64,000 bases of DNA, taken from positions 21,366 to 85,365 of the forward strand of contig CAVVCH010000054.1 in assembly GCA_963746605.1 (NCBI GenBank). Reading direction: 5' to 3'. Positions 1 through 64,000 of the stretch are shown here, piece after piece; positions within the stretch are counted from its first letter, which is position 1, and each line of letters opens with the position of its first letter. Source of the DNA: an uncultured delta proteobacterium (GTDB taxonomy: Bacteria; Desulfobacterota; RBG-13-43-22). The notes beneath the pieces are model-generated. The model worked only from the letters and a program-made list of their open reading frames with translations, had not been told where the DNA came from and made no database searches. Position numbers and translations under genes: made by a program.

Positions 1-213
1 ATGTTCCCGGTTTTCCTGGACGTAGCGCCGAATCTCCTCGCCGGCTCCGGTCTCGGCCATAAATCGTTCGTACCCGTCTATGGAAATGGCAAATCCGGGG
101 GGAACGCGCAGGCCCAGTCGGGTCATCTCCCCCAGGTTGGCGCATTTCTTTCCTACCCGGTCATTGTCCCCGGTCCCCAGTTCCTCAAACCAAAAGATCC
201 ATTGTTCGCTCAT
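1..213 (-). CDS. PEP/pyruvate-binding domain protein (PPDK_N-like); first 71 codons only, gene runs off the window start
   Basis: Minus-strand ATG at 213-211; translation MSEQWIFWFEELGTGDNDRVGKKCANLGEMTRLGLRVPPGFAISIDGYERF fits the N-terminal motif of PEP synthase / pyruvate phosphate dikinase. Confidence 0.55.
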   Translation of the reverse strand, partial: MSEQWIFWFEELGTGDNDRVGKKCANLGEMTRLGLRVPPGFAISIDGYERFMAETGAGEEIRRYVQENREH

Positions 214-231
214 GAAACCTGCTCCTGGATG

Positions 232-264
232 ACCCTTCCCTCCCCGCGGCGGGGAGGGAAGGGT
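232..264. repeat. Perfect 16-bp-arm palindrome ACCCTTCCCTCCCCGC-G-GCGGGGAGGGAAGGGT between two co-oriented genes
   Basis: Arms 232-247 and 249-264 are exact reverse complements; lies between the stop of the upstream gene (277) and the start of the downstream gene (213). Confidence 0.6.
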
Positions 265-276
265 CCCAAAGGTTTG

Positions 277-1959
277 TTACTTGTCCAGAATAAACACCAC
301 ACCCATATTGGCATCTACTTTAATTCTCTGGCCGGACTTGATCTTGGTCGTGCCCTCAAAGACATTCATGACCACTGGGATGCCGTATTCCCGACCCACA
401 ATAGCGGCATGGGAAAGGCTGGCCCCGCGGTCAACCACCACGCCCTTGATCATGGAAAATACCGGAGTCCAACTGGGCGAAGTGCTGGCCGCTACCAGGA
501 TATCCCCTTCGGCGACCAGGTGAAGTTCGTCTTCGTTCAGGATCACCCGGGCCGGGCCTTCGGCCACTCCGGGGGAACCGCAGGTCCCGTAGAGGTCGGC
601 TTTGAGCTCCGGACGCACCTGGGGCATGGAACCGACCACGACCTTAAGGGCGATGGGATCCATGGATTGAACCAGGACCCCCATGGCCATATCCAGATCA
701 AAACCCTCCTTTAAGAAGGCCGGCGGATTGGGGGTCTTTTGCCATTCCTGCCATTCCGCTTTTCGACGGTCCACAATGTAGCGCAAATCAAACTGGTCGG
801 GATTGAGCCCGGCGCGGCGAACTTCATCGGGGATGATGAAGAAGATATCTTCGGCCTGGTCGAGGGCCCCTTTCTGGGCGAAACGCCGTCCCAGCCCCAG
901 GGCGCTTCGACGCATCATGGCATGGGTATAGAGATCCAGATAATGATCGTGTTCTTCGCTGAAGACCCCGCTCTTTTGGGCCAGAAGCATCAAGCGGCCG
1001 AACCAGCCTCGCTGCTCCTGGGGAACCTTGGCCAAAACCTCTTTTTCCGCCGCTTTCCGCTGTTCGGTGATTTTGCTCCTCTCGGCATCGAGGTTAAATC
1101 CCCCGCCCTTCTGGAGAAACTGTTTCACATTGACCAGGGCCGGGGTGGGGTCTTCCACCCAGGTAGGCAGGTTCATCTCGGACATTCGTTGCATGCGCCA
1201 GCCGTCTTCGTTCATGAAAGCCATGAACGCCTTCATGAATTCTTTTCCCTTGGCCGTTTCCTGGAGACGACCCAGGATTTCAGCGGGCTTGCTTTCCAGG
1301 ATGAGGTCAGCCAATCCGTCCTCCCGGGCTCTCTTGGAAAACTCCCACAGGAGGCGGTCCACCTGGAAGACCTTATTGTCAAAACCCGATACTAGATTAT
1401 GAAAGAGCGGCGAGGTATCGTCGATTCCGGCCAGTTCCCGGCACATATTTTCAAATAGGATATAGGCCGTATAGGTGCCGTACATCATGTACATGTGGAT
1501 TTCCCACATACGGCGGCAGGTGTTGATCGTCTCTTCAAAATTATCCAAGAGTTCAATGTTGGAAGCCTGATCGAGATCCAGGGCCTTCAGCTTTTCATAA
1601 CGCCCTAAAATCTCCTTGACGAACCCTCCCCAGAGCCCGTCATAGTCTTCAATAAAAGGGAGGATGGCCTTGCGAAATTCCGTCTCTCTTCTTTGCTTTT
1701 CTTCCTCGCTGTGGACCAGCAACAACGTCAGGTACCCACCCCCCCTATGGAAACGCCAATCCCAGCCCTTAACCGTCGGCAGGCTCAGCTTTTCCGCCCC
1801 GTACTGCATACCGTGGCGGCAGAAGTTGATCCAAAACCAACCAAACATGGGGGTCCAGGGCGGGACGGAATGGGTGCCGTCCAAAAACCAGGCGGGTGAT
1901 TGGGCAAAATCTCTTTCTGGCTCAAATTCCAAACCGGGGACGACATCATACACTTTCAT
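277..1959 (-). CDS. PEP-utilising enzyme mobile (phosphohistidine) domain protein
   Basis: 560-aa ORF; C-terminal GDILVAASTSPSWTPVF...GGASLSHAAIVGREYGIPVV matches the PEP-utilizer mobile domain; RBS AAAGGAGGAGG upstream of ATG at 1959. Confidence 0.8.
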   Translation of the reverse strand: MKVYDVVPGLEFEPERDFAQSPAWFLDGTHSVPPWTPMFGWFWINFCRHGMQYGAEKLSLPTVKGWDWRFHRGGGYLTLLLVHSEEEKQRRETEFRKAILPFIEDYDGLWGGFVKEILGRYEKLKALDLDQASNIELLDNFEETINTCRRMWEIHMYMMYGTYTAYILFENMCRELAGIDDTSPLFHNLVSGFDNKVFQVDRLLWEFSKRAREDGLADLILESKPAEILGRLQETAKGKEFMKAFMAFMNEDGWRMQRMSEMNLPTWVEDPTPALVNVKQFLQKGGGFNLDAERSKITEQRKAAEKEVLAKVPQEQRGWFGRLMLLAQKSGVFSEEHDHYLDLYTHAMMRRSALGLGRRFAQKGALDQAEDIFFIIPDEVRRAGLNPDQFDLRYIVDRRKAEWQEWQKTPNPPAFLKEGFDLDMAMGVLVQSMDPIALKVVVGSMPQVRPELKADLYGTCGSPGVAEGPARVILNEDELHLVAEGDILVAASTSPSWTPVFSMIKGVVVDRGASLSHAAIVGREYGIPVVMNVFEGTTKIKSGQRIKVDANMGVVFILDK

Positions 1960-1990
1960 GGTTCCTCCTCCTTTTGGGGTTATTAATTAA

Positions 1991-2010
1991 GGTCTCTCGG
2001 GAAAGAGACC
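1991..2010 (-). promoter_or_regulatory. 7-bp stem-loop GGTCTCT-cgggaa-AGAGACC in the 5' leader of the PEP-utiliser gene
   Basis: Perfect inverted repeat 1991-1997 / 2004-2010, followed on the transcribed strand by an A/U-rich stretch and the RBS; possible attenuator or terminator of the upstream SDR transcript. Confidence 0.3.
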
Positions 2011-2141
2011 CGGATTCTGCCCGATCACTAATTTCTTACCTCTGACTAACAATATTTGAATTTTTGGCTCAAATTCGACACCCGAAACAAATTCAAATGA
2101 CCAAAATTCAAAACACTGGGCAAGTCAATATGTTTCGGTCA

Positions 2142-2191
2142 TTCGAATTTCTGATATTGCTTTTTGTTTCGAATTTCGTGCTTCGAATTTC
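2142..2191 (+). promoter_or_regulatory. Three direct copies of TTCGAATTTC within 50 bp (candidate regulator binding sites)
   Basis: TTCGAATTTC at 2142, 2168 and 2182; reverse-oriented copy GAAATTCGAA at 3021-3030 near the sigma-54 promoter. Confidence 0.3.
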
Positions 2192-2202
2192 GGATTTGGT
2201 TT

Positions 2203-2955
2203 TTAATGCATGGCCCGTCCGCCATCGATCAGCAGCGTCTGCCCGGTAATAAAATCACTTTCCGGGGAAGCCAGGAAAAGGGCGGCCCCTACCAGATCTT
2301 CCGGCTTTTCCAGCCGCTTCAGGGGCGTCTTAGAAACATCGTATTTCGAGACATCGGCCAGTCCCCGGCTCGCTTCGGTATCGGTAAAACCGGGGGCAAT
2401 ACAGTTGATGCAGATATTGTGCGGTCCCAGTTCCACCGCCAGGGCACGGGTCAGACCGATAATACCCCCTTTGGAGGCCACGTAATGGGCAAAACCATTG
2501 GATCCCGTAAAAAAGACCTCCGAGGCCAGATTAATGATCTTTCCATATCCCTGTTCTTTCATGAAAGGAAAGACGGCCCGGGTGGATAAAAAAGCCCCTT
2601 TGACGTTCACGTTCATCACCAGATCCCATTCCGCCAGATCGATCTCAAAAAAGGGCTTCCTCTTGATCCCGTCGTAAATAGCCGCATTGTTGAGCAGGAT
2701 ATCGAGGCGGCCAAATTTTTTGAGCGTTTCCTGGGCCATGGCCTGGGTATCTCCCTCCACGGCCACATCGGCTTGAAACATTTCGGCTTCCCCGCCCAGG
2801 GAACGGATCATCCGGACGGTTTGCTCCAGGTTGTCCAGATCCTTGCGCGTCACGGCCATGATTCGGGCCCCTTCCTGGGCCAAACCCAGACAGAAAGCCC
2901 GTCCCAGGCCCTTGGCGGCGCCGGTGACGATGGCTACTTTGTCTTTTAATCGCAT
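2203..2955 (-). CDS. SDR family oxidoreductase (3-oxoacyl-ACP reductase-like)
   Basis: 250 aa; TGAAKGLG Rossmann motif near the N-terminus, catalytic YVASK, NNAA motif. Confidence 0.9.
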   Translation of the reverse strand: MRLKDKVAIVTGAAKGLGRAFCLGLAQEGARIMAVTRKDLDNLEQTVRMIRSLGGEAEMFQADVAVEGDTQAMAQETLKKFGRLDILLNNAAIYDGIKRKPFFEIDLAEWDLVMNVNVKGAFLSTRAVFPFMKEQGYGKIINLASEVFFTGSNGFAHYVASKGGIIGLTRALAVELGPHNICINCIAPGFTDTEASRGLADVSKYDVSKTPLKRLEKPEDLVGAALFLASPESDFITGQTLLIDGGRAMH

Positions 2956-3049
2956 GGGTACACCTTTCCGCTTCCAGAGTGGAGGGACTATCTTCTTTCC
3001 TTAAATTTAATCCAAAATCAGAAATTCGAATCTCTGTTTTCCTTGAAGA

Positions 3050-3065
3050 AGCAAGTTCAATGCCA
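3050..3065 (-). promoter_or_regulatory. Candidate sigma-54 (-24/-12) promoter TGGCAT-N5-TTGCT upstream of the SDR gene
   Basis: Minus-strand reading of 3065-3050 is TGGCATtgaacTTGCT against consensus TGGCAC-N5-TTGCW; about 95 bp upstream of the SDR start; a sigma-54 activator gene lies immediately upstream. Confidence 0.5.
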
Positions 3066-3184
3066 AAACCTGCAAAAAGAAACCCGAACGAATTCAGAGC
3101 GTTATTCTGAGAGGTGCCTATTCGACGGATGGTCGCCCTGGAAAATCCTTTGCCAGGACCGGAAAGATCTTTGCCGGTTTGCCC

Positions 3185-4528
3185 TTAAAGGGAAAGCCGG
3201 TACTTTTGAATTTTAGTCCTCAAGGTCGGCCGGGAAATTTTTAATAATTTGGCCGCCTGGGTCAGATTCCCTTGCGTTGTTTTTAAAGCCCTTTTCAGGA
3301 TCTCTTCTTCGGCTTCGCCCAGGGAGGAAACATTCGGGCGATCATAAGGAAGGCGTTGGCTGCGGTTCAGAATCTCTTTGACCGTCTCCTCCAGAATAAC
3401 CTCCTCCTTGCCCAGAATGCAGGCCAGGGTCAGCAGGTTTTCCATCTCCCGTACATTTCCCGGCCAGTCATATTCGCTCAGCAATTGCACCGCCCGGTCT
3501 TCGATCTTTAATACCCTGGTATGGTGCTCGCGATTGATCTTATGCAAAAAATGCTGGATCAATAAAGGAATGTCTTCCCGGCGTTCCCGCAGGGGGGGGA
3601 TATAGATGGTCAGGACTTTGAGTCGGTAGTAGAGGTCTTTTCGAAATTTTCCCTGGGCGATGGCCTGATAGAGGTCCCGGTTGGTGGCGACCACGATTCG
3701 GGCATTGGATTTTTTCTGGGAAGTGCCCCCGATACGCTGGTATTCTTTGTCCTGCAAAAAACGCAGGAGCTTGCCCTGCATGGAAAGAGGGAGATCCGCG
3801 ATCTCGTCGAGAAAAATGGTCCCCTCCGCCGCCATTTCGAATAAGCCCCGGTGGCTCTCAACAGCCCCGGTAAAAGAGCCTTTTTCGTGGCCGTAGAGGG
3901 TGCTCTCCGACAGGGTTTCGACAATCGTGGTGCAGTCCACGGTGACAAAGGGGCCTTCCCGGTTGGGGCTGTTTTGATGGATGACCTGCGCCATCAACTT
4001 CTTCCCCGTTCCCGTTTCGCCTCGAATTCCGACCAGGGCCGTGGTATTGGAGATCAGTCCGATAAATTTATAAATATCCCGCATGGCCTTGCTCTGACCG
4101 ATCAAAGTAAATCCGTTAGCGGAAAGGGACGGCGGTTCCTGGAGAGGAGCAATCTGGGTATTTAAGGTTAAGATACGAATGGCCTTTTGTATTTTATGGT
4201 CCAATTCCTGGAGATCGATATCTTCCAGGACATAATCATAGGCCCCTAATTTTATGGCCTGAATGGTCGTATCCATATCCTGGAAGGCGGAAAAAAGGAT
4301 GGTCTTGGTTTGGGGGAATTCCTGCTGAATCCGCTGGAGTATCTCCAGGCTGTTCGTATCCGGCAGCGGGGCGCCTAAAAGGACCATGGCGGGTTTGCAG
4401 GTCATGAGCAGGGGCAGGGCCTCTTTCCCGGAGAGGGAAACCTTCATCTCATAGCGATCCTGGAAATGATGCCGGACCTTATCCTGAAAGGCTGGCCGGC
4501 CTCCAATGATCAACAATTTGCGTTGCAT
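3185..4528 (-). CDS. Sigma-54-dependent Fis-family transcriptional activator (NtrC-like, atypical receiver domain)
   Basis: 447 aa; AAA+ sigma-54 interaction domain (GETGTGK Walker A, GSFTGA), C-terminal Fis-type HTH QGNLTQAAKLLKISRPTL. Confidence 0.9.
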   Translation of the reverse strand: MQRKLLIIGGRPAFQDKVRHHFQDRYEMKVSLSGKEALPLLMTCKPAMVLLGAPLPDTNSLEILQRIQQEFPQTKTILFSAFQDMDTTIQAIKLGAYDYVLEDIDLQELDHKIQKAIRILTLNTQIAPLQEPPSLSANGFTLIGQSKAMRDIYKFIGLISNTTALVGIRGETGTGKKLMAQVIHQNSPNREGPFVTVDCTTIVETLSESTLYGHEKGSFTGAVESHRGLFEMAAEGTIFLDEIADLPLSMQGKLLRFLQDKEYQRIGGTSQKKSNARIVVATNRDLYQAIAQGKFRKDLYYRLKVLTIYIPPLRERREDIPLLIQHFLHKINREHHTRVLKIEDRAVQLLSEYDWPGNVREMENLLTLACILGKEEVILEETVKEILNRSQRLPYDRPNVSSLGEAEEEILKRALKTTQGNLTQAAKLLKISRPTLRTKIQKYRLSL

Positions 4529-4638
4529 TTTTTTTAAAGCCTACGATTTAGAGGAGCACGCTAAAGGGTTTCGCTGTTATAAATCCTGAAAGTACCCACA
4601 ATAAGAGGTGTTCGCAAAAAGTCCGGCAGAAAGTGCCT

Positions 4639-4747
4639 GTCATTCTGAGCGAAGCGAAGAATCTCGTTTTTTAAACAGGTTGTAAAATCCTTCGCGGAGT
4701 TTACCCTGAGCCAAAGTCGAGATCCTTCGCTTCGCTCAGGATGACAG
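4639..4747. repeat. Family A palindromic element (GTCATTCTGAGCGAAGCGAAGAATCTCG ... CGAGATCCTTCGCTTCGCTCAGGATGAC)
   Basis: 28-bp inverted arms at 4639-4666 and 4719-4747; related copies at 13550, 27262, 56245 and 63744. Confidence 0.65.
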
Positions 4748-4898
4748 ACGAAGGGATCAAAGTAACACTCTAATACTTTCTGCGAGGTTAAACATATAGA
4801 AACCAAGACTATTTTAGAGAATATCGATGGGATAAACAAGCCTAACTTTTTAGACCTTTCCCTTGTTTTAATTTTCCCCCTATAGTATTTTTCCCTTC

Positions 4899-5488
4899 AT
4901 GGATTGGAATGAATTTACCCGGGGGCTTTTTCGGCTGGCCGAACCTTATTTAAAGATAAGAGGCGATCTCCCTCACGCCCAAGTTTCTCACCGCTATGCG
5001 TTGCGCTTGCTGGAAGAAGAGGGGGGCGAATCGCGCATTGTGGAGCCGGCCGTCATTTTACATGATGTGGGCTGGTCGGAACTGGAACCCGAACAAATCA
5101 AGATCGCTTTCGGGGTGCGGGCCGGGGGGAGGAGGCCGAACGGCTCAACCGGATACACGAACAGGCCGGAGCGGCTATTGCCCGCCGGGTGCTGCAATCC
5201 CTGAACTACCATCCTCACTGGATCGAGAGGATTGTTTTTCTAATTGAACGCCATGACTCAGGAGACCGGGCCGAGTCCCTGGAAGAACAGATAGTGAAGG
5301 ATGCCGACAAGCTCTGGCGGTTTTCTCCCCTGGGCTTCTGGAAAGAGATTGAACGGCAAGGCCTGGGGCGGGAAGAACTGTATCGGTATCTATCGGCCCG
5401 GTACCGCCGCTGGTTTTTTACGCCAACCGCGGTGAAATTGGCCGGGGAAGAATTGAGGGACCGGGGGGAGGAAATCGCCGGGAATTAA
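4899..5488 (+). CDS. HD-domain phosphohydrolase, interrupted by a frameshift in a G-run near 5120-5135
   Basis: ORFs 4899..5204 (HAQVSHRYALRLL...ILHDVGW) and 5189..5488 (IERHDSGDR...VKDADKL) are the two halves of one HD domain in different frames. Confidence 0.6.
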
Positions 5489-5534
5489 TCCCCCGGGATC
5501 CTCGAACCCTCTAAACTTCAATGGGCGGAGATTA

Positions 5535-6752
5535 ATGATGGATAATCTTTTGAGTATACTCGATTCCTTCAAACCGGGCTGGAAAGAGAAGAAGGAAGTT
5601 AAAGATTTTCTGGCTATCCTGGAGGAACTGATCATTCCCAGCTATCCGAACCTGGAGACTACGATAGAAGATCATAAAGCTGTTTTCCCCCCGGAATGGG
5701 ATCAGATCACTTCCGGGTTTAAAGAGGCCCGGATCTTTGAACGGTTCGTCCCCCCGAAATACGGCGGTCAAAAAATCTCGGAGTCGGATATCTATTGTCT
5801 CATGGAACTCCTGGGCTATGCCTCTCCGGCTATCGGCATTATCTTTGTGTCCCATGGGCGGGCCATCGATATTGTCTGCCGGGGCAGTCAGCAGCAGAAG
5901 GAAGCCTATCTTCCCCGAATGGCCGCCGGACATTTCGGGGCGATTGCCATGACCGAGGAAAAAGCCGGGTCGGACGCCAGTGCCATCGGCTTTTCAGCCA
6001 AATCGATTGACGGGCAGTACGCGTTGAACGGTGAAAAGATTTTCATCTCCAATAGCGGACTGGCTGAGATTTATGCCATCCTGGTCAATACCAAGGGGAC
6101 GAAAGGCCCCCGGTCCCTCAGCCTGTTTATTGTGGAGGACGGGACCCAGGGTTTCTCCATCGAAGGCTTGCCGGAAAAAGACGGCTTGAAGGCCTTACCC
6201 ACGGGCCGTCTCATCTTCCGGGAGGTCCTGGTGCCCGAAACCAATATGATCGGCGAAGAGGGGAAAGGTCTGTTATTAACCCTGGATGTTATCGACCGGG
6301 GAAGGATCCATATTGCCGGCATCTGTTGCGGATTGGCCTACCGGATTTTTCGGGAAATCTATCATTATGCCCTTCGAAGAAGGCAATTTGACCATCCGCT
6401 GACCAGCAGTCAGGATATCAGCTTCCAGATCGCCGACATGTATTCTAAAATGAATGCGGCCCGGGGACTGTGTTTCCATGCCTTGGAGCAGGTGGGCGGA
6501 CCTTATTACCGTCTGAGCTCTTCCCTGGCCAAACTGTTCGCCACCCAAATGGTCATGGATGTAGCCGCCCGGGCCCAGATTCTAATGGGCGGGAGGGGCT
6601 ATCTTCGAAACGATCTGATTAATCAACTGGCCTCCGATGCCCGGGGCATGGAATATCTGGAAGGGACCTCCAACATTCAAAAAATGATCATTACTCGGGA
6701 ACTGTTCAAGGTGTATTATGAAAAAGCCGATCCGGCCAGTACCAGCAGATAG
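5535..6752 (+). CDS. Acyl-CoA dehydrogenase family protein
   Basis: 405 aa; central GEKIFISNSGLAEIYAILVNT and C-terminal layout typical of acyl-CoA dehydrogenases. Confidence 0.8.
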   Translation: MMDNLLSILDSFKPGWKEKKEVKDFLAILEELIIPSYPNLETTIEDHKAVFPPEWDQITSGFKEARIFERFVPPKYGGQKISESDIYCLMELLGYASPAIGIIFVSHGRAIDIVCRGSQQQKEAYLPRMAAGHFGAIAMTEEKAGSDASAIGFSAKSIDGQYALNGEKIFISNSGLAEIYAILVNTKGTKGPRSLSLFIVEDGTQGFSIEGLPEKDGLKALPTGRLIFREVLVPETNMIGEEGKGLLLTLDVIDRGRIHIAGICCGLAYRIFREIYHYALRRRQFDHPLTSSQDISFQIADMYSKMNAARGLCFHALEQVGGPYYRLSSSLAKLFATQMVMDVAARAQILMGGRGYLRNDLINQLASDARGMEYLEGTSNIQKMIITRELFKVYYEKADPASTSR

Positions 6753-6762
6753 ATTCTACCGT

Positions 6763-7161
6763 TCACCAAACACTTTTAACATGGTGATAATTTAAAATTC
6801 TTTGGTCCTTGGTGAGGACCGTGGCTTTCTCTTCTCGCGCCGTAGCCACGATGATCTGATCGGCCGGATCGTCATGGAATGGTCTGGGTAGTACCGTTGA
6901 GCGGTAGGCTATCCGGGATGTAAGCTGGACTATTCTGAGTTTTGGCATTTCCAAAGCGCCGTCGATCCATTCCTCAGGGTTATAGGATATGCCGACCTTC
7001 CCTTTTTCCAAAAGCTTACAAAATTCCCAGGGAGAAATGGCCGATAAGAGAAGCTCATCGTATTCATCTTCATGCTCAATCAGTTTAGTGACTTTCCGCG
7101 ACAGATTTTGGGGGCGCATATTCCACCAAACCCAGGTATGGGTATCGAGCAGGTATTTCAT
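6763..7161 (-). CDS. vapC: Type II toxin, PIN domain (VapC family)
   Basis: MKYLLDTHTWVWW...DPADQIIVATA PIN motifs; start ATG overlaps the antitoxin stop by 4 bp (ATGA). Confidence 0.8.
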   Translation of the reverse strand: MKYLLDTHTWVWWNMRPQNLSRKVTKLIEHEDEYDELLLSAISPWEFCKLLEKGKVGISYNPEEWIDGALEMPKLRIVQLTSRIAYRSTVLPRPFHDDPADQIIVATAREEKATVLTKDQRILNYHHVKSVW

Positions 7162-7391
7162 TGAGATGCTTCCCACAGTCCTTCACCAAGGGGGGTAACG
7201 ATATCCATTTCGAAGACAAAGGCATCGGCGAGTTTGCCTGGCATAGGTTTCATTTCCGATTTTCGAAAACCAATTACTTGAGCCATGGGTTTGCCCCTCT
7301 TCGTTATAACGATGGGTTCGTTGGATTTGGCAACCTCGTTTAGTACCTTTAACGCCTGGGCCTTAAATTTACTTATGGCCATGGTCTTCAT
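7158..7391 (-). CDS. Type II antitoxin, Phd/YefM family
   Basis: 77 aa; ISKFKAQALKVLNEVAKSNEPIVITKRGKPMAQVI matches the Phd/YefM pattern; immediately upstream of the PIN toxin. Confidence 0.7.
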   Translation of the reverse strand: MKTMAISKFKAQALKVLNEVAKSNEPIVITKRGKPMAQVIGFRKSEMKPMPGKLADAFVFEMDIVTPLGEGLWEASQ

Positions 7392-7584
7392 CTGACCACC
7401 TCCTTCTTTTTAGAAAGTAGTCAAATAAAGTGGTCAAGTCAAGAAAAAATGACGCCGGACTGCTTGTCCTTCAATTTCCCGCAAAATAGATAACCGCCTT
7501 CGGGGCTAAGATAAAAACGGTTCCGATTGACAGGGGAAAACAAACCGGATAGAATACATGTGTATTCGCTGGACAGGAGGTTTT

Positions 7585-7833
7585 ATGCAAACTCAGAAAA
7601 AAGTGAAAACAGTCCGTTTTGATGAATCCGAATTGTCTCGTATAAAAATGGCCGCCGTGCGACTTGACCTTCCCGAGGCGGAGGTTATACGCCGGGCCGT
7701 CACTATTGGAATAATGGATTTGCTTAATGGGGAGGATGAAGATGTGGTTCTCAGACGCCGCCTGGCGGATAAGTCCCCGGATGTAGACGGAAAAACTTTT
7801 CTCCTATCCTTAAGAAAGGAATTTTCTCTCTAA
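7585..7833 (+). CDS. Type II antitoxin (RelB/ParD-like)
   Basis: Small ORF with AGGAGG RBS 5 nt upstream; stop overlaps the start of the RelE/ParE toxin gene by 1 nt. Confidence 0.55.
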   Translation: MQTQKKVKTVRFDESELSRIKMAAVRLDLPEAEVIRRAVTIGIMDLLNGEDEDVVLRRRLADKSPDVDGKTFLLSLRKEFSL

Positions 7834-8123
7834 TGCCCTTCCAGCTCAAGCTGAAACAGGCAGCCGCTAAAGACCTCTATAAATTAGTCAAGAAGAATAA
7901 ATCCCTGGGCCGAGTGATTATCAACCAGGTGCTCCCTGAAATTATCGATAAACCTTTTCAGGGAAAATTGAAGCAAGGTGACCTCAGTCGATTTCGTTCC
8001 TGGGATTTCAATTTTAAGGGCGCCGCCTATCGGGTTCTTTATGAGCTCGAAGGCGACATTGTCCGAATTTTCGCCATCGGCATTCACGATGTATCCTACC
8101 GAAAAGCAAAATCCCGCACCTGA
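7833..8123 (+). CDS. relE: Type II toxin, RelE/ParE family
   Basis: 96 aa; ...GDLSRFRSWDFNFKGAAYRVLYELEGDIVRIFAIGIH resembles RelE/ParE toxins. Confidence 0.7.
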   Translation: MPFQLKLKQAAAKDLYKLVKKNKSLGRVIINQVLPEIIDKPFQGKLKQGDLSRFRSWDFNFKGAAYRVLYELEGDIVRIFAIGIHDVSYRKAKSRT

Positions 8124-8170
8124 CCCTTTAAAAGATAATTTTAGAAAACGCTTCGGAGAAAGGCCCCTTC

Positions 8171-10266
8171 ATGAAATTTTTTTTTGAACCCCGGGGAGTG
8201 GCTGTCATCGGCGCCACGCCCAAGCCCAACACCGGCGGCTTAAGTCTGATCACCAACCTGACCCTGGGCTACGACGGCCCGATTTACCCGGTCAACCCCC
8301 GTTACTCGGAAATCGTCGGCCTCCCCTGTTACCCGCGCATATCCGAAGTCCCCGATCCCATCGAATTGGCCCTGATCTTCGTTCCGGCCCCCGGCGTACC
8401 CTCCGTGCTGGAGGAATGCCTGGCCCGCGGCTTGAAAGGGGCCATCATCGAATCCGGCGGCTTTGCCGAAGTGGGTCCCGAGGGAAAGGCCCTTCAGGAC
8501 CGCTGCCTGGAAATCGCCCGCCGGGGCGGAATGCGGCTCTGGGGTCCCAACTGCATGGGACTGATCGATATCCGGAAACGATATGTTTTTTCCTTTCTCA
8601 CCCCGGATGCCTGGCAGGATGTGTTAAACCCCGGGGGCGTCTCGCTGATCGTTCAGAGCGGCCTGCTGGCCGGCGGTTTTATGACCACCCTCATGAGCCA
8701 TAAGACCCTCGCCCTGGCCAAGGCCTGCTCCATCGGCAATAAAAGCGACGTGGATGAAACCGATCTGCTGGAATATTTCTTGGAAGATGCCGACACCCGG
8801 GTCATCGCTCTCTACGTCGAGTCGTTCCCCCGGGGGCGGCGTTTTTTCGATCTGGCCTCCCAGGGGAAAAAACCCATCGTGGTGCTCAAGGGGGGTAAAA
8901 GCGCCTCCGGCGCCCGGGCAGCCGCTTCCCACACGGCTTCACTGGCCGGGAACTTTGAACTGGTCCGGGGCGCGCTGGACCAGGCCGGGGTTTATCAGGC
9001 CGATGATTTTTTTGAGCTGGTGGACCTGGCCCGGACCCTGGAAATGGATTTCGTTCGGGACCGGCCCGACGAAGGGAAAACCCCGGGTGGGTGTCTTTAC
9101 CTTCAGCGGGGCCGCCGGGATCGTGACCAGCGATCACCTGGAGGCCGAGGGCCTGACGCTGGCCACCCTTTCTCCGGAAACCCGGCAGCGGTTGGAACAA
9201 TATTCTCCCTCTTGGATGCCGGTGAACAATCCGGTGGATTTCTGGCCGGCCATGGAAAAACATGGTCCGGAGATCACCTACCGGGAAGGGCTGGCCGCCC
9301 TGGTGAACGATCCCGGGGTGGACGGGATCATCGTTCATCTTTTTGCCGGGTTCGGGGTCTGGTTCCTGGATATGGAAAAAATTCTGTCCGGCCTCCCACG
9401 ACCCTGCAAGCCCATCCTTTTCTGGGTCATGGGCCATGAGAAAGGTTTTCAGGCCACCCGGCTGGCCATCGAAAAACAGGGCTTCCCGGTCTTCAACGAA
9501 ATCCAACGGGTGGTCCGGGTGCTGGCCGGAATTCTGGAAGGCCGGGAAACAGGAGCCGTTGCCCCCGAAAAACACACTCTCCCGGATTGAACCGCTGCTC
9601 CGACAGATAAAACAAGCGATCGAAGTCCGCCCGGAAAAGGTTCTGGATGAGTGGGAGTCCAAAAAGATACTCCGGGAATTGGGCTTGGCCACCGTGCCGG
9701 AAATCCTCGTCGAGGACCTGCCGGGCGCCCTGGAAGCAGCCCATTCCTTCGGCTACCCGGTGGTGCTTAAAGGCCGGTCACCGGGTCTGGTCCATAAGAC
9801 CGAGGCCGGCCTGGTTCGACTCGACCTCCACACCCCGGAACAGCTGCAATCCGCATTCCGGGAAATGACCGCCCGCCCAAATCCTCCCGCCTCTTTTATG
9901 GTTCAACCGCAGCTCAAAGGCGACCTGGAATTAATCGTCGGGGTGGTCAGGGACCCTCAATTCGGGCCGGCGGTGATGCTGGGCCTGGGGGGGATCCGGG
10001 CCGAAATTTACCGGGATGTGGTCTTTCGCCTGGCTCCGGTAACTGAGGAAACCGTCCGACGCATGGCGGAAGGGTTGAAAGGTCAGGTACTTTTCCAGGG
10101 CTATCGGGGGGCCGCCCCGGTGAAGATGGATTTATTAGCAGAATGGTTGATTCGTTTGGGAGAATTGGCCTGCCAGGTGGAGGCCATCCAGGAAATCGAC
10201 GTGAATCCCCTGTTGGTGGTGCAGGGAGAGCCGATCGCCGTGGATGCCTCCATTATTCTAAGATGA
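8171..10266 (+). pseudogene. Acetate--CoA ligase (ADP-forming) / CoA-binding family protein split into three ORFs by two frameshifts
   Basis: ORFs 8171..9439, 8754..9590 and 9343..10266 carry, in order, the CoA-binding domain (VAVIGATPKPNTGG), the central domain and the ATP-grasp domain; frame changes near 9080 and 9575 coincide with homopolymer runs. Confidence 0.7.
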
Positions 10267-10701
10267 TCGGCTGAAAGGATCCCTTACGTCAAGAAAAGAA
10301 AATTTGAGAAAGTCTCGATCGTGAGTAAAAAGTGTTTTAACGCCATGTTGTCGGAGCAGCGCGGCCAAATGGGAATCCGGCACCAAGTTCCCCCGAGTGG
10401 GAACCTCGGCTGTGACTTCACGGTAGATTTCCCAAAAACCTTCCTCCTCAGATAGAAGGCGGGCATGGGGGAGGTTAAGGAGAGACTCCATATTGGCCAT
10501 GGCTTCTTCGGGTGATAGCGGGTGTTCGAATACCGCCGCGTGCGTGGCTATGCGTAAGTAACCCATAACCGTAGGCCAGCCCAGATAAAATAGGTCCCTC
10601 TTCGTAATACAATCCCCGATAAAGGTCCTGGCCTCATTGAAGAAAGGACTGTTCGTGTCCGAGGCGTAAAGGAGAATGTTGACGTCCAGGGCAAAACTCA
10701 T
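10258..10701 (-). CDS. vapC: Type II toxin, PIN domain (VapC family)
   Basis: 147 aa; LDVNILLYA ... LVPDSHLAALLRQHGVKTLFTHDRDF; 4-bp overlap with the upstream antitoxin. Confidence 0.75.
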   Translation of the reverse strand: MSFALDVNILLYASDTNSPFFNEARTFIGDCITKRDLFYLGWPTVMGYLRIATHAAVFEHPLSPEEAMANMESLLNLPHARLLSEEEGFWEIYREVTAEVPTRGNLVPDSHLAALLRQHGVKTLFTHDRDFLKFSFLDVRDPFSRSS

Positions 10702-10961
10702 GTTTTTTTCGAACTTCGGACAGAGGAAGTTCCTTGTTCCATCGCCCGGTACACGGCCTCACGATCCGCCAAATCAACGCGAACACCCATCGGTTTTGAA
10801 ATCCATCGTGTCGTCTGGATCGGACGCTTAACCGATTGACGCTCCCCTAGCGCCTGGGCCAGCAGATTGGAGATCAACCGTCCCAGGGATTGCTTATCCT
10901 GCTTTTGAATCTTCTTCAAGTCCATTAGAATTCGATCGTCAATATTTACCGTGGTTCTCAT
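10698..10961 (-). CDS. vapB: Type II antitoxin (VapB-like, ribbon-helix-helix)
   Basis: 87 aa; MRTTVNIDDRILMDLKKIQKQDKQSLGRLISNLL; gene order and overlap with the PIN toxin. Confidence 0.65.
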   Translation of the reverse strand: MRTTVNIDDRILMDLKKIQKQDKQSLGRLISNLLAQALGERQSVKRPIQTTRWISKPMGVRVDLADREAVYRAMEQGTSSVRSSKKT

Positions 10962-11390
10962 GATGTTTTGATGATTAAATAGAACGCATCAGATGTCAAG
11001 CCTATTTTTGATCAAAAGATAAATGGCCGTATTTCGCCCAATAACGAATGGGAGGCTTAGCCAACGCACGTTTGAATTTTAATGAGCAGCGCCCCCAAAA
11101 AAAGCTTGACAATGAATTGGCAATGAAATATCACGTTTCTTAAATGGAAACTTTGGTTTAATAAAAAACTTTATATATAATAATTAGTTGATTTATATTA
11201 TATTAATCGTGCTTGACCGTATACAAAACCCTTATGCTTTTGAATCTGATTTAGGATATACTTAATCGGCATCCCGTTCCTCCTCTGGTGATGGTTTGTT
11301 TTCGCACAACTTCCATCTTGCCAGATTTGAGAGCGGGGTGCTCTTCCATTTTAAACTAACTTTTATACTCGATTGGTGACCTTTATTACC

Positions 11391-11543
11391 CACTCTATTC
11401 TTCTTGTAGAGCAGAATATGTTTGTGGCTCTGCGTCAAGCCCAGAGGATCTATGTCATGTCCAAAGGGAAGATCGTCTTCGAAGGAACCAGCCAAGCTCT
11501 TCAGGAAGCAGAAGCTATTCGTAAAAAATACCTGGAGGTTTAA
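11391..11543 (+). pseudogene. 3' remnant of a LivF-like branched-chain amino acid ABC transporter ATPase gene
   Basis: Frame reads HSILLVEQNMFVALRQAQRIYVMSKGKIVFEGTSQALQEAEAIRKKYLEV*, matching the conserved LivF C-terminus; no upstream continuation, AT-rich sequence instead. Confidence 0.5.
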
Positions 11544-11596
11544 TAGGCCGCCGTGCCTGGGCCTTTATTTCTTGATCATTCAAGGAGCGTATCTTC

Positions 11597-13472
11597 ATGA
11601 AAGAGAATTATCTAATTCAAAACCTCGATGACATCGCAGCGCTGGAAGAGGTTCCCCTCCTGGAGCGCATCAAGGAAAGAAATACCTATGAGCTGCTGGA
11701 GAAAGGGGCCGCCATCAATCCTCAGGCCAAGGCCTTGACCTTCCTGCGGAGTGGAGAGGCCTACCTGGATCCGGTTCAATACACCTATCAAGAGCTCATG
11801 GGCAAGATCCGTCAAACAGCCAATCTGTTTCACGACCTGGGAATCGGACCCCGGGATGTGGTCACGTATCTCTTACCCAACCTTCCCCAGACCCACTTTG
11901 TTCTTTGGGGGGGTGAGATCGCCGGCATTTCCAATCCTATCAATCCCATGCTCGAGGCGAATACTATCCGGGACATCTGTCAGGCGGCCGGGACCAAGGT
12001 CCTGGTCGCTTTGGGAGAGACCCCCGGTTCGGATGTCTGGAGCAAAGTTGAGGCCATCCGCAAAGAGATCCCTTCCCTAAAATATGTAGTCCGGGTCCTA
12101 GGCCCCGGTGATGAGGCCGAAGGGATTATCGGTTACGAAGAACGGATGGCCGCCTATCCGGAAGAGAGGTTGACTTTCCAACGGGTCTTCGATCCCGAAG
12201 ATATCGCCTCTCTTTACCATACCGGTGGAACAACCGGTCGGCCCAAATTGGCCCGGCGCAGTCATTTTAACGAAACCGTCCTGGCCTGGGATTTAAGGAT
12301 CAGTATTGGCTTGCAGCCTGGTGAAGCGGTCATGTGCGGGCTGCCCCTCTTTCATTGCAACGGGACTTGTGTGACCGGCTTGTCGCCTTTTTCCATTGGA
12401 GGAGAGGTGGTCCTCCTTTCCCCGGCCGGCTACCGCGATCCGGCCGTCATCAAAAACTTTTATAAGATCGTGGAGCGTTACCGCCCGGTCATGTTTTCTT
12501 GTGTGCCCACGGTCCTGTCCATGCTTCTGGATACGCCGGTGGGAGGTGCGGATATCTCGTCGCTCCGTTATTTGATCTGTGGGGCCGCCCCTTTGAGCGT
12601 GGAACTCTTCCGCCGCTTTGAACAGCACTCGGGGATGAAGATTCTGGAAGGATACGGTTTGACCGAATCAACTTGTGCTTCCGCCGTAAATCCCAAGGAT
12701 GGGGAGCGCAAGGTAGGCAGCATTGGATTGAAATTGCCTTATCAGCAGATCAAGATCGCTATTCTGGATGAGCAGGGTCAATATCTCCGGGATGCCCAGA
12801 CTGGGGAGATCGGGGCGGTCTGCATCAAGGGGCCCACCATCTTTAAAGGGTATGTGGAGGAAATCCACAACCGGGGCATCTGGATCGGGGACGGCTGGTT
12901 CAATACCGGCGATCTGGGCCGGCAGGATGAGGACGGTTACCTCTGGCTGACCGGGAGGAAGAAGGAATTGATTATTCGAGGGCGGTCATAATATCGATCC
13001 GGCCGCTATTGAGGAACCGCTTTATAAGATGGAAGGCATCAAGATGGCCGCCGCCGTGGGACGTCCGGACCCGCATGCCGGCGAGGTCCCGGTCGCCTAT
13101 GTAGAGGTCCATGAGGGAGCCGCGGTGAACCCCGACTCTATCATGGAATGGGCCCGACAGCATGTGGGGGAAAAGGCCGCCATTCCTAAGGAGGTCGTCA
13201 TCCTCGACCGAATTCCCCTGACCGCGATCGGTAAGATCTTCAAGCCGGCCTTACGTTGGGATGCCATCCGTAGGACCTACGAGCAGGAACTGAAGAACCT
13301 CGGCGACTTGGCCCAGACCCTGGAGGTTACCGTAGGGGAGGATAAGGTCCACGGAACCCAGGCGACCATCCGGGTCAAGCCGGCGCCTGAGACCGATCGC
13401 TCCACCCTGGTCAACCGAATTTCCGAACTGCTGGCCCGGTATACCGTTCATTACGAAGTGATTCTGGAATAG
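11597..13472 (+). CDS. AMP-dependent synthetase/ligase (acyl-CoA synthetase), one frameshift near 12975
   Basis: ORF 11597..12991 has the AMP-binding motifs (YHTGGTTGRPK, TGDLG); ORF 13029..13472 is the C-terminal domain; the junction sits in a G-run. Confidence 0.75.
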
Positions 13473-13549
13473 GCTGCCTGGTAAAGATGTCCGTGGTTAG
13501 AACCAGTCAAGAAATAAGCTGTACAATACCGCTAATATCTCCGTTCATG

Positions 13550-13598
13550 CTGAGCCTGTCGAAGCATTGCCGTATCGTTCACCCTTCGACAAGCTCAG
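13550..13598. repeat. Family A-like palindrome (CTGAGCCTGTCGAAG ... CTTCGACAAGCTCAG)
   Basis: Near-perfect inverted repeat in a convergent intergenic region. Confidence 0.45.
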
Positions 13599-13707
13599 GG
13601 CGAACGGTTGTAGGGCCGTTTGTCAAGGTTATTTGTTTACAGATCCTTACCAGGTGGTTGTCGGCGATAGGTTGTTTGAGTTAGCCCAAAGGCCCTGACC
13701 TGGTGGA

Positions 13708-15394
13708 CTACTCCGCCGCGGGAGGGAAGTAGAGAACAAAGCTGGCGCCCGAGCCGACAGTGCTTTCCACCTGGATCCACCCCTTGTGATCCTCCAGGAC
13801 TTTCTTGGCCATGGAAAGACCCAGTCCGATCCTTTTATCGGAGACCCTGGTCGTGAAAAAGGGTTCAAAAATCCGGTTCAGATCTTCTTCCTTAATCCCT
13901 TCGCCGGTGTCGCTTACCTTGACCGTCGCATAGGCCGACCCGTTGACCGTCGCTGTACCCGTGGCCACAGATAGCCGGCCTCCGTGCGGCATAGCGTCGA
14001 TGGCATTGAAAATAAGATTCTCGACCGCCACCAGGAACAACTCCCTTTCCCCCTCGATGGGCGGCACGTCTCCCAAGGACCGCTCTATGGATATGGAGCG
14101 CTCTTTACACAGCTCCTCGAAAATCCCCAGGGCTTCCCGGACAATGTCTTTCAGGTCGCACCTCTCCGGGCGGGCGGCTTGGCCCCAGGATAAAGAAAGG
14201 ACGTTTCGCAATATGATTTCCAGGCGGCCGACCTCGGCCAGAATAAATTTCGTATACTCCTTCTCTTTAGACCCTTCGGGAATCTTTTTGTCGAGTCTCC
14301 TGACGAATCCGCCGACGGCGGTCAGGGGGTTTCTGATTTTGTCGGCCACACTGGCGGTTATTCTGCCCGAGGGCCGCTCTTTTCTCCGCCTCGGCCAATT
14401 CCTCCTTAAGCCGGCTTTTCTCCATTTCGGCTTGCTGACGCATCATCACGGCGGCCAGGGTATCGGCCACGGCCGCCAGGAACCTCTCTTCCTCCAAGGT
14501 TTTTTCGTGGCTTTCTTCGATGGAGATGATGATCAGTCCCAGCGTCTGTCCGGCTGAGGCAATGGGCAGGCAATAATAGCCGTGCGGAAATTGAACGGGC
14601 CGTTGGATTCCCTGTTTTCCGTCCAAACATTCCGTACGGGCCGTCGTACAGGTTGAGATGTCTTTCCCGCACAGGCATTGGCCGAAGGAGATCCTGGCGC
14701 AGGGAGGGGGCATTTCGGGAAGGGTGCGCCAGGCTTTTAAAACCAGGACTTCCGGTTCGTTTTCGACTGTATAGATGCTTCCCTGGCCTTGGGAGGAAAG
14801 GCCGGGGATCATCAAAATCAGGTCCAGTACTCTGTTCAACTGCTCTTCCAGGGAAATCGGCTCCAAGGAAATCTTGAGCACGGAGCTGATGGCCGTCTGG
14901 ATCCGGTAATTCCGCTCAATCTGCAATTCCGCCTGCTTGCGTTCCGTGACGTCTCTAATCGAGGCAATGACCAGCAATTCCCCGTTCGTCTCGATCGGAC
15001 TCAGACTGATGTCAGCCGGGAATTCGGTCCCGTCTTTTCTGAGTCCGTAGATATTAAGGGCGGCTCCCATGTTTCGAACACGGGGATGCGAAAAGTAGTC
15101 GGCCACATTCTTTCTATGGTTGAGGCCATATCTTTCCGGAATCAGGAGGTGAAGGTCCTTACCAATCAAATCTTCATCGGAGTATCCGAATAATTTCTCC
15201 GCCTGGGCATTGGCGAGAACAATCCGGGCCTCTCGATTGACGAAGAACATGGCGTCCGGGGTCGATTCCACGAGTTTATCGTATTTGCCCTGGATGGCCT
15301 GCTTTTCCCAACCGCACCTATCGAGTAACTGAAGTTGCCGGCGCATTTTTTCCAGTTCCTGCGATAGTTGCTCTCTGGTCATGCGTTTTTTCAT
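13708..15394 (-). CDS. PAS/GAF-containing sensor histidine kinase, one frameshift near 14350
   Basis: ORF 14267..15514 carries the PAS and GAF regions, ORF 13708..14349 the HisKA/HATPase_c part (IRNPLTAVGGF, DTGEGI); likely start MKKRMT at 15394. Confidence 0.75.
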
Positions 15395-15734
15395 AATATC
15401 TCCATTGGATTTGCGGATGCGAATTATTATAATGATATTTTTCCATTTATCTCCAAAAAAAGAATGAGGGCCCGACGTGGTCTTTCGCCTCGATCCCGAT
15501 CGGGCGCGAAGCAATTAAGGCTATGATTTCCAAGCAAAAGGGGCAGACCCAGCCGGAAGGCTTTTGCGGGATGGCCCCCGTCAATCTGGACCTCCTGGCA
15601 GACCGTCCTCACTGGTTTAGGTGAATCGGGGATGGCCGCGGGCGGCCTCCTGGGAACCGGTCTTTTATGAATGGATCCAACCAACCGAGGCCCTCGTTTC
15701 ACCCCATACGGTTTTCCCGTTTGAACAACGGGTT

Positions 15735-15950
15735 ACCCCATTACTCCCTCCCTCCTTACTCCTTACGGTATTCAGCCCTGCGATCCGCCCTCGCGACTGA
15801 CAGCTTGCGTTCTCTTTCGGCTCACTGCCTTCCGCTTTCAATCCTCTTTCTCCCAATCTATGATTTCTCTCTTCTGTCCTCTCTCTTCTCCCTTCTTCCT
15901 CTCCCCTCTTCCATCTTGTCTTTTTCCCTTGACTTCCTACAAAACCTTTT
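15735..15950 (+). repeat. Polypyrimidine (C/T-rich) low-complexity tract
   Basis: About 200 bp that is almost entirely C and T on the plus strand, e.g. ctctttctcccaatctatgatttctctcttctgtcctctctcttctcccttcttcctctcccctcttccatcttg. Confidence 0.6.
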
Positions 15951-16052
15951 TATATACGTATACTTACACCATAATGTAGTGGACGCCAATAAAGCGATCA
16001 CCGGCGGTCGCCATTAGAGGTGAGCGTCGCCGGATAGGTTGAGATTTCCGAG

Positions 16053-16337
16053 ATGAGGGCCTTTAAACGCGTTCCGAAGTGAAGAGCTGCTACCCGAGGA
16101 ATTATTGGGTTTATTCAGAACAATGGCTGGTTTTACTCATTGGCCCGCCGGAAGCTGAGACAACTTGAGATTGCCGGTAGGATAGATGATCTGAGAGTGC
16201 CGCCCGGAAATCGTCTTGAAACACTCAAAGGTGATCGTTACGGCCAGTACAGTATTCGTATCAACGATCAATGGCGTGTCTGTTTTAATTGGAATGAAGA
16301 AGTTGCAGAAAATGTTGAAATCGTGGATTACCATTAA
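16053..16337 (+). pseudogene. higB: HigB-family toxin, degraded (N-terminal part out of frame)
   Basis: C-terminal 65 codons read RKLRQLEIAGRIDDLRVPPGNRLETLKGDRYGQYSIRINDQWRVCFNWNEEVAENVEIVDYH, a typical HigB C-terminus; the only ATG (16053) gives MRAFKRVPK then a stop. Confidence 0.55.
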
Positions 16338-16349
16338 GGAGACCCAATC

Positions 16350-16602
16350 ATGAATAAACTCAAACCCATTACTCCCGGTGAAATCCTGCTGGAAGAATTT
16401 CTTAAACCGATGGGGTGAACCAGTTCGCTTAGCCAAAGACATAGGAGTCCCACCCCAGCGCATCAGCGATATTGTTGCCGGTAAGCGAGCCATACGGCGG
16501 ACACCGATGGCACTACGGCTGTCCAGATCCTCTGGTCTGACGAACGGCTACTTGGCTGCGCGCTCAGGCTGCCCATGCATCACTGAAATCGCGGAGCGTT
16601 GA
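16350..16602 (+). pseudogene. higA: HigA-family HTH antitoxin, frameshifted
   Basis: MNKLKPITPGEILLEEFLKPMG then a frame change; second frame ...LAKDIGVPPQRISDIVAGKRAI... is the Xre-type HTH. Confidence 0.55.
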
Positions 16603-16609
16603 ACTGATC

Positions 16610-17500
16610 GGTTCTGGCAAAAATCAGCCCCTCCCCACACCACCTAGCATGCGGGTCCGCACTAGGCGGTTCCCAGAGGCTACCGAGCCGTAGCCGGGTA
16701 ATGGATGTTTACCCACTGATCTTTGACAGACAGCAAACCTTGATCCTTGAGTCACGCCAAGGCGTGATCATGCCTGTCTGGGTGGCCAGCGTGCGTGAGA
16801 GTCGCCAGGGGCCTTTCCGGCTCATCCCGACCGAGATAGCGGTCCGCAGGTGTTCATTGGGATTGGGCTTATCGGCAACGCGCCGGCCACTCGCTCCCCC
16901 GGACGGGTTTATGGCGATGGTCGAGCTTACCGGGCCTTTTCCCTGCTCTGGGTTCGGTCCTTCGTTCGTTGATGGCGAACTACTATGACCTCGGCTGACT
17001 CCTGCCCGGTCAATCGACATGTTTCCAGGCCGGATGCTGTCCAATGTTAACTGGACCGCCTGCCGAACAGGTCTCCCCGGACTCAGTTCAGTACTCCCTC
17101 AGGGGTTAAGACGTGATCTGTCGTTACACAACCGCGGCATTTACCGCGTCTCCTAAACCCGGGGCTTTGTCATGTCGTGCTGACTTACCCGGAGACTTGG
17201 CCTTGTATGCCATTTCTGTACCCCGGATCAGGTCCGGGGCAGGCTTGGCTCATAGCTTTGCGCTCCAGCTTCCTTCGGACGATCCCTCGCGAGCATCGCC
17301 CTTGCTTTCGGCTAGTATTTATGTTCCTGTCTTACGACAGTACGGGTTTACATCAGGGGACTTTCACCCCATAAGATCACGCCCATGCCGGGCGTACACT
17401 AGAATCGTTCGCACCGGATCGGCACCGCTACCCCGGGACAAAACGCGGACATGAAGCTGGTCTCGTGACAAAATGGTCGAGGCTACCGATGGAAAGGATT
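16610..17500. other. ORF-free GC-rich segment of about 0.9 kb; candidate structured RNA or decayed element
   Basis: Six-frame ORFs here give only Pro/Arg/Ser/Gly-rich non-protein-like translations; many local hairpins, e.g. CCCCGGA-ucagg-UCCGGGG at 17221-17239. Confidence 0.2.
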
Positions 17501-18363
17501 ATGGAGGAATACGGACAAGAGGAACCGTGGATGTATAATTCAAAACAAAGTCCTTCGTAATGGTGCAACAAAGATCGATGAAGCAGTTGTATCCTGCTAA
17601 AGAACTTGCCTCCATTAGCTGTAGGTCGCAGGGAATGTTTTCCGGCATGCGGGACGTCATTATGTTTGATCGAAGCAGGTGTCTTGGCGCATATCTGTTT
17701 TTTGATATGCCAGGCGAGGCGAGCTACCTAACGGCAGGACATCTTGCGCAGGTCTTAGGAGGGAAGGCAAGTTTTAAGCGTGAATTGTCGCGCATTTGAT
17801 CAGAAATCCAATGCAAGTCAATCCTCTGGACCTCTATGGGGTCTTTCGTTTCTTTGCGATCCAAGAATTCTTGATGAACTGCTCTGGCATTTCCATAAGA
17901 AAGGAGGTTGGCCATTTCTTTCAGGCCCAGAGATTCGCCCTTTCGGCTCCGGTGGCCAGTTTCTGGATGTCCACGATTTCATGAACGCATGGGCAACGTT
18001 GGGAATCGGCGAACTCACTTTTGCCTTGGGCCAAACGATTGACTCAACTGCGGACATTCTTGCGGTCAATGCAATGCGTGCGGCGGGAATGAGCAACGTA
18101 CTGAATTTGGAGGCGGGCGAATTTTCAGAAGGCCTCTATCATTCTGAAATGGCAATACTTGTCATGCATATCGATCTGGGTACGGATTAGAAAACTCAGG
18201 CCAAGGTGAAGCCGCGAGAGGCTATAAAAGCAAGAAAATGCCCGAACAACCGCGTCAACACCGACCGGCGCCACACGGGTTTCCCAGAGCTCGTTCGCCG
18301 AGCAAAAATGGGGTCAAATCTTTATTATTGACATCTTCTGTTCTAATTTGATACAGGGATTCC

Positions 18364-18906
18364 ATGAGCCGACCTTTGCGCATCCGATATCCCGGGGCGG
18401 TATATCACGTCACCTGTCGGGGCAATGACCGTCAGGACATCTTCCGGGACGATACGGACCGGACGGAGTTCCTGGAAATCCTGGCGGGGTCCCAAACCAT
18501 CTATAACGTGAAGATGTACGCCGCGGTTTTGATGGGGAACCATTTTCATTTGCTGCTGGAGACCCCTCTGGGCAATCTGAACGAATTCATGCGGCGGTTT
18601 AACATCACGTATACCGGCTATTTCAACCGCCGGCACCGGCGGGTGGGCCACTTGTACCAGGGCCGATATAAAAGCATTCTGGTAGAAAAAGAGAGCTATC
18701 TGTCCGAGCTGTCCCGTTATATCCACTTGAACCCGGTCCGGACCCGAGAGCTGGAATCGGAGAACGCCAAAGTCCGGTGGCACTATCTGCTGGACTATCC
18801 CTGGAGCACCTTCCCGGGATATTTGAATGCCAAAGACCGATGGCCGGGGGTGGATTACGGGTTGGTCTTAGGTGAATTCGGCGTGGACAACCCGAATAAA
18901 AGATAA
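18364..18906 (+). CDS. Y1 HuH transposase-like protein (IS200-like fold), truncated paralog
   Basis: 180 aa nearly identical to the first 170 aa of ORF 20843..21823 (HVTCRGN, HFHLLL, YQGRYKS); diverges after ...EFG and ends early. Confidence 0.7.
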   Translation: MSRPLRIRYPGAVYHVTCRGNDRQDIFRDDTDRTEFLEILAGSQTIYNVKMYAAVLMGNHFHLLLETPLGNLNEFMRRFNITYTGYFNRRHRRVGHLYQGRYKSILVEKESYLSELSRYIHLNPVRTRELESENAKVRWHYLLDYPWSTFPGYLNAKDRWPGVDYGLVLGEFGVDNPNKR

Positions 18907-19262
18907 AGTAATGGAACACGTGTTCTCCGGACGTCTTAGTCACGCGGGCATCGATACAGCGAAGCGAAAATCGTCGGCGGTCAATGTTCATGGTACCGGG
19001 TCGGGGAATACCCAACAGGATGCCGGGATACACCATCTAATGCAACGTGCTTCGATCGATGATGTCATTTCGACATGAAGCCTTGACTTGGGGTATGGGA
19101 TCCCAACGGGGCAGGCCCGGTTTGGCTAACAGCATAGAAGCCGATCGAGTGGGCGGAGTTAGATCTGCCAGACGGGGGACCGGGTTTGCCGCCTTGGCTG
19201 GATATTGGCGTTAGCCCGGAGACAAGATTGACAAAAGGCACACATTGTCGTAATCATATTAT

Positions 19263-19541
19263 ATGAATGTCTTTCGATGGGATAATGAAAAAAACGAGAT
19301 GCTCAGGAAGAACAGAGGTGTTTGTTTTGAACAGGTTGTCATACTGATGGAAAGAGGAGATGTTCTCGATACAATAGAACATCCAAACCAGGATAGATAT
19401 CCAGGACAAAAGATCGCCATAGTCAGGATTGATGACTACGCATATCTCGTTCCTTATGTTGAAAAAAGTGAGGAGCTGTTTCTCAAAACCATTATCCCCA
19501 GTAGAAAGGCTACAAACAAGTATGTGAGGACAAAGAAATGA
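19263..19541 (+). CDS. brnT: BrnT-family toxin
   Basis: 92 aa; FRWDNEKNEMLRKNRGVCFEQVV fits the BrnT N-terminal pattern; TTGACA box at 19228-19233. Confidence 0.7.
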   Translation: MNVFRWDNEKNEMLRKNRGVCFEQVVILMERGDVLDTIEHPNQDRYPGQKIAIVRIDDYAYLVPYVEKSEELFLKTIIPSRKATNKYVRTKK

Positions 19542-19831
19542 AAAAGATAGTTTTGGATGCCGAGGAAAAGGATATCCTTGAATCATATGAGCGTGGAGAA
19601 TGGGTGCCGGTCAAGAATCCGAAGAAGGAAATAGCGAAGCTTCGGAGGTACGCAAGGAATACGCTGCAAAAAGACAAGAGAATCAACATTCGAATGTCGT
19701 CGAAGGACTTAGACCAGGTGCAGGTCATCGCCGCACAAGAAGGCATCCCTTATCAGACTCTGGTATCCAGTATCATTCATAAGTATGTTTCCGGATATCT
19801 TATCGAGAAAGAAAGAAGGCTTAACGATTAG
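19538..19831 (+). CDS. brnA: BrnA-family antitoxin
   Basis: 97 aa; KRINIRMSSKDLDQVQVIAAQEGIPYQTLVSSIIHKYV is the BrnA C-terminal motif; 4-bp ATGA overlap with brnT. Confidence 0.7.
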   Translation: MKKIVLDAEEKDILESYERGEWVPVKNPKKEIAKLRRYARNTLQKDKRINIRMSSKDLDQVQVIAAQEGIPYQTLVSSIIHKYVSGYLIEKERRLND

Positions 19832-19895
19832 CTGCACCGGACGAGGCAAAACTAGCACGCCGGTGAGCACCATGTTAGCCTCAGGAGGATAGAGG

Positions 19896-20354
19896 ATGGA
19901 AGAGAAGAATAAAATAACCGAGGCGCTTCGTTTGATATTCGAAGGAATAGACCGCCTGAAGAGGGCATTCCCGAAGAAGGAGTTCACGATTGATGGACGT
20001 CTCGTCGGGGACATAGGCGAGATTATCGCTGCACTTGAATATGATGTTGAACTCTTTGATGTCCTGTGCGAAGGGTATCACGGCAAGACGTCGGATGGTC
20101 GTCTGGTACAAGTTAGGGCGACATTTAAAGACTCTCTTACGTTCCCCTCTGTCCCTGACTATTATTTAGGTCTTAAGCTACACCGAGACGGGACCCACGA
20201 AGAAATCTACAACGGTCCCGGAAAACTGATTTACGAGAAATACAAGCATAGAAGTGGCATAGGAAAGAAATTGCTATCGTTCCCTAATATTGATCTACGA
20301 GAGCTATCTGCCAGGGTACTAAGAAATGATCGTATTCCAAAGCGCAAGGGCTAA
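19896..20354 (+). CDS. Hypothetical protein (152 aa) in the cargo segment
   Basis: Uninterrupted ORF with no family recognised by eye; appears AT-richer than flanking chromosome. Confidence 0.5.
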   Translation: MEEKNKITEALRLIFEGIDRLKRAFPKKEFTIDGRLVGDIGEIIAALEYDVELFDVLCEGYHGKTSDGRLVQVRATFKDSLTFPSVPDYYLGLKLHRDGTHEEIYNGPGKLIYEKYKHRSGIGKKLLSFPNIDLRELSARVLRNDRIPKRKG

Positions 20355-20367
20355 CAAGTGCGTCCAC

Positions 20368-20449
20368 CCGATCGCCGAAAAAACCGGCTCCGGGTGATGT
20401 CATCGTTGATCGTCAAGGTGGAACCGGTCGCGGTGGACGCCTCCTTCGT
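20368..20449. repeat. Cassette-associated repeat, copy A (part 1 and part 2)
   Basis: Part 1 CGATCGCCGAAAAAACCGGCTCCGGGTGATG recurs at 23429-23459; part 2 GTTGATCGTCAAGGTGGAACCGGTCGCGGTGGACGCCTCCTTCGTA recurs at 25938-25982. Confidence 0.5.
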
Positions 20450-20594
20450 AAATGGGTAGATGAGGAGTCATGACGTTCTTTGGATGCTTGTGCAGGTCAG
20501 AGACCGGATCAGCTCCAGCGAAACCTTTCCCTGCTGTCCTTTCCGGTGCCCCTCATGGGATTAGTCAGGGACAAATACCGGGCGAGGTTGTTGC

Positions 20595-20810
20595 ATGAAT
20601 TCTACCGTATCTACTTTTCCAGAACGCGTGGCCTGGATCCTGTTGGGATTGGGCCTCCTCTTCGCCCTCCTTTTCCACCTGGTGCCAGGACTACTGGCGG
20701 GCCTTCTGGTTTACAGTCTCATACATCGCCTGGACCTGCAACTTCACCGCAGGCGCTGGACCAGCAAGAAAAATGCGCGCCTGGCGGCCCTGGGGTCATC
20801 TTATTGTTGA
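20595..20810 (+). pseudogene. Possible N-terminal fragment of a membrane protein (AI-2E/PerM-like) cut at the edge of the duplicated Y1 segment
   Basis: VAWILLGLGLLFALLFHLVPGLLAGLLVYSLIHRLDLQLHRRRW resembles AI-2E transporter N-termini; ORF ends where the duplicated sequence begins (20806). Confidence 0.25.
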
Positions 20811-20842
20811 CATCTTCTGTTCCAATTTGATACAGGGATTCC

Positions 20843-21823
20843 ATGAGCCGACCTTTGCGCATCCGATATCCCGGGGCGGTATATCACGTCACCTGTCGGG
20901 GCAATGACCGTCAGGACATCTTCCGGGACAATACGGACCGGACGGAGTTCCTGGAAATCCTGGCGGGGTCCCAAACCATCTATAACGTGAAGATGTATGC
21001 CGGGGTTTTGATGGGGAACCATTTTCATTTGCTGCTGGAGACCCCTCTGGGCAATCTGAACGAATTCATGCGGCGGTTTAACATCACTTATACCGGCTAT
21101 TTCAACCGCCGGCACCGGCGGGTGGGCCACTTGTACCAAGGCCGATATAAAAGCATTCTGGTAGAAAAAGAGAGCTATCTGTCCGAGCTGTCCCGTTATA
21201 TCCACTTGAACCCGGTCCGGACCCGAGAGCTGGAATCGGAGGACGCCAAAGTCCGGTGGCACTATCTGCTGGACTATCCCTGGAGCACCCTACCGGGATA
21301 TTTGAATGTCAAAGACCGATGGCCGGGAGTGGATTACGGGTTGGTTTTAGGTGAATTCGGCGGGGACAACCCGAAGGGACGGCGTGGTTATGGAAAACGG
21401 ATCCGAGAGGACCTCGTCGGGGGCATCGAACTGAAAGGAAAAATAGTCGGCGGGTGTGTTCTGGGCCGGGCGGGTTATATCCAATGGGTCCGGGAAAAAC
21501 ACATTAAGGAACTGCCGGTCGGGGATTACACCGGATATAAAGCCTTGAAACGCTATCGATCCAAGGAGCAGGTCCTGGATTTGCTGGCAGTAGAAACCGG
21601 CCTGAGTTTGGAAGAGGTTAAATCTTCCAAGGGGGACCGGCGCCGGTTGGCCATGGAATTGCTGTACCGGGTGGGCGGATTGACCGGAGACGAGATCGGA
21701 AGCCTTTTCGGGATAGGCGCCAGCGCAGTCAGTCAGGAAAGGAAAAGGCTGGTGTCCCGAATGGCGGAAGATGAGGCCGTGAAAAAGCTGTTTGAGGAAC
21801 TGTTTTCGAAATGTTCGGTATAG
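20843..21823 (+). CDS. Y1 HuH transposase-like protein with C-terminal DnaA-like HTH domain, full-length paralog
   Basis: 326 aa; HuH motif HFHLLL, tyrosine region YQGRYKS, C-terminal ...GLTGDEIGSLFGIGASAVSQERKRL. Confidence 0.75.
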   Translation: MSRPLRIRYPGAVYHVTCRGNDRQDIFRDNTDRTEFLEILAGSQTIYNVKMYAGVLMGNHFHLLLETPLGNLNEFMRRFNITYTGYFNRRHRRVGHLYQGRYKSILVEKESYLSELSRYIHLNPVRTRELESEDAKVRWHYLLDYPWSTLPGYLNVKDRWPGVDYGLVLGEFGGDNPKGRRGYGKRIREDLVGGIELKGKIVGGCVLGRAGYIQWVREKHIKELPVGDYTGYKALKRYRSKEQVLDLLAVETGLSLEEVKSSKGDRRRLAMELLYRVGGLTGDEIGSLFGIGASAVSQERKRLVSRMAEDEAVKKLFEELFSKCSV

Positions 21824-21998
21824 ATCCCGGGCCAAGTCGTGAGGCCTGGCCCTGGCATGATTTGAAGGGTTATGGAAAAGAAGGAATATAATAAATAAAG
21901 AATTGACCCCTTTTCTCCTTTTTACGCTTTTCTGACCGAAATTTGGGTGAAAAGGATTTTGGCAGAGGAACCATAAACAGTTATTCTTACAAAGGAGG

Positions 21999-22880
21999 AT
22001 GTCAGTGAACGTTAAAGATTTGTATCAAAACAAAAAACCGGCTGTTTCCATGGAATTTTCTCCCCCCAGAGACCAAAAAGCGGCTGAATCCTTTTCGGAC
22101 ACTGTGGATAGCCTATCACGGCTGAAGCCGGATTACCTGTCCGTTACATTCGGCGCCGGTGGTTCCACCCGTGAAGGGTCCTACCAGACGGTCAAGCAGT
22201 TGATAGCCGACAAACACTTGCCTACGGTGGCTTACATAGCGGGATACGGTCTGGGGCCTGATCAGATTGTCAGCGTTCTGGACGATTATAAAGCGCTGGG
22301 CGTCCAAACCATTTATGTAATCAGAGGCGATCAACCCAAAGAAAAGGATTTTACCGCCCATCCGGATAGTTTTGCCCATGCTTCGGATATAATCGCTTTT
22401 ATAAAAAAGCGCTATGATTTTATACTTGGATGTGCCGGATACCCCGAAGGGCATGTCGAAGCTGAAAGTCTGGAAAAAGACATCGAATATCTGAAGCAAA
22501 AAGTGGACAACGGCGTGAACTATGTTGTGACTCAGTATTTCTACGACAACGACTATTTTTTGCGCTTCGTTGACAAGTGCCACACGATTGGCATCAATGT
22601 GCCGATTATTCCGGGCATTATGCCGGTGTATACAGTAAAAATGACCCAAATGTTGTCCAAGATATGTGGCTCCAAAATTGTACCTCAATTGCAGCGTCGT
22701 TTGGATGGCGTGGATCAGGCCGACAGTCAGGCGGTACTCCAGGTAGGCATCGATTTTGCCACCGAGCAATGCCAAGGTTTGCTCAAAGAGGACGTGGCCG
22801 GACTTCATTTTTACACGATGAACCGAAGCTATTCGACCACAGAAATCATCAATCGATTGAAACAAGACCATCTGTTGTAG
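21999..22880 (+). CDS. metF: 5,10-methylenetetrahydrofolate reductase
   Basis: 293 aa with MetF-like layout (SVTFGAGGSTR, YVVTQYFYD); appears AT-richer than neighbouring genes; GTG at 22005 is an alternative start. Confidence 0.85.
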   Translation: MSVNVKDLYQNKKPAVSMEFSPPRDQKAAESFSDTVDSLSRLKPDYLSVTFGAGGSTREGSYQTVKQLIADKHLPTVAYIAGYGLGPDQIVSVLDDYKALGVQTIYVIRGDQPKEKDFTAHPDSFAHASDIIAFIKKRYDFILGCAGYPEGHVEAESLEKDIEYLKQKVDNGVNYVVTQYFYDNDYFLRFVDKCHTIGINVPIIPGIMPVYTVKMTQMLSKICGSKIVPQLQRRLDGVDQADSQAVLQVGIDFATEQCQGLLKEDVAGLHFYTMNRSYSTTEIINRLKQDHLL

Positions 22881-23015
22881 ACAAATATATCAGTCTAAGC
22901 AAAGGAGGACGGAGCCGAGCGTTTCCGGTTCTGGTCAAGAGCACAAAAAGGGGCAATCTGAACGGCGCGAGAGGGAAAAGTTGACTGCCTTATTTTTTGT
23001 GGATACAATAATTCA

Positions 23016-23342
23016 ATGAGAATCGGCTTTGATCCCGCCAAGGGAAAACGATTACCATTGACTGACGAAGACGGCGAGGTCCCCGAACTCACCGCCGATG
23101 ACTTCAAGCACTTCAAACCCGCTTCCGAGGTGCTGCCCCCAGGGCTGTTGGCGGTGCTCCCCAGGCGCGGCCGGCCTACGGTGAAATCTCCAAAGAAGGC
23201 GGTGAACATTCGTCCGGCACCTGACATACTCTCTGCTTTCAAGTCCACGGGTAAAGGCTATACGCATCGGCTATACTCACTCCACTTTGGGTTCAGGTTA
23301 TACGCTAGAGTCGGAACTTATGAAGGGCCTGAAGGGTGTTAG
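23016..23342 (+). CDS. BrnA-like (DUF4415-type) small protein, C-terminus possibly frameshifted
   Basis: ...PELTADDFKHFKPASEVLPP...KKAVNIRPAPDILSAFKSTGKGY fits the BrnA/DUF4415 pattern; no adjacent BrnT. Confidence 0.4.
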   Translation: MRIGFDPAKGKRLPLTDEDGEVPELTADDFKHFKPASEVLPPGLLAVLPRRGRPTVKSPKKAVNIRPAPDILSAFKSTGKGYTHRLYSLHFGFRLYARVGTYEGPEGC

Positions 23343-23428
23343 CGTAGGATGTCACGAGATTTGCAATAGTTGCCAAGATCTGCCTCGTTAGACTTGGAAA
23401 GAAATCCATAGGCCGATGCCATGCAGCG

Positions 23429-23459
23429 GATCGCCAATAAAGCCGGCTCCCGCTGATGG
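23429..23459. repeat. Cassette-associated repeat, copy B (part 1 only)
   Basis: GATCGCCAATAAAGCCGGCTCCCGCTGATGG, about 80% identical to 20368-20398. Confidence 0.45.
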
Positions 23460-23537
23460 CCGTGATTCACCAGGGAGGTCACTTTGAGATACGCGGTCTA
23501 TGGTCCCCAGCTTGTCCGGGCTTTAGGAGGGACCAAG

Positions 23538-25682
23538 ATGGCCAAGGAAACAGTGACCAGCATCTGCGGCATATGCCCCGGCGGATGCGGCGTGAATGTG
23601 GTACTGGTCGACGGGAAGGTTGAGAAGATTTCGCCCATCAAGGGCCATCCTATCGGTGTCGTCTGTATCCGAGGGCTTCATTCAAAGGAAATCATCTATT
23701 CCAGAGACCGGTTGAAGTACCCTTTGCTCCGGGTGGGGGAAAAGGGTGAAGGACACTTCGAACGGATCACCTGGGATGAGGCCATGGACCGCATTGTCCA
23801 TGGGTTTCAGAAAACCAAGGATGAATACGGCGCACAAGCCGTCATGGCCTACTTTGGCCGCGGCAGTTTCGAATCAAACGTTGTGGATGTCTTCGGAGCC
23901 CCGGATCCCACCAGTAAAGGCGTCACCGGTTTTTTGTACCCTTTCGGCTCACCCAACGGCACGGGCGTTTCTTCGGTTTGTTCTGTGTCGTATAACCTCC
24001 TCGCCGCAATACCGACCCTCGGAACTTCCATGCATGCCCTGTACCCGGATTTTGAGAATACGGATATGGTTATCATCTGGGGAACAAATCCGCCCACGGA
24101 TTCGCCTCCGAACAAGGTGAAGAAGATCCTGGCGGCGAAAAAGCGGGGCGCCAGGGTGGTCGTGATCGATCAAATGCGATCCGACATGGCAAAACTTGCG
24201 AACCAATGGATCGGCATCCGCTCCGGCACGGATGGGGCATTGGCTTTGAGCCTCATGCATGTCATTGTGAACGAAGGACTCTTTGACGAGGCGTTTGTGC
24301 GGGACTGGACTACGGGTTTTGAGGACCTTCGAGACTACGTACAACAATTCCCCCCGAAAAAGGCTGAAAAGATTACCCGCGTACCCAGGGAGACCATCTT
24401 CGAGCTGGCTCGATCCATCGCCGGCGCCAAAGGCGCCTCGCTGCACATGTACACGGGACTGGAGTACAGCAACAGCGGCGTTCAGAGCATCCGAGCCGCG
24501 TTGTGCCTTTGGGCCATAACAGGCAACATGGATGTGCCGGGTGGGCTGATGTTCAGACCCCCTAGTCCGGTAAAGTTCCCGCGTATCAAACTGGACCCGC
24601 CCCAAGGGGTGAAACCCATCGGCGCAGACAAGTATCCCTATTTTTGCGACCTGCTCAAATCGGCGCAGTTTTTAGAAGCTCCCCGGGCGATTTTGCGGGG
24701 TGATCCCTATCCAGTCAAGACCCTATTGATTTTCGGGGCCTCGCTCTTGACCAGCTTGCCTGATCCCGAGATGTGGAAGAAATGCTTCAAACAGCTAGAT
24801 TTCATGGTGGTCTACGATAGATTTATGACGGCTGACGCCGCGTACGCGGACATCGTACTCCCGGCCACCACGAATTACGAGAATCTGGGGTATCAGAGAT
24901 ACCCCGGAGGATACTGTCAGTTGCGGCAGAGGGTGATCGATCCGCTGGGAGAGGCGAAATCCGGCTACACGTTCTTGGCGGCACTGGCCAAGGGGCTGGG
25001 TTATGGGGATCTCTTCCCGACAACGGATGAAGATCGCCTCAAATTTGCCTTCGAGACCGGCCCCGTATCCTTGGAAGAATTGAAGGCGCATCCGGAAGGC
25101 GTCAAATTTGATGCCGGCAGACAGGAATACCGGAAATACGCCAAGGGTCTTCTGCGCAAAGGGGGTGAACCGGGATTTGATACGCCTTCGGGGAAGGTAG
25201 AGCTCGCATCGAGCCTGTTGGAGAAGTACGGCTATGATGGCCTGCCTGTATACCTGGAGCCCACTGAAGGTCCCCTGGGCAGCCCAGAACTTTATAGGAA
25301 ATACCCCTTGGTGTTCAACAGCGGGGCTAGGCTTCAGTCGGCGTTTCGATCACAGCATTTGAACATCCCGGGGCTGTTGAAGCTACAACCAAAACCGCAA
25401 GTTCTTATTCACCCCCTGGATGCGAAGGCGAGGGAAATTGAAAACGGGGACCAGGTCTGGGTGGAGTCCCCCAGGGGTCGAGTGAGCTTTTGGGCCAAGG
25501 TGACGGACGACGTGATGACGGGCCAAGTGGAGGTGAATGTGGGCGGAGGGAGCCCCATCCATGCGGAGGGGTGGCGGGAAGCGAACGCAAACTACCTGAC
25601 CGACTATGAAAATCGCGATCCGATTTCGGGTTTCCCGGTATATAAGGCGTTGCTATGCGAGGTGAAAAAACGGGAGGACTGA
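23538..25682 (+). CDS. Molybdopterin-dependent oxidoreductase (DMSO reductase / formate dehydrogenase superfamily)
   Basis: N-terminal Cys cluster SICGICPGGCGV, MopB-like length (about 715 aa), strong RBS AGGAGG before ATG 23538. Confidence 0.85.
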   Translation: MAKETVTSICGICPGGCGVNVVLVDGKVEKISPIKGHPIGVVCIRGLHSKEIIYSRDRLKYPLLRVGEKGEGHFERITWDEAMDRIVHGFQKTKDEYGAQAVMAYFGRGSFESNVVDVFGAPDPTSKGVTGFLYPFGSPNGTGVSSVCSVSYNLLAAIPTLGTSMHALYPDFENTDMVIIWGTNPPTDSPPNKVKKILAAKKRGARVVVIDQMRSDMAKLANQWIGIRSGTDGALALSLMHVIVNEGLFDEAFVRDWTTGFEDLRDYVQQFPPKKAEKITRVPRETIFELARSIAGAKGASLHMYTGLEYSNSGVQSIRAALCLWAITGNMDVPGGLMFRPPSPVKFPRIKLDPPQGVKPIGADKYPYFCDLLKSAQFLEAPRAILRGDPYPVKTLLIFGASLLTSLPDPEMWKKCFKQLDFMVVYDRFMTADAAYADIVLPATTNYENLGYQRYPGGYCQLRQRVIDPLGEAKSGYTFLAALAKGLGYGDLFPTTDEDRLKFAFETGPVSLEELKAHPEGVKFDAGRQEYRKYAKGLLRKGGEPGFDTPSGKVELASSLLEKYGYDGLPVYLEPTEGPLGSPELYRKYPLVFNSGARLQSAFRSQHLNIPGLLKLQPKPQVLIHPLDAKAREIENGDQVWVESPRGRVSFWAKVTDDVMTGQVEVNVGGGSPIHAEGWREANANYLTDYENRDPISGFPVYKALLCEVKKRED

Positions 25683-25690
25683 GGTACATT

Positions 25691-25895
25691 ATGAAGAACT
25701 CAAAGGCGCTTGGGAACAACGTCTCGGTTGAGGTTACGCATATCTCCAAAACAGGAGTCTGGCTGCTTGCCCGAGAAAGAACCGTATGTCGACCATTTCT
25801 ATTGGCCTGATCTTGACGTAGACCTGACTTCCGAGATCATTGACTATCCCGAAAGATTTCCCTTGAAAGTAAAAGAGTGCTCAATAAGACGATGA
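25691..25895 (+). pseudogene. DUF2442-like small protein, frameshifted
   Basis: Frame 1 MKNSKALGNNVSVEVTHISKTGVWLLAR, frame 2 ...PYVDHFYWPDLDVDLTSEIIDYPERF; the motif W-P-x-LD resembles DUF2442. Confidence 0.3.
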
Positions 25896-25937
25896 ACCCG
25901 ATCATGTCCCTGGCGGGCCACTCCGGGTTAGCTCGGT

Positions 25938-25982
25938 GTTGATCGTCAAGGTGGAACCGGTCGCGTGGACGCATCCTTCGTA
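25938..25982. repeat. Cassette-associated repeat, copy C (part 2 only)
   Basis: GTTGATCGTCAAGGTGGAACCGGTCGCGTGGACGCATCCTTCGTA, near-identical to 20404-20449. Confidence 0.5.
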
Positions 25983-26050
25983 CTTAAGTCTCCTGCCCCG
26001 CAGGGCACCCGCGAATCATGAAAATAAAGGGGAAGACATAAGCCTAACTG

Positions 26051-26100
26051 CTTGACATTAATAATTAATAATCAATTGTTAATTATTATTAACTATTAAT
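26051..26100. repeat. AT-rich imperfect palindrome in a convergent intergenic region
   Basis: TTGACATTAATAATTAATAATCAATTGTTAATTATTATTAACTATTAATAA centred on CAATTG. Confidence 0.4.
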
Positions 26101-26151
26101 AAAAGCCTTGCGGTGCCGAGTTCTATTTACATACTAAGGGGTACCAGGGGA

Positions 26152-27243
26152 TCATAAACGGCCGCCATGGCCGGAATGGCCGGTTGGCCGGGAATCCGGG
26201 TTTTGAGATACCCGCTTCTTGTTTTTCCAGATTTCCTCCAGATGAAAGACCTGGACGCGGTGATTCCGCTGGTCGGTGACCAGGATGCTCTTATAAAGAG
26301 GACTGTAATGGATGCCGCCCGGAGAGTTGAACTGACCCGGACGAATCCCTATACCCCCGCCGAAAGAATGCACCGGCCGGCCATCGGGCGTGAAGACCTC
26401 GATCTTGCCCCCGGTTTCATCCACCGCGTACAAATACCCCAGGTCGTCAAACGTCAACCCTTTCACTTCGTTGGCGAACATCCCCGGCCCGAAGCCCTGT
26501 TTCCCCAAAGTCCCGAGGTGCTCTCCCTCGGCGCTGAAGCGGTGGATGCGGGAATGCTTTTCATCCGCCACGAAGATTTCCTCCCCGGGCGGGGGCCCGA
26601 CGGCCACCGATTCGATCCTTTCCATCCGTCCTCCCTCGGGGTTTAACGTCCCAAACTTCCGGACAAAGGTGAAGTTTTTGTCAAAAACCTGAACATCGTC
26701 CCGAGTCCCGTCACCCACATAGAGGTTTCCCCGGGAGTCCAGGGCCAATCCCATGGGCTCCAGAAACTCGCCGTCGCCGGTTCCCTTCCGCCCAAAAGCG
26801 GATAGAAATTTTCCTTCCAGATCAAAAACCTGGATGCGGAAATTGCCCTGGTCGGAGACGATGATCCGCTGCTGCCCGTCCACCACGATGCCCGTGCACT
26901 GATTGAACTGGCCGGGGCCCGCACCCGGTTCTCCGAAAGAGGTCATGAACCGACCGCCCCCGGTGAAGAAGCTGACCCGGTTGTTTCCCTTGTCGGTAAC
27001 CAGTATCCTTCCCCGGGGATCCACCCAGACACCGTCGGTAGTCTCAAAGGCGCCGGGACCGTTTCCAGCCTTTCCAAAGACCAGTGCGGTAGTGACGTCC
27101 AACGCCTTCGGCCGCGCCGGTTCTTTCTGCGTCACTTTCGCTGTCTTCGCCGCGTCTTTTTTCTGTATAGCCGCCGCCGGATCGATGGTGAGGCCGATCG
27201 CGACCAGGATCAACCAGATCGTCGTTCCCCATTTGATTCTCAT
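26152..27243 (-). CDS. NHL-repeat beta-propeller protein, secreted
   Basis: Repeated ...GNLYVGD/...RVQVF blades; signal peptide after MRIKWGTTIWLILVAIGL; the ORF track's N-terminal extension is translation of a family A repeat, so the start is set at 27243. Confidence 0.8.
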   Translation of the reverse strand: MRIKWGTTIWLILVAIGLTIDPAAAIQKKDAAKTAKVTQKEPARPKALDVTTALVFGKAGNGPGAFETTDGVWVDPRGRILVTDKGNNRVSFFTGGGRFMTSFGEPGAGPGQFNQCTGIVVDGQQRIIVSDQGNFRIQVFDLEGKFLSAFGRKGTGDGEFLEPMGLALDSRGNLYVGDGTRDDVQVFDKNFTFVRKFGTLNPEGGRMERIESVAVGPPPGEEIFVADEKHSRIHRFSAEGEHLGTLGKQGFGPGMFANEVKGLTFDDLGYLYAVDETGGKIEVFTPDGRPVHSFGGGIGIRPGQFNSPGGIHYSPLYKSILVTDQRNHRVQVFHLEEIWKNKKRVSQNPDSRPTGHSGHGGRL

Positions 27244-27261
27244 GTTTGGTGCTCCTTCCTT

Positions 27262-27325
27262 CGCAGAGTTTACCCTGAGCCGAAAACCGAGATCCTTCGC
27301 TTCGCTCAGGATGACAGCAGGCGAA
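27262..27325. repeat. Family A repeat unit
   Basis: CAGAGTTTACCCTGAGCCGAAAACCGAGATCCTTCGCTTCGCTCAGGATGACAG. Confidence 0.6.
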
Positions 27326-27395
27326 GGGCTCAGAATCACGGTTCGGGACTTTTTGCGAACATAATCCAAAATGGCGCTCGTGACCGGGAAAAAAG

Positions 27396-29127
27396 CTACC
27401 GCACCGTCAGGTGCCGGTACTTCGGGAGATAGCGCACCGGTTTTTTTAACGCGTCCCGGCGAAAGGGTTCGGCCAGGACCTTTTCACCGCCTTCGATCAC
27501 CGCGTTGATCACGCAGGGCCGGTTGGACTTGACGGCCTCGCGCACCACCTCCGGCACATCCCGGTAATCCTCTACCCGAAAGCCTTTGGCCCCCATATCC
27601 TCAGCCAAACGCGCGATAATCCGGATTGTCCGGCAGGTTGGAGCCCACAAAACGGTTATCGTAATAATCGATCTGATTTTTCTTTTCCGCGCCCCACTCA
27701 AAGTTATTGGCTACTACGGCAATCACCGGAATATTCTCCCGCACCGCCGTCATGACTTCGGCCAGGCCGCTGATCCCGTAGGCCCCGTCCCCCTGGAAGG
27801 CAAAAACCGGCGTTTTCATCCGGCCGATCTTGGCCCCCAGGGCAGCCCCGTAGGCAAAGCCGCAGTTTCCCCAGCTCAAGGCGGCCAGGTGCTGCCGGAC
27901 GTCGGTGAATTTCAGATAGGCATTGCACAGGGAGGAATTATTGCCGATGTCCGTGCTGACGATGGAACCCGCCGGGATGGCCCGGGACAGCTCCCATAGA
28001 AATCGCCGAGGATGCATCAGCCGGGAGGTGGAGAAAGATTTCTTCCTTAATTCCTCGGACCAGTCCCCCTTCTCCTTTTCCAACTCCCGCAGCCGTTTTC
28101 GAACCACTTTTTTCTCCGGTTTGCGGTTTTTGAGCAGCAGGATCATTTCCCGGGCGAAAGCCTTCACCTCCGCCGGGCTGGCCACGTCCACCCGCCGGCT
28201 GAGTCCCAGGACCCGGGCATTCACGTCCACCTGGATGAGTTTGGCCTGTTTGGGCCAGTAATCCAATCCGTACTGGGGCAGGGTGCCGAAGGGTCCCAGA
28301 CGGGTGCCCAAAGCCAGCACCACATCCGCTTGGGCCAAGGTCCGCATGGCCGCCTTGGAGCCGCAATAGCCGATGGGTCCCACGGCCAGCGGGTGGTCCC
28401 CAGGGAAAGAATCGTTGTGCAGGTAGGTGTTGGCCACCGGGGCGGTGAGGTATTCGGCCAGGGCCATCACTTCCTCCAGGGCGTCCCCCTGGGAGACCCC
28501 GCCGCCGGCCAGGATGACCGGGTTTTTGGCCTTGAGCAGCATTCGGGCGGCCGCTTCCAGGGCCTCCCTCGGACCACTGCCCCGAGAGACGGTCAAGGAA
28601 GGGTAGATCTCGTCCTCGCACAGGCCGTAGAAATAATCCCGGGGGATATTTAATTGGGTGGGGCCGTTTTCCAGCTTGGCCAGGTAGAAGGCCCGGCGGG
28701 CCAACTCGGCCATCCGCTCCGGCCGATTGACGCGCACCTGGTACACGGTCTGTTCCTTGAACCAGGCCATCTGGTCCAGTTCCTGGAACCCGCCGGTCCC
28801 GATCCCCAGGGACCCCGTTTCCGGGGTGATGGCCACTACCGGCGAGTGGGCCCAGAAGGCGGCGGTGACGGCGGAAACGAAATTGGCCGCCCCCGGCCCG
28901 TTCTGGGCGATGCAGACCTGGGGCCGGCCGGTCACCCGGGCCAGGCCGTCGGCCGCATGGGCCGCCGCCTGCTCGTGGGCCACGGAAACAAAGCGGATGC
29001 CCGCCGCCGGAAACAGATCCAGGGCGTCCATAAAGGCCGAGCCCACAATTCCAAAAACCGTCTTTACTCCTTCGGCCACCAGGGTCTCGACCAGCGCTTC
29101 GCTGGGGGTCATTTGTTGCTTGGGCAT
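27396..29127 (-). CDS. Thiamine-pyrophosphate enzyme (acetolactate synthase / sulfoacetaldehyde acetyltransferase-like), frameshift near 27600-27700
   Basis: ORF 27601..29127 has the TPP N-terminal and central domains (IAQNGPGAANF, GYCGSKAAM); ORF 27396..27701 is the C-terminal tail. Confidence 0.75.
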
Positions 29128-29154
29128 GATTTTAACCTCCTAAACGTTCAATTT

Positions 29155-30626
29155 CTAATCGATCCAATCAAAAGTGCGGGTGACGGCCTTCTGCCAACCG
29201 CGATACAGCCGGTCGCGCCGTTCCTCCTCCATGTGGGGCTGCCAGGTTTTGTCGGCCTGCCAGTTTCGGCGCAGTTCCTCCAGATTGGACCAGAAGCCGA
29301 CCGCCAGGCCGGCTGCGTAAGCCGCCCCGAGAGCGGTGGTTTCGGAGATCCGGGGACGGATGACCGGGACATCGAGGATGTCCGCCTGGAACTGCATCAG
29401 CAGCTCGTTTTGGACCATCCCGCCGTCCACTCGCAGGGAGCGCAACCGAACGCCGCTGTCTTTGTTCATCGCCTCCAGCACTTCGCGGGTCTGATAGGCC
29501 GTGGCTTCCAGGGCGGCCCGGGCGATGTGCCCCTTGTTCACGTAGCGGGTCATCCCGACGATGGCCCCCCGGGCGCTGTCCTTCCAGTAAGGCGCGTATA
29601 ACCCGCTGAAGGCCGGCACGAAGTAGATGCCGCCGTTGTCGTCCACGGAGCCGGCCAGTTCCTCCACTTCGGCGGCCTGCCCGATCAGACCGAGGTTGTC
29701 CCGCAGCCATTGCACCAGCGCGCCGGCTACGGCGATCGAGCCTTCCAGGGCGTAGATCGGTTTTTGCTTCCCCAACCGGTACCCCGGAGTGGTCAGCAGG
29801 CCGTTTTTCGAAGGCACCGCGGTTTCTCCGGTGTTGATCAGCATGAAGCAGCCGGTACCGTAGGTGTTCTTGGCCTCACCGGGGGAGAAGCAGGTCTGCC
29901 CGAACAGGGCGGCCTGTTGGTCGCCGAGAATCCCCGATACCGGCACGCCCTGGCGCGTATGGCCGTAAACCTCACTCGAGGAAACGATCCGGGGCAGCAG
30001 GGCTCGGCGGCACCCCCAGTTCGCGGAGAAGGTCTTCATCCCAATCCAGGGTCTCCAGGTTCATCAGCAGGGTCCGACCGGCATTGGTCACATCGGTCAC
30101 GTGAGCGCCGGTCAGGTTCCAGACCAGCCAGGCGTCGATGGTCCCGAACAATAATTCGCCGTTTTCGGCCCGCTTTCGGGCGCCGGGCACCTGGTCCAGG
30201 AGCCAGAGGATTTTCGGGGCCGAGAAATAGGTGGCCAGCGGCAGGCCGGTCTTTGGCCGGAATCGATCCTGCCCCCCCTGCGCGGCCAGTTCGGCACAGA
30301 GGCCGGCCGTGCGCGTATCCTGCCAGACCAGGGCGTTGTAGATCGGGCTGCCCGGTGGACTTTTCCCAGATCACCGTTGTCTCCCGCTGGTTGGTAACGC
30401 CGATGGCGGCCAGGTCGCCCGGTTCGCCCCGGACCAATCCCAGGGCCTCGGCGAACACCCCCAGAGTCCGGGCCCAAATCTCGGTCGGGTCATGCTCCAC
30501 CCAACCCGGTCGCGGATATATCTGCCGGTGCTCCTGCTGGGCAGCGGCCTTCGGCTGCCCCGCCTGGTCAAAAAGAATACATCGGGTACTGGTGGTCCCC
30601 TGATCGATGGCAGCGACGTATTTCAT
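29155..30626 (-). pseudogene. glpK: Glycerol kinase split into three or more ORFs
   Basis: ORFs 30036..30626 ([15 protein letters not shown]), 29972..30190 and 29155..30039 (...[11 protein letters not shown]...[11 protein letters not shown]...) together give a complete GlpK. Confidence 0.75.
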
Positions 30627-30725
30627 GGGGAGGCTCCTTTTTTTTGAAAAAAGTATCTTTTTTGCTTTTTTTTTAAAAGACTAAAATGGTATTCTTGCCT
30701 AATTTATTTCTTAAGGAGGAGCCTC

Positions 30726-30824
30726 ATGGCCAAATCAATGGACGCCAAGAAGGACGCAAAAAAGAAGCCGGCCAAAACCGCCAAAGAGAAAAAGAAGGCC
30801 AAACAGGAAAAAAAGAAGAAATAG
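30726..30824 (+). CDS. Small lysine-rich protein (32 aa)
   Basis: MAKSMDAKKDAKKKPAKTAKEKKKAKQEKKKK*; RBS AAGGAGGAG 6 nt upstream of ATG; not in the ORF track because of length. Confidence 0.4.
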   Translation: MAKSMDAKKDAKKKPAKTAKEKKKAKQEKKKK

Positions 30825-30956
30825 GGGGGCTGACCCGGCTCTGAAAAATTGCCCTTCCGCTCCCTGCCTGGGTGAGGGCCGGGAGCGGGGGGCCGCCCCG
30901 CTTCGGCCTGACTTTCCCTCCCTCATCATGATCCCGCGAAGATACTGACTGAAAAG

Positions 30957-31043
30957 ATGAACGTCGAACATCGAACTTCCAACATCGAATGTTGAATGAA
31001 TGGAGTCTTGTTTTTCATTCGACATTGGGCGTTCGATGTTCAT
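30957..31043. repeat. Family D palindromic element (GAACATCGAAC ... GTTCGATGTTC)
   Basis: ATGAACGTCGAACATCGAACTTCCAACATCGAATGTT...CGTTCGATGTTCAT; second copy at 41518-41657. Confidence 0.65.
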
Positions 31044-31066
31044 TTTAATACGATCGGATAGGCGGA

Positions 31067-32365
31067 CTAAGCCTTTTCCACGGACAATGCCACCTTTTCC
31101 ACCTTGGCCAAATCCTTTTCGTAGAAGAAGGACCCGATAAAAAACAGCAGACCGGCCCAAAGGGCCGCCAGCGGCAGGAGGCTCATGGCCGTCTGGATCC
31201 CGTAGCGATCCGAAAGCATCCCCACCGCCAGCGGGCCCAGGGCGCTGCCCAACAGGTGCATGATGATTACGCACAGGCTGTAGGACGTGGCCCGTAGACC
31301 GGGATGGACTACATCCTGGGTGACGGCAATGGCCGAGGAAGCAAAGGCGATGGCTGTGGTTCCACCCGCCAGAAAAAGGTAAAACTGGGCCGGTCCCTGG
31401 AGCAAATAAAAACCAACAATAAAGATGATGCCGGTCACAGTGGAAGAGAGGGCGCTGAACAGCAACCGGGCATTGGCCTTTTTTTTCAACCACCGGTCGG
31501 CCAGATACCCGCCCAGGGGAGACCCGAAGATGGCCATGAGCATGATTAGACTGCTTTTCAAGGAAGCCTTATCCATGGGCAGGCCCTGGACCCGGTTGAA
31601 ATAGGAAGGCAGCCAGCTCATCAGGGCCGTGGTTAAAAACGTATTCCCGGAAAAGGCAAAAAAAGTCAGGTACAGGGAAGGGGTTTGGGTAAATTCCCGG
31701 ACGATCTCCGGCGCCGTCATTCTTTGGGGTGGTCTCGCTTGATCCGGGCGTTTATCCGACTTGACCAGCTCGACCGTACGATAGTCTTTCACGAAGAAGA
31801 AAAGCAGGGCGATCAGCAGTCCGGGCAGGGCCACGATACCAAAGGCGTGACGCCAGCCGTAGCGCGTGGCGATAAACCCGCCCAGGGCGATCCCCAGGGC
31901 GCTGCCCAGGGGAATGGAGGCATTCCAGATCCCAACGATCATGGAGCGTTTTTTTTCCGGAAACAAGGCCGCGATCATGGCCGTCCCGCCCGGGGCATAC
32001 CCGGCCTCTCCGATGCCGATGGCCGTCCGGGACAAAAAAAGTTGGGGGAAATTTTTGGCGAAGGCGCAGGCGGCCGTGGCCAGGCTCCATAAAACCGCCA
32101 TGACGCCGATGCATTTCTTGCGACTCCAACGGTCGATGAGCAGGGAAACGGGAAAAGAAAAAACAAGAATGGCCCAGGAAACGGCCGAGACCAAAAGCCC
32201 GCATTGGGTGTCGGTCAGGCCCCAATCCCTTTTCAGGAAGGGAAACAGGGAGACCACCACCAAGCGGTCAATGTAGTCGAACATGTAGAGTAGAAACAGC
32301 AGGGTAAAGACGTAATACGAATAGCCTTTGGATAATAAATAGCCTTCCGATTGGCCGTTGTCCAT
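31067..32365 (-). CDS. MFS transporter
   Basis: 432 aa, 12 predicted hydrophobic segments, MFS signature region ...LIDRWSRKK... Confidence 0.85.
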   Translation of the reverse strand: MDNGQSEGYLLSKGYSYYVFTLLFLLYMFDYIDRLVVVSLFPFLKRDWGLTDTQCGLLVSAVSWAILVFSFPVSLLIDRWSRKKCIGVMAVLWSLATAACAFAKNFPQLFLSRTAIGIGEAGYAPGGTAMIAALFPEKKRSMIVGIWNASIPLGSALGIALGGFIATRYGWRHAFGIVALPGLLIALLFFFVKDYRTVELVKSDKRPDQARPPQRMTAPEIVREFTQTPSLYLTFFAFSGNTFLTTALMSWLPSYFNRVQGLPMDKASLKSSLIMLMAIFGSPLGGYLADRWLKKKANARLLFSALSSTVTGIIFIVGFYLLQGPAQFYLFLAGGTTAIAFASSAIAVTQDVVHPGLRATSYSLCVIIMHLLGSALGPLAVGMLSDRYGIQTAMSLLPLAALWAGLLFFIGSFFYEKDLAKVEKVALSVEKA

Positions 32366-32410
32366 TGATTCTTCTTAATATGAGACTGGAACAGAAATGC
32401 AAGAGGGCCG

Positions 32411-32808
32411 TTACGGCACGACCTCAAACCCTTGCTCTTTAAAATGGGGGTCAAAGGCAAACGCCCTTCGGATCCCGGTTTCCCGCATAACCTCGAAACT
32501 TACACAATCCACGAGACTCAGACGCCTTCTGGATGAAGAAAGCAGGGCTGCCGTTGCCAGACGATGCATTTTAGGGGTAATAAACTCCAAGGAAAGGAGG
32601 GGAAAATATCCTCCTGGAATCTTCGGACCGCTTCCATCCCTAGGCGGCCCTGCACTAAAGCCAAGGTCTCCACCAGGATATAGTTGCTGGTTACCAGTGT
32701 GTAATTTACATCCAGGATTCGATTCCATTCCCGTCCGGCCTTCAAGTGATGTTCATCCGTCCGGTCGAGCAGGGCGTAAAAGGCGGAGGTATCGATAAAA
32801 ACCCTCAT
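32411..32808 (-). CDS. vapC: Type II toxin, PIN domain (VapC family), frameshifted
   Basis: ORF 32518..32808 MRVFIDTSAFYALLDRTDEHH... plus ORF 32411..32728 ...DCVSFEVMRETGIRRAFAFDPHFKEQGF complete the PIN domain. Confidence 0.6.
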
Positions 32809-33068
32809 CGTTTATAAGCCGCTTCGAGATAGGCATCATGCTTCCCGGAAATATCGCTTTTCCCGGAACTGAATTTTCCAACTATTTCCCTAGCTCGTTT
32901 AACCCGTTCTTCCCGGTCGATAGCGGGGCTCGAATGAATGATCCCCTCGACCGCCTGACGTATGATTTCAGCTATGGAAACACCCCGGGCGGTGGCCAAC
33001 TTCTTCACCATCCTGGCCTGATCATCCGTCAATTGAATCTGTGTTCTAGACTCATATATAGCTCCCAT
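32805..33068 (-). CDS. Type II antitoxin (RHH-type)
   Basis: 87 aa; 4-bp overlap with the PIN toxin start. Confidence 0.55.
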   Translation of the reverse strand: MGAIYESRTQIQLTDDQARMVKKLATARGVSIAEIIRQAVEGIIHSSPAIDREERVKRAREIVGKFSSGKSDISGKHDAYLEAAYKR

Positions 33069-33144
33069 TCAACATGCAATTAGTTGACATTATGATTACA
33101 TTTTTCCCGGTCGAGCGCGTCAAGATAGGGAGACCATTCCCCTG

Positions 33145-34839
33145 TCAGGCTTTATACCCCCCCAGGTTGGCCAAAGCAATGCTTCCCGGGCTGATGACCG
33201 TGGGATCGGTCATGACGTTGATGCAGGCCGTCTTCCCCGAGGCAAAGGCCTCCTCCAGGGCCGGCCGGATCCCCGCGGGTTGATCCACAAAGAGCCCCAG
33301 CCCGCCCAGGGCCTCCACCATCTTGTGGTAATCCACCTTCCCGATATAGGTACCCTCCGGGATGGCCCGCCCGATCTTGATTTCCTGGCTGTGGCGGATC
33401 ATACCCCAACCCAGATCGTTGTTGATGACCACCACAATGGGCAATTGTTTACGGATGGCCGTCTCAAACTCCATGAAGTTGAAGCCCACCGATCCGTCGC
33501 CGGTGAGCAGGCAGACCCGTTTATCGGGATTCAGGAGCTGGGCGGCGTTGGCAAAGGGCAGTCCCACGGCCAGGCAGCCGAACAGGCCGTAGTCCAAATA
33601 ATGACCGGGACGACGGACCGTCCGGGTCATCCCCATCCAGGTGGTGGTATCGCCGCCGTCGGCCACGACGAAGTCCTCCTCGCGGTTCATAAAGTCGTCG
33701 ACCTCCCGGGCCAGCCGCAAAGGATGGATGGGGACCTGATCGCCTTCCCAGTTGGGCCGGGTCATGGCCTTGTTGTCGGACTCCGATTTTTTGAGTTCGG
33801 CGATCCAGCCGGCGAATTGATGTTGCAGACCCTCGGCCGCTCCCTGATGATCGATCAGGCGGTTTAGTTGGGTCAGCAATGCCCGGAGATCACTGACTAT
33901 GGCCAAGTCCACCGCCCGGTTGCGCCCCAGCTCCTCCCCCTGGATATCCACCTGGACCAGCTTGGCCTGGGGATTGAAAACCTCACCGAAGATATAAAAG
34001 AGGCTGATGCGGTTGCCTAAGAGAATAACCAGATCGGTATTCATGAAGGCAAAAAAGCCGGCACCGGGTCGAATGGCCAGCGAAGATTCGAAGCACAGAG
34101 GATGGGTATCCGGGACAGTCCCCCGCCCCAGCCCCGCGGTAAAGACCGGCAGGCCGGTTTTCTCGACAAACTCGGTCAGGGCCGCTTCAGCCCCGGCGTA
34201 CCAGGCCCCGCTGCCGGCAATGACCACCGGCTTCCGGGCCTGACGAATCATTTCGATCAGCGCGGCCGCCTGATCCGGGTCGGCCGGGTGGGAATCCACT
34301 TCGGTCCTTCTTTTTTTTGCCTGATAGGGGTCCACGGCGCCGTTTAAAATATCGATCGGCAGCTCCAGGTAGACCGGTCCCGGCCGGCCGCTTCGGGCCG
34401 TGCGGAAGGCCTGATCGATATACTCCGGGATCCGTTCGGTCCGCTGGCAGACCAGGGCCTTTTTGACCATGGGCTCAATCACCGGGAGCTGGCGCATATC
34501 CTGGAGATCCAATTTTTCACAACTGTCGATCCCCACACAGCCGGAGATCAAGACCAGCGGGGTGTTGGCCAGATAGGCGCTGGCCACGGCGGTCAGAGAA
34601 TTCGTAAAACCCGGTCCGGCAGTGACCATGGCCACTCCGGGTTTTCGGGTCAGCCGTCCGTAGGCCTCGGCCATGAAGACCGCCGCCTGTTCATGCCGCG
34701 TGTCGAACAACCGAACCGGTGAATGCTCCAGGTACTGGTAAATAGGGGTGATGTGCCCCCCGCTCAAGGTGAAAACATATTCCACGTCTCTTTCGATCAA
34801 CGCTTCAGCGGCAAGCTGACCGCCGGAAATGGTGGACAT
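33145..34839 (-). CDS. Thiamine-pyrophosphate-binding enzyme (acetolactate synthase family)
   Basis: About 564 aa; TPP N-terminal domain, GDGS...NN TPP-binding motif (LTGDGSVGFNFMEFETAIRKQLPIVVVINNDLGWG); start set at MSTISGG with AAGGAG RBS. Confidence 0.85.
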   Translation of the reverse strand: MSTISGGQLAAEALIERDVEYVFTLSGGHITPIYQYLEHSPVRLFDTRHEQAAVFMAEAYGRLTRKPGVAMVTAGPGFTNSLTAVASAYLANTPLVLISGCVGIDSCEKLDLQDMRQLPVIEPMVKKALVCQRTERIPEYIDQAFRTARSGRPGPVYLELPIDILNGAVDPYQAKKRRTEVDSHPADPDQAAALIEMIRQARKPVVIAGSGAWYAGAEAALTEFVEKTGLPVFTAGLGRGTVPDTHPLCFESSLAIRPGAGFFAFMNTDLVILLGNRISLFYIFGEVFNPQAKLVQVDIQGEELGRNRAVDLAIVSDLRALLTQLNRLIDHQGAAEGLQHQFAGWIAELKKSESDNKAMTRPNWEGDQVPIHPLRLAREVDDFMNREEDFVVADGGDTTTWMGMTRTVRRPGHYLDYGLFGCLAVGLPFANAAQLLNPDKRVCLLTGDGSVGFNFMEFETAIRKQLPIVVVINNDLGWGMIRHSQEIKIGRAIPEGTYIGKVDYHKMVEALGGLGLFVDQPAGIRPALEEAFASGKTACINVMTDPTVISPGSIALANLGGYKA

Positions 34840-34853
34840 GGTAAGCTCCTTTT

Positions 34854-34982
34854 GTTGCTGGTTGCTGGTTGCTGGTTTTATTTCCAATCGGTTTCAACAA
34901 ATTCAATAAACTTATTGATCTTTCTCCCTAATTCATCATTTTCTTGTTTTGAATATTCAACCAGTAACCAGCAACCAGCAAC
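34854..34982. repeat. Family E element: inverted arrays of GTTGCTGGTT-type repeats around an AT-rich spacer
   Basis: GTTGCTGGTTGCTGGTTGCTGGTT (34854-34877) ... AACCAGTAACCAGCAACCAGCAAC (34958-34981). Confidence 0.7.
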
Positions 34983-34987
34983 TGTCT

Positions 34988-35824
34988 TTAAAGTTCCATC
35001 AACTGTCCGCCGGTCACGTTGACGGCCTGGCCGGTCATATAGGAGGACTCTTGGGAGGCCAGAAAAGCAACCAGATTGGCCACCTCCTCCGGCGAACCGA
35101 TACGACGCAGGGGGATGGTCTGGCACATGGCCTGTTCGCGCTCTTCGCTGGTACAGGAATAGAATTGCGCTTCCAGACCGAAGCGCCATTTTTCCAGATC
35201 GGTCATCACCTGGCCGGGACAAATGGCGTTCACCCGGATATTCATTCCGGCCAATTCCTGAGCCATGACCTTGGTGAGCATGATCAAGCCGGCCTTGGCC
35301 ACGGCGTAGGCCCCGTTGAACAAGGGCGGGACCTTTCCGGCCCGGGAAGCGGTGTTGACGATGCTTCCTCCGTTATTCATCATCAAAGGAAGCAGCGCCC
35401 GGGTCACCCGGAAGACGCTGTGCAGATTGACGTCGATGGTCTTCAGCCAATCGGCTTCGTTATAGGTATGAAACAAATTCGGGACGCCGAAGGAGGCCCC
35501 GGCATTATTGGCCAGCACATCAAGGCGACTGAATCGCTCTTTGATTTTTTCCACCATCCTTTGGATGGATTCATTGGCGGTCACATCCACCTCCACCCCC
35601 AGGGCCGCCACCCCATATTCATCCACCACTTTTTGGACGAGCCCTTCCAGTTCTTCCCTGGTTCCGGTCTTGACTGGTCCGTTGTCCGTCCCTTCCCTTC
35701 CCAGGTCGGCCAGGATAACATTCATTCCGGAGGCGGCCAGTTTCCGCCCAATGGCGTAACCGATTCCGGTCTCTTTTCCCGCTCCGGTCACCAGGGCCGT
35801 CTTGCCTTTTAGATCAGCATACAT
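34988..35824 (-). CDS. SDR family oxidoreductase
   Basis: 278 aa; TGAGKETGIG, NNAG, YAVAKAG catalytic motif. Confidence 0.9.
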   Translation of the reverse strand: MYADLKGKTALVTGAGKETGIGYAIGRKLAASGMNVILADLGREGTDNGPVKTGTREELEGLVQKVVDEYGVAALGVEVDVTANESIQRMVEKIKERFSRLDVLANNAGASFGVPNLFHTYNEADWLKTIDVNLHSVFRVTRALLPLMMNNGGSIVNTASRAGKVPPLFNGAYAVAKAGLIMLTKVMAQELAGMNIRVNAICPGQVMTDLEKWRFGLEAQFYSCTSEEREQAMCQTIPLRRIGSPEEVANLVAFLASQESSYMTGQAVNVTGGQLMEL

Positions 35825-35986
35825 GGATTACCCTTTCAACTCTTGACTGACTCCCCTCCTTAAATCAAAAAAGGGCCGGGGTGTCAATGGAAGAAAGGTT
35901 CGGGTTCCAAAAGCTCCTCAGTCCCTTTCGTTGCAATCTTTCCCCTTTGTGCTACACTGCTCCAAATTTACAAGGAGCTTAATCTT

Positions 35987-37711
35987 ATGAACCTGCGCAT
36001 TGCCCTGGCCCAGATCAACGCTATTGTAGGGGACCTTCCGGGAAATCGCCGGAAGATCGAAGTGCAATTGGAACTGGCCCGAAAGCAGGAAGTGGACCTG
36101 GTGGCCTTTCCGGAAATGGCCGTCACCGGATATCCGCCCGAGGACCTGCTCCTGAAACCGGATTTCGTTTATGCCGCCCGGCAGGTCCTCCTGGACCTCC
36201 TTCCCCAAACCAAAGGGTTGGTGGCCGTTATCGGCGGCCTCTGGGTGGAAGACGATCTCTATAACAGCGCCCTGGTCGTGGCCGACGGTCAAATCCAGGC
36301 GGTCTATCATAAACAATTGCTTCCCAATTACGGGGTTTTTGATGAAAACCGCTACTTCAAGGTGGGGCAAGCCAATGCCGTGTTTCGCTTGGGCGAGGTT
36401 TGTTTCGGGGTCAGCGTCTGCGAAGACCTCTGGTACCCGGACGGCCCGGCCCAGGAACAGGCCGGTCCAGGCGGGGCCCAACTGCTGATCAACATCTCCT
36501 CCTCTCCTTTTTACCTGGGCAAGGGAGGCGATCGGGAGCGGATGCTGGCCACCCGGGCGGCGGACAATCGATCCTATCTGGCCTATTGCAACCTGGTAGG
36601 CGGGCAGGATGAACTGGTCTTCGACGGACAGAGCCTGATTTTCGGTCCCCAGGGAGAACTCCTGGCCCGGGCATTCCAATTTGAGGAAGATTTTCTGGTA
36701 GCCGATCTGGACCTGACCGAAGTCTTTCGCTGGCGTCTCTTTGATCCGCGACGGCGGAAGCAGCCCCGAGAGAACAGCGGCCGCCTAAGGGAGATCGTTA
36801 TTCCGCCCTTTCATCCGGTTTCCAAGACGGTCCCCGTCGAACCTAAAAAGCAAGTGCCTCTGAACCGTTCCGCCGAAGGATACCGGGCCCTCGTCTTAGG
36901 CACCGGAGACTACGTGCGCAAGAACGGATTTAAGGAAGTGGTGCTGGGTCTTTCCGGCGGGGTGGATAGTTCCCTGACCGCCGTTCTGGCCGCCGATGCC
37001 CTGGGGCCCGAACGGGTGCACGGCATTGCCCTGCCCACCCGTTTTTCCTCTTCTCACAGTCTGGAAGACGCCGAGCAATTGGCCCAAAATCTTGGCATTC
37101 ATTTTTCCGTCATCCCCATCGACACCCTATTTCAAACCTACCTGGAGGTCCTGAACCCCCATTTTCGAGGGCTGCCGGAGGAACTGACGGAGGAAAACCT
37201 GCAACCCCGAATCCGGGGAACGATCCTGATGGCCCTTTCCAATAAATTCGGCTGGCTGGTGCTGACTACCGGGAACAAGAGCGAGACCGGTGTGGGGTAT
37301 TCCACCCTTTACGGAGATACGGCCGGCGGATTCGCCGTGCTGAAGGATGTGCCCAAGATCCTGGTCTACGAACTGTGCCGTTACCGGAATCAAATCGCCG
37401 GGAAAGAGCTTCTTCCCCGCCGGGTCCTGGAAAAACCCCCTTCCGCGGAGCTTCGTCCTGACCAGAAGGATTCCGATTCCCTCCCCGAATACGACCTGCT
37501 GGATCCCATTCTTCAGGCCTATGTGGAAGAAAGTTGCTCCCTGGAGGAGATAGTCCGGAGGGGTTTTGATCAGGGCTTGGTGGAAAAGGTGATCCGCCTG
37601 GTGGACCGCAACGAATACAAACGCCGCCAAAGCCCGCCGGGCATCAAAATAACCACCCGGGCCTTCGGCAAGGACTGGCGTTTGCCGATTACCAATCGCT
37701 ACCAGCGGTAG
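35987..37711 (+). CDS. nadE: Glutamine-dependent NAD+ synthetase
   Basis: 574 aa; N-terminal CN-hydrolase domain (AFPEMAVTGY, EDLWYP) and C-terminal NAD synthetase domain (GLSGGVDSS). Confidence 0.9.
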   Translation: MNLRIALAQINAIVGDLPGNRRKIEVQLELARKQEVDLVAFPEMAVTGYPPEDLLLKPDFVYAARQVLLDLLPQTKGLVAVIGGLWVEDDLYNSALVVADGQIQAVYHKQLLPNYGVFDENRYFKVGQANAVFRLGEVCFGVSVCEDLWYPDGPAQEQAGPGGAQLLINISSSPFYLGKGGDRERMLATRAADNRSYLAYCNLVGGQDELVFDGQSLIFGPQGELLARAFQFEEDFLVADLDLTEVFRWRLFDPRRRKQPRENSGRLREIVIPPFHPVSKTVPVEPKKQVPLNRSAEGYRALVLGTGDYVRKNGFKEVVLGLSGGVDSSLTAVLAADALGPERVHGIALPTRFSSSHSLEDAEQLAQNLGIHFSVIPIDTLFQTYLEVLNPHFRGLPEELTEENLQPRIRGTILMALSNKFGWLVLTTGNKSETGVGYSTLYGDTAGGFAVLKDVPKILVYELCRYRNQIAGKELLPRRVLEKPPSAELRPDQKDSDSLPEYDLLDPILQAYVEESCSLEEIVRRGFDQGLVEKVIRLVDRNEYKRRQSPPGIKITTRAFGKDWRLPITNRYQR

Positions 37712-37904
37712 TTGCTGGTTACCGGTTGCTGGTTACTCGTTACTGGTTACTGGTGCTGGGTTATGAAGTTCAAATTTCATTCATGAAATCTTCATCGCCA
37801 GTTGAAACGACAGGTTGTATATATCAAGATCTCGGTAGCTTTTCATTTGGCCTCCTTTAGCAATTTGTTCAACCGGCAACCAGGAACGTGCAACCAGCAA
37901 CGAG
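37712..37904. repeat. Family E element
   Basis: GTTGCTGGTTACCGGTTGCTGGTTACTCGTTACTGGTTACTGG ... CAACCGGCAACCAGGAACGTGCAACCAGCAAC. Confidence 0.7.
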
Positions 37905-37907
37905 TTA

Positions 37908-39440
37908 TTAGGCCGCCCTTTTCATTTCTTCCCGCCAAAAACTCAGGTCCTTTTTTTCCGGTTCGGGAACCGGTTTGGATTCGGGAGGCGCCTGAAGGCT
38001 TTCTTCCATGACCTTATGGAGATCCGTGTTGTCGATGAGTTGGATCTCGCCGCGCTCAAAATCATTGACGGTTTTTAAATATTTCTGAAAATGCTCCATG
38101 CCGGCCCCCTGATACCAGACGCCCACCGGCCGGTTGGTGTGTTCTTTGGAATTATACACATGATCGGGAATGACCCCGCGGCCTTTATTCCCAATGCCAC
38201 GGAGATACCCCGTCTCATGGTCGGCGGTAACGATGAGCAGGTTCTTGTCCCAGCCGCCCCGGGGGTTGAGGGGATCTTCGACCCAGGCCAGCACCGCCTG
38301 CACCGCCTCCTGGAAGCCGAGCAACTCCCCGATGGCCACATTCAGGTCGTTTTGATGGTGACCGCGGTCGATGGCCCCTCCCTCGATCATTAAGAAAAAT
38401 CCTTTCCCTTCCTGGGAGAGGACGGCCAGGGCCCCCTGGGACATTTCCTTCAAAGTGGGCAGCCGGGGGTCCGTCTGAGAACCGTCCGCCAATGACGGTT
38501 TAATACCTTTTTGGTTTTGGATCAGCCCAAACACCTTGGTCGGGGGAATGCCCTTCGTTAATTCCAGAAACTGGTCGCGGGTTTCCACCAGGATGTACGG
38601 CCCTCCCCCGCCCGCCGGGCCCTGGGACAGAAAACGAAAATCTTCCGCGGCCAGGTAACGGTACTCCGGTGTCCTCGGACTGCCATATTCGTCAAAGGCC
38701 GGATGCCCGGCCCCCATGATGACCTCCGGCTGTACGATCCGGATCATCTCTTCGGCGATAGCCCCGTAATTTTTTCGGCTCACATTATGAGCCGCGAAAC
38801 CGGCCGGAGTGGCGTGGCTGAATTGGACCGAGGTCACCACGCCGGTCTTTTTCCCTTTCTCCTGAAACTTTTCAATGATATTTTTGCAGGGCCGGTTGAA
38901 ATTATCCGTCCCGATGGCATTCAAATAGGTCTTGACGCCGCAGGCCATGGAGGTGGCCGAGGATCCGGAATCCGTGGCATAGGTTCGGCCACCCCCTTGA
39001 CCCGGTCCTTCCCCCAATTCTCCTTGGGCCGCCCCAGTGAAGCTCAATTCGGGACCCAACCGGGGATAATCCATTTGACCGGGCTTGCCCCCCCGGGTCC
39101 AGGAGGGGTCATAAGAAACCAGAGGCGCAGCCTCATTGGTCGGGGAAGTGCTTAAATTCAAAGGATAGGTGGTCATCCAGCAAAAGCCGGTCAATTTTTC
39201 AAAATGGAGTTTTTCCTTGCCCCCGAACTTATGAAAGTCCGACCCGAACTGATAAGCCCCGGCCGCCCAGACCGACTCCTGGCCCATGCCGTCGCCGATC
39301 ATTAAAATAATGTTTTGCGGGGCTCCGGCGTGAGACAGCGGACAGACAGCCCACAAGCCGGAGAAAAACAGACAGGTAATCAAAACCAATGGAATAATTC
39401 TTCGAGGAAACGATTGGCCCATAAAACGGTAAACCCCCAA
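37908..39440 (-). CDS. Alkaline phosphatase family protein, secreted
   Basis: 510 aa; signal peptide, LMIGDGMG and TADHETG motifs. Confidence 0.85.
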   Translation of the reverse strand: MGVYRFMGQSFPRRIIPLVLITCLFFSGLWAVCPLSHAGAPQNIILMIGDGMGQESVWAAGAYQFGSDFHKFGGKEKLHFEKLTGFCWMTTYPLNLSTSPTNEAAPLVSYDPSWTRGGKPGQMDYPRLGPELSFTGAAQGELGEGPGQGGGRTYATDSGSSATSMACGVKTYLNAIGTDNFNRPCKNIIEKFQEKGKKTGVVTSVQFSHATPAGFAAHNVSRKNYGAIAEEMIRIVQPEVIMGAGHPAFDEYGSPRTPEYRYLAAEDFRFLSQGPAGGGGPYILVETRDQFLELTKGIPPTKVFGLIQNQKGIKPSLADGSQTDPRLPTLKEMSQGALAVLSQEGKGFFLMIEGGAIDRGHHQNDLNVAIGELLGFQEAVQAVLAWVEDPLNPRGGWDKNLLIVTADHETGYLRGIGNKGRGVIPDHVYNSKEHTNRPVGVWYQGAGMEHFQKYLKTVNDFERGEIQLIDNTDLHKVMEESLQAPPESKPVPEPEKKDLSFWREEMKRAA

Positions 39441-39483
39441 TTTCTTAAATGGTTAATGATAGTTAGCTTATCGAATATCCTGC

Positions 39484-39512
39484 TTGACACCTTAAATTTT
39501 TTTAAATATGGT
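39484..39512 (+). promoter_or_regulatory. Candidate sigma-70 promoter (TTGACA-17-TATGGT)
   Basis: TTGACA at 39484-39489, 17-nt spacer, TATGGT at 39507-39512, about 45 bp upstream of ATG 39557. Confidence 0.4.
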
Positions 39513-39556
39513 AGGCAGGCTTACCACGAAAATATGCCTGTTAAAGAGAGGCCCTT

Positions 39557-41509
<1,953 letters not shown>

Positions 41510-41517
41510 AACGAAAA

Positions 41518-41657
41518 ATGAACATCGAACATCGAACTTCCAACATCGAATGTTTAATGAAAAAGATGAAGAAGCAGAAATAGGGATCCCCTGTTCGGCA
41601 ATAGAGGTTTGTTTTTCATTCGAGGTTGGACGTTCGATGTTCGATGTTCGACGTTCA
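41518..41657. repeat. Family D palindromic element
   Basis: ATGAACATCGAACATCGAACTTCCAACATCGAATGTT ... GACGTTCGATGTTCGATGTTCGACGTTCAT. Confidence 0.65.
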
Positions 41658-41686
41658 TTTTGTACAAGAAAAAGAGACCCTGAGCG

Positions 41687-42268
41687 ATGACCGTATCCCC
41701 CACCCATTCATCCGATCTCAAGCCCCGCATTCCCTCCCGGGAGCAATGCCTGGCCCTCATGGCAGACCAGGAGATGCTGCCTAATATACGCGCACACAGC
41801 CTGCAGGTGGCCCGGGTGGCTCAGGTCCTGGCGGTTCATTTGCCCTCCTTAAGCCCTCCCCTGGATCTGGCCCTTCTGGAGGCCGGGGCGCTGCTTCATG
41901 ACATCGCCAAAACCGAGTGCCTCCATACCAAGAAAAAGCATACCGATATCGGAGCCGCTTTTCTGGAGGCCCGGGGGTATCCGGAAGTGGCTGAAATAGT
42001 CGCCCAGCACGTCACCTTAAATCACGACCATTCCCGGTCTGATCGAATCAGCGAAGCGGAACTGGTTCACTATGCCGACAAGCGGGTCCTGCATGAGGAT
42101 ATCGTTGATCTGGCGACCCGTTTCCGGTATCTGCAGGAGCGCTATGGCCGCACCCCTGATGACCAAAAACGAATCGCCGCCCTTCTGGAAAGCTCCTTAA
42201 AGCAGGAAGAAAAAATATTCCGCTTTCTCCCCTTTTCCCCGGCGGATTTGAATCGGATGCTGGATTGA
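41687..42268 (+). CDS. HD-domain protein
   Basis: 193 aa; H...HDIAK motif (LLHDIAKTE); start uncertain (41687 or 41756). Confidence 0.7.
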   Translation: MTVSPTHSSDLKPRIPSREQCLALMADQEMLPNIRAHSLQVARVAQVLAVHLPSLSPPLDLALLEAGALLHDIAKTECLHTKKKHTDIGAAFLEARGYPEVAEIVAQHVTLNHDHSRSDRISEAELVHYADKRVLHEDIVDLATRFRYLQERYGRTPDDQKRIAALLESSLKQEEKIFRFLPFSPADLNRMLD

Positions 42269-42360
42269 GCCGTTCATACGTCAAGGAATCAGTGCCCTTA
42301 ACCCCCAAGAGGCCACTACTTTACTAACCCCGCGGATGCTCTTATCCAGCCATCAGCCTC

Positions 42361-43251
42361 ATGCCGCCGTCGTTACCCCGCAACCCCCACCTCCCTCTCC
42401 TGGCCCTCATGGGGGGCGCCCTGTCCATAGCCTTTGCCCCTATTTTCGTCAGGATCAGCGAGGTCGGCCCCCTGTCCACAGCCTTCTGGCGGCTCTTCTT
42501 GGCCTGGCCCGCCCTCTGGCTTTGGACGGTCATGGAACGGCGCCGGCGGACGGACGGACGGCGGCCTTCCCGGTACACCGATTATCTGTGCCTGGCCGCT
42601 GCCGGGATTTTCTTTGCCGGGGATCTATCCCTCTGGCATTGGTCTCTCCGCTTCACTCCTGTAGCCAACTCCACCCTCTTGGTCAATTACGCCCCCCTCT
42701 GGGTTACCTTCGCCGGCTGGTGGCTGTTTCAAAACCGGATTGAAAAACTTTTCTTAGCGGGTCTGGTCAGCTCCCTGCTGGGAGCCACACTGATTGTCGG
42801 CGCCAGCTTTCAGATTCGGATGGAACAAGTGAAGGGCGATTTTCTGGCCCTGACGGCCTCTTTTTTTTATGCCGGGTACCTCTTGTCCATCACTCGTCTT
42901 CGCCGCGATTTCTCCACGGCGGCCATTATGACTTGGAGCACGATCGGCTGTACGATAATCCTGCTGGCCGTCACCCTGTTCTCCGGGGAAAAGTTTTTCC
43001 CCGAAACCCCCTGGGGCTGGCTGGTGCTTCTGGGGCTGGCCCTGCTCTCACATGTCGCTGGCCAGGGGCTGATCACCTATGCCCTGGCCCATCTGCCCGC
43101 GGCCTTTTCTTCGGTAACCCTGTTGCTGCAGCCGGTCTTTGCCGCCTTCCTGGCTTGGATGCTGCTAGCCGAGGCCCTGGGGGCCGGACAGGCATTCGGA
43201 GGACTGCTGGTCTTGGTGGGTATTTTTCTGGCCCGCAAATCCGCGATCTAG
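42361..43251 (+). CDS. EamA/DMT-family transporter
   Basis: 296 aa, two EamA-like halves with 10 hydrophobic segments. Confidence 0.8.
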   Translation: MPPSLPRNPHLPLLALMGGALSIAFAPIFVRISEVGPLSTAFWRLFLAWPALWLWTVMERRRRTDGRRPSRYTDYLCLAAAGIFFAGDLSLWHWSLRFTPVANSTLLVNYAPLWVTFAGWWLFQNRIEKLFLAGLVSSLLGATLIVGASFQIRMEQVKGDFLALTASFFYAGYLLSITRLRRDFSTAAIMTWSTIGCTIILLAVTLFSGEKFFPETPWGWLVLLGLALLSHVAGQGLITYALAHLPAAFSSVTLLLQPVFAAFLAWMLLAEALGAGQAFGGLLVLVGIFLARKSAI

Positions 43252-43337
43252 CCGGCGGGGGAGGTATTGAGTGTCTCCGGTATCGGGCCTGCTTTTAAAT
43301 CCGGATTTCCGGCTTGATTCGGATAACCCTTCCCGGG

Positions 43338-43799
43338 CTATTTGCCTTTTTGGCCCGGACAGAGAATTTTATACAAATCTTCTTCGCTGGAATTCTTGAC
43401 GATCGGCTGTCTGGTCAGGAACTCCTCTAGACAACAGGCCCGGGACCCGTTCCCGATCTCTCGCTGCTGCTCATCGTAATCGGAGATCGACAGGATCTGA
43501 TAGGTGCGTTCGGCGCATTGAAAGGCCATCCGGACCCGGGTGGATTCGTAGCGCTCCCATACGGATTTGGGGACCTTCGCTCGGGCCATTTCCTGGGTCC
43601 GGTATTTCTTTCCTTCTTTGGTGGCAATCCAGTTGGTCCAGACCTGAACCACTTCCGGTTCCGGACGGAGCACCCGCCCGGGATCATACAGACAAAGATA
43701 GTATTCGTTGGCGCTGTAAAACTGCCAATCCGTGCCCCGGGCCGCGGACGCCGGAATCAACAGCAGGATGGAAAAAATTGTGAGGATCAACGCGTTCAT
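43338..43799 (-). CDS. Hypothetical secreted protein (signal peptide)
   Basis: 153 aa; N-terminal MNALILTIFSILLLIPASAA signal-like segment; no recognised domain. Confidence 0.5.
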   Translation of the reverse strand: MNALILTIFSILLLIPASAARGTDWQFYSANEYYLCLYDPGRVLRPEPEVVQVWTNWIATKEGKKYRTQEMARAKVPKSVWERYESTRVRMAFQCAERTYQILSISDYDEQQREIGNGSRACCLEEFLTRQPIVKNSSEEDLYKILCPGQKGK

Positions 43800-43806
43800 A
43801 ACCGGA

Positions 43807-45789
43807 TCATTCTCCCGCCTGCGCTTCCAGTGCTTCCAACTCTTGGAGGGCTTCCGCCCAACGCTCGGTCAAGATCTCAATTTCCTTCTGAAGCCGTCCA
43901 TACCCTTGCTGGGCTTCCTGGACCCCCTTTCCCTGCCGGTAAAATTCCGGGTCGGCCAGGATTTCCCCCAGCCTTTCTTTCTCGGTTCCGGCTCCGGCTA
44001 ACCGTCCTTCCAGTTCCTCGATTTCCTTTTTGAGGGGGGCTTTTTGTCTAAACAGGGCGTTGCGCCTTTCTGCCTCCTGTCGCTTCTCTTGTGACGATTT
44101 ACGTCCTGGGGCGCCGTTTTTCGAAGTGCTCGCTCTGGATAGGTCTTTGGAATTTCGCTCCTCGGAGGGCTCCTTCGGTTCCACCCGTGCTTTCCAGATC
44201 TGTTCAAAATCCTGGTAATTCCCCGGAAAAATCTCCAGCCGGCCGTCTCGAATATACACCGTCCGGGTGGCCAGGGCATCGATCAGGTGCCGGTCGTGGG
44301 TAATCAGGCAGAGGGTCCCGTTAAAAGCGCGCAGGGCCTCTTCCAGCACGTCGCGGGAAGGGATGTCCAGATGATTGGTGGGTTCGTCGAAGAGCAGGAA
44401 ATTGGCCCCTCCCAGGAGCATCTTCAAAATAACCAGGCGGCTTTTTTCCCCACCGGAAAGGACCGACACCTTTTTTTTGATATCCTCCTCGTCCCGGAAT
44501 AAAAAGGCCGCCAGATGGTTGCGCAAGGCCCCGTAGGTCCGATCGCCGGCCACATCGCCGATCTCCTGCCAGACCGTTCGCTCGCCCCGCAACTGGTCCA
44601 GTTGATGCTGGGCAAAATAGTCCAGGGTGACATGATGCCCCAGCTCCCGTATTCCTTGGTCGGGTGGGATAATCCCGGCCATGATCTTGATCAGCGTGCT
44701 CTTCCCGGCGCCGTTGGGACCCAGAAAGGCCACACAATCCCCCCGGCTGATGGTCAGGTCGATCCCTTGATAGAGGTTCTTTTCGCCGTACGATTTTCCG
44801 ACTCCCCGGAGTTCCAAAACCACCTTGCCGGTCCGAACCGGCTCCTGGAATTGAAAGGAAACCTGGTGTTCCTCGCGAGGATGTTCGAGGCGTTCCATTT
44901 GCTCCAGGACTTTAATCCGGGACTGCACCTGTTTGGCCCGGTCTTTTCGAGACCGGTTTCGGGCAACAAAGTCTTCGATCTGACGAATCTTCTCCATTTG
45001 ATTAAAATAGGCGGCCTCCTGAAGCTGGAGGCGTTTGGCTTTTTCTTCCCGGTACCGGGTGTAATTCCCGGCGTAAGAGGTCAGCACTCCCTTTTCCAGT
45101 TCGAGGACCCGCTGGACCACTTTATCCATAAAGACCCGATCGTGGGAAATCAACAGCAGCGCCGATGAGGTGCCCTTAAGAAAGTTTTCCAACCATAATA
45201 GCGAGTCCAGATCCAGATGGTTGGTCGGCTCATCCAAAAGCAGCAGGTCGGGCTTCATCAACAAAATCCGGGCCAGGGCCGCCCGCATGACCCACCCCCC
45301 GCTTAAGGTTTCCACCGGGGCCTGAAACTGTTCCTCCGGGAAACCCAACCCGGCCAGGATTTGTTTGGCCCGGGCCTCCAGATCGTACCCCCCCAGGCGT
45401 TCCAGTTCCTCCAATAATCGACTTTGCTTGTGGGCCAATATCTCCTGGTCCGCAGGATCAGAGGCGGCATTCAACCGTCGCGAAACCTCCTGGTATTCGA
45501 TTTGGTACTTTTTCAACTCCGGATCCATTTCCATCACCTGGTCCAGGACCCTCTTCCCTTTCACCCGGATCACTTCCTGGGGAAGATGCCCCAGCCGAAC
45601 CCCCTTCTTCAGGTGCACCTGGCCGCTGTCCGGCTCGATTTCGCCCAGAAGGATTCTGAAAAGCGTGGATTTCCCCGTGCCGTTGGCCCCGACCAGGGCC
45701 ATTTTATCCCCGGGATTGATGGAAAAGGAGACCTCTTTCAGCAGGTCGTGCCGGCCGTAAAATTTGGAAACGCGGTCAATGGAAATCAT
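43807..45789 (-). CDS. ABC-F family ATPase (two ABC domains, no transmembrane domain)
   Basis: 660 aa; two Walker A motifs (GANGTGKST, GPNGAGKST), two LSGG signatures, C-terminal coiled-coil. Confidence 0.9.
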   Translation of the reverse strand: MISIDRVSKFYGRHDLLKEVSFSINPGDKMALVGANGTGKSTLFRILLGEIEPDSGQVHLKKGVRLGHLPQEVIRVKGKRVLDQVMEMDPELKKYQIEYQEVSRRLNAASDPADQEILAHKQSRLLEELERLGGYDLEARAKQILAGLGFPEEQFQAPVETLSGGWVMRAALARILLMKPDLLLLDEPTNHLDLDSLLWLENFLKGTSSALLLISHDRVFMDKVVQRVLELEKGVLTSYAGNYTRYREEKAKRLQLQEAAYFNQMEKIRQIEDFVARNRSRKDRAKQVQSRIKVLEQMERLEHPREEHQVSFQFQEPVRTGKVVLELRGVGKSYGEKNLYQGIDLTISRGDCVAFLGPNGAGKSTLIKIMAGIIPPDQGIRELGHHVTLDYFAQHQLDQLRGERTVWQEIGDVAGDRTYGALRNHLAAFLFRDEEDIKKKVSVLSGGEKSRLVILKMLLGGANFLLFDEPTNHLDIPSRDVLEEALRAFNGTLCLITHDRHLIDALATRTVYIRDGRLEIFPGNYQDFEQIWKARVEPKEPSEERNSKDLSRASTSKNGAPGRKSSQEKRQEAERRNALFRQKAPLKKEIEELEGRLAGAGTEKERLGEILADPEFYRQGKGVQEAQQGYGRLQKEIEILTERWAEALQELEALEAQAGE

Positions 45790-45798
45790 AGATGGTTT

Positions 45799-45944
45799 GC
45801 TTGCTGGTTACTGGTTGCTGGTTGCTGGTTGCTGGATAAAAGAAACAAGGGATAAAGAAAACCGGATAGGCGTACAAGACAAGGAAAACCCTAAAGGAAG
45901 CTCCCATGACTTTAACCGGCAACCAGGAACTTGCAACCAGTAAC
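45799..45944. repeat. Family E element
   Basis: GCTTGCTGGTTACTGGTTGCTGGTTGCTGGTTGCTGG ... AACCGGCAACCAGGAACTTGCAACCAGTAAC. Confidence 0.7.
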
Positions 45945-45948
45945 AAAA

Positions 45949-46293
45949 TCAGTCCTTATTCCCCAGATACTCCCCCAGCAGCTCCCGGGAGTGGGTATCT
46001 TCATGGCAATAAATACACAGATTTTCCCAGTTGCTGCCGTCGGGAGGGTTATTTTGATGGTTGCCGTCCCGGTGATGCACCGTGAGTAATTGCCGCTGGG
46101 CCGGTTCGAATTCCCGCCCGCAGCGGGCGCAGATCAGTCCGTGGATGGCCAGAGACCGCTCCCGGTAGCTTTCCCGGACAGGGAGGGACTTCTTTAAATC
46201 CCGAACAAACGCCGCCGGATCTTTTTCCGAGGATGGGGATTTAACCGGGCTGCGGGAAGACCTCCTTCCGGGGCCAAAACTCATGCGTCCCAT
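45949..46293 (-). CDS. HNH endonuclease (YajD-like)
   Basis: C-terminal CARCGREFEPAQRQLLTVHHRDGNHQNNPPDGSNWENLCIYCHEDTHS matches YajD-type HNH; start trimmed to MGRMSF (46293) with AAGGTGG RBS because the longer ORF overlaps the YceI gene. Confidence 0.75.
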   Translation of the reverse strand: MGRMSFGPGRRSSRSPVKSPSSEKDPAAFVRDLKKSLPVRESYRERSLAIHGLICARCGREFEPAQRQLLTVHHRDGNHQNNPPDGSNWENLCIYCHEDTHSRELLGEYLGNKD

Positions 46294-46422
46294 ACGTTCC
46301 ACCTTATAAATGGTATTATTATTTTTTACAACAGGGTCGCGCCGCTGGAGTAGAAACTTTTCTTTAACTATGTTAAACTTTCCCTTATTTATTAGCAAAT
46401 GGATTTTAAAAAGGAGGTACCT

Positions 46423-46953
46423 ATGTCTGAGTGGAAGATAGACCCTGACCATACCGCAGCCGCTTTTACCGTTCGACACTTCATGATCACCCTGGTTCGC
46501 GGCCAGTTCAACAAGATTTCCGGGTCCATTCAGTTCGATCCGGCTACTCCGGCCCTGGGGAATGTGACCATCGAAATCGAGTCCGCCTCCATCCATACCG
46601 GCATTCCCAAGCGGGACGAACATCTGCGCAGTCCCGATTTCCTAGATGTGGATAAATACCCGCTCATTCGGTTTAAAAGCACCCGGGTTGAGCCGGTAGC
46701 CGTCAACGGCTTTATTTTAACCGGCGATTTGACCATTCGGGGCGTCACCCGATCAATCGCCCTGGATGCGGAATACCTCGGTCAGGTCAAAAGCCCTTTT
46801 GATGAGGATATCAGCATCGGCTTTTCGGCCTCGGCCCGGATCAACCGCCAGGATTTCGGGGTAAGCTGGAACTTTGACATGGAAAACGGTGGTCTGGTGG
46901 CCGGGAACCATGTATTCCTGAACCTGGAAGTGGAGGCGGATCTTATTCGGTGA
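46423..46953 (+). CDS. YceI-family protein
   Basis: YceI-like layout (WKIDPDHT..., GDLTIRGVTR); RBS AAAAAGGAGG before ATG 46423. Confidence 0.85.
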   Translation: MSEWKIDPDHTAAAFTVRHFMITLVRGQFNKISGSIQFDPATPALGNVTIEIESASIHTGIPKRDEHLRSPDFLDVDKYPLIRFKSTRVEPVAVNGFILTGDLTIRGVTRSIALDAEYLGQVKSPFDEDISIGFSASARINRQDFGVSWNFDMENGGLVAGNHVFLNLEVEADLIR

Positions 46954-46969
46954 GAGGGCAGGGATCTTC

Positions 46970-48607
46970 ATGATGCTTAAGAAAGGCAAAACCTACGAAG
47001 AAGTCTACCGCTCGTTTAAATGGAAAGTTCCCAAATTCTACAATATCGGGGTGGACTGTTGCGACAAGTGGGCCGATCAGCGCTACCGCCTGGCCTTGAT
47101 CTACGAAGACGAGCAGGGCCGGGTTGAGAAATATACCTTCTGGGAACTCAAGCGGCTCTCCAACCGCCTGGCCAACGCCTTGCAGGCCTGCGGCCTAGAA
47201 CAGGGAGACCGGGTGGGGATCCTGCTGCCGCAATGCCCGGAGACGGCCCTGTCCCATCTGGCTATCTATAAAACCGGGGGGATCGCCCTCCCGCTTTTCA
47301 CCCTCTTCGGTCCGGAGGCCCTGGAATACCGTCTGGCCAACAGCGGCGCCCGGGCGGTGATCACCGACGAAGGCAATCTCCCCAAAATCCTGGAAATAAA
47401 GGATCGCCTGCCCGAGTTGAAAGCCGTCATCGTCACCCGGGGAGAAACTCCGGAGGGGGTGGTCGATTTCTGGAAAATCCTGGAAAAGGGTTCCTCTTCC
47501 TTTACCCCGCTGCGGACCAGAGCCGATGATCCGGCCCTGATTATCTATACCTCCGGCACCACCGGTCCGCCCAAAGGGGCCCTCCATGCCCAGCGGGTGG
47601 TTCTGGGGCATGTTCCCGGAGTGGAATTCTTCCATAATTTCTTTCCCAAAAAAGATGACCTGTACTGGACGCCGGCCGACTGGGCCTGGATCGGCGGGTT
47701 GATTGACGTCTTGCTGCCGAGCTGGCACCACGGGGTCCCGGTGGTCGCCTTCCGGGCCAAAAAATTTGATCCCGAGCAGGCCTTTCATTTTATCGCCAAG
47801 TACGGTATCCGCAACGCCTTCATGCCGCCCACGGCACTGAAGATCATGCGCCAGGTCCAGGACCCGGGGAAGCGGTACGATTTCGCCATGCGAACCATCG
47901 GCTGCGGCGGGGAGACCCTGGGCGAAGAACTCCTGGAATGGGGCCGCAGGGTCATGGGGCTTACGATCAATGAATTCTACGGACAAACGGAAGTGAACCT
48001 GGTCCTGGGCAATTGTTCCGAGATCATGGAGAACCGGCGGGGTTCCATGGGCCGTCCTATCCCCGGCCATCGGGTGGAAGTGGTGGACGGAGCAGGCCGC
48101 GTCCTCCCGCCGGGAGAGGTCGGAGAGGTGGCCATCCAGCGGCCGGACCCGGTCATGTTCCTCGGTTATTGGGGCAATCCCCAAGCCACGGAAGACAAGT
48201 TCATCGACGACTGGAGCCTGACCGGCGACCTGGCCCGCAAGGACGAGGAGGGCTATTTCTGGTTCGTGGGCCGCAAGGACGACCTCATCAGCAGCGCCGG
48301 CTACCGGATAGGGCCGGCCGAGATCGAAGATTGTCTGATCAAGCATCCGGCCGTGGCCATGGCCGGGGTCATCGGCAGCCCCGACGCAGTGCGGGGGGAA
48401 ATCGTCAAGGCCTTTATCGTTCTTAAGCCCGGGGTACCCCCCGAGCCTTCTCTGAAGGAAGAAATCCAGCAGTTTATTAAAACCCGTCTGGCCGCCCATG
48501 AGTACCCCCGAGAAATCGAGTTCCTGGCCGAACTGCCTTTGACGGCTACCGGCAAGATCATGCGCAAGGATCTGCGGCAGATGGACATGGACCGCAAAAA
48601 GGGGTAG
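46970..48607 (+). CDS. AMP-dependent synthetase/ligase (acyl-CoA synthetase)
   Basis: 545 aa; IIYTSGTTGPPKG, GYWGNPQATE, TGDLARKDEEGYFWFVGRKDD. Confidence 0.9.
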   Translation: MMLKKGKTYEEVYRSFKWKVPKFYNIGVDCCDKWADQRYRLALIYEDEQGRVEKYTFWELKRLSNRLANALQACGLEQGDRVGILLPQCPETALSHLAIYKTGGIALPLFTLFGPEALEYRLANSGARAVITDEGNLPKILEIKDRLPELKAVIVTRGETPEGVVDFWKILEKGSSSFTPLRTRADDPALIIYTSGTTGPPKGALHAQRVVLGHVPGVEFFHNFFPKKDDLYWTPADWAWIGGLIDVLLPSWHHGVPVVAFRAKKFDPEQAFHFIAKYGIRNAFMPPTALKIMRQVQDPGKRYDFAMRTIGCGGETLGEELLEWGRRVMGLTINEFYGQTEVNLVLGNCSEIMENRRGSMGRPIPGHRVEVVDGAGRVLPPGEVGEVAIQRPDPVMFLGYWGNPQATEDKFIDDWSLTGDLARKDEEGYFWFVGRKDDLISSAGYRIGPAEIEDCLIKHPAVAMAGVIGSPDAVRGEIVKAFIVLKPGVPPEPSLKEEIQQFIKTRLAAHEYPREIEFLAELPLTATGKIMRKDLRQMDMDRKKG

Positions 48608-48757
48608 AATGGTTGCAAGTTGCTGGTCTGGACTTGATCCTGGATCCAGGCAGCTCGAAGCTTGAAAGGCCTGGATTCCGGCTTCCGCCGGAATGACGAA
48701 CCTTCAATAAGCTAATCAATTTTCATGCTTCGTGGGTGTCCGCCCCGGGCATGGGGG

Positions 48758-48855
48758 TTTAATACGAAAATAACCAAAGACAGGGTTCAAGGGGTCGAGT
48801 GTAGGGGAGGGGTTAATCCCCTCCCGCACCCAGCCGGGCATAAATCATACTCCTG
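48758..48855. repeat. Family B composite element containing palindrome GTAGGGGAGGGGTTAATCCCCTCCC
   Basis: TTAATACGAAAATAACC...GGGTTCAAGGGGTCGAGTGTAGGGGAGGGGTTAATCCCCTCCCGCACCCAGCCGGGC; paralogous copy at 57011-57176, palindrome again at 63861-63885. Confidence 0.65.
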
Positions 48856-48946
48856 GACTCGAAAACCCGTCGGCCATCCCAGATATTAGGGGAGTACCGA
48901 CCCAAAAGGGCGAAACATAAATCACCGAAGAAAGGAGGTGAAGCGG

Positions 48947-49051
48947 GATGAAAAAAAAGATGAACCCGGAGGGTTTGGTTAAAGAGGCAGCTTTTTGGGC
49001 CAAAATGAAGGCAGCCGCAAAGGAAGGTCCCAAGACAGTGTGCCACAAGTG
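48947..49051 (+). CDS. Small ORF (34 aa) with strong RBS upstream of the radical SAM/SPASM gene; candidate precursor or leader peptide
   Basis: AAGGAGGTG 9 nt upstream of ATG; MKKKMNPEGLVKEAAFWAKMKAAAKEGPKTVCHK then TGA-AAA-GGG-TGA-AAA-TCG-TAA; hairpin TTGCTG-GTT-CAGCAA at 49073-49087. Confidence 0.35.
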
Positions 49052-49195
49052 AAAAGGGTGAAAATCGTAAACGTTGCTGGTTCAGCAATGGAATCAAAGG
49101 GCGGATACGGGGGGAGGCGCAAAAGGAGCATTGCCAACCTGCCCTTTATCCGCCCTTCTCCTTATTACCCCTAAACTCAAAAAAAGGCCTGAACG

Positions 49196-50242
49196 ATGCA
49201 GACCGACCACCCCTTTGATTTCTTTTTTCAATGGCATCTGACCGAAAAATGCAATCTTCATTGCCTCCACTGCTATCAGGAAAAAGGGCCATTGGAGGAA
49301 TTCACTTTTTCTGAAATCAAAGAAACCCTGAACGAGATATCGCTCATGCTGGAAGACTGGTCGAAGAGCTATGACCTGGCTTTCCAGACCAGCATCAATG
49401 TTACCGGAGGGGAGCCTTTCTTACGACCCGACCTGTTCCCCATTCTCGAGGAAATGATTCAACACGGGTATGACCTTTATCTCCTGTCCAACGGGACCCT
49501 CCTGGACCGGGATAAGGCCCGCCGTCTAAGCCGCCTGCCGGTTCGGGGAGTCCAGGTCAGCCTGGAAGGGCTGGAAAAGACCCATGAGGCCCTCCGGGGA
49601 AAAGGCAGTTTTGCCGGAGCGGTAAAAGGGATCGAGTACCTGGTGGAAGCCGGGATTCCGGTCACCATCAATACCACCTTATCCGAGATCAACCGGGAAC
49701 AGTTTTTGGAGATGATACCCTTGGCCCAGGCCTTGGGAGCCCAGCGGTTGGGGTTCTCCCGATTGATCCCCGCTGGCCAGGGAGCCCTGCTTTCTTCCCA
49801 ACTGTTAAAACCGGATCAAGTCCGAGGACTTTACCAGGAAATCCATTCCCTCGCTCCCCGCGGATTGGAACTGGTCAGCGGTGATCCGCTTTATCGGCAA
49901 CTGGATTCAGGCAATGATCAGGAAGACCTGGGAAACATCCCTCGCGGTGGGTGCGCGGCCGGGGTGTCCGGTTTGACCTTGATGGCCGACGGAACGGTGA
50001 CTCCCTGCCGCCGGTTACCGGTCCCCCTCGGGAACGTGCGCCAGGACTCCCTGCGTGAACTTTGGAGCAATTCTCCGGTGTTGGAAATGCTGCGGGATAA
50101 AACCAGTTACCAAGGAAAATGCGGCCGCTGCCGCAGATGGGCCGCCTGCCGGGGATGCCGCGCCATGGCCTACGCCTTTTCCCGGGCCGGCGGCCACAAC
50201 CATCTGGTCGACGAAGACCCGCAATGTTTTTTGGAGCCCTAG
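49196..50242 (+). CDS. Radical SAM/SPASM domain protein (AhbD/NirJ/PqqE-like)
   Basis: 348 aa; CNLHCLHC (CxxxCxxC) cluster, C-terminal Cys-rich SPASM region (GGCAAG...CGRCRRWAACRGC...DPQCF). Confidence 0.85.
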   Translation: MQTDHPFDFFFQWHLTEKCNLHCLHCYQEKGPLEEFTFSEIKETLNEISLMLEDWSKSYDLAFQTSINVTGGEPFLRPDLFPILEEMIQHGYDLYLLSNGTLLDRDKARRLSRLPVRGVQVSLEGLEKTHEALRGKGSFAGAVKGIEYLVEAGIPVTINTTLSEINREQFLEMIPLAQALGAQRLGFSRLIPAGQGALLSSQLLKPDQVRGLYQEIHSLAPRGLELVSGDPLYRQLDSGNDQEDLGNIPRGGCAAGVSGLTLMADGTVTPCRRLPVPLGNVRQDSLRELWSNSPVLEMLRDKTSYQGKCGRCRRWAACRGCRAMAYAFSRAGGHNHLVDEDPQCFLEP

Positions 50243-50271
50243 ATGCCCTTTCAATCGGAGGTAACGAGCCG

Positions 50272-52438
50272 ATGAACTCCCCCAGCGATCCATACCCCCC
50301 GGGATGCGCTTTCCCCCTCGGGGCCACTGTCGGCCCGGAGGGCGTCAATTTTAGCGTCTATTCCAAAAACGCAGACAAAGTGGACCTGCTTCTGTTCGAC
50401 CGGGCCGATGACGCTCGACCGGCCCGGATCATTTCCCTGGAACCAAATAAAAACCGGACTTATTTTTACTGGCATGTCTTCGTCCCCGGCCTGTCTTGCG
50501 GACAGATTTACGGCTATCGTGTTTTTGGCCCTTATGAACCGGAAAAAGGGCTGCGTTTTGACGGCCAAAAGGTTCTGCTGGATCCCTACGGAAAGGCCTT
50601 GGCAACGCCGCTTAATTACAGCCGTCTGGCCGCCGGCCTTCCGGGAGACAACACGGCCACGGCCATGAAGAGCGTGGTGGCGGATTTGAGCCTTTACGAT
50701 TGGGAGGGGGACGCGCCGCTTCGACGCCCTTTTTCCAATACCATTATCTATGAACTGCACGTCCGGGGGTTTACCCGTCATCCCAGTTCGGGTGTGCCAG
50801 CCGGATAAGCGGGGCACCTACGCCGGGTTGATCGAGAAAATCCCCTACCTGCAGGATTTGGGAATCACCGCCGTGGAACTGCTACCGGTCTTTCAATTCG
50901 ATGAACAGGATGCGCCCCCCGACTTCAAGAACTACTGGGGCTACAGCCCGGTCAGCTTCTTCGCCCCTCACGGGAGTTACTGCTCCTGCCGAGACCCCCT
51001 CGGTCCGCTGGATGAATTCCGGGATATGGTCAAGGCCTTGCACCGATTTGGGATCGAGGTGATCCTGGACGTGGTCTTTAACCACACGACCGAAGGGCAC
51101 GAATTCGGTCCGACGCTTTGCTACCGCGGTTTTGAAAACCGGGCCTACTACATCCTGGAAGCCGCCACCGGCCGGTACGCCAACTATTCGGGCTGCGGCA
51201 ATACCCTCAATTCCGGCAACTCCATCGTCCGACGGATGATCATCGATAGTTTGCACCACTGGGTCAAGGAGATGCACGTGGACGGCTTCCGTTTTGATCT
51301 GGCCGCCATTCTCTCCCGAGATGAAACCGGCCAACCGCTCGCCAATCCCCCGGTCCTCTGGGATATTGAATCCGACCCGGTCCTGGCCGGCACCAAGCTG
51401 ATTGCCGAGGCCTGGGACGCAGCCGGCCTTTACCAGGTAGGCAGCTTTGTCGGAGAAAGTTGGAAGGAATGGAACGGCAAGTTTCGGGATGATGTGCGGG
51501 GTTTCATCAAAGGCGATAGCGGCGTCGTCCCCTCGGTGGCCTCCCGTCTGTTGGGCAGCCCGGACCTTTATGGCGGGCAGGAACGCGAGCCGGAACAAAG
51601 CATCAATTTCATCACCTGCCACGACGGTTTCACCCTGAATGACCTGGTCTCTTACAACACCAAACACAACGAGGCCAACGGCGAGGAAAACCGCGACGGG
51701 ACCGACGACAACCTGAGTTGGAACTGCGGGGTGGAAGGTCCCACGGATAACCCGGAAATCGAAAAGCTCCGCAACCGCCAGGTAAAAAACTTTATGACCA
51801 TCACCCTTTTGGCCCTCGGGGCCCCCATGCTGCTCATGGGCGATGAGGTCCGGAGGACCCAGCAAGGCAACAACAACGCTTACTGCCAGGACAACGAAAT
51901 CAGTTGGTTTGATTGGGACCTGCTGGCTAAACACGGGGACCTGCACCGTTTCGTCAAGAACCTGATTGCGGCCCGCCTGCACACGGACACTTTCACTCCC
52001 AGCCAGGAGTTAACCTTGAGCCAGATCATCAGGCAGGCCCGTATTCATTGGCACGGGGTCAAACTCAGCCAACCCGATTGGAGTCCGGATTCCCATAGCC
52101 TGGCCTTGACGGTCTGGAGCCGCCGAGGCCGGCTGTTGACCCACATCATGTTGAACGCCTACTGGGGGCCCCTGGCCTTTGAACTACCGCCCGTTCAGAA
52201 CCTGCAGGGCAAGGCCTGGCACCGGTGGATCGACACCGCGCTGGATCCCCCCGAGGACATCGGCACTTGGGCTCACGCCCCTGCCGTTTCCGGATCTACC
52301 TACCCGGTGCAGCCCCGATCCATCGTGGTCCTGATGGAACGGATTGCGAAAGGATGTCGCCTAACAAGGAAAATGGACGATAATACGATATCTTTTGAAC
52401 GGTCCGTGACAGGATCGTCATTCCCGCAGCGCTTCTGA
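50272..52438 (+). CDS. glgX: Glycogen debranching enzyme GlgX, one frameshift near 50790-50810
   Basis: ORF 50119..50808 from MNSPSD holds the N-terminal domain; ORF 50750..52438 holds the GH13 catalytic domain (GFRFDLA, EAWD). Confidence 0.8.
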
Positions 52439-52531
52439 GCGGGAATCCAGGGTTTTCTTAAGGTACATTGGATCCCCGATAAAAACATTCGGGGAAGACG
52501 AGAAATCAACCTCATTAAGAAAGGAAAAATT

Positions 52532-53560
52532 ATGCCGGTTGCCGATTATCAGACTTACCGTAAAATGTTGGACCGGGCCCGGGAGGGGCGGTTTGCCTAC
52601 CCGGCCATCAATGTCACCTCTCTGACCACCGCCAATGCCGTGCTGAAAGGACTGGCCGAAAGCCAAAGCGACGGGATCATCCAGGTATCGACCGGGGGGG
52701 CCGCTTTCGCCTCCGGGTCGTCGGTCAAAGACATGGTTCTGGGGGCGATCTCCATTGCCGAACACGTCCACCGGGTGGCCGATCGCTATGCCATCTATGT
52801 GGCCCTGCACACCGACCACTGCCAGGCGGATAAACTCGACCACTACGTCATTCCGCTGGTGGAGGAAACGGAACGGCGGCGGGCCGCCGGGAGGCCCAAC
52901 CTCTTCAGCAGCCACATGTTTGACGGCAGCGCCCTGCCGCTCAAGGATAACCTGGACCTCTCCGTCAAGCTGCTGGAACGGTTCCAAAAGAATGATTTGA
53001 TCCTGGAAATCGAGGCCGGCGTGGTTGGCGGGGAGGAAGACGGCATCAAGGCCGAGGCCTCGGCCAAGCTTTATACCACCCCCGAAGATACCCTGGAGGT
53101 GGCCCGACGCCTCAATACCTTTAAAGGGGCCCGTTATCTGTTGGCGGCCACCTTCGGAAACGTGCACGGCGTGTACAAACCCGGACAGGTCAAATTGAAA
53201 CCCGCCATCCTCCGCGACTGTCAGGAGGCCGTGGTCAAACAATATGGTGAAGAGGCCCGGTTCTACCTGGTCTTTCATGGCGGATCGGGATCCGATCAGG
53301 CCGACATCCACGAGGCCATCGACTACGGCGTGGTCAAGATGAATGTGGACACCGACACCCAGTATGCCTTCACCCGGCAGGTAGCGCATCATATGTTTCG
53401 CCACTACAACGAAGTACTGAAGGTGGACGGCGAAATGGGCAACAAAAAGGCTTACGACCCCCGCCAGTATCTGTCCGAAGCGGAAACGGCCATGGCCGAG
53501 CGGGTCAAGCGGGCGGTGAGCGACCTGCGGTCGACCGGCACAACCATGTTTAAAGCGTAA
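52532..53560 (+). CDS. fba: Class II fructose-bisphosphate aldolase
   Basis: 342 aa; SSHMFDGS, LEIEAGVVGGEEDG, GNVHGVYKPG, FHGGSGS motifs. Confidence 0.9.
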   Translation: MPVADYQTYRKMLDRAREGRFAYPAINVTSLTTANAVLKGLAESQSDGIIQVSTGGAAFASGSSVKDMVLGAISIAEHVHRVADRYAIYVALHTDHCQADKLDHYVIPLVEETERRRAAGRPNLFSSHMFDGSALPLKDNLDLSVKLLERFQKNDLILEIEAGVVGGEEDGIKAEASAKLYTTPEDTLEVARRLNTFKGARYLLAATFGNVHGVYKPGQVKLKPAILRDCQEAVVKQYGEEARFYLVFHGGSGSDQADIHEAIDYGVVKMNVDTDTQYAFTRQVAHHMFRHYNEVLKVDGEMGNKKAYDPRQYLSEAETAMAERVKRAVSDLRSTGTTMFKA

Positions 53561-53582
53561 GCATGATCGAGAAAGGGACCCT

Positions 53583-54587
53583 ATGATCTTGGCAGGAGAC
53601 ATCGGCGGGACCAACACCCGCCTGGCGGTGGTGAACATGGACCAGGGCCGGCTACGAATCGAGGCCAAGGAAATTTTTCCTAGCCGGGAACAGCCCAGCC
53701 TGGATACGGCCGTTCGCAAATTTATCGCTCACCATCCGGCACCCTTCGCTTCCGTGGTTCTAGGGGTGGCCGGGCCAATCCGGATGGGCCGTTGCGAGGC
53801 CACCAATCTCCCCTGGATCGTAGATGCCCGCTCGCTGGCCCGGGAACTGCACCAGGAACGGGTCGAGCTGATCAACGACCTGGAGGCCTGCGCCCATGGA
53901 TTGGCGGAATTGGGGCCGGACGATCTCGTGGTCCTAAACGAAGGGGAGGCCGCGGCCCGAGGTAATGCCGGTCTGCTGGCGGCCGGTACCGGATTAGGGG
54001 AAGCCGGCCTTTACTGGGATGGGGGGAAATTCCACCCTTTTGCCTCTGAAGGCGGGCACGTGGACTTTGCCGCGCGCAATCATCTGGAGATAGAGCTGTT
54101 GGATTACCTGCTAAGAAGGTATTCCCGGGTCAGCGTGGAACGGGTGGTGTCCGGACCCGGCCTGTATAATATCTACCAATTTCTCCGGGATACCGGCCGG
54201 GGCGAGGAGACACCGGTCCTGGCCGAGGAAATCCGCCGGAGTGACCCGCCGGCGGTAATCACCCGGTGGGCACTGGAAGGAGGCGATCCTCTCTGCGAGG
54301 ATGCCCTGAGCCTCTTTGTCAACTGCTACGGAGCGGAAGCCGGGAACCTGGCCATGAAGTTGCTGGCCACCGGCGGGGTCTATTTGGGTGGAGGGATTGC
54401 GCCCCGGATTATCCCCCGATTGCAGCACCCGGATTTTATGAACGCCTTTACGTCCAAGGGGAGGCTGAACCCGCTGTTGCAGCAGATACCCGTGCGCGTC
54501 ATCCTCAACCCGGACACCGCGCTGCTCGGAGCGGCCCGCTACGCCTTGGACAAGGATCCGGCGGCCACAAACGACCGGATTAGTTGA
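53583..54587 (+). CDS. glk: Glucokinase
   Basis: 334 aa; GDIGGTNTRLA ATP-binding N-terminus, GGHVDFA motif. Confidence 0.9.
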   Translation: MILAGDIGGTNTRLAVVNMDQGRLRIEAKEIFPSREQPSLDTAVRKFIAHHPAPFASVVLGVAGPIRMGRCEATNLPWIVDARSLARELHQERVELINDLEACAHGLAELGPDDLVVLNEGEAAARGNAGLLAAGTGLGEAGLYWDGGKFHPFASEGGHVDFAARNHLEIELLDYLLRRYSRVSVERVVSGPGLYNIYQFLRDTGRGEETPVLAEEIRRSDPPAVITRWALEGGDPLCEDALSLFVNCYGAEAGNLAMKLLATGGVYLGGGIAPRIIPRLQHPDFMNAFTSKGRLNPLLQQIPVRVILNPDTALLGAARYALDKDPAATNDRIS

Positions 54588-56181
54588 TAGCCGCGCTGTC
54601 CTCCAGGAAACAAAAGGGGTCTCGGTCCTGGAATATATTCAGGCCCATTCCGTAGGCCACGGCCAGGCATCCGCCGCAGACCGGACGGAGGGGACAGGCG
54701 CGGCAAGCCGCGGTGCCGGCCCGGTAGCGCCGCGCCGGTTCGGAATCGTACAGTTCCAGCAGGCTGTTTTCCAGGATATTGCCCAGGGGAGAGGGCAACT
54801 TCCGGCAGGCGTGGACTTCGCCGTCGGGCAGGACGGTGATAAAATTGAAGGCCGCGCTGCAGCCGAATCCGGCGCAGCCCCCGAAGAGGGGGATCCCCTG
54901 GCGATGATGGAGGATATTGATCAGGTTGTCCTTGATCCCCATGACCGGGTTTTTTTCCGCCGTCCGCAGGTAGGCAGCCAGAAAAGCGGCATATTCCTGG
55001 CGGTCGGGGACTTGCAGGTTAGCCCCTTCCCCCACCTGGGAGAGGCGATTAAAAAAGAAGCTGTCGGCCTTCCCCTGAAGCCGTTCGGCCAAGGGGATCA
55101 CTTGGTCCATATTATCCCGGGTCAGCGTCAGCATGACCATGGAATAGAGGTTCAATTCCTTAAGGATCCCCAGGAATTCCATTACCCGGTCAAAATGACC
55201 CGGACCACGGATCCAATCGTTGTGTTCCCGCAGCCCTTCCAAACTGACCTGAAAAAAATGGGGTTCCTGGATGGCCCGGATTTCCAGCAGTCGTTCGCGG
55301 GAGGTGGGGTTCCCCAGGATGGCCGTGCCGAACCCCAATCCCGCTGCCGCCCGGTATAGTTCGTTGAATCGAGGATGAAGCAGGGGATTGCCGCCCGTGA
55401 AACTGACCTGACCTTGAACCCGCTTTTCCCGACAGAATCGATCCAGGTCGTTTAGAATTTTCATTTCCTGCTCCCAGTTCAAGGGAGGGCGCGGACTGCG
55501 GTCGTAACAATGTTTGCAGTGGAGGTCGCAGGCTTGGGTGATGTGCCACTGAAGGGTAAACGTCGGGGACTCCAGAAATTCCCGGCCCCGGATGGCACTC
55601 TGGGGATAAGCCGCCGGGTCTCTTCGGATCTTCGACCGGGGGGGAATCAGAAGTCCCTCCCGCGCGGCCTGCTGCAGAACATTCTCAAGGGCCGCCTGCG
55701 GGACCCCGCCGGAGGCGGCGGCGGATTCCAAGGCCACTTCCTCCAGCACAATCTTCAGCGCTAACAGGTCTTCTTCCCGGGCCGCCCGGGACAGGACCTC
55801 TCGCGTCTCCGCATTCCGCCAGACCAGGACCAGCTCCTCACCCGGCTCCGGAGCAATAGGCTTCGCCTTCCCGGCGGCCTGGACCAGGTGAACCAGGTTT
55901 TTATAAGAAAATTGCATCAGCCGCAGAGCGGGGTTGACGATGACCCGGTCGGGGTCCGGATCACTCTCCGCCGACCCCAAACTCGCCTGATAAAGTCCCC
56001 ATTCCAAGCGGGTCAGATCAAAGAGAAAAGGGGGGCAGCCACTCGCCAAGGAAGTCTCCGCCAAAAATCCGGGGAAATCCTCGGGGGATCTCCCGGCCTC
56101 CACTTGGGCTTTAAAGGTTTCCCAGTCGGCGGGCCTTATGTAAGAACGGCTTACCGGATAAATCTTTTCGAGGGTTTCCAT
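54580..56181 (-). CDS. Radical SAM/SPASM domain protein with about 200-aa N-terminal extension (paralog of 49196..50242)
   Basis: 533 aa; CDLHCKHC cluster, SPASM region (GGCAGFGCSAA...CRACPLRPVCGGC...DPFCF); shared blocks with the first gene such as QWH(L/I)T and (F/V)QVSLEGL. Confidence 0.85.
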   Translation of the reverse strand: METLEKIYPVSRSYIRPADWETFKAQVEAGRSPEDFPGFLAETSLASGCPPFLFDLTRLEWGLYQASLGSAESDPDPDRVIVNPALRLMQFSYKNLVHLVQAAGKAKPIAPEPGEELVLVWRNAETREVLSRAAREEDLLALKIVLEEVALESAAASGGVPQAALENVLQQAAREGLLIPPRSKIRRDPAAYPQSAIRGREFLESPTFTLQWHITQACDLHCKHCYDRSPRPPLNWEQEMKILNDLDRFCREKRVQGQVSFTGGNPLLHPRFNELYRAAAGLGFGTAILGNPTSRERLLEIRAIQEPHFFQVSLEGLREHNDWIRGPGHFDRVMEFLGILKELNLYSMVMLTLTRDNMDQVIPLAERLQGKADSFFFNRLSQVGEGANLQVPDRQEYAAFLAAYLRTAEKNPVMGIKDNLINILHHRQGIPLFGGCAGFGCSAAFNFITVLPDGEVHACRKLPSPLGNILENSLLELYDSEPARRYRAGTAACRACPLRPVCGGCLAVAYGMGLNIFQDRDPFCFLEDSAAIN

Positions 56182-56244
56182 ATCATCATTTTAGCACTGT
56201 TTGCGGATCCATTCGTATGAAAATAATAAATTAGGTCCCAGCTT

Positions 56245-56424
56245 GTCATCCTGAGCCTTTCGCCTGCGGTCATCCTGAGCCGAAGCGAAGGATCTGGATT
56301 CTCGGCTCGGAAAGACTCGGAAGGATCTCGGTATTCGGCTCAGGGACTCGCGAAGGATCTCGTCTTTCGAGCCCAAAGCTCGCCAAAGGGATTCTTCAGT
56401 TGCTTCGCTCCTTCAGAATGACAG
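56245..56424. repeat. Cluster of family A repeat units
   Basis: GTCATCCTGAGCC... GTCATCCTGAGCCGAAGCGAAGGATCT ... CTTCAGAATGACAG. Confidence 0.6.
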
Positions 56425-56602
56425 TTGCTGGTTATTTTCGAATCAAATAAAAGAGGCCGGAACAGATACGATCTCGGATCGTATTGGCCCCGGCCCCCGG
56501 AAGGACTGCCGGCGGATAAGCGCCGGCCTGCAATGGTTGGAAACATTTTGGTTAAACGGCTCTCTGATGGATCGGATAGCGCCACCGGCGCTATTTCTTT
56601 CC

Positions 56603-56735
56603 GCTTCAGGAGCTTGGCGCGGCGGGTTTCGTGTCGGTGCTACCTGCATCGGGTTTAGTCCCGCTTCAGGAGCTGCCGGCTTTTTTCTCGGTTTGGGTGC
56701 TACCTGCATCCGGTTTGGACCCGCCTCAAGCGCTC
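56603..56735. repeat. Tandem repeat, 60-bp period, about 2.2 units
   Basis: Unit GCTTCAGGAGC...GGTGCTACCTGCATCGGGTTT at 56603 and 56663, partial third unit at 56723; about 75% identity between units. Confidence 0.6.
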
Positions 56736-56833
56736 TTGCCATTGGCGCACCCGGAAACCCCTAAACTGGAGCCGGCAATCAGGCTGGCAATACTCAACCC
56801 GGCCAACATCTTTTTGAGCTGGTTCATTTCCAT
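56726..56833 (-). CDS. Small ORF (35 aa) with signal-peptide/lipobox-like sequence and strong RBS, upstream of the second radical SAM/SPASM gene
   Basis: GGAAGGAGGTG 7 nt upstream of ATG; MEMNQLKKMLAGLSIASLIAGSSLGVSGCANGKSA then TGA; the same frame continues through the 60-bp repeats with an in-frame TGA in each unit. Confidence 0.35.
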   Translation of the reverse strand: MEMNQLKKMLAGLSIASLIAGSSLGVSGCANGKSA

Positions 56834-57010
56834 GCGTACTCACCTCCTTCCCTGAGTAATTATTGAAACTGATCGTATTTTCAAAATCTATAGAAAAAAG
56901 CTATCAATAATGAATTTGCCTGTCAAGTTTCAATCCATGCTCAATGACAAAATAACCTGCTTATTGGTGAAAAATACAGGGTTTACCCCATAAGGATCAA
57001 CCATGGTAGT

Positions 57011-57176
57011 TTAGTACGAAAATAACCGAATAGGGTACGAGGGAACCAGGGTTCAAGGGTTCGAATGTAGGGGAGGGGTTCATCCCCTCCCGGACCCAGC
57101 CGGGCCTATATCATGCCCTGGGAAAAATCTGAATCCTTAATTCCCAAGCTCGGGAGGGGGTTAACCCTCCCCTACT
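57011..57176. repeat. Family B composite element (paralog of 48758-48855) with two GGGAGGGG-TTAA-CCCCTCCC palindromes
   Basis: TTAGTACGAAAATAACC...GGGTTCAAGGGTTCGAATGTAGGGGAGGGGTTCATCCCCTCCCGGACCCAGCCGGGC...CGGGAGGGGGTTAACCCTCCCCTAC. Confidence 0.65.
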
Positions 57177-57302
57177 GGAAACTGATAATGGCCTCCGGGG
57201 ATGAGGAGGAAATGCCTCTAAATTCAATTTGGCTGGCGTTATTGTTTAAGGCGGGTGGATAACTGGGGAGAATGTTGAAAGGGATTGATTACTTGGACCC
57301 CG

Positions 57303-57698
57303 CTAAAGTTTTGAGCCTCTTGAAGATCTTCGGTCAGCAGATACCTGACATTGAGCTGTTTGAGCAGCGGAAACGATCAGGGCATCCCACCACGAAAGTT
57401 TATTCCGATCCTGTAACTCCCAAGCTCCCTTGATCACCTGCTTATCAACGGGAAGGGGATTCCAGGTCAGCAAAGCGTTTACATCTTCACGAGCCGTTGA
57501 AACCCTCAGGCCCGGTTGGAGCTTACCGGTTACGGTCACATAGAATTCCTGCAGAACTTGATAACTTATCCGCCCACATTTTTTATCCCAGAGAAAGGTC
57601 ATCCAAGCCAGGGCCTGCTTCTGTTTAACCGGTTCCGAACTATCTCGGATATAAACCAGTACATTGGTATCCACAAAAAATCTGCTATCTTCGTTCAT
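57303..57698 (-). CDS. vapC: Type II toxin, PIN domain (VapC family)
   Basis: MNEDSRFFVDTNVLVYI ... WWDALIVSAA; start set at internal Met 57698. Confidence 0.7.
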   Translation of the reverse strand: MNEDSRFFVDTNVLVYIRDSSEPVKQKQALAWMTFLWDKKCGRISYQVLQEFYVTVTGKLQPGLRVSTAREDVNALLTWNPLPVDKQVIKGAWELQDRNKLSWWDALIVSAAQTAQCQVSADRRSSRGSKL

Positions 57699-57918
57699 AC
57701 AGGTCCTGGCGTGGTGGATATTTTTCTTTCGCTTTTTTAAGTGCCTGAGGGGGTTGAGCCAGGTATCGATCTCCGGCCTTTTTATAGGTTTGGTCGACCA
57801 GCATTTTTTCTTTGAGCATTTGCCCCACCAGGCGGGAAACGCTGGTTTCCAGTTCCGCCGCCCTAATCCTTGCCCACCGGGCAACCTCTTCATCCATGGT
57901 AATCGTTACATTTTTCAT
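57685..57918 (-). CDS. vapB: Type II antitoxin (RHH-type)
   Basis: 77 aa; MKNVTITMDEEVARWARIRAAELETSVSRLV; overlaps the toxin start. Confidence 0.65.
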   Translation of the reverse strand: MKNVTITMDEEVARWARIRAAELETSVSRLVGQMLKEKMLVDQTYKKAGDRYLAQPPQALKKAKEKYPPRQDLYERR

Positions 57919-58002
57919 GTCGCTATTTTAGTGTTTCACTAATTCGTGTCAATAATAAATTTGCTCATAAATTTTTTCTGCAATCTGCTAAAATAACCGC
58001 TT

Positions 58003-59271
58003 ATGGAACCCTTATTTGAATCCGGTCGGATAAACGGCCTGACCTTAAAAAACCGTTTCGTGCGCTCGGCCACCTGGGAGGGAATGGCGGCCGAGGATGG
58101 GTCGGTCACCCCGCCCTTGATCGATCTGTACCGTACTCTGGCCGACGGGGGGGTGGGTCTGATCATCACCGGCCACAGCTTTGTCCACCCGTCGGGGAAG
58201 CATTCGCCCCGTCAGCTCGGCAGTTACGCGGACGACCTGATACCCGGACTGCAACGATTGACCGAGGCCGTCCATGAGCGGAACGGACGGATCGTCTTGC
58301 AACTGAATTATGGGGGGGCTTATCTCTCCCGGTCCCGAGTGGACCAAATGACCCCGGAGGATTTCCGGGCGGTCGGCGCGGCCTTTGCCCTGGCCGCCCG
58401 CCGGGCGCAGCAGGCCGGGTTCGACGGAGTTCAGATCCTGGCCGCCCACGGCTTCTTTCTGAGCCAGCTCCTCTGTCCGCGTTACAATCCCCGAACCGAT
58501 GAATACGGCGGTTCCATCGAAAACCGGGCCCGGGCTCTGATGGAGGTGGTAGGGGCCGTCCGGGAACAGATTAAACCCGAATACCCCCTCCTGGTGAAAA
58601 TCAACAGCCGGGACATGATTGAGGATGGACTCCAGTTGGAGGAATCCATTGAGGTGGGCCTAAGGCTGGAGGCGGCCGGCGTCGATGCCCTGGAGATCAG
58701 CGGCGGCCTGTTGAACCTGCCCAACCTGCTCCAGGATAGAAACACCGAGGAGGAGGACTTTCCCTTTTTTCAAAACGAAGCCCGGGCCTTCAAGCAGCAG
58801 CTTCGAATCCCGGTGATTCTGGTGGGGGGGATCCGGTCTTTTTCCACAGCAAGGCGCCTCCTGAAAGCAGGGACCGCCGATTTTATCGCCCTCTGCCGGC
58901 CCTTTATCCGGGAGCCGGATTTGATCAACCGCTGGCAAAGGGGCGAACGGCAAAAAACCGCCTGCCTTTCCTGCAACAACTGCGTGGAGCAGTTGAAGCA
59001 GGGGAGGGGTCTGGTCTGCAGCCCCCTGGAACCTGAGGCAAAAGAAACCTTTTTTGCCCAGAAAACGGAATCCCTCCCGGCCGGGCCACCCTTTCCGGCC
59101 AATATTTCCTACCAGGTCTCCTTCGGTCTAGAAGAATGGGATGGAATCTTTCTCCCGGTGATCAAGATTCAGATGGTCCGGGAAGGACAAATCCTCAATG
59201 AGGGCGTATCCTTCCCGGCCGGGATCGACGTTTTTGAAAAAATATGCCGATTGATCAAGAATCTAATTTAG
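58003..59271 (+). CDS. NADH:flavin oxidoreductase (Old Yellow Enzyme family)
   Basis: 422 aa; OYE-like FMN-binding TIM barrel (RSATWEG..., HGFFLSQLL, GGIRS) plus C-terminal extension. Confidence 0.8.
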   Translation: MEPLFESGRINGLTLKNRFVRSATWEGMAAEDGSVTPPLIDLYRTLADGGVGLIITGHSFVHPSGKHSPRQLGSYADDLIPGLQRLTEAVHERNGRIVLQLNYGGAYLSRSRVDQMTPEDFRAVGAAFALAARRAQQAGFDGVQILAAHGFFLSQLLCPRYNPRTDEYGGSIENRARALMEVVGAVREQIKPEYPLLVKINSRDMIEDGLQLEESIEVGLRLEAAGVDALEISGGLLNLPNLLQDRNTEEEDFPFFQNEARAFKQQLRIPVILVGGIRSFSTARRLLKAGTADFIALCRPFIREPDLINRWQRGERQKTACLSCNNCVEQLKQGRGLVCSPLEPEAKETFFAQKTESLPAGPPFPANISYQVSFGLEEWDGIFLPVIKIQMVREGQILNEGVSFPAGIDVFEKICRLIKNLI

Positions 59272-59288
59272 AGGAATTCATCGATTGA

Positions 59289-59428
59289 CAGGCGGGCGGG
59301 GATAAACCCCGCCACGATGAGATCCTCCCAGCTTGGGTAAACACGGTGAATAGGCGGGCGGGGATAAACCCCGCCCTACGGCAACACTCGTCCGAGCAAG
59401 GTAGGGGCGGGGTTTATCCCCGCCCGCA
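59289..59428. repeat. REP-like elements (GGCGGGCGGGGATAAACCCCGCC), two direct and one inverted copy
   Basis: Copies at 59291-59313 and 59353-59375, inverted copy GTAGGGGCGGGGTTTATCCCCGCCCGC at 59401-59427; the same unit recurs at 59926-60008. Confidence 0.7.
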
Positions 59429-59444
59429 GAAGCCCATATAACCA

Positions 59445-59925
59445 TTGAAAAACTTGCAGGAAAGAAAAAGAATTCGACTGTCACGAAGCGCGTATGAGGA
59501 GGGCCAGGCCTTCTCCATTACCATAACCACAGCAGAAAGGTATCCATGGTTTAAAATCCATGGACAACTTGCAGACACGAGCATATCCCTGATCTCTGAC
59601 CCTGTCCCAAGAACGGGAGGCCGTGGTTTTTGCTTGGTGCATTATGCCGGATCATATCCACCTGCTCTTGCAGGACAATAATATCCTTGATCTGGTCCGT
59701 TTGCTCAAAGGAAGGCTTACCCCTGAAGCCCGTGGACTGGAACCTGGACGAGCCTTGTGGCAACGCAGCTTTTATGATCACGCCTTACGAAAAGAGGAAG
59801 CACTAGAGGATGTTGCCCGTTACATTTGGGAGAATCCGGTCCGCGCCGGAATAGTTGGTCGAGCTTCGGCCTATCCCTGGTCTGGTTCTCTGGTTTGGCC
59901 CGATTGGAAGGAATTCGTCGATTGA
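59445..59925 (+). pseudogene. REP-associated tyrosine transposase (RAYT, IS200-like Y1), frameshifted
   Basis: ORF 59445..59681 (...GQAFSITITTAERYPWF) and ORF 59623..59925 (WCIMPDHIHLLL HuH motif; WQRSFYDH catalytic Tyr region); flanked by REP doublets. Confidence 0.7.
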
Positions 59926-60008
59926 AGGCGGGCGGGGATAAACCCCGCCCCTACATTTCTCAAGACCGGGGTTTCCCGTAGGGGCGGGGTTTATCCCCGC
60001 CCGCCCGA
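59926..60008. repeat. REP-like elements, inverted pair
   Basis: GGCGGGCGGGGATAAACCCCGCCCCTAC ... GTAGGGGCGGGGTTTATCCCCGCCCGCCC. Confidence 0.7.
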
Positions 60009-60060
60009 TAAGATACGTATATTCCACCAAAAAAATAGTTCATTGAATCAAAAAAAATGC

Positions 60061-60087
60061 TTGACATCAACGGCCTAACTGTATAAA
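60061..60087 (+). promoter_or_regulatory. Candidate sigma-70 promoter (TTGACA-15-TATAAA) for the porin gene
   Basis: TTGACA 60061-60066, TATAAA 60082-60087; about 130-nt leader before ATG 60220. Confidence 0.35.
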
Positions 60088-60219
60088 TTTCTAACCTAAT
60101 TTGGGTAAATTTCGTTCAGAGGGGGAGGTGGTCATCGGCCAGAGCTGAAAAGATAAGTAATAACAAGGAGTTTGTTTACTTAAGAGAAAAGATTAACCTT
60201 AACAAGGAGAAAAGAGACA

Positions 60220-61446
60220 ATGAAAAAAACTTTACTTTTCGCATTGGTCTTGGGCTTGGCCGTAATGTTTGCCGTTCCGGCGTTCGCCTTCAAGATCGAG
60301 AGCGGCAAAGACACGAGCTTTTATTTTGGTGCCCTGGCCTATACGGACCTCGGTGCTTGGAATCGTAGCAAGGAATTAGCCCCGGGCGGCAAAAGCGACA
60401 GAACCGAGCTCGTGTTAGACGTTCCCCGCCATTCCCGTGTCCGAGGAAACCTGGACGTCGGCAATGTGGGCGCCTATTTTGAAGTCCGTTTGGGTGGCGA
60501 CCAGCAACTAGTCCAACGCCGGTAATGCCGCTTTCTCCAGCTCCGGTTACTATTTTGTTGAAAGCGCTAAACTCTATGGGTATTTCAAGTTTGGGAATTG
60601 CACCTTACTGGCCGGCAAGACCGACGGTCATTTTTATTCCGTGGCCCCTTATCAGAACTTAGGGTTCGATAACAATAACCACATCGCCGGTTTCGGCTGG
60701 GGCAACGTGTACGATCAACGGAACGCCCAGGTTCGTTTCTCCTCGGATCCTTCCAAGGCCTTCGGATACGACATTTCCCTGGTCCAGCCCCAGTACTATC
60801 AGGATAATGGCCTCGGACAAGTAGCTACTGGTGGCCAACCAATCCCTGGGCACCTTCCCCCTTACCGCTCTTAAATTGCGGATGAACTTCGGCATGGTTT
60901 CCCTGATGCCGGCCGGCTACGTCCAATACATCAAATGGAATGATTTACAGCAGCTCCCTAACGGCTCCCAGCCCGATGACAACATGACCTCTTGGGCCGT
61001 GGTGTTGCCGGTCGTGGTTAAGGCCGGGGCCTTTACGGGTACTTTCCAGGGTCTCTACGGAATAAACATCGGTTCCGCTCGTTTCTCCGGTTGGCGGCCC
61101 GTTGGCCTTGCAGAGCACCTTTCATGGGTATCGGAGAGATGTTAACGGGGCCGTTAAAAATACCACAGGCTACAACGGGTTTGCCGACTTGGCCTTCACC
61201 GCCGGGGCGGTTACGCCTCACTTCTATATCGGCTGTGACAGGGCCCAGAACGACGACGTCTATGTGGGCGACAAGTACAATGTCCGCATGATGTACGGTG
61301 CGGCCGTCAACTGGAAGATCGCGGATAGCTTCTACATCGTTCCGGAATTCACCTATTACGATTACGGGAAGAACCCGCTCGCTCCCAACAACCCCGATCT
61401 GGGCAAGGAATGGTTGGGCGGCGTGCAGTTCCAGTTTGTATTCTAA
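60220..61446 (+). pseudogene. Outer-membrane beta-barrel porin split into four ORFs by three frameshifts
   Basis: Signal peptide MKKTLLFALVLGLAVMFAVPAFA; successive ORFs 60220.., 60641.., 60831.., 61102.. end with ...GGVQFQFVF (C-terminal Phe typical of OM barrels). Confidence 0.6.
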
Positions 61447-61533
61447 CCTGACTCTAAACGGAAACCCGGGGGAGGAGAGGCTTTACGGCCCTTCCTCCTC
61501 CCTGAAAACCAAATTTAAAAACTATGAGGTGAT

Positions 61534-61926
61534 ATGATGCACGGAATCAAAAAGCAAACGCTGTTACCGGCTGTATTGTTGGTGGTATTCCTCCTGATTC
61601 CCCTGGTGGTCAATGCCGACACGATCAAGGGAAAGCTGGAGGGTATTACTTGTCTCCTGAAAGGGTACATCTGCCCGTTGGATAAAGCCGATCCGATGAT
61701 CAACCTGGAAAAAGATTTTGTGGTGGTCACGGCCGACGGGAAATACTATTACCTGTCGAATCTCGGCCTCGGCCTCAAAGCCCGGCATGCCCTGGAAGTA
61801 GTCGAGGCAACCGGAAAGATTAACGAGAAATACAAAAGCATGAAGGTTGAAACCCTCAGCGTGGGCGGCAAGGTTGTTTGGAGCCAAAAGGCTCAAGATG
61901 AAATGATGAAGGAGATCCAGCCCTAA
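61534..61926 (+). CDS. Hypothetical secreted protein (130 aa)
   Basis: Signal peptide-like N-terminus ...LLPAVLLVVFLLIPLVVNA; no recognised domain. Confidence 0.55.
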   Translation: MMHGIKKQTLLPAVLLVVFLLIPLVVNADTIKGKLEGITCLLKGYICPLDKADPMINLEKDFVVVTADGKYYYLSNLGLGLKARHALEVVEATGKINEKYKSMKVETLSVGGKVVWSQKAQDEMMKEIQP

Positions 61927-62014
61927 TTGATCCAAAGACCAATTAACCCTCAAAGGCGGCGGCTCACCCCGCCGCCTTTTTTTCTTCTTTTTTCCTTCCT
62001 ATCGGGGAGGTTTC

Positions 62015-63067
62015 ATGAACCGTTTGATAAGCCGACGGACCTTTATCCAGGGCCTGGCTGTCTTTAGCGTCGGTTGGAGCGTCAGGAGCTGGTCGGCGCC
62101 GCTGAACACCACTCCTTTTTCCTCTTCCCTTTTTCAAACCACCGAGACCAGGAATCTGATGGGTACTTTTGTCACTGTTACCCTCCTCCATCCTTCCCGC
62201 GATCAGGCCCAGGACGTCCTCGGCGCCGCCTTTCAGCGCCTGGAGGCCCTGATCCCCTTGTTTGACCGGCATAATCCCGTCTCGGCTTTGAGCGTTTTGA
62301 ACGAGAGGGGCGTCCTGCCCGGACCGCCGCCCGAACTGGTCAATCTGCTGGACCGATCCCGGATCATCCATTCCGGGACTCGAGGTCTCTTCGATGTAAC
62401 CATCAAGCCCGTATTGGACCTTTATGAAGCTGAAAAGGAAAGGAGCCGCCTGCCCTCGGCTTCGTCCATCCGGGAGGCCCTGACCCGGGTAGGGACTTCA
62501 CTCCTGGAGATCAGTCCTCAAAAAATCGCTTTCCCCAGGGAGGGCATGGGGATCACCCTCGATGGGATCGCCAAAGGGACCCTGGTCGACGAAACCATCG
62601 CCTTTATCCGCCAGGCAGGGATTCGACATGCCCTGGTCGATGCCGGCGGGGACCTGAGGGTCATGGGAGGACGGGGCCCCGGTTCACCCTGGCGTATCGC
62701 GGTCCATAACCCTTTAGCCGGGAAAAAATCTCAAGAGACCGTTTTAATCCGGGAGGGGGCGATCGCCACCTCGGGAAATTATATGGTCTATTTTGATCAG
62801 GAAAAGATCCATCATCATATACTATCGCCTGAAAACGGATATTCCCCGGCCGGGGCGGTCAGCGCCACCGTCATATCTCCCGACGCGGAAACGGCCGATG
62901 CCCTGGCCAAGCCGCTCATGCTCTTCAGCCCGGCCGAAGGCCGGTCTTTTATCGAAGGGCGGGGACGCCTGGCAGCCATGCTCCTGACCGGGGAAGGGGA
63001 AAAAATCTATTCCGGCGGATGGCCGCGAAAACACCAAACGAAGGAAGGAAATACCAGCCATGTCTAA
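62015..63067 (+). CDS. apbE: FAD:protein FMN transferase (ApbE family), Tat-type signal
   Basis: 350 aa; SRRTFIQGLA twin-arginine region, ITLDGIAKG and ATSGNY ApbE motifs. Confidence 0.85.
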   Translation: MNRLISRRTFIQGLAVFSVGWSVRSWSAPLNTTPFSSSLFQTTETRNLMGTFVTVTLLHPSRDQAQDVLGAAFQRLEALIPLFDRHNPVSALSVLNERGVLPGPPPELVNLLDRSRIIHSGTRGLFDVTIKPVLDLYEAEKERSRLPSASSIREALTRVGTSLLEISPQKIAFPREGMGITLDGIAKGTLVDETIAFIRQAGIRHALVDAGGDLRVMGGRGPGSPWRIAVHNPLAGKKSQETVLIREGAIATSGNYMVYFDQEKIHHHILSPENGYSPAGAVSATVISPDAETADALAKPLMLFSPAEGRSFIEGRGRLAAMLLTGEGEKIYSGGWPRKHQTKEGNTSHV

Positions 63068-63687
63068 AAAATCCGTTCTAACGCCGGTCCTGTGGGGACT
63101 GGGGATGATTTTGTTTTTATCCGGATGGTCGACCGATCTCCGGGCCCAGGACAAAAAGTGGATCAAGAAGGGGGATGCCTTTCCGGAAGTGGCCCTGAAA
63201 ACCCCGTCCCAGGCCAAGGATAAGGCTTACCTGGGAATTTCCGGCGGCGACAACTTTCACGGTCAAAGACCTGAAGGCCGAAGTCATTTTAGTGGAGATA
63301 TTTGACGTCTATTGCCTGCCCTGCCAGAAACAGGTGCCCCTGTACAAACAATTGTTTGGCATGATTCAGGCGAATCCGGCCGTCCGGGATCAAATCAAAA
63401 TGATCGCTATCGCCACCGGGAACGACGAGGGAGAGATCAAAAAGTTTCAGGATCATTACCAAGTGCCCTATCCCATTATCTCCGATCCCAAATTCGTCCT
63501 CCATGAGGCGGTGGGAGGCCCCCCGGCCCCCTTTTCCATTATTGTGCGAAAAGAGCCCGGAGGAAAAACCGCCCTGGTGGCCGACACGCATTTGGGCTTT
63601 AACAATGATATGCAGGGGCTGTTCAAGCAACTACAATCTCTGGTGCGGTCGGCGCCGCCGTCACCGACCTCTCAGCCCAAGAAGTAG
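63060..63687 (+). CDS. Thioredoxin-like (TlpA/redoxin) protein, frameshift near 63290
   Basis: ORF 63060..63305 gives the signal peptide and N-terminus; ORF 63292..63687 has the CLPC active site (CxxC) and redoxin fold. Confidence 0.65.
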
Positions 63688-63743
63688 ATGCCTTAACTTG
63701 AAGAAGGCAAGGATCTCGTATCCCGTGCCTAAAGACGAGACCC

Positions 63744-64000
63744 TTCGTTTCACTCAGGGTGACAGGCAGCCGAAGGACTCCTTTTCTTGTCATTCTGAAG
63801 GAGCGGAGCGACGGAAGAATCCCCCAAGCCGGCTTGGATGACCCCTCGCAGAGTTTTTCGTAGGGGAGGGGTTAATCCCCTCCCGATCTTGGGAATCTGG
63901 GGTTTAGTGGGTGCGGGAGGGGATTAACCCCTCCCCTTCAGCTGGAGTCACGCCTGGGCGTAACGACTGAAGAGGGTAGGCCCTGAGCCGAAAACCGAGA
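63744..64000. repeat. Composite of family A and family B repeats running to the window end
   Basis: CTCAGGGTGACAG, GTCATTCTGAAGGAGCGGAGCGACGGAAGAATC, GTAGGGGAGGGGTTAATCCCCTCCC, GGGAGGGGATTAACCCCTCCCC, CCCTGAGCCGAAAACCGAGA. Confidence 0.65.

What the first reader, a model, noticed from the sequence alone, without database searches (positions are those of the whole stretch)
20368..25982. Shared 30-45 bp sequences recur immediately downstream of three small accessory genes
Part 1 (CGATCGCCGAAAAAACCGGCTCCGGGTGATG) and part 2 (GTTGATCGTCAAGGTGGAACCGGTCGCGGTGGACGCCTCCTTCGTA) both follow the 152-aa hypothetical at 20368-20449. Part 1 alone follows the BrnA-like gene at 23429-23459, and part 2 alone follows the DUF2442-like gene at 25938-25982. 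Copy A is framed by an imperfect inverted repeat (GCGTCCACC ... GGTGGACGC) and starts TAACAAG right at the stop codon. That is reminiscent of cassette recombination sites, but the sites do not match canonical attC cores and no integrase is present, so this is only a hypothesis; they may instead be a repeat family or remnants of a duplicated gene end.
Basis: partly seen in the sequence, partly recalled or inferred. Interest (0 to 1): 0.45.

Follow-up and report, generated by a model that had tools for sequence, protein, structure and literature searches.

The report
Integron attC sites in a decayed array
The recurring sequences are integron cassette recombination sites (attC hairpins) left in a chromosome stretch with no integrase, plus a 45-base flank that starts exactly at the recombination point; this is a known kind of element, not a new one.

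Summary
"Part 1" is a canonical integron attC site. Copy A (20349-20411) reads GGCTAAC…GTTGATC, overlaps the stop codon of a DUF6998 gene, and folds as an R-box/L-box hairpin with one bulged base.

The same DUF6998 cassette occurs in dozens of metagenome arrays. There, similarity to the window starts exactly at G|TTAGCC and ends at the attC. One of these arrays lies next to a true integron integrase.

Covariance models built from those foreign arrays find four sites in the window, all on the + strand:
- A, E 2e-10.
- A missed site at 19819-19880, E 2e-7.
- B, 23414-23464, a relic without R boxes.
- C, 25879-25944, with AAC mutated to AAT.

A fifth site at 19124-19216 looks canonical by eye only.

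"Part 2" is not part of any attC. It begins exactly at the crossover G|TT behind two different attCs, is 94% identical between them for 45 nt, and then stops being shared. It is most likely the retained start of a neighbouring unit. Its origin is unresolved.

No integrase lies in the window, so this is a decaying CALIN-type cluster. It is a new member of a known kind and of modest interest.

The parts
19124..19216 (+). attC-1 candidate (93 nt). R'' is GGCTAAC and R' is GTTAGCC, perfectly complementary. Crossover at G19210|T19211.
   Evidence: It is the only perfectly complementary 7/7 R''/R' pair found in 15-27 kb by the AAC…GTT scan. It shares GGCTAACA…CCGATCG with copy A. It is NOT significant with model R2 (10.2 bits, E 2.7), and its fold is no better than shuffles (z 0.05). 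Canonical by eye only.
19211..19874 (+). Cassette 1: BrnT-like toxin (19263-19541) and CopG-type antitoxin (19538-19831).
   Evidence: Pfam BrnT_toxin 1.2e-5 (26.0 bits, below the 34.5-bit curated cut-off) and CopG_antitoxin 2.9e-6. Bounded by the GTT of attC-1 and the GTT of attC-2. GC 0.40-0.48, against 0.55-0.59 in the flanks.
19819..19880 (+). attC-2 (62 nt), GCTTAAC…GTTAGCC.
   Evidence: R1 30 bits, E 1e-6. R2 36.9 bits, E 1.6e-7, against 21.4 bits on the minus strand. DNA fold z -3.5 for the 19815-19890 segment, and z -2.25 for the bottom strand of 19819-19880 alone.
19875..20405 (+). Cassette 2: DUF6998 gene (19896-20354) with its attC.
   Evidence: Pfam DUF6998 1.9e-39. The same cassette occurs in many arrays, with similarity starting at G|TTAGCC. 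It has 2/531 differences from L004, against 16/153 just downstream (Fisher p 2e-9).
20349..20411 (+). attC-3, which is 'part 1' of copy A. R'' is GGCTAAC (containing the stop TAA), UCS AAGT, L'' GCGT[C]CACCC, loop GATCGCC…CTCC, L' GGGTGATGT, R' GTTGATC. Crossover at G20405|T20406.
   Evidence: R2 (window not in its training set) 47.6 bits, E 2e-10. Orthologous attCs behind 89-93% identical DUF6998 genes end in GTTAGGC, GTTGGAA and GTTATGC, each followed by different DNA. The circularised form folds closed, z -3.98, 0/200 shuffles.
20405..20451 (+). Part 2, copy A. DNA immediately 3' of the crossover, containing an SD-like AAGGTGG and GTG at 20433.
   Evidence: 44/47 identical to 25938-25982, whereas the attCs to the left are 56% identical and the next 45 nt 37%. 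In L004 it diverges at about 9%, like the DNA downstream of it and unlike the cassette.
23016..23342 (+). Degenerate BrnA-like antitoxin gene, with a BrnT-like N-terminal remnant fused to it (the fusion is my reading, not tested).
   Evidence: Pfam BrnA_antitoxin 4.4e-13, but only profile positions 2-57 of 68.
23414..23464 (+). attC-B relic, which is 'part 1' of copy B. The L box CAGCGG/CCGCTG and the loop are intact. Both R boxes are lost (no AAC; the R' position reads GTGATTC).
   Evidence: R1 47.2 bits, E 2e-12. R2 29.9 bits, E 1.2e-5. Both are local matches to model positions 7-57/58. The closest relatives are attCs in L020, L021, L026 and L016/L031.
25691..25895 (+).
   Evidence: Two overlapping reading-frame fragments. 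No significant Pfam hit for either fragment, even at E 10.
25879..25944 (+). attC-C. R'' is GCTCAAT (AAC mutated to AAT) and R' is GTTGATC. Crossover at G25938|T25939.
   Evidence: R1 26.9 bits, E 1e-5. R2 27.4 bits, E 5.8e-5. It is 86% identical over 71 nt to the attC upstream of DUF6998 in L020, and that similarity ends exactly at GTT.
25938..25982 (+). Part 2, copy C.
   Evidence: One 1-nt deletion and one substitution relative to copy A.

Best explanation
'Part 1' is an integron attC site.

What is shown:
- Copy A (20349-20411) is the attC of a DUF6998 gene cassette (19875-20405).
- It sits in a short cassette array: attC-1, a BrnT/CopG toxin-antitoxin cassette, attC-2, the DUF6998 cassette, attC-3.
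- The array has no integrase in the window, so it is CALIN-type.
- Copies B and C are attCs of the same sequence family behind two decayed small genes 3.0 and 5.5 kb downstream.

What is inferred from established integron biology (Nivina 2016, PMC5027507):
- The bottom strand of each site folds into an imperfect hairpin made of an R box, an unpaired spacer, an L box with one extrahelical base, and a variable loop.
- An integron integrase supplied from elsewhere would cut between A and C of the bottom-strand AAC, which is between G and TT of the top-strand GTT. It would excise the gene plus attC as a circle.
- By sequence, A and attC-2 look recombination-competent, C is weakened, and B is dead.

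'Part 2' is not part of the site. It is the first 45 nt of the DNA lying 3' of the crossover, kept behind two different attCs. Recombination at G|TT has swapped what lies to its left. It most likely is the truncated 5' leader and start of a neighbouring cassette, or the native flank of a reused insertion point. That would be comparable to the truncated qacEΔ1 cassette that starts the 3'-conserved segment of class 1 integrons. This last step is inference.
For: 1. Cassette boundaries. In L006/L007, L014, L015 and about 25 other DUF6998 loci, similarity to the window begins exactly at G|TTAGCC, 15-20 nt before the ATG. It continues through GGCTAAC at the stop codon and a 55-70 nt hairpin, and ends at GTTRRRY. 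Unrelated DNA lies on both sides.
2. Circular form. G plus the cassette's first six bases, TTAGCC, is the perfect complement of R'' GGCTAAC. That form folds closed, z -3.98.
3. Covariation in 15 family members. 83.9% of cells are paired, against 75.8±1.4 in shuffles (0/500 reach the observed value) and 28-45% when the partners are slid. There are 37 double-change cells against 16.4 expected. AAC and GTT are invariant in 15/15. [quoted passage not shown]
4. Covariance models. R1, and R2 (built from 60 sites of foreign arrays), find A, attC-2, B and C, and no other + strand site in 64 kb with E below 0.1. The only other low-E row is the reverse read of attC-2 (E 0.0026 with R2, E 0.12 with R1).
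5. Related contigs are true arrays: 8 sites in 6.4 kb in L014, 7 in L021, and 57 of 60 hits on the gene strand.
6. L031 carries an integron integrase (TIGR02249, 458 bits against a cut-off of 265). It is divergent from an array whose first attC is of the B type and which contains DUF6998.
7. Divergence from L004 jumps from 0.4% inside the cassette to 10.5% after the crossover (p 2e-9).
8. A and C are 56% identical before the crossover G, 94% from it for 45 nt, and 37% after that.
9. C's attC is 86% identical to an attC in L020, and that similarity stops exactly at GTT.
Against: - No integrase or attI lies in the window, so activity here is unproven.
- attC-1 is not significant with either model.
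- As it sits in the array, A folds only modestly better than shuffles (z -1.9).
- B lacks both R boxes, and C has AAT instead of AAC.
- IntegronFinder's own attC model could not be run. R1 and R2 are home-made and family-biased.
- The origin of part 2 is not demonstrated. It was found nowhere else except L004. Both copies stop being shared at the same point (CTTCGTA). A simple 'start of the next cassette' reading explains that only if both copies descend from one truncation event.
Confidence: 0.87

Rival explanations
1. The two part-2 copies are the ends of one 5,533-bp unit (20406-25938). It starts TTGATC directly after a crossover and ends in attC-C, so it is formally delimited like a giant cassette. 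On this reading, ordinary chromosomal genes (metF, the Mo-oxidoreductase) were picked up next to genome-inserted cassettes by imprecise integrase-mediated excision and re-insertion. It would be a snapshot of gene capture.
For: - Direct 45-nt repeats lie exactly 5,533 bp apart, each starting at a crossover G|TT.
- The Mo-oxidoreductase is homologous to its 80-94% identical orthologues only over the CDS plus 13-31 nt. Their conserved upstream region is replaced here by the attC-B relic.
- metF has cassette-like low GC, 0.45-0.49.
- Loot et al. (bioRxiv 10.1101/2022.09.11.507474) showed that cassettes insert at genomic GWT sites and excise imprecisely with genome changes.
Against: - No circular or empty-site allele was found.
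- Orthologue neighbourhoods differ everywhere, so no ancestral state can be reconstructed.
- attC-C has AAT and attC-B lacks its R boxes, so the unit is not mobile now.
- The shared sequence ends at GTA, which is not the GWT/GTT used by known integrases.
- The unit also contains an IS200-like gene whose second copy lies at 18322, so ordinary rearrangement can explain the patchwork.
Confidence: 0.08
2. The repeats are a host-specific dispersed repeat family (REP/BIME- or MITE-like). They might be mobilised by the IS200-like/RAYT-like Y1 transposase at 20843-21823 and tend to land after genes.
For: - A Y1_Tnp gene lies 390 nt downstream of copy A, with a truncated duplicate at 18364.
- The genome does carry true REP-like GTAG palindromes elsewhere (families D2 and D6).
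- The repeats contain hairpins.
Against: - The hairpins carry invariant AAC…GTT at their base.
- They recur in foreign contigs as same-strand arrays of small ORFs, and one such array lies next to an integron integrase.
- The duplicated Y1 unit starts at 20801, well away from copy A.
- No Y1 gene accompanies the family in related arrays.
- Only 4-5 copies occur in 64 kb, all clustered in 19.1-25.9 kb.
Confidence: 0.02
3. The shared sequences are leftovers of protein-coding 3' ends (duplicated gene ends), or encode small peptides or terminators.
For: - In one frame, A and B both end PIAEKTGSG* / RIANKAGSR* at the same TGA.
- Part 2 reads …VKVEPVAVDASFVNG*, and L004 changes TAG to TAA and GCC to GCG.
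- A 22-mer of part 2 matches nusA of Synergistetes.
Against: - No ORF longer than about 30 codons covers any copy.
- A and C differ by a 1-nt indel inside part 2.
- The A/B/C substitutions are compensatory in a stem rather than at synonymous positions.
- The nusA matches are an unrelated coding coincidence.
- Neither strand has a GC stem followed by a T run.
Confidence: 0.03

Closest known systems
attC sites of gene cassettes in sedentary chromosomal integrons of environmental bacteria
   Same: - RYYYAAC…GTTRRRY cores, and an R box and L box separated by an unpaired spacer.
- An extrahelical base on the arm carrying the top-strand AAC, and a variable loop.
- Length 56-66 nt for the four model-supported window sites (attC-1 is 93 nt); related sites in the fetched arrays range from 56 to about 130 nt.
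- Overlap with the stop codon of a small ORF with no evident promoter.
- Same-strand arrays.
- Cassette identity that starts and stops at G|TT.
- Family-level sequence similarity among sites of one environment or taxon (Nivina 2016, PMC5027507; Ghaly 2021, PMC8352920).
   Different: - No integrase or attI lies within 19 kb upstream or 38 kb downstream.
- Two of the sites are mutated in the invariant triplets.
- Recombination has not been shown.
CALIN / SALIN (clusters of attC sites, or single attC sites, lacking an integron integrase; Cury 2016, PMC4889954; Loot et al., bioRxiv 10.1101/2022.09.11.507474)
   Same: - At least 2 attC sites with gaps under 4 kb and no intI.
- Toxin-antitoxin and unknown-function cassettes.
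- A neighbouring IS-like gene and pseudogenes, as expected if rearrangement split an integron or if cassettes inserted at genomic sites.
   Different: - The cluster is interleaved with large genes that do not look like cassette genes (metF, a 714-aa Mo-oxidoreductase).
- It carries a 45-nt direct repeat at two crossovers, which the CALIN literature read here does not mention.
3'-conserved segment of class 1 integrons (qacEΔ1, a truncated cassette that follows the last attC in many different arrays). From my own knowledge; not checked in the papers read.
   Same: An identical stretch begins right at the crossover behind different attCs, and is a truncated unit rather than a site.
   Different: Only 45 nt, only two copies, no recognisable gene, and a common-ancestor platform has not been shown.

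Membership tests
integron attC site | Core sites 5'-RYYYAAC (R'') and GTTRRRY-3' (R') with invariant AAC/GTT triplets | tested here: met
   - A: GGCTAAC / GTTGATC.
- attC-2: GCTTAAC / GTTAGCC.
- attC-1: GGCTAAC / GTTAGCC.
- AAC and GTT are invariant in 15/15 family members.
- Not met by B (no AAC, and GTG at the R' position). Half met by C (AAT / GTT).
integron attC site | Single strand folds into an imperfect hairpin: R box, unpaired central spacer, L box, variable terminal structure | tested here: met
   - Covariation: 83.9% of cells paired, 7 of 11 L-helix pairs with compensatory changes, slid controls 28-45%.
- Bottom-strand folds: L015 z -3.75, and circularised A z -3.98.
integron attC site | Extrahelical base(s) on the arm that carries AAC in the top strand, which is opposite the AAC in the bottom strand | tested here: met
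   A single unpaired column 16 lies in the 5' (R''-L'') arm in all 15 sequences. It is seen as an extrahelical G in the bottom-strand fold of L015. Only one such base is present here, whereas most mobile-integron sites have two or three (PMC5027507).
integron attC site | Lies at the 3' end of an ORF, in the same orientation, in arrays; the unit gene+attC is bounded by G|TT in different contexts | tested here: met
   The DUF6998 cassette appears in more than 25 contexts with boundaries at G|TTAGCC and at the GTT of its attC. Arrays hold 5-8 sites. C's attC homologue in L020 ends at GTT.
integron attC site | Associated with an integron integrase (IntI, TIGR02249) | tested here: inconclusive
   None in the window. 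Present next to a related array with the same attC family and the same cassette in L031 (458 bits). A truncated IntI is present in L020. The rest of the source genome is not available.
integron attC site | Recombined by IntI at the A/C of the bottom-strand AAC | not testable with these tools
   Needs a conjugation or excision assay. The only indirect support is the divergence jump at the crossover.
integron attC site | Detected by the curated IntegronFinder attC covariance model | not tested
   The model is not available here, and Rfam returned no match on any of the sites. Proxy models R1 and R2 were used instead.
CALIN | Two or more attC sites clustered (gaps of at most 4 kb) with no intI nearby | tested here: met
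   Sites at 19124, 19819, 20349, 23414 and 25879, with gaps of 0.6, 0.5, 3.0 and 2.4 kb. No integrase in the 64 kb. Definition from PMC4889954.
REP / RAYT repeat system | Many short palindromic copies genome-wide, often flanking a RAYT gene in inverted orientation, with no AAC/GTT cores and no cassette structure | tested here: not met
   The copies are clustered, all on one strand, with AAC/GTT cores. The Y1 gene's duplicated unit starts at 20801 and excludes the repeats.

The most novel reading that the evidence does not exclude
The two 45-nt part-2 copies mark a 5.5-kb unit (20406-25938) delimited like a single giant cassette. It begins right after a crossover, ends in attC-C, and carries metF and a Mo-oxidoreductase stripped of its native upstream region. 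If so, it would be a natural fossil of an integron integrase capturing ordinary chromosomal genes through genome-site insertion and imprecise excision. That bears on the unsolved question of how cassettes are born.
Probability: 0.08. Interest if true: 0.7.

Novelty: new member of a known kind. Interest (0 to 1): 0.3.

Why it matters
The result turns an unexplained repeat into an ordinary, well-understood element: a decaying integrase-less cassette cluster in an uncultured anaerobe. The anaerobe is probably Desulfobacterota-like, judged only from the names of the closest Mo-oxidoreductase homologues.

Three points are useful:
- It documents DUF6998 as a very common integron cassette gene, with more than 1,200 homologues, mostly on short array-like contigs.
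- It defines an attC sequence family shared by many sediment arrays and tied to a real IntI.
- It gives a clean natural example of sites at three stages of decay: intact, AAC mutated to AAT, and R boxes lost.

The only open point with wider interest is why an identical 45-nt stretch sits at two crossovers flanking 5.5 kb of non-cassette genes.

Tried and rejected
- **Rfam.** Gathering-threshold and E-value searches found nothing on the repeats.
- **tRNA/tmRNA.** None found.
- **Exact-pattern scans for part 2.**
  - 185k genomes gave only nusA coincidences in Synergistetes.
  - JGI metagenomes gave 0 hits.
  - IMG/VR gave 0 hits.
  - PLSDB, searched with blastn in distant mode rather than an exact pattern, gave no match.
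- **Coding-remnant idea.** The shared stops and the TAG-to-TAA change looked suggestive. I rejected it because of the indel between A and C, the absence of ORFs, and the stem covariation.
z is only -1.9 / -1.7, and the hairpin is not conserved in C. The inverted repeat arises because part 2 contains an L'-like GGTGGACGC.
- **The 41-nt stretch after B as a third part 2.** Not significant (local score p 0.71).
- **Empty-site comparison through Mo-oxidoreductase orthologues.** The neighbourhoods differ in every relative, so no ancestral state can be inferred.
- **Exact-protein look-ups** for the CopG antitoxin, the oxidoreductase and the Y1 gene: not on record.
- **attC-1.** Could not be confirmed by either model.
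- **The crude AAC…GTT hairpin scan across the whole window.** Dominated by other palindromic repeats; useful only locally.

Full report
**1. Checking the observation**

Both quoted strings are in the window, one base off the stated coordinates. Part 1 lies at 20369-20399 and part 2 at 20405-20450.

A sensitive blastn of copy A against the window finds two other copies:
- Copy C, 63 nt at 87% identity, E 4e-14.
- Copy B, 35 nt at 80% identity, E 8e-4, which is marginal on its own.

Nothing else turns up.

An alignment of the three copies shows that C is not "part 2 alone". To the left of part 2 it shares ACCCGATC and CTCCGGGT with A, around a divergent middle.

**2. The lead that changed the picture**

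I folded the DNA after each small gene. The best hairpin was not at A, B or C. It was at 19815-19890, directly behind a CopG-type antitoxin gene. It reads GGCTTAAC…GTTAGCC and folds with z -3.5 on both strands.

A local scan for AAC…GTT pairs found a second site at 19124-19216, GGCTAAC…GTTAGCC. Copy A starts with the same GGCTAAC.

Gene content from Pfam:

| Coordinates | Pfam result |
|---|---|
| 19263 | BrnT-like (E 1.2e-5, 26 bits, below Pfam's 34.5-bit cut-off) |
| 19538 | CopG antitoxin |
| 19896 | DUF6998 (1.9e-39) |
| 20843 | IS200-like Y1 transposase |
| 21999 | MTHFR |
| 23016 | BrnA antitoxin, truncated profile match |
| 23538 | Mo-oxidoreductase |

Neither fragment of the "DUF2442-like" gene gets a Pfam hit.

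**3. The decisive comparison**

The DUF6998 protein has more than 1,200 homologues, mostly on short metagenome contigs. I fetched about 90 loci that encode it and read the flanks of about 35 of them.

In the loci with 89-93% identical proteins (L006/L007, L014, L015):
- Similarity to the window begins exactly at G|TTAGCCTCAGGAGGATAGAGGATG, with unrelated DNA to the left.
- It runs through the gene.
- It continues through GGCTAACAAGT.CGTCCACCCGATCGCC…CCGGGTGACGCCATC.
- It ends at GTTAGGC, GTTGGAA or GTTATGC, after which each locus has a different next gene.

This is the signature of an integron gene cassette. The attC of the window's cassette is therefore 20349-20411, which is "part 1" plus its flanks. 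Its R'' is GGCTAAC and its R' is GTTGATC.

The cassette's first six bases, TTAGCC, complete a perfect R box when the cassette is circularised. That form folds into a closed hairpin with z -3.98, and 0 of 200 shuffles fold as well.

**4. The attC family**

The same attC type follows many unrelated genes in L014, L016, L020, L021, L026, L029 and L031.

I aligned fifteen members over 69 columns and counted pairs for the R-box / L-box / loop-stem structure:

| Measure | Observed | Control |
|---|---|---|
| Cells paired | 83.9% | 75.8±1.4 in shuffles (0/500 reach it); 28-45% with partners slid |
| Cells with changes on both sides | 37 | 16.4 in shuffles |
| L-helix pairs with compensatory changes | 7 of 11 | not applicable |
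| AAC and GTT | invariant in 15/15 | not applicable |

There is one always-unpaired column, on the arm that carries the top-strand AAC. Nivina et al. 2016 (PMC5027507) describe extrahelical bases in exactly this position.

The differences among A, B and C in the inner stem are compensatory: CACCC/GGGTG, CAGCG/CGCTG and AACCC/GGGTT.

**5. Covariance models**

R1 was built from the 15 sites, one of which is copy A. R2 was built from 60 sites that R1 found in foreign loci, so the window is not in its training set. Both were run over the whole window with filters off.

| Site | R1 | R2 | Note |
|---|---|---|---|
| A, 20349-20411 | 72 bits | 47.6 bits, E 2e-10 | in R1's training set |
| attC-2, 19819-19880 | 30 bits | 36.9 bits, E 1.6e-7 | minus strand only 21 bits |
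| B, 23414-23464 | 47 bits | 29.9 bits | local match lacking both R boxes; the R' position reads GTGATTC |
| C, 25879-25944 | 27 bits | 27.4 bits | R'' is GCTCAAT |

Nothing else in 64 kb reaches E below 0.1, apart from the reverse-strand read of attC-2 itself. There is a weak candidate at 18241-18299 (E 0.3). attC-1 scores only 10 bits, so it stays canonical by eye only.

C's attC is 86% identical over 71 nt to the attC upstream of DUF6998 in L020, and that similarity ends exactly at GTT.

**6. Are these really integrons?**

The related contigs are same-strand arrays: 8 sites in 6.4 kb in L014, 7 in L021, 5 in L020 and 5 in L016. Of the 60 hits, 57 lie on the gene strand.

L031 encodes an integron integrase (TIGR02249, 458 bits against a cut-off of 265; Pfam Phage_int_SAM_4 and Phage_integrase). 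It is divergent from an array whose first attC is of the B type and which contains a 90% identical DUF6998 cassette. L020 has a truncated IntI next to an IS256 fragment.

The window itself has no integrase. By the definition of Cury et al. 2016 (PMC4889954), this is a CALIN. The gaps between sites (0.6, 0.5, 3.0 and 2.4 kb) are all under the 4-kb clustering threshold.

**7. Evidence of recent mobility**

L004 is an independent assembly of a relative. It differs from the window at 2 of 531 cassette positions but at 16 of 153 positions just after the crossover (Fisher p 2e-9). So the cassette is much younger at this locus than the DNA on its right.

The cassettes are also GC-poor, 0.40-0.49 against 0.55-0.59 in the flanks.

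L004 begins exactly at the G of GTTAGCC. That fits an assembly-graph break at a cassette boundary, but the contig also ends in a Nextera adapter, so I treat it as suggestive only.

**8. Part 2**

A and C were compared in three consecutive stretches:

| Stretch | Identity |
|---|---|
| From R'' to the base before the crossover G | 56% |
| From the crossover G for 45 nt | 94% (44/47) |
| The next 45 nt | 37%, no better than expected for unrelated sequence |

Part 2 therefore starts exactly at the recombination point behind two different attCs. It is not part of either site.

In L004 it diverges like the DNA downstream of it: 4 differences in 45 nt. It contains an SD-like AAGGTGG and a GTG with six shared codons.

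Its 3' half, GGTGGACGCC-TCCTTC-GTAAAT, resembles an attC 3' arm (compare L015: GGGTGACGCC-ATC-GTTAGGC).

I found part 2 nowhere else.

My best reading is that it is the retained start of a neighbouring unit, either a truncated cassette or the native flank of a reused insertion point. Upstream of it, cassettes have been exchanged by recombination at G|TT. This is like the truncated cassette that begins the 3'-conserved segment of class 1 integrons; that comparison rests on my own knowledge.

A more adventurous reading is not excluded. The two copies lie 5,533 bp apart and bracket an IS200-like gene, metF, the BrnA relic with attC-B, the Mo-oxidoreductase, and the frameshifted small gene with attC-C. 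That stretch is formally delimited like one giant cassette. The oxidoreductase shares only its CDS (plus 13-31 nt) with its 80-94% identical orthologues, and their conserved upstream region is replaced here. Loot et al. (bioRxiv 10.1101/2022.09.11.507474) showed genomic insertion at GWT sites and imprecise excision. However, the shared sequence ends at GTA, the sites are decayed, and no empty-site allele or circle could be found. I give this reading about 8%.

**9. Rivals rejected**

- A REP/RAYT-type repeat. The copies are clustered, all on one strand, and carry AAC/GTT cores. The duplicated Y1 unit begins at 20801.
- Coding remnants or terminators.

**10. Verdict**

These are integron attC sites at three stages of decay in an integrase-less cluster, plus a 45-nt flank of unresolved origin that begins at the crossover. 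This is a new member of a known kind and of modest interest.

Noticed in passing
window 16598-17404 (minus strand): An ORF-less group II intron. Rfam D1D4-3 scores 93 bits and D1D4-1 63 bits. D5/D6 (RF00029) scores 27 bits, below threshold. The 5' end reads GTGCG at 17404. The 3' end abuts the stop of a frameshifted HigA next to HigB (16140-16337). The flank at 17405 reads CGGATCGGCACCGCT, like the start of the attC-family loop, so it may be a group IIC-attC-type insertion into a cassette site.
   Followed up: partly
window 18322-18890 and 20801-21823: Two copies, 98% identical, of an IS200-like Y1_Tnp (RAYT-like, 326 aa) gene with its promoter region. The first is truncated. They bracket the three-site cassette array, so they could have driven rearrangements.
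   Followed up: partly
window 23507-25682: The Mo-oxidoreductase is homologous to its 80-94% identical orthologues only over the CDS plus 13-31 nt. The upstream region conserved in L094, L096 and L098 is replaced here by the attC-B relic. The gene's neighbours differ across the relatives examined (three distinct contexts; L094/L095 and L098 share a downstream DUF1614 gene).
   Followed up: partly
window 48801-48827, 57067-57093, 59290-59427, 59926-60004, 63860-63935: A REP-like family of GTAG-headed palindromes (GTAGGGGCGGGGTTTATCCCCGCCC), present in both orientations, often as inverted pairs.
   Followed up: no
window 4688-4747, 27257-27317, 63731-63765: A roughly 60-nt dispersed element (…GAGTTTACCCTGAGCC…GAGATCCTTCGCTTCGCTCAGGATGACAG). 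One copy lies inside the 5' end of the ORF at 26152-27369.
   Followed up: no
window 34850/34949, 37707/37868, 45796/45911: Intergenic arrays of the heptamer TTGCTGG. Each is paired with an inverted AACCAGC array about 100 nt away.
   Followed up: no
window 30953-31044 and 41514-41659: Long near-perfect palindromes built from CGAACATCGAAC-type units, sharing a 48-nt repeat at 94% identity.
   Followed up: no
L004 1-723: This independent contig begins exactly at the G of GTTAGCC (the cassette boundary) and ends in a Nextera adapter sequence (CTGTCTCTTATACACATCT).
   Followed up: partly
L008 ~930-1010; L011/L019 downstream of DUF6998: In these loci the DUF6998 cassette ends with a degenerate site whose 3' core reads GTAATTC or GTAATCC (GTA, not GTT). 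It is followed by mutually homologous DNA (…AACTTA.TG…ATTTGTAGGTG…). The shared part 2 in the window also ends at GTA.
   Followed up: no
window 18241-18299: A weak extra attC candidate, CCCGAAC…GTTCGCC (R2 13.7 bits, E 0.3), just upstream of the truncated Y1 gene.
   Followed up: no
L031 913-2268 (minus) and 2516-3486: A complete integron on a sediment metagenome contig. It has an IntI (TIGR02249, 458 bits) divergent from an array that contains a B-type attC and a 90% identical DUF6998 cassette. The IntI ORF is 452 aa, with about 140 extra N-terminal residues that may reflect an over-long ORF call.
   Followed up: partly

What the first reader, a model, noticed from the sequence alone, without database searches (positions are those of the whole stretch)
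48758..50242. Second radical SAM/SPASM cassette: 34-aa ORF with strong RBS, two further in-frame TGAs and a downstream hairpin
Immediately upstream of the 348-aa radical SAM/SPASM gene is a short ORF (MKKKMNPEGLVKEAAFWAKMKAAAKEGPKTVCHK) with AAGGAGGTG at -9. Its frame continues TGA-AAA-GGG-TGA-AAA-TCG-TAA, and a 6-bp stem-loop with a GUU loop lies 12 nt after the second TGA. The RBS and start context (AAGGAGGTGA...ATG) is nearly identical to that of the small ORF before the paralogous radical SAM gene at 54580..56181, and both cassettes have the family B element nearby. Paralogous small-ORF plus radical SAM pairs are the usual architecture of RiPP-type systems.
Basis: partly seen in the sequence, partly recalled or inferred. 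Interest (0 to 1): 0.6.

Follow-up and report, generated by a model that had tools for sequence, protein, structure and literature searches.

The report
Conserved two-selenocysteine peptide with radical SAM partner
The small ORF is a real, widely conserved gene for a roughly 40-residue peptide with two selenocysteines, read through two TGA codons with the help of one hairpin placed after the stop codon, and it travels with its own radical SAM/SPASM enzyme; I found no description of this family in Pfam, NCBIfam, Rfam or the papers I could search.

Summary

- **Gene pair.** The 34-codon ORF (48948..) plus the 348-aa radical SAM/SPASM gene (49196..50242) recurs in about 30 loci from Thermodesulfobacteriota, Nitrospirota, Deferribacteres and Chloroflexota, in unrelated neighbourhoods.
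- **Coding.** dN/dS is 0-0.06 between close relatives.
- **Both TGAs are conserved.** The C-terminal motif is C-x-x-U-[K/S]-x-U-K-x(-x)-stop.
  - The Ser codon after TGA2 switches between TCN and AGY, and an in-frame stop always follows.
  - One relative has Cys at the second site, and one has Cys at both.
- **The hairpin is a SECIS.** It lies 9-12 nt after TGA2, and 7 of 8 pairs covary. Its G/U loop sits at nt 22-24 from TGA2, where E. coli fdhF has its loop (nt 22-25). It is not a copy of the heptamer repeat.
- **Database annotation.** 119 of 120 database ORFs of this family stop right after C-x-x, at the first TGA.
- **The enzyme is unassigned.** It is not AhbD (180 bits against a 500 cutoff) and not SbtM (154 against 350).
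- **The second cassette.** It is the known SbtA/SbtM selenobiotic system.

Best reading: a new selenopeptide precursor with a dedicated maturase. The chemistry and the biological role are inferred, not shown.

The parts
48932..48940 (+). Shine-Dalgarno sequence AAGGAGGTG, 7 nt before the ATG of the peptide gene
   Evidence: Read directly. The same GGAGGTGA-N6/7-ATG context is kept in relatives L001, L002, L003 and L006.
48948..49070 (+). Selenopeptide gene: 40 codons plus TAA, MKKKMNPEGLVKEAAFWAKMKAAAKEGPKTVCHK-U-KG-U-KS. UGA1 is at 49050-52 and UGA2 at 49059-61.
   Evidence: Conserved in 26 distinct loci, with invariant E13, C32, U35, U38 and K39. dN/dS is 0-0.06 for close pairs. The Lys codon after UGA2 is always AAA or AAG; the next codon uses both Ser codon families; an in-frame stop follows 2-3 codons later in all 26. 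Cys replaces the second U in L111 and both U in P0222. TGA is an ordinary stop in 9 of 28 genes of the window.
49072..49090 (+). Bacterial SECIS-type hairpin CGUUGCUG-GUU-CAGCAAUG in the 3' UTR. It lies 10 nt after UGA2 and 19 nt after UGA1.
   Evidence: Present 9-12 nt after UGA2 in all 26 loci. 87.9% of cells are paired, 7 of 8 pairs change on both sides, 0 of 500 shuffles reach this, and slid controls give 14-54%. The loop starts at nt 20-23 from the U of UGA2; E. coli fdhF has its GGUC loop at nt 22-25. The GU loop is lost (TGACA) in the all-Cys relative L168.
49097..49157 (+). Long G+C-rich hairpin followed by a T-rich stretch: a terminator-like element between the peptide gene and the enzyme gene
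   Evidence: Predicted fold, z = -3.4 for 49041-49175. Folding shows an equivalent strong hairpin in all 19 loci of the CHK/CRK clade, followed by T-rich sequence in most. A simple inverted-repeat plus T-tail scan flags 14 of the 18 of them it covered. The more distant clade lacks it: there the enzyme gene starts 5-26 nt after the peptide stop.
49196..50242 (+). Radical SAM/SPASM enzyme, 348 aa, with no N-terminal peptide-recognition (RRE) extension. It is the presumed maturase of the peptide.
   Evidence: Pfam Radical_SAM 82 bits and SPASM 43 bits. Every NCBIfam equivalog is below its cutoff. Invariant C19/C23/C26 plus seven SPASM cysteines C253, C271, C309, C312, C318, C321 and C344. The model (pLDDT 82.6) is closest to SkfB, SuiB, anSME, PqqE and ChlB. 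28 of the 32 loci with a homologue at 41% identity or more carry an intact peptide gene; no locus at 36% or less does.
46399..46953 (+). YceI-like protein without an evident signal peptide. Possible accessory gene; the link is weak.
   Evidence: Pfam YceI 164 bits. A YceI-like gene lies directly downstream of the enzyme in L005, L009, L089 and L091, lies between the peptide and enzyme genes in L011, and lies two genes upstream in the window lineage.

Best explanation
This is a two-gene module. It encodes a ribosomal peptide of about 40 residues with two selenocysteines, and a dedicated radical SAM/SPASM enzyme that most likely modifies it.

**Shown by sequence comparison**
- The peptide gene is translated from a strong SD.
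- Its conserved core is the C-terminal C-x-x-U-K-x-U-K-x-stop.
- Both UGAs are kept in four or more phyla.
- One hairpin of fdhF-like shape, with a G/U-containing loop, sits just after the true stop codon. Its distance from UGA2 is tightly kept, so it lies 9 nt further from UGA1.

**Inferred**
- SelB carrying Sec-tRNA(Sec) binds this single SECIS and decodes both UGAs. UGA2 is at the canonical spacing. UGA1 is at a longer one that still works, since relative L111 keeps only UGA1 with the spacing unchanged.
- In the window's clade a terminator-like hairpin after the SECIS would give more peptide transcript than enzyme transcript. In the distant clade the enzyme gene starts 5-26 nt after the peptide stop, which fits translational coupling.
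- The enzyme has no RRE domain and would recognise the helical, Lys-rich leader with its KEAxFW motif.
- Its seven-Cys SPASM domain would carry two auxiliary clusters, one with an open iron site that takes the Cys/Sec side chains of the core.
- The 5'-deoxyadenosyl radical would abstract a hydrogen, leading to one of two outcomes: oxidation and heterocyclisation at Sec, as with SbtM or anSME, or a Se-C (selenoether) cross-link, as with ranthipeptide and sactipeptide synthases. I lean slightly to the first.
- The product would be a cytoplasmic redox-active or metal-binding selenopeptide or cofactor, not an exported antibiotic. The module has no transporter or protease, and its recurrent neighbours are YceI-like, superoxide dismutase, peroxiredoxin and DJ-1 genes.
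For: **Conservation and linkage**
- The peptide gene lies next to the enzyme gene in unrelated neighbourhoods.
- Of the 32 loci whose enzyme is at least 41% identical, 28 carry an intact peptide gene. One has a degraded copy, one contig is cut, and two have none. No locus at 36% identity or less carries it.
- Peptide subtypes track enzyme identity. CHKUK goes with 53-89%, CRKUSS with 51%, CLAUKSUKGK with 44-46%, and CFSUKKUKNQ/CYSUKKCKGK with 41-43%.

**Coding**
- dN/dS is 0-0.06 between close pairs, and differences concentrate at third codon positions.

**Translation through both UGAs**
- The Lys codon after UGA2 varies only AAA/AAG.
- Ser follows as TCG, TCC, TCA, AGT or AGC.
- An in-frame TAA, TAG or TGA follows in all 26 loci.
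- L111 has TGC at site 2; P0222/L168 has TGT at both sites.
- TGA is a normal stop elsewhere in the window.

**SECIS**
- Covariation is strong, and the stems of L010, L011, L092 and L098 are fully remade.
- The loop sits where the fdhF loop sits.
- The GU loop is lost where Sec is lost.
- SbtA in the same window has a similar hairpin after the stop that follows its third UGA.

**Enzyme**
- It has the radical SAM CX3CX2C motif and seven invariant SPASM cysteines.
- Its fold is nearest to peptide-modifying SPASM enzymes.
- It is 30% identical to SbtM over the catalytic and SPASM regions.
- Thioether-forming radical SAM maturases accept Sec, with Se bound to an auxiliary-cluster iron (PMC10177961).
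- SbtM oxidises Cys/Sec to a thio(seleno)oxazole (PMC9204691).

**Family size**
- 151 clusters at 90% identity and 128 representatives at 50% identity match the peptide. Almost all end exactly at C-x-x.
Against: - No experiment shows Sec insertion, modification of the peptide, or any product.
- The SECIS is 9 nt out of register for UGA1. In E. coli, spacing is known to matter (my own knowledge, not tested here).
- No Rfam family matched the region at E up to 10.
- The selA/selB/selC/selD genes are not in the window, and no tRNA was found.
- Linkage is not absolute.
  - L097 and L099 have the enzyme without a nearby peptide.
  - L090 has a degraded peptide gene beside an intact enzyme gene.
  - L169 and L168 have an intact peptide gene beside a degraded enzyme gene.
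- The only all-Cys homologue sits in such a decaying locus.
- The enzyme lacks an RRE, and its best HMM match is to a non-peptide enzyme, AhbD.
- The oxidative-stress role rests only on loose gene neighbourhoods.
Confidence: 0.75

Rival explanations
1. The peptide is a free-standing small selenoprotein: a CxxU/UxxU redox or metal-binding peptide that is functional as translated. The radical SAM enzyme is linked to it in some other way. For example, the peptide could serve the enzyme as an electron, sulfur or selenium donor, or as a chaperone, and not be its substrate.
For: CxxU and UxxU are classic redox or metal motifs of selenoproteins (table in PMC13188914). Neighbours include superoxide dismutase, peroxiredoxin, DJ-1 and a DsrC-like protein. 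The peptide survives intact with its SECIS in L169, where the enzyme gene is reduced to a 21-residue remnant. The enzyme has no RRE.
Against: The pairing is tight and specific to this enzyme clade. Peptide subtype and enzyme have diverged together. In the distant clade the two genes nearly overlap. The nearest structural relatives of the enzyme are peptide- and protein-modifying SPASM enzymes. The strongly conserved leader (KEAxFW) is typical of a recognition sequence.
Confidence: 0.17
2. Translation ends at the first TGA, giving a 34-residue peptide. The conserved sequence downstream, with the second TGA and the hairpin, is a regulatory RNA or terminator element and not coding sequence plus SECIS.
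For: All gene callers stop there. No Rfam SECIS hit. TGA plus hairpin is not enriched in the window.
Against: Downstream of the TGAs the sequence varies in a coding pattern. Lys is AAA/AAG. Ser is TCN/AGY. Gly, Ser and Thr exchange for one another. An in-frame stop is always present, at varying codons and positions. TGA is replaced specifically by TGC or TGT in L111 and P0222. A separate terminator hairpin follows. The GU loop is lost when Sec is lost.
Confidence: 0.04
3. The enzyme is a heme or tetrapyrrole radical SAM enzyme of the AhbD/NirJ kind, as some automatic annotations say, and the small ORF next to it is incidental.
For: The best NCBIfam matches are AhbD (180 bits) and NirJ2 (164 bits). 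JGI names some homologues 'AdoMet-dependent heme synthase'.
Against: Both scores are far below the 500-bit equivalog cutoffs. No ahb or nir genes are nearby in any locus. True AhbD-like relatives (36% identity or less) form a separate group without the peptide. The peptide is linked across four phyla.
Confidence: 0.03
4. The hairpin is just one more copy of the window's GTTGCTG heptamer repeat ('family B') and has nothing to do with the ORF.
For: Exact 10-mer match GTTGCTGGTT. There are 27 matches with up to one mismatch in the window against 2.9 expected.
Against: The repeat occurs as tandem heptamer arrays in inverted pairs. These arrays are absent from all related loci, including the syntenic L001 and L002. 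The hairpin, in contrast, is present at a fixed distance from UGA2 in all 26 loci, with compensatory changes.
Confidence: 0.01

Closest known systems
SbtA/SbtM thio(seleno)oxazole 'selenobiotic' system (TIGR04081/TIGR04082; Haft and Basu 2011; Lewis et al. 2021)
   Same: A small ribosomal peptide with UGA-encoded Sec near its C-terminus, SECIS hairpins with a GGU-type loop, and an adjacent radical SAM/SPASM enzyme. It occurs in the same kind of anaerobes and in this same window (SbtA 56833..56591, SbtM 56181..54580, minus strand). The enzymes are 30% identical over the catalytic and SPASM regions.
   Different: The peptide has no similarity to SbtA: no TIGR04081 hit, no signal-like N-terminus, and no G/S-U-G/S repeats. 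The enzyme scores 154 bits against a cutoff of 350 and lacks the N-terminal domain of about 200 aa. The two Sec residues form a C-terminal CxxUxxU motif and share one SECIS placed after the stop codon. Cys-only homologues are almost absent.
SCIFF and ranthipeptide systems (CteA/CteB, Tte1186a/Tte1186; PapA/PapB)
   Same: A minimal two-gene module of a highly conserved peptide of about 40-45 residues plus a SPASM maturase, spread through a whole lineage, without transporter or protease and with unknown physiological role. These maturases bind the substrate chalcogen at an auxiliary cluster and accept Sec in place of Cys (PMC10177961).
   Different: Those peptides are Cys-rich and not natively Sec-containing. 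Their maturases have an N-terminal RRE (my own knowledge, not tested here). No sequence-level membership: their models are not among the 25 best NCBIfam hits apart from PapB at 65 bits.
AhbD / NirJ heme-synthesis radical SAM/SPASM enzymes
   Same: Same size and domain order, with no RRE. They give the highest HMM scores.
   Different: The scores are about a third of the cutoffs. Those enzymes act on tetrapyrroles and sit in ahb or nir operons. No peptide gene accompanies the AhbD-like relatives fetched here.
Peptide-derived cofactor systems (PqqA/PqqE, MftA/MftC)
   Same: A small cytoplasmic precursor whose C-terminal residues are modified by a SPASM enzyme, giving a redox product and not an exported one.
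   Different: Those systems need a PqqD/MftB chaperone and further enzymes encoded alongside. None is found here. MftC scores 135 bits against 265, and PqqE scores 77 against 381.
E. coli fdhF SECIS, and C-terminal 'UXX-star' / UxxU selenoproteins
   Same: A short hairpin with G and U in the apical loop, which starts about 22 nt from the U of UGA. Precedents exist for a SECIS beyond the stop codon (SaoC, bioRxiv 10.1101/2022.07.06.499078) and for UxxU motifs (PMC13188914).
   Different: Here one hairpin must serve two UGAs 9 nt apart. In some lineages it overlaps the start of the next gene. The peptide matches none of the listed NCBIfam selenoprotein families.

Membership tests
SbtM (TIGR04082) radical SAM maturase | Whole-protein score at or above the curated cutoff of 350 bits | tested here: not met
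   153.8 bits, covering model positions 199-516 only. The window's true SbtM scores 716.6.
SbtM (TIGR04082) radical SAM maturase | N-terminal domain of about 200 aa before the radical SAM core | tested here: not met
   The protein is 348 aa and its CX3CX2C motif starts at residue 19. The alignment to SbtM starts at SbtM residue 208.
SbtA (TIGR04081) precursor | Match to the SbtA leader model (cutoff 30.5 bits) | tested here: not met
   No hit at E up to 10 for the window peptide or seven relatives. The window's SbtA scores 41.4.
AhbD heme b synthase (TIGR04545) | Equivalog score at or above 500 bits | tested here: not met
   180.4 bits.
AhbD heme b synthase (TIGR04545) | Genomic association with ahbA/B/C or other siroheme-pathway genes | tested here: not met
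   None is called in about ten inspected neighbourhoods.
Radical SAM/SPASM superfamily | CX3CX2C SAM-cluster motif and the seven-Cys SPASM motif | tested here: met
   Pfam PF04055 at 82 bits and PF13186 at 43 bits. Invariant C19, C23, C26, C253, C271, C309, C312, C318, C321 and C344 in 19 homologues.
RiPP (ribosomal, post-translationally modified peptide) | A small precursor gene conserved next to a modifying enzyme, with a conserved leader and core | tested here: met
RiPP (ribosomal, post-translationally modified peptide) | Demonstrated enzymatic modification of the peptide | not testable with these tools
   Needs co-expression or in-vitro assay with mass spectrometry.
Bacterial selenoprotein gene | In-frame UGA conserved among homologues, with sequence conservation continuing downstream | tested here: met
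   Both UGAs are kept in 25 of the 26 loci (L111 has TGC at the second site). K is invariant after UGA2, and a coding pattern and stop codon follow.
Bacterial selenoprotein gene | Homologues with Cys at the Sec position | tested here: met
   L111 has Cys at site 2. P0222 has Cys at both sites, but only 1 of about 250 sequences does so, and it lies in a locus with a degraded enzyme gene.
Bacterial selenoprotein gene | SECIS stem-loop at the proper distance downstream of the UGA, with G/U in the apical loop | tested here: met
   Met for UGA2. For UGA1 the same hairpin is 9 nt further away, so the result there is inconclusive. No Rfam model matched.
Bacterial selenoprotein gene | The host has selA, selB, selC and selD | not tested
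   They are not in the 64-kb window and no tRNA gene was found. Indirect support: SbtA with three UGAs lies in the same window.

The most novel reading that the evidence does not exclude
The module makes a previously unrecognised, essentially obligate di-selenocysteine peptide-derived redox cofactor or antioxidant. It would be a selenium counterpart of mycofactocin or PQQ, or a housekeeping SCIFF-like selenopeptide. It is widespread in anaerobic Thermodesulfobacteriota, Nitrospirota, Deferribacteres and Dehalococcoidia, and works with YceI-like and oxidative-stress proteins. Its two Sec codons are decoded from a single SECIS placed after the stop codon, so SelB would act at two different spacings. 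The family would have escaped selenoproteome surveys because it is tiny and almost lacks Cys homologues.
Probability: 0.3. Interest if true: 0.9.

Novelty: new variant of a known kind. Interest (0 to 1): 0.78.

Why it matters
- **A second natural case.** Only one natural Sec-containing peptide modified by a radical SAM enzyme, SbtA/SbtM, appears in the literature I could search (PMC9204691). This would be a second, unrelated and much more widespread family, with well over 100 sequence clusters in four or more phyla.
- **A blind spot in gene prediction.** Every gene caller truncates the peptide at the first UGA. Current selenoprotein finders depend on Cys homologues (PMC12013277), which this family almost lacks.
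- **A test bed for SECIS spacing.** It is a natural system for asking how one bacterial SECIS can serve two UGA codons 9 nt apart.
- **New radical SAM chemistry on selenium.** It gives enzymologists a compact SPASM enzyme without an RRE and a 40-residue substrate.
- **Possible physiology.** The neighbours suggest a link to oxidative-stress defence in strict anaerobes.

Tried and rejected
- **Rfam.** At gathering thresholds over the whole window it found only group II intron domains. At E up to 10 on 48900-49200 there was no SECIS or other credible family, only chance microRNA-like hits on the terminator hairpin.
- **Protein family libraries.** NCBIfam and Pfam scans of the peptide and seven relatives, with U written as C or X, found nothing.
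- **Single-peptide word search.** It found only three near-identical ORFs. A profile was needed.
- **Enrichment within the window.** TGA plus hairpin is not above shuffles, so the window alone could not decide the matter.
- **Family B repeat explanation.** Rejected.
- **Solved structures and fold search.** They place the enzyme among SPASM enzymes in general (SkfB, SuiB, anSME, PqqE, ChlB) and do not settle its chemistry.
- **Relaxed selection in L169.** I tested whether the peptide gene is under relaxed selection where the enzyme is lost. dN/dS was 0.15 against 0.05, too few sites to conclude.
- **Literature.** Six searches found no description of this family. Two of them were swamped by unrelated meanings of 'SbtM' and 'spasm'. 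Haft and Basu 2011 and Lewis et al. 2021 are not held.
- **Organism names.** None could be obtained for the database peptides.
- **Promoter scan.** No sigma-70-like site was found in 48600-49300.
Full report
**1. What is in the window**

- A strong Shine-Dalgarno sequence, AAGGAGGTG (48932-48940), precedes an ATG at 48948.
- 34 sense codons follow: MKKKMNPEGLVKEAAFWAKMKAAAKEGPKTVCHK.
- The frame then reads TGA (49050) AAA GGG TGA (49059) AAA TCG TAA (49068).
- Ten nucleotides after the second TGA starts an 8-bp hairpin with a GUU loop (49072-49090).
- A long G+C-rich hairpin follows (49097-49157).
- The 348-aa gene at 49196..50242 has Radical_SAM and SPASM domains.

There are two in-frame TGAs in all, not two beyond the ORF's own stop. 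Inside this window alone the pattern is not remarkable. A TGA followed at 8-13 nt by a SECIS-like hairpin occurs 3 times, against a mean of 4.45 in shuffled sequence. Everything below therefore rests on comparison with other genomes.

**2. The gene pair is conserved in unrelated neighbourhoods**

Homologues of the enzyme at 83-99% identity (L001, L002) keep an almost identical small ORF. Homologues at only 55-62% identity sit among quite different genes in Desulfobulbaceae, Nitrospiraceae and other MAGs. They also have a called 34-codon ORF just upstream.

I fetched 160 more loci with an alignment of the enzyme.
- 32 loci have an enzyme at least 41% identical to the window's. Of these, 28 carry an intact peptide gene.
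- The other four are L095 (contig cut inside the hairpin), L090 (a degraded peptide gene), L097 (none within 4 kb) and L099 (none within 571 nt).
- None of the loci at 36% identity or less has it. These are the AhbD-like proteins of Desulfovibrio, methanogens, Bathyarchaeia and others.
- The carriers are Thermodesulfobacteriota (including Syntrophales), Nitrospirota, Deferribacteres and Chloroflexota (Dehalococcoidia), by record titles.

**3. It is a coding gene, and translation goes through both TGAs**

Over the 34 codons, dN/dS is 0-0.06 for close pairs, for example 0 non-synonymous against 5 synonymous changes between the window and L002. The alignment of 23 peptides has invariant E13, C32, both U positions and the Lys after the second U.

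The consensus is M..(K)EAxFW...K....C-x-x-U-[K/S]-x-U-K-x(-x)-stop. Downstream of the TGAs the variation follows a coding pattern.
- The codon after TGA2 is always AAA or AAG.
- The next codon is Ser written as TCG, TCC, TCA, AGT or AGC, or else Gly, Thr, Gln or Asn.
- An in-frame TAA, TAG or TGA follows within one or two further codons in all 26 loci, just before the hairpin.

L111 has TGC (Cys) in place of the second TGA. One database protein, P0222, is a full-length all-Cys form...CLACKSCKGK, against ...CLAUKSUKGK in its relatives.

TGA is an ordinary stop in 9 of 28 Pfam-supported genes of the window, so a reassigned genetic code is not the explanation.

A profile of the peptide finds 151 clusters in 5.8 billion proteins. 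An exhaustive HMMER search finds 128 representatives at 50% identity. 119 of the 120 sequences I read end exactly after C-x-x, which means they are truncated at the first TGA, and they are called 'hypothetical protein'. One was translated with TGA as Trp, which exposes the same CHK-TGA-KS-TGA-KS pattern.

**4. The hairpin is a SECIS, not a repeat copy**

All 26 loci have a 6-8-bp hairpin starting 9-12 nt after TGA2.
- In the alignment, 87.9% of cells pair.
- 7 of 8 pairs show changes on both sides (24 cells).
- No shuffle out of 500 reaches the observed values, and sliding the partner gives only 14-54% pairing.
- L010 (TCCCGC/GCGGGA), L011, L092 and L098 have largely remade stems.

The loop nearly always contains G followed by U. 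It starts at nt 20-23 counted from the U of UGA2. I recalled the E. coli fdhF SECIS from memory and verified it at 100% identity inside fdhF. Folded the same way, fdhF has its GGUC loop at nt 22-25, and the window hairpin has GUU at nt 22-24.

In L168, where both Sec codons have become Cys, the stem remains but the loop is TGACA.

The 10-mer shared with the window's 'family B' repeat appears to be a coincidence. That repeat consists of tandem GTTGCTG/GTTACTG heptamers in inverted pairs. The arrays are absent from all related loci, including the syntenic L001 and L002.

Rfam returned no SECIS match. Haft reports that server-based SECIS detection also failed for accepted selenoproteins. He also describes a 7-bp stem with a GGU loop beyond the stop codon as a SECIS.

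One open point remains. The single hairpin is in canonical register for UGA2 but 9 nt further from UGA1. L111 keeps only UGA1 with the spacing unchanged, which argues that the longer spacing works. UxxU selenoproteins are already on record. The bSECISearch model, as I recall it, allows 16-37 nt between the UGA and the loop; I did not check that here.

**5. Two operon layouts**

In the window's clade (core CHKU/CRKU) the enzyme gene starts 90-270 nt after the peptide stop. Folding shows a long, strong hairpin in between in all 19 such loci, followed by T-rich sequence in most. A simple inverted-repeat scan flags 14 of the 18 it covered. This looks like an intrinsic terminator. It would give an excess of peptide transcript, as is common for RiPP precursors; that last step is inference.

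In the distant clade (L010, L012-L017, L111) the enzyme gene starts about 5-26 nt after the stop. The SECIS then lies at or over its start, which fits translational coupling. In L011 a YceI-like gene lies between the two genes. In L100 about 1.9 kb separates them.

**6. The enzyme**
- All NCBIfam equivalogs are far below cutoff: AhbD 180/500, NirJ2 164/500, ACGX 154/400, SbtM 154/350, MftC 135/265, PqqE 77/381.
- The enzyme has CX3CX2C at residues 19-26 and seven invariant SPASM cysteines. In related enzymes seven cysteines mean two auxiliary clusters, one with a free iron site; this is my own knowledge.
- There is no N-terminal RRE-like extension. It is 30% identical to the window's SbtM, starting at SbtM residue 208.
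- The AlphaFold model (pLDDT 82.6) is closest to SkfB, SuiB, BlsE, anSME, PqqE and ChlB. Sequence search of the PDB gives SkfB, PqqE and MoaA weakly.
- The enzyme is therefore an unassigned clade of SPASM enzymes, defined here by its partner peptide.

**7. What it most likely does**

Shown: a conserved di-Sec peptide gene with a SECIS, linked to a specific SPASM enzyme.

Inferred: the enzyme modifies the C-terminal CxxUxxU core. Two precedents frame the chemistry.
- SbtM abstracts the beta-hydrogen of Cys/Sec and gives a thio(seleno)oxazole.
- PapB and Tte1186 form chalcogen-carbon cross-links. They accept Sec, with Se bound to an auxiliary-cluster iron.

I lean slightly to SbtM/anSME-type oxidation at Sec over selenoether formation, but the data do not discriminate between them.

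The module never includes a transporter, protease or PqqD-like gene. Recurrent neighbours:
- YceI-like proteins without signal peptides, in six lineages;
- superoxide dismutase and peroxiredoxin, in L006/L007 and L170-172;
- superoxide dismutase in L093;
- DJ-1 in L092;
- a DsrC-like protein in L170-172.

This points, weakly, to an intracellular redox or stress function and not to an antibiotic.

**8. Exceptions and caveats**
- L169 keeps the peptide, SECIS and terminator, but only 21 codons of the enzyme gene.
- L168 (all-Cys) has a degraded enzyme gene.
- L090 has the reverse arrangement, with a degraded peptide gene and an intact enzyme gene.
- The Sec machinery is not in the window. SbtA, with three UGAs, is the only indirect sign of Sec use.
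- Several genes in the window and in its closest relatives look frameshifted, which suggests long-read indel errors. The TGAs of the peptide cannot be such errors, because they recur in dozens of independent assemblies.

**9. Comparison with what is known, and novelty**

The second cassette in the window is the known SbtA/SbtM system: SbtM 717 bits, SbtA 41 bits, and three in-frame TGAs at 56728, 56668 and 56608 on the minus strand.

The cassette under study works like that system in outline but fails every membership test for it, and likewise for AhbD, MftC and PqqE. Neither the peptide nor the enzyme clade has a model in NCBIfam release 20 or in Pfam. A 2026 review table of prokaryotic selenoproteins lists nothing like it. 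Six literature searches found no description.

Current selenoprotein finders rely on Cys homologues, which this family almost lacks. That would explain why it has been missed. I cannot exclude a description in papers that are not held.

I rate it a new variant of a known kind: a Sec-containing peptide with a radical SAM/SPASM partner. Interest is 0.78.

Noticed in passing
window 54580-56833, minus strand: A complete SbtA/SbtM thio(seleno)oxazole cassette. SbtA runs 56833..56591 and has 80 codons, with in-frame TGAs at 56728, 56668 and 56608 (SAUGG, SSUSG, SSUSGKK-stop). SbtM runs 56181..54580. The third UGA is followed, after the stop, by the hairpin AUAGCGCC-GGU-GGCGCUAU. The first two have weaker fdhF-like GGAUGC-AGGUA-GCACC elements.
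   Followed up: partly
window 34854-34982, 37711-37901, 45800-45944: Tandem heptamer arrays (GTTGCTG/GTTACTG, 3-5 copies) in inverted pairs that flank about 80-120 nt of unique sequence in intergenic regions. There are 27 matches to the 10-mer against 2.9 expected. The arrays are absent from the syntenic relatives L001 and L002, so this is a lineage-specific repeat of unknown nature.
   Followed up: partly
window 48722-48832; also about 57060-57170: REP/MITE-like palindromes (GGGGAGGGGTTAATCCCCTCCC and variants), plus a piece of about 55 nt (ttttcatgcttcgtgggtgtccgccccggg...aatacgaaaat). That piece lies upstream of the peptide gene here but between the peptide and enzyme genes in L002. They account for the enlarged 340-nt spacer before the peptide gene, against 55-82 nt in L001 and L002.
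   Followed up: no
window 50119-52438; 29155-30626; 8171-10266: Apparent frameshifts. GlgX is split into 50119..50808 and 50750..52438. An FGGY kinase is split at about 30036. An ADP-forming acetyl-CoA synthetase-like gene is split at about 9343-9439. GlgX is also fragmented in L001 and L002. This may be long-read indel error or real decay.
   Followed up: no
window 16957-17296, minus strand; 20843-21823: Group II intron RNA domains (Rfam RF02001 at 93 bits, RF01998 at 63 bits) and an IS200-like Y1 transposase gene.
   Followed up: no
L005, L009, L011, L089, L091; window 46399-46953: YceI-like proteins of 159-184 aa, with the domain starting at residue 1-12 and so apparently no signal peptide, encoded directly beside the module in several independent lineages. 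In L011 the gene lies between the peptide and enzyme genes.
   Followed up: partly
L006/L007, L170-L172, L093, L092: Oxidative-stress genes next to the module. Peroxiredoxin, Fe-superoxide dismutase and a DsrC-like protein lie upstream in a Nitrospirota lineage. A superoxide dismutase lies downstream in L093, and a DJ-1/PfpI gene lies upstream in L092.
   Followed up: partly
L168 582-930; L169 8001-8400; L090 1540-1600: Decaying copies. L168 has an all-Cys peptide whose hairpin has lost its GU loop, next to a degraded enzyme gene. L169 has an intact peptide, SECIS and terminator, but only a 21-codon remnant of the enzyme gene. L090 has an intact enzyme gene beside a peptide gene with an internal deletion and a 9-nt deletion that moves the hairpin to 11 nt after UGA1.
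   Followed up: partly
hairpin after the SECIS in window 49097-49157 and in L001-L003, L088-L100: The base of the terminator-like stem keeps a similar sequence across distant lineages (GGCGGATA, GCAGATATG, GCAGACATG) while the loop varies from 14 to 43 nt. This may be common ancestry or a sequence-specific function. It was not analysed further.
   Followed up: no

What the first reader, a model, noticed from the sequence alone, without database searches (positions are those of the whole stretch)
54580..56860. Radical SAM/SPASM gene with N-terminal extension, preceded by a lipobox-like small ORF whose frame runs through 60-bp tandem repeats with an in-frame TGA in every unit
A 35-codon ORF with a near-perfect Shine-Dalgarno site sits upstream of the 533-aa radical SAM/SPASM gene. 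Past its TGA stop the same frame reads GGSKPDAGSTQTEKKAGSS-TGA-SGTKPDAGSTDTKPAAPSS-TGA-SGKK-TAG. The repeat period (60 bp) is a multiple of three, so the TGA falls at the same codon position in each unit. This could be a repeat-containing precursor peptide for the radical SAM enzyme, either with UGA recoding (selenocysteine, as in selenopeptide-type radical SAM systems) or as a secreted repeat protein broken by indels (a +1 frame reads PEAG(P/L)N(R/P)MQVAP repeats). No SECIS hairpin was identified and no sel genes are in the window, so recoding is the weaker reading.
Basis: partly seen in the sequence, partly recalled or inferred. Interest (0 to 1): 0.65.

Follow-up and report, generated by a model that had tools for sequence, protein, structure and literature searches.

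The report
SbtA/SbtM selenopeptide (selenooxazole RiPP) locus
This is an ordinary member of a known two-gene system, in which a small exported peptide carrying three selenocysteines (each written as UGA and followed by its own insertion hairpin) lies next to the radical SAM enzyme SbtM, which is known to turn Cys/Sec into thio(seleno)oxazole rings.

Summary
The 533-aa radical SAM/SPASM gene (54580-56181, -) is SbtM: NCBIfam TIGR04082 scores 716.6 bits against a cutoff of 350, over its full length. The '35-codon lipobox ORF' is the leader of its substrate SbtA (TIGR04081, 41.4 bits, cutoff 30.5).

The true sbtA gene is 80 codons (56591-56833, -) and contains three in-frame UGAs. In 53 of 80 homologous loci the same frame runs through 1-4 UGAs in [S/G/A]-U-[S/G/T]-G motifs. 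Some homologues carry Cys codons at those positions instead. A near-identical strain from another sample has the same three UGAs.

A covariance model of the downstream hairpin was built from other loci only. Its three best hits in the whole 64-kb window fall right after the three UGAs. The hairpin resembles the E. coli fdhF SECIS. It follows 90 of 133 UGA codons but only 4 of 32 equivalent Cys codons.

The SbtM N-terminal extension is a TglI/HvfC-like peptide-recognition domain.

The system is already curated and biochemically characterised, so interest is low. Sel genes could not be checked: none lie in the window.

In passing, a second, uncurated candidate selenopeptide plus radical SAM pair lies at 48948-50242.

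The parts
54580..56181 (-). sbtM: thio(seleno)oxazole-forming radical SAM/SPASM maturase, 533 aa
   Evidence: NCBIfam TIGR04082 scores 716.6 bits (cutoff 350), covering profile positions 1-516 of 516. There are 3041 homologues at E<1e-30, many named 'selenobiotic family peptide radical SAM maturase' or SbtM.
55567..56181 (-). SbtM N-terminal extension (residues ~1-205): TglI/HvfC (DUF2063)-like peptide-recognition domain containing an RRE-type strand-helix module
55081..55542 (-). Radical SAM core (residues 214-367) with the C218-x3-C222-x2-C225 motif
   Evidence: Pfam PF04055, 60.4 bits. C218, C222 and C225 are invariant in alignment A1.
54607..54861 (-). SPASM auxiliary Fe-S cluster domain (residues ~441-525)
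   Evidence: Pfam PF13186, 37.8 bits. TIGR04085 covers residues 441-524. Invariant Cys at 436, 441, 459, 493, 496, 502, 505 and 524.
56591..56833 (-). sbtA, full precursor gene: 80 codons with three UGA (Sec) codons, TAG stop at 56591-56593
   Evidence: Translation. Homologous read-through ORFs occur in 53 of 80 loci. The gene is identical in the independent assembly L085. Against L001, codons 36-76 show 11 synonymous and 8 nonsynonymous changes with the frame kept.
56841..56848 (-). Shine-Dalgarno AGGAGGTG, 7 nt upstream of the sbtA ATG
   Evidence: Read directly from the sequence.
56747..56833 (-). SbtA leader, a lipoprotein-type signal peptide (residues 1-28) ending in the lipobox V-S-G-C29
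   Evidence: TIGR04081 scores 41.4 bits (cutoff 30.5) on residues 1-26. A lipobox-like L/V-x-[GAS]-C is present in 42 of 53 homologues. This rests on the pattern only; no signal-peptide predictor was run.
56726..56728 (-). UGA 1 (codon 36), context K-S-A-U-G-G
   Evidence: The same position is UGA in L001, L081, L082, L084 and L085.
56692..56713 (-). SECIS-type hairpin 1: GGAUGC-AGGUA-GCACCC, 14 nt after UGA 1, with one A.C mismatch
   Evidence: Covariance model R1: 18.7 bits, E=0.0084, second-best hit in the window. The hairpin is the minimum-energy fold of the 22-mer, -4.9 kcal/mol. Folding the 51 nt after the UGA on its own is not better than shuffled sequence, z=0.32.
56666..56668 (-). UGA 2 (codon 56), context G-S-S-U-S-G
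   Evidence: SSUSG is the commonest motif in the family, 23 instances.
56632..56653 (-). SECIS-type hairpin 2: CGAUGC-AGGUA-GCACCG, 14 nt after UGA 2, with one A.C mismatch
   Evidence: R1: 16.9 bits, E=0.026, third-best hit in the window. The hairpin is part of the minimum-energy fold of the 51-nt context; -4.0 kcal/mol for the 22-mer. Relatives L081 and L084 have the perfect CGGUGC/GCACCG stem.
56606..56608 (-). UGA 3 (codon 76), context P-S-S-U-S-G-K-K-stop
56574..56595 (-). SECIS-type hairpin 3: AUAGCGCC-GGU-GGCGCUAU, 11 nt after UGA 3, spanning the TAG stop and running into the 3' UTR
   Evidence: R1: 24.0 bits, E=2.7e-4, best hit in the window. 8-bp stem, -11.8 kcal/mol. The same hairpin occurs in L001 and L081-L084.
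56594..56734 (-). About 2.3 copies of a 60-nt repeat; each full unit holds one Sec motif and its SECIS hairpin
   Evidence: Repeat families D1 and D3, spacing 60 nt. Close relatives have one extra short unit, giving 4 UGAs and 91 aa.
56440..56498 (-). Terminator-like hairpin (56452-56498) with a U-rich tail, about 95 nt after the sbtA stop
   Evidence: Free energy -31.9 kcal/mol, z=-5.26, 0 of 200 shuffles fold as well. The simple terminator scan did not list it.
56182..56439 (-). Rest of the sbtA-sbtM spacer: dispersed-repeat insertions and a weak promoter-like site (56220-56249) upstream of sbtM
   Evidence: GTCATCCTGAGC occurs twice here and 5 times in the window, against 0.21 expected. A 33-nt unit occurs about 3 times. 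The promoter-like site matches 9 of 12 positions.

Best explanation
The locus is a two-gene SbtA/SbtM cassette for a ribosomally made, selenocysteine-containing peptide natural product (RiPP).

sbtA (56591-56833, minus strand) encodes an 80-residue precursor. It has a 28-residue lipoprotein-type signal or leader peptide and a lipobox Cys29. After that comes a Gly/Ser/Thr/Lys-rich core with three selenocysteines in the motifs SA-U-GG, SS-U-SG and SS-U-SG.

Each Sec is written as UGA. Each UGA is followed 11-14 nt downstream by a short hairpin with a G-G-U loop. This is a bacterial SECIS of the fdhF type, which would recruit SelB carrying Sec-tRNA(Sec). The 60-nt repeat is the unit 'Sec motif plus its own SECIS', which is why the UGA falls at the same codon position in every unit. 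The conserved peptide motif D/G-A-G-S-T is mostly the translation of the hairpin.

SbtM (54580-56181) would hold the precursor through its N-terminal TglI/HvfC-like recognition domain. It would then use its radical SAM and SPASM Fe-S clusters to oxidise each Sec and cyclise it with the carbonyl of the preceding residue, giving a selenooxazole. This is the reaction published for a Geobacter-type SbtM.

Shown here: family membership of both genes; conserved read-through frame; Sec/Cys alternation; UGA-linked hairpins; fold of the N-terminal domain.

Inferred: actual Sec insertion in this organism; the chemistry, taken from the characterised homologue; and export with lipidation at Cys29 by the general lipoprotein pathway. 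That last step would explain why no protease or transporter gene is conserved nearby.
For: - Family membership. SbtM matches TIGR04082 at 716.6 bits (cutoff 350). The SbtA leader matches TIGR04081 at 41.4 bits (cutoff 30.5). JGI already names the 35-aa truncated ORF 'radical SAM modification target selenobiotic family peptide'.
- Comparative evidence. 53 of 80 SbtM loci have an upstream same-strand ORF with this leader. It reads through 1-4 in-frame UGAs (two UGAs in 18, three in 23). The residue before U is S (72), G (30) or A (18).
- Sec/Cys alternation. Six precursors carry Cys in place of Sec throughout. L072 mixes TGA and TGT within its own repeats.
- Conservation of this gene. L001 (SbtM 62% identical) has UGAs at the same codons 36, 56 and 76, with 11 synonymous and 8 nonsynonymous changes after the first UGA. 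Close relatives have 4 UGAs, all in frame. An independent assembly has the identical gene.
- SECIS enrichment. 103 of 133 distinct UGA contexts have a hairpin of at least 5 bp, against 56.5 +/- 6 for random genomic 45-mers and 25.5 +/- 4.7 for shuffles.
- SECIS covariation. The score is 0.433 against 0.181 in shuffles, with 0 of 500 shuffles as high. These hairpins were pre-selected for pairing.
- SECIS in the window. A model built without the window or its close relatives places its top three hits in the window exactly after the three UGAs. The next best hit scores only 11.9 bits.
- Natural control. Hairpins with a G[G/U]U-type loop follow 90 of 133 UGAs but only 4 of 32 equivalent Cys codons (p=1.2e-8).
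- Resemblance to a proven SECIS. The E. coli fdhF element GGUUGC-AGGUCU-GCACC, 11 nt after its UGA, has the same stem and the same loop start.
- Normal stop usage. TGA ends 11 of 30 long ORFs in the window, so the genetic code is standard.
- Self-contained cassette. No other gene is conserved next to sbtAM across 80 loci.
- Published chemistry and family: PMC9204691, PMC11002830 and PMC13188914, which lists TIGR04081 as a selenoprotein family.
Against: - No selA, selB or selD homologue and no tRNA of any kind lies in the 64-kb window. The rest of the genome could not be examined.
- The two internal hairpins carry an A.C mismatch and are weak (-4.9 and -4.0 kcal/mol). The 51 nt after UGA 1 fold no better than shuffled sequence (z=0.32).
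- The model R1 scores the genuine E. coli fdhF SECIS at only 4.9 bits. It therefore describes this family's hairpin, not SECIS elements in general. Rfam gave no supporting match.
- The hairpin covariation set was pre-selected for pairing.
- The published motif is G-G-U-G or S-G-U-G, whereas Ser or Ala precedes Sec here. The chemistry is extrapolated to that context.
- The assembly has at least one frameshifting indel elsewhere, compared with a sister strain.
- The lipoprotein route rests on a sequence pattern only.
Confidence: 0.9

Rival explanations
1. The first UGA is a true stop. The product would be only the 35-residue lipobox peptide. The downstream repeats would be untranslated RNA, for example regulatory or terminator hairpins.
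For: Gene callers annotate a 35-aa ORF. TGA is a normal stop elsewhere in the window. No sel genes are in the window. The internal hairpins are weak.
Against: - A 35-aa product would lack any Cys or Sec apart from the lipobox Cys, leaving SbtM without a substrate residue.
- The frame is preserved through all UGAs in 50 or more loci, despite differences in repeat number.
- All-Cys homologues encode the same repeated motif as one uninterrupted ORF.
- Synonymous changes accumulate after UGA 1.
- The last hairpin sits 11 nt after a UGA, as in fdhF.
Confidence: 0.04
2. This is a secreted or lipoprotein repeat gene broken by indels or nonsense mutations, either a pseudogene or a sequencing artefact.
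For: The window's assembly carries a 1-nt insertion that splits a glycogen-debranching-type gene, compared with a sister strain. A 99-aa ORF exists in the other frame.
Against: - An independent assembly from another sample has the identical gene with three TGAs.
- The same TGA positions occur in L001, which is only 62% identical in SbtM.
- The leader frame, not the +1 frame, is the one conserved across 53 loci.
- Only TGA interrupts the frame, never TAA or TAG, and always inside the same motif.
Confidence: 0.01
3. The UGAs are read through, but not (or not always) as selenocysteine. They might be read as Cys or Trp by near-cognate suppression. Alternatively the outcome depends on selenium: termination when Se is scarce, giving a truncated lipopeptide, and the full tri-Sec peptide when Se is available.
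For: SbtM accepts both Cys and Sec substrates in vitro (PMC9204691). Cys-type precursors exist naturally. The weak internal hairpins could make insertion inefficient.
Against: The SECIS-type hairpins are tied specifically to UGA codons and not to Cys codons. They resemble the fdhF element bound by SelB. If Cys were the intended residue, a Cys codon would be simpler, as in the all-Cys homologues.
Confidence: 0.05

Closest known systems
SbtA/SbtM thio(seleno)oxazole RiPP system (NCBIfam TIGR04081/TIGR04082; 'selenobiotic' family of Haft & Basu 2011; SbtM characterised by Lewis et al. 2021, as summarised in PMC9204691 and PMC11002830)
   Same: - Both genes exceed the curated family cutoffs.
- The precursor lies upstream of the maturase on the same strand.
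- There are several in-frame UGAs in small-residue motifs, each with a downstream SECIS.
- The maturase has an N-terminal domain, a radical SAM core and a SPASM domain.
   Different: - Sec here follows Ser or Ala (SA-U-GG, SS-U-SG), not Gly as in the published GGUG/SGUG motif. In my survey SSUSG is in fact the commonest motif.
- There are three Sec residues rather than the 'at least two' or '2' quoted.
- The host is an uncultured lineage whose nearest named relatives are Deltaproteobacteria and Desulfobacca MAGs.
- The sbtA-sbtM spacer is unusually long (409 nt) and carries repeat insertions.
- The family is much wider than the 'Geobacter and Desulfobacteria' stated in the literature. It also occurs in Nitrospirota, Brocadiia, Planctomycetota and Acidobacteria MAGs.
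E. coli fdhF SECIS (the SelB-binding hairpin)
   Same: The stem GGUGC/GCACC and a loop beginning A-G-G-U. It lies 11 nt after the UGA, against 11-14 nt here.
   Different: The window's hairpins lack the bulged U. Two of them have an A.C mismatch. The family model scores fdhF at only 4.9 bits. SelB binding was not tested.
TglI / MbnC / HvfC (DUF2063) partner proteins of DUF692 enzymes (TglHI, MbnBC)
   Different: In SbtM the recognition domain is fused to a radical SAM/SPASM enzyme. It does not partner a DUF692 di- or tri-iron enzyme, and the catalytic chemistry is unrelated.
AhbD / NirJ cofactor-biosynthesis radical SAM/SPASM enzymes
   Same: A shared radical SAM plus SPASM core.
   Different: Scores are 68.8 and 63.2 bits against cutoffs of 500 and 515. 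Those enzymes also lack the N-terminal recognition domain.

Membership tests
SbtM (TIGR04082) | Full-length match to the family HMM above the curated cutoff | tested here: met
   716.6 bits against a cutoff of 350; residues 7-525 cover profile positions 1-516 of 516.
SbtM (TIGR04082) | Radical SAM CxxxCxxC motif and a SPASM Cys-rich domain | tested here: met
   C218, C222 and C225 plus eight invariant C-terminal Cys residues. Pfam PF04055 and PF13186.
SbtM (TIGR04082) | N-terminal domain of about 200 aa for peptide recognition | tested here: met
SbtM (TIGR04082) | Adjacent SbtA-type precursor | tested here: met
   sbtA lies 409 nt upstream on the same strand. The same arrangement occurs in 53 of 80 loci.
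SbtM (TIGR04082) | Converts X-Cys/Sec to a thio(seleno)oxazole | not testable with these tools
   Known only for the characterised homologue (PMC9204691).
SbtA (TIGR04081) | Leader matches the family HMM above the cutoff | tested here: met
   41.4 bits against a cutoff of 30.5; residues 1-26.
SbtA (TIGR04081) | In-frame UGA (or Cys) within a small-residue motif, usually repeated | tested here: met
   Three UGAs in SA-U-GG, SS-U-SG and SS-U-SG.
Bacterial selenoprotein gene | UGA position conserved, with Cys in some homologues | tested here: met
   There are six all-Cys precursors, and L072 mixes TGA and TGT.
Bacterial selenoprotein gene | SECIS hairpin shortly 3' of each UGA | tested here: met
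   The three best R1 hits in the window. Caveat: hairpins 1 and 2 have an A.C mismatch and low stability.
Bacterial selenoprotein gene | Genome encodes selA, selB, selC (tRNA-Sec) and selD | not testable with these tools
   None in the 64-kb window: ARAGORN found 0 tRNAs, and tblastn with E. coli SelA/B/D gave no hit. The rest of the genome is not available.
Bacterial lipoprotein (SPase II substrate) | Positively charged n-region, hydrophobic h-region and a lipobox [LVI][ASTVI][GAS]C | tested here: inconclusive
   The pattern is present: K7, K8, then LAGLSIASLIAGSSLG, then V-S-G-C29. It is conserved in 42 of 53 homologues. No predictor or experiment was available.
AhbD/NirJ heme-biosynthesis radical SAM enzymes | HMM score above the curated cutoff | tested here: not met
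   68.8 against 500, and 63.2 against 515.

The most novel reading that the evidence does not exclude
The SbtA 'leader' is a real lipoprotein signal peptide. After SbtM makes three selenooxazoles in the cytoplasm, the peptide would be exported by Sec, lipidated at Cys29 and cleaved by signal peptidase II. The mature product would then be a membrane-anchored, roughly 52-residue tri-selenooxazole lipopeptide, possibly a metal- or chalcogen-binding or redox module, rather than a diffusible 'bacteriocin'. General lipoprotein machinery would replace the dedicated protease and transporter, which would explain why sbtA-sbtM is a self-contained two-gene cassette. SbtM itself would be a fusion of an MbnC/TglI-type recognition domain with a radical SAM enzyme.
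Probability: 0.35. Interest if true: 0.5.

Novelty: already known. Interest (0 to 1): 0.22.

Why it matters
For the finding itself, little is new. It is a textbook member of a system that is already curated and biochemically characterised.

Its practical value is as an annotation correction. Public gene calls stop sbtA at codon 35, whereas the real product is an 80-residue peptide with three selenocysteines.

The comparative survey adds modest detail:
- S-S-U-S-G, not G-G-U-G, is the commonest Sec context.
- Each 60-nt repeat unit carries its own SECIS.
- The conserved G-A-G-S/G-T peptide motif is largely an imprint of that RNA hairpin.
- The family extends well beyond Geobacter and Desulfobacteria.
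- The SbtM N-terminal domain is TglI/HvfC-like.
- Most leaders look like lipoprotein signal peptides.

The more interesting lead is the neighbouring, uncurated candidate selenopeptide plus radical SAM pair at 48948-50242.

Tried and rejected
- Tandem Repeats Finder did not report the 60-bp repeat, which has too few copies. The repeat finder did report it.
- Rfam gave nothing relevant in either mode: gathering or E-value mode on 56400-56860.
- Folding single sequences after each UGA gave weak z-scores (0.32, -1.31, -1.65). Comparative data were needed.
- The family hairpin model R1 scored the true E. coli fdhF SECIS at only 4.9 bits. It cannot be presented as a general SECIS detector. The resemblance to fdhF rests on direct comparison of the two sequences.
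- The contig look-up for the exact SbtM protein failed. A sister strain was reached through the aldolase gene instead.
- Haft & Basu 2011 and Lewis et al. 2021 are not held in the library. The chemistry is cited from secondary sources.
- Alternative genetic code was rejected: TGA ends 11 of 30 long ORFs.
- The +1-frame repeat ORF was rejected as a shadow frame.
- A search for conserved neighbour genes found only antisense shadow ORFs inside sbtM.
- tblastn with E. coli SelA, SelB and SelD found nothing in the window.

Full report
**Observation.**
- The radical SAM/SPASM gene is 54580..56181, 533 aa. It has Pfam Radical_SAM and SPASM domains.
- A 409-nt spacer separates it from a small ORF upstream, 56726..56833. 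That ORF has AGGAGGTG 7 nt before its ATG.
- Read past its TGA, the frame gives MEMNQLKKMLAGLSIASLIAGSSLGVSGCANGKSA-U-GGSKPDAGSTQTEKKAGSS-U-SGTKPDAGSTDTKPAAPSS-U-SGKK-TAG. That is 80 codons with three in-frame TGAs, at codons 36, 56 and 76.
- The 60-nt periodicity is real, although it has too few copies for Tandem Repeats Finder to report.

**Identity.**
- The enzyme is SbtM: NCBIfam TIGR04082 scores 716.6 bits against a cutoff of 350, across the whole 516-position profile.
- The first 26 residues of the small ORF match TIGR04081, the SbtA precursor leader: 41.4 bits against a cutoff of 30.5.
- The family is large, with 3041 hits at E<1e-30, many already named 'selenobiotic family peptide radical SAM maturase' or SbtM.
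- The exact 35-aa truncated ORF is already named 'radical SAM modification target selenobiotic family peptide' by JGI.
- According to the literature held here, SbtM converts Gly-Cys or Gly-Sec into a thio(seleno)oxazole by two radical SAM oxidations. The precursor carries UGA codons with SECIS elements and probably at least two Sec residues (PMC9204691; PMC11002830). A 2026 review of prokaryotic selenoproteins lists TIGR04081 as a selenoprotein family with motif SGUG and 2 Sec (PMC13188914).

**Are the UGAs translated?** I fetched 80 SbtM loci from one genome per species. I then searched their six-frame translations, with TGA kept open, using the 35-aa leader.
- In 53 loci an ORF with this leader lies just upstream on the same strand.
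- It continues through in-frame UGAs: none in 6, one in 3, two in 18, three in 23 and four in 3.
- The UGAs always sit in [S/G/A]-U-[S/G/T/N]-G-type motifs. SSUSG is the commonest, so the window's motifs are typical.
- Six precursors have Cys at every such position. L072 has TGA, TGT and TGA in three successive repeats. This Sec/Cys alternation is the classical signature of a selenoprotein gene.
- L001 (SbtM 62% identical) has an 80-codon gene with UGAs at the same three codons. After the first UGA it shows 11 synonymous and 8 nonsynonymous differences and no frame change.
- Closer relatives (84-86% identical) carry one extra short repeat and four UGAs, still in frame.
- A near-identical strain assembled from a different sample has exactly the same 80-codon gene. 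This rules out an assembly artefact, even though the window has a frameshifting indel elsewhere relative to that strain.
- TGA ends 11 of 30 long ORFs in the window, so the genetic code is standard and the recoding is local.

**SECIS.**
- Of 133 distinct UGA contexts from these precursors, 103 have a hairpin of at least 5 bp starting 8-26 nt downstream (mostly 11 or 14 nt). The comparison values are 56.5 +/- 6 for random 45-mers from the same loci and 25.5 +/- 4.7 for shuffles. The loops are almost all AGGUA, AGGUG, GGU, GGUC or GUU.
- I aligned 80 such hairpins, leaving out the window and its close relatives. The stem covaries: for example GC 24, UA 22 and CG 15 at one pair, and GC 44 and AU 32 at another. 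The covariation score is 0.433 against 0.181 in shuffles. The caveat is that these hairpins were pre-selected for pairing.
- A covariance model from that alignment was run without filters over both strands of the whole window. Its three best hits are 56574-56595 (24.0 bits, E=2.7e-4), 56692-56713 (18.7 bits) and 56632-56653 (16.9 bits). Each lies 11-14 nt after one of the three UGAs. The fourth hit scores 11.9 bits and has no UGA nearby.
- A natural control comes from the Cys-type precursors. Hairpins with a G[G/U]U-type loop follow 90 of 133 UGAs but only 4 of 32 Cys codons at equivalent positions (Fisher p=1.2e-8). The hairpin therefore goes with UGA, not with the peptide. The recurrent peptide motif G/D-A-G-S/G-T is largely its translation.
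- The consensus GGUGC-AGGUR-GCACC matches the E. coli fdhF SECIS, GGU(U)GC-AGGUCU-GCACC, which lies 11 nt after its UGA.
- Weaknesses: the window's two internal hairpins have an A.C mismatch and are only -4.9 and -4.0 kcal/mol. For comparison, a relative's perfect version is -10.7, hairpin 3 is -11.8, and the fdhF minimal element is -5.7 on the same scale. Single-sequence folds are not significant. The family model scores fdhF itself at only 4.9 bits. Rfam offers no match.

**The N-terminal extension.** It is a feature of the whole family, covered by HMM positions 1-196.
- An AlphaFold2 model of residues 1-207 (pLDDT 83) shows a helical part. Three strands and three helices follow.
- NCBIfam gives a weak match to the HvfC RiPP maturation protein (E=3.4e-6).
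- The extension is therefore most likely the domain that binds the leader or precursor.

**Organisation and mechanism.**
- sbtA is followed by a strong hairpin with a U-rich tail (-31.9 kcal/mol, z=-5.3).
- The spacer also carries dispersed-repeat insertions and a weak promoter-like site before sbtM.
- Across 80 loci no other gene is conserved next to sbtA-sbtM.
- Most leaders (42 of 53) end in a lipobox-like L/V-x-[GAS]-C; here it is V-S-G-C29.
- My best account runs as follows. SelB and the SECIS hairpins direct insertion of three Sec residues. SbtM docks on the precursor through its N-terminal domain and forms a selenooxazole at each Sec. The peptide is then exported and, probably, lipidated and cleaved by the general lipoprotein pathway.
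- The first steps rest on sequence and comparative evidence obtained here. The chemistry is taken from the characterised homologue. The export and lipidation step is inference from a pattern.

**What could not be tested.** The window holds no tRNA and no SelA, SelB or SelD homologue. The rest of the genome is not available to me.

**Verdict.** The system is already known and curated, so interest is low (0.22). The useful correction is that public gene calls truncate sbtA at codon 35.

**Noticed in passing: a second candidate pair.** About 6.5 kb away lies a second small ORF (48948-49049, strong Shine-Dalgarno site). It reads MKKKMNPEGLVKEAAFWAKMKAAAKEGPKTVCHK-UGA-K-G-UGA-K-S-TAA. It precedes an unclassified 348-aa radical SAM/SPASM gene (49196-50242) that falls below every NCBIfam cutoff.
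- In 80 metagenomic loci of that enzyme family, peptide homologues were found by their N-terminal part only, giving 53 distinct ones. All 53 end in C-x-K followed by TGA. The codon three further on is TGA in 52 of 53.
- The codon after K-S is TAA in 26, TGA in 18 and TAG in 2, as expected for a real stop.
- Ser is encoded by both AGY and TCN codons.
- All 54 contexts have a hairpin GUUGCN-GGUC-N'GCAAC 9-12 nt after the second UGA, with a covarying closing pair and the same core as fdhF.
- The peptide is annotated 'hypothetical protein'. It matches no NCBIfam model even when read through. I did not find it in the 2026 selenoprotein review.
- This looks like a selenopeptide and maturase family absent from NCBIfam release 20 and the 2026 review, and it deserves its own follow-up.

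Noticed in passing
window 48948-50242 (+): small ORF 48948-49049, TGA 49050-49052, TGA 49059-49061, TAA 49068-49070, hairpin 49073-49089, rSAM/SPASM gene 49196-50242: A second candidate selenopeptide and maturase pair. The 34-codon ORF has a strong Shine-Dalgarno site and reads ...KTVCHK-UGA-KG-UGA-KS-stop. An fdhF-like hairpin (GUUGCUG-GUU-CAGCAAU) follows 11 nt after the second UGA. Next comes a 348-aa radical SAM/SPASM gene that falls below every NCBIfam cutoff (best AhbD, 180 against 500). Across metagenomic homologues, 53 of 53 peptides end in C-x-K-TGA and 52 of 53 have the second TGA. The following stop varies (TAA 26, TGA 18, TAG 2). All 54 contexts have the GGUC-loop hairpin. No NCBIfam model matches the peptide even when read through. 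It is annotated 'hypothetical protein', and I did not find it in the 2026 selenoprotein review. No Cys-for-Sec variants were seen. It is untested whether one SECIS can serve two UGAs 9 nt apart.
   Followed up: partly
L111:13-819 (-): A selD (selenophosphate synthetase) homologue, 40% identical to E. coli SelD over 270 aa. It lies immediately upstream of one member of the second radical SAM family. Seen in one locus only.
   Followed up: no
L013, L022, L027, L034, L039, L058, L072, L074 (SbtA genes): In a Nitrospirota-type subgroup of SbtA precursors the internal UGAs are followed by ...GGUGACGCUCAGCA... with no obvious hairpin. Only the last UGA has a strong UAGUGCGGUCGCACUA hairpin. How the internal UGAs are decoded there is unexplained.
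   Followed up: no
window 50119-52438 (+), indel near 50799: A glycogen-debranching-type gene (CBM_48/alpha-amylase) is a single 696-aa ORF in sister strains L085 and L082. In the window a 1-nt insertion splits it into two ORFs. This is either a pseudogene or an assembly indel, and it is a caution about the assembly's indel accuracy.
   Followed up: partly
window 16957-17296 (-): Group II intron domains: Rfam RF02001 at 93.2 bits and RF01998 at 62.7 bits.
   Followed up: no
window 48804, 57070, 59404, 59930, 59981, 63863, 63915; ORF 59623-59925 (+): Seven copies of a REP-like palindrome, GGGG(A/C)GGGGTTNATCCCC(T/G)CCC, against 0 expected. They lie near an ORF beginning MVFAWCIMPDHIHLLLQ, which looks like an IS200/REP-associated Y1 transposase by eye. 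A nearby ORF in relative L082 (2992-3549) carries Pfam Y1_Tnp, but its correspondence to this ORF was not checked.
   Followed up: partly
window 56245-56373, also 4639, 4734, 27304: A dispersed short repeat, GTCATCCTGAGC, occurs 5 times against 0.21 expected. Two copies lie inside the sbtA-sbtM spacer. Next to them is a 33-nt unit (GAAGGATCT...) repeated about 3 times. These insertions probably account for the unusually long spacer.
   Followed up: partly
window 57303-57918 (-): A PIN-domain (VapC-like) toxin gene with a small upstream partner ORF lies between sbtA and the OYE-type flavin oxidoreductase gene (58003-59271). The Pfam PIN assignment comes from syntenic relatives. NCBIfam gave no hit for the window's versions.
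   Followed up: no
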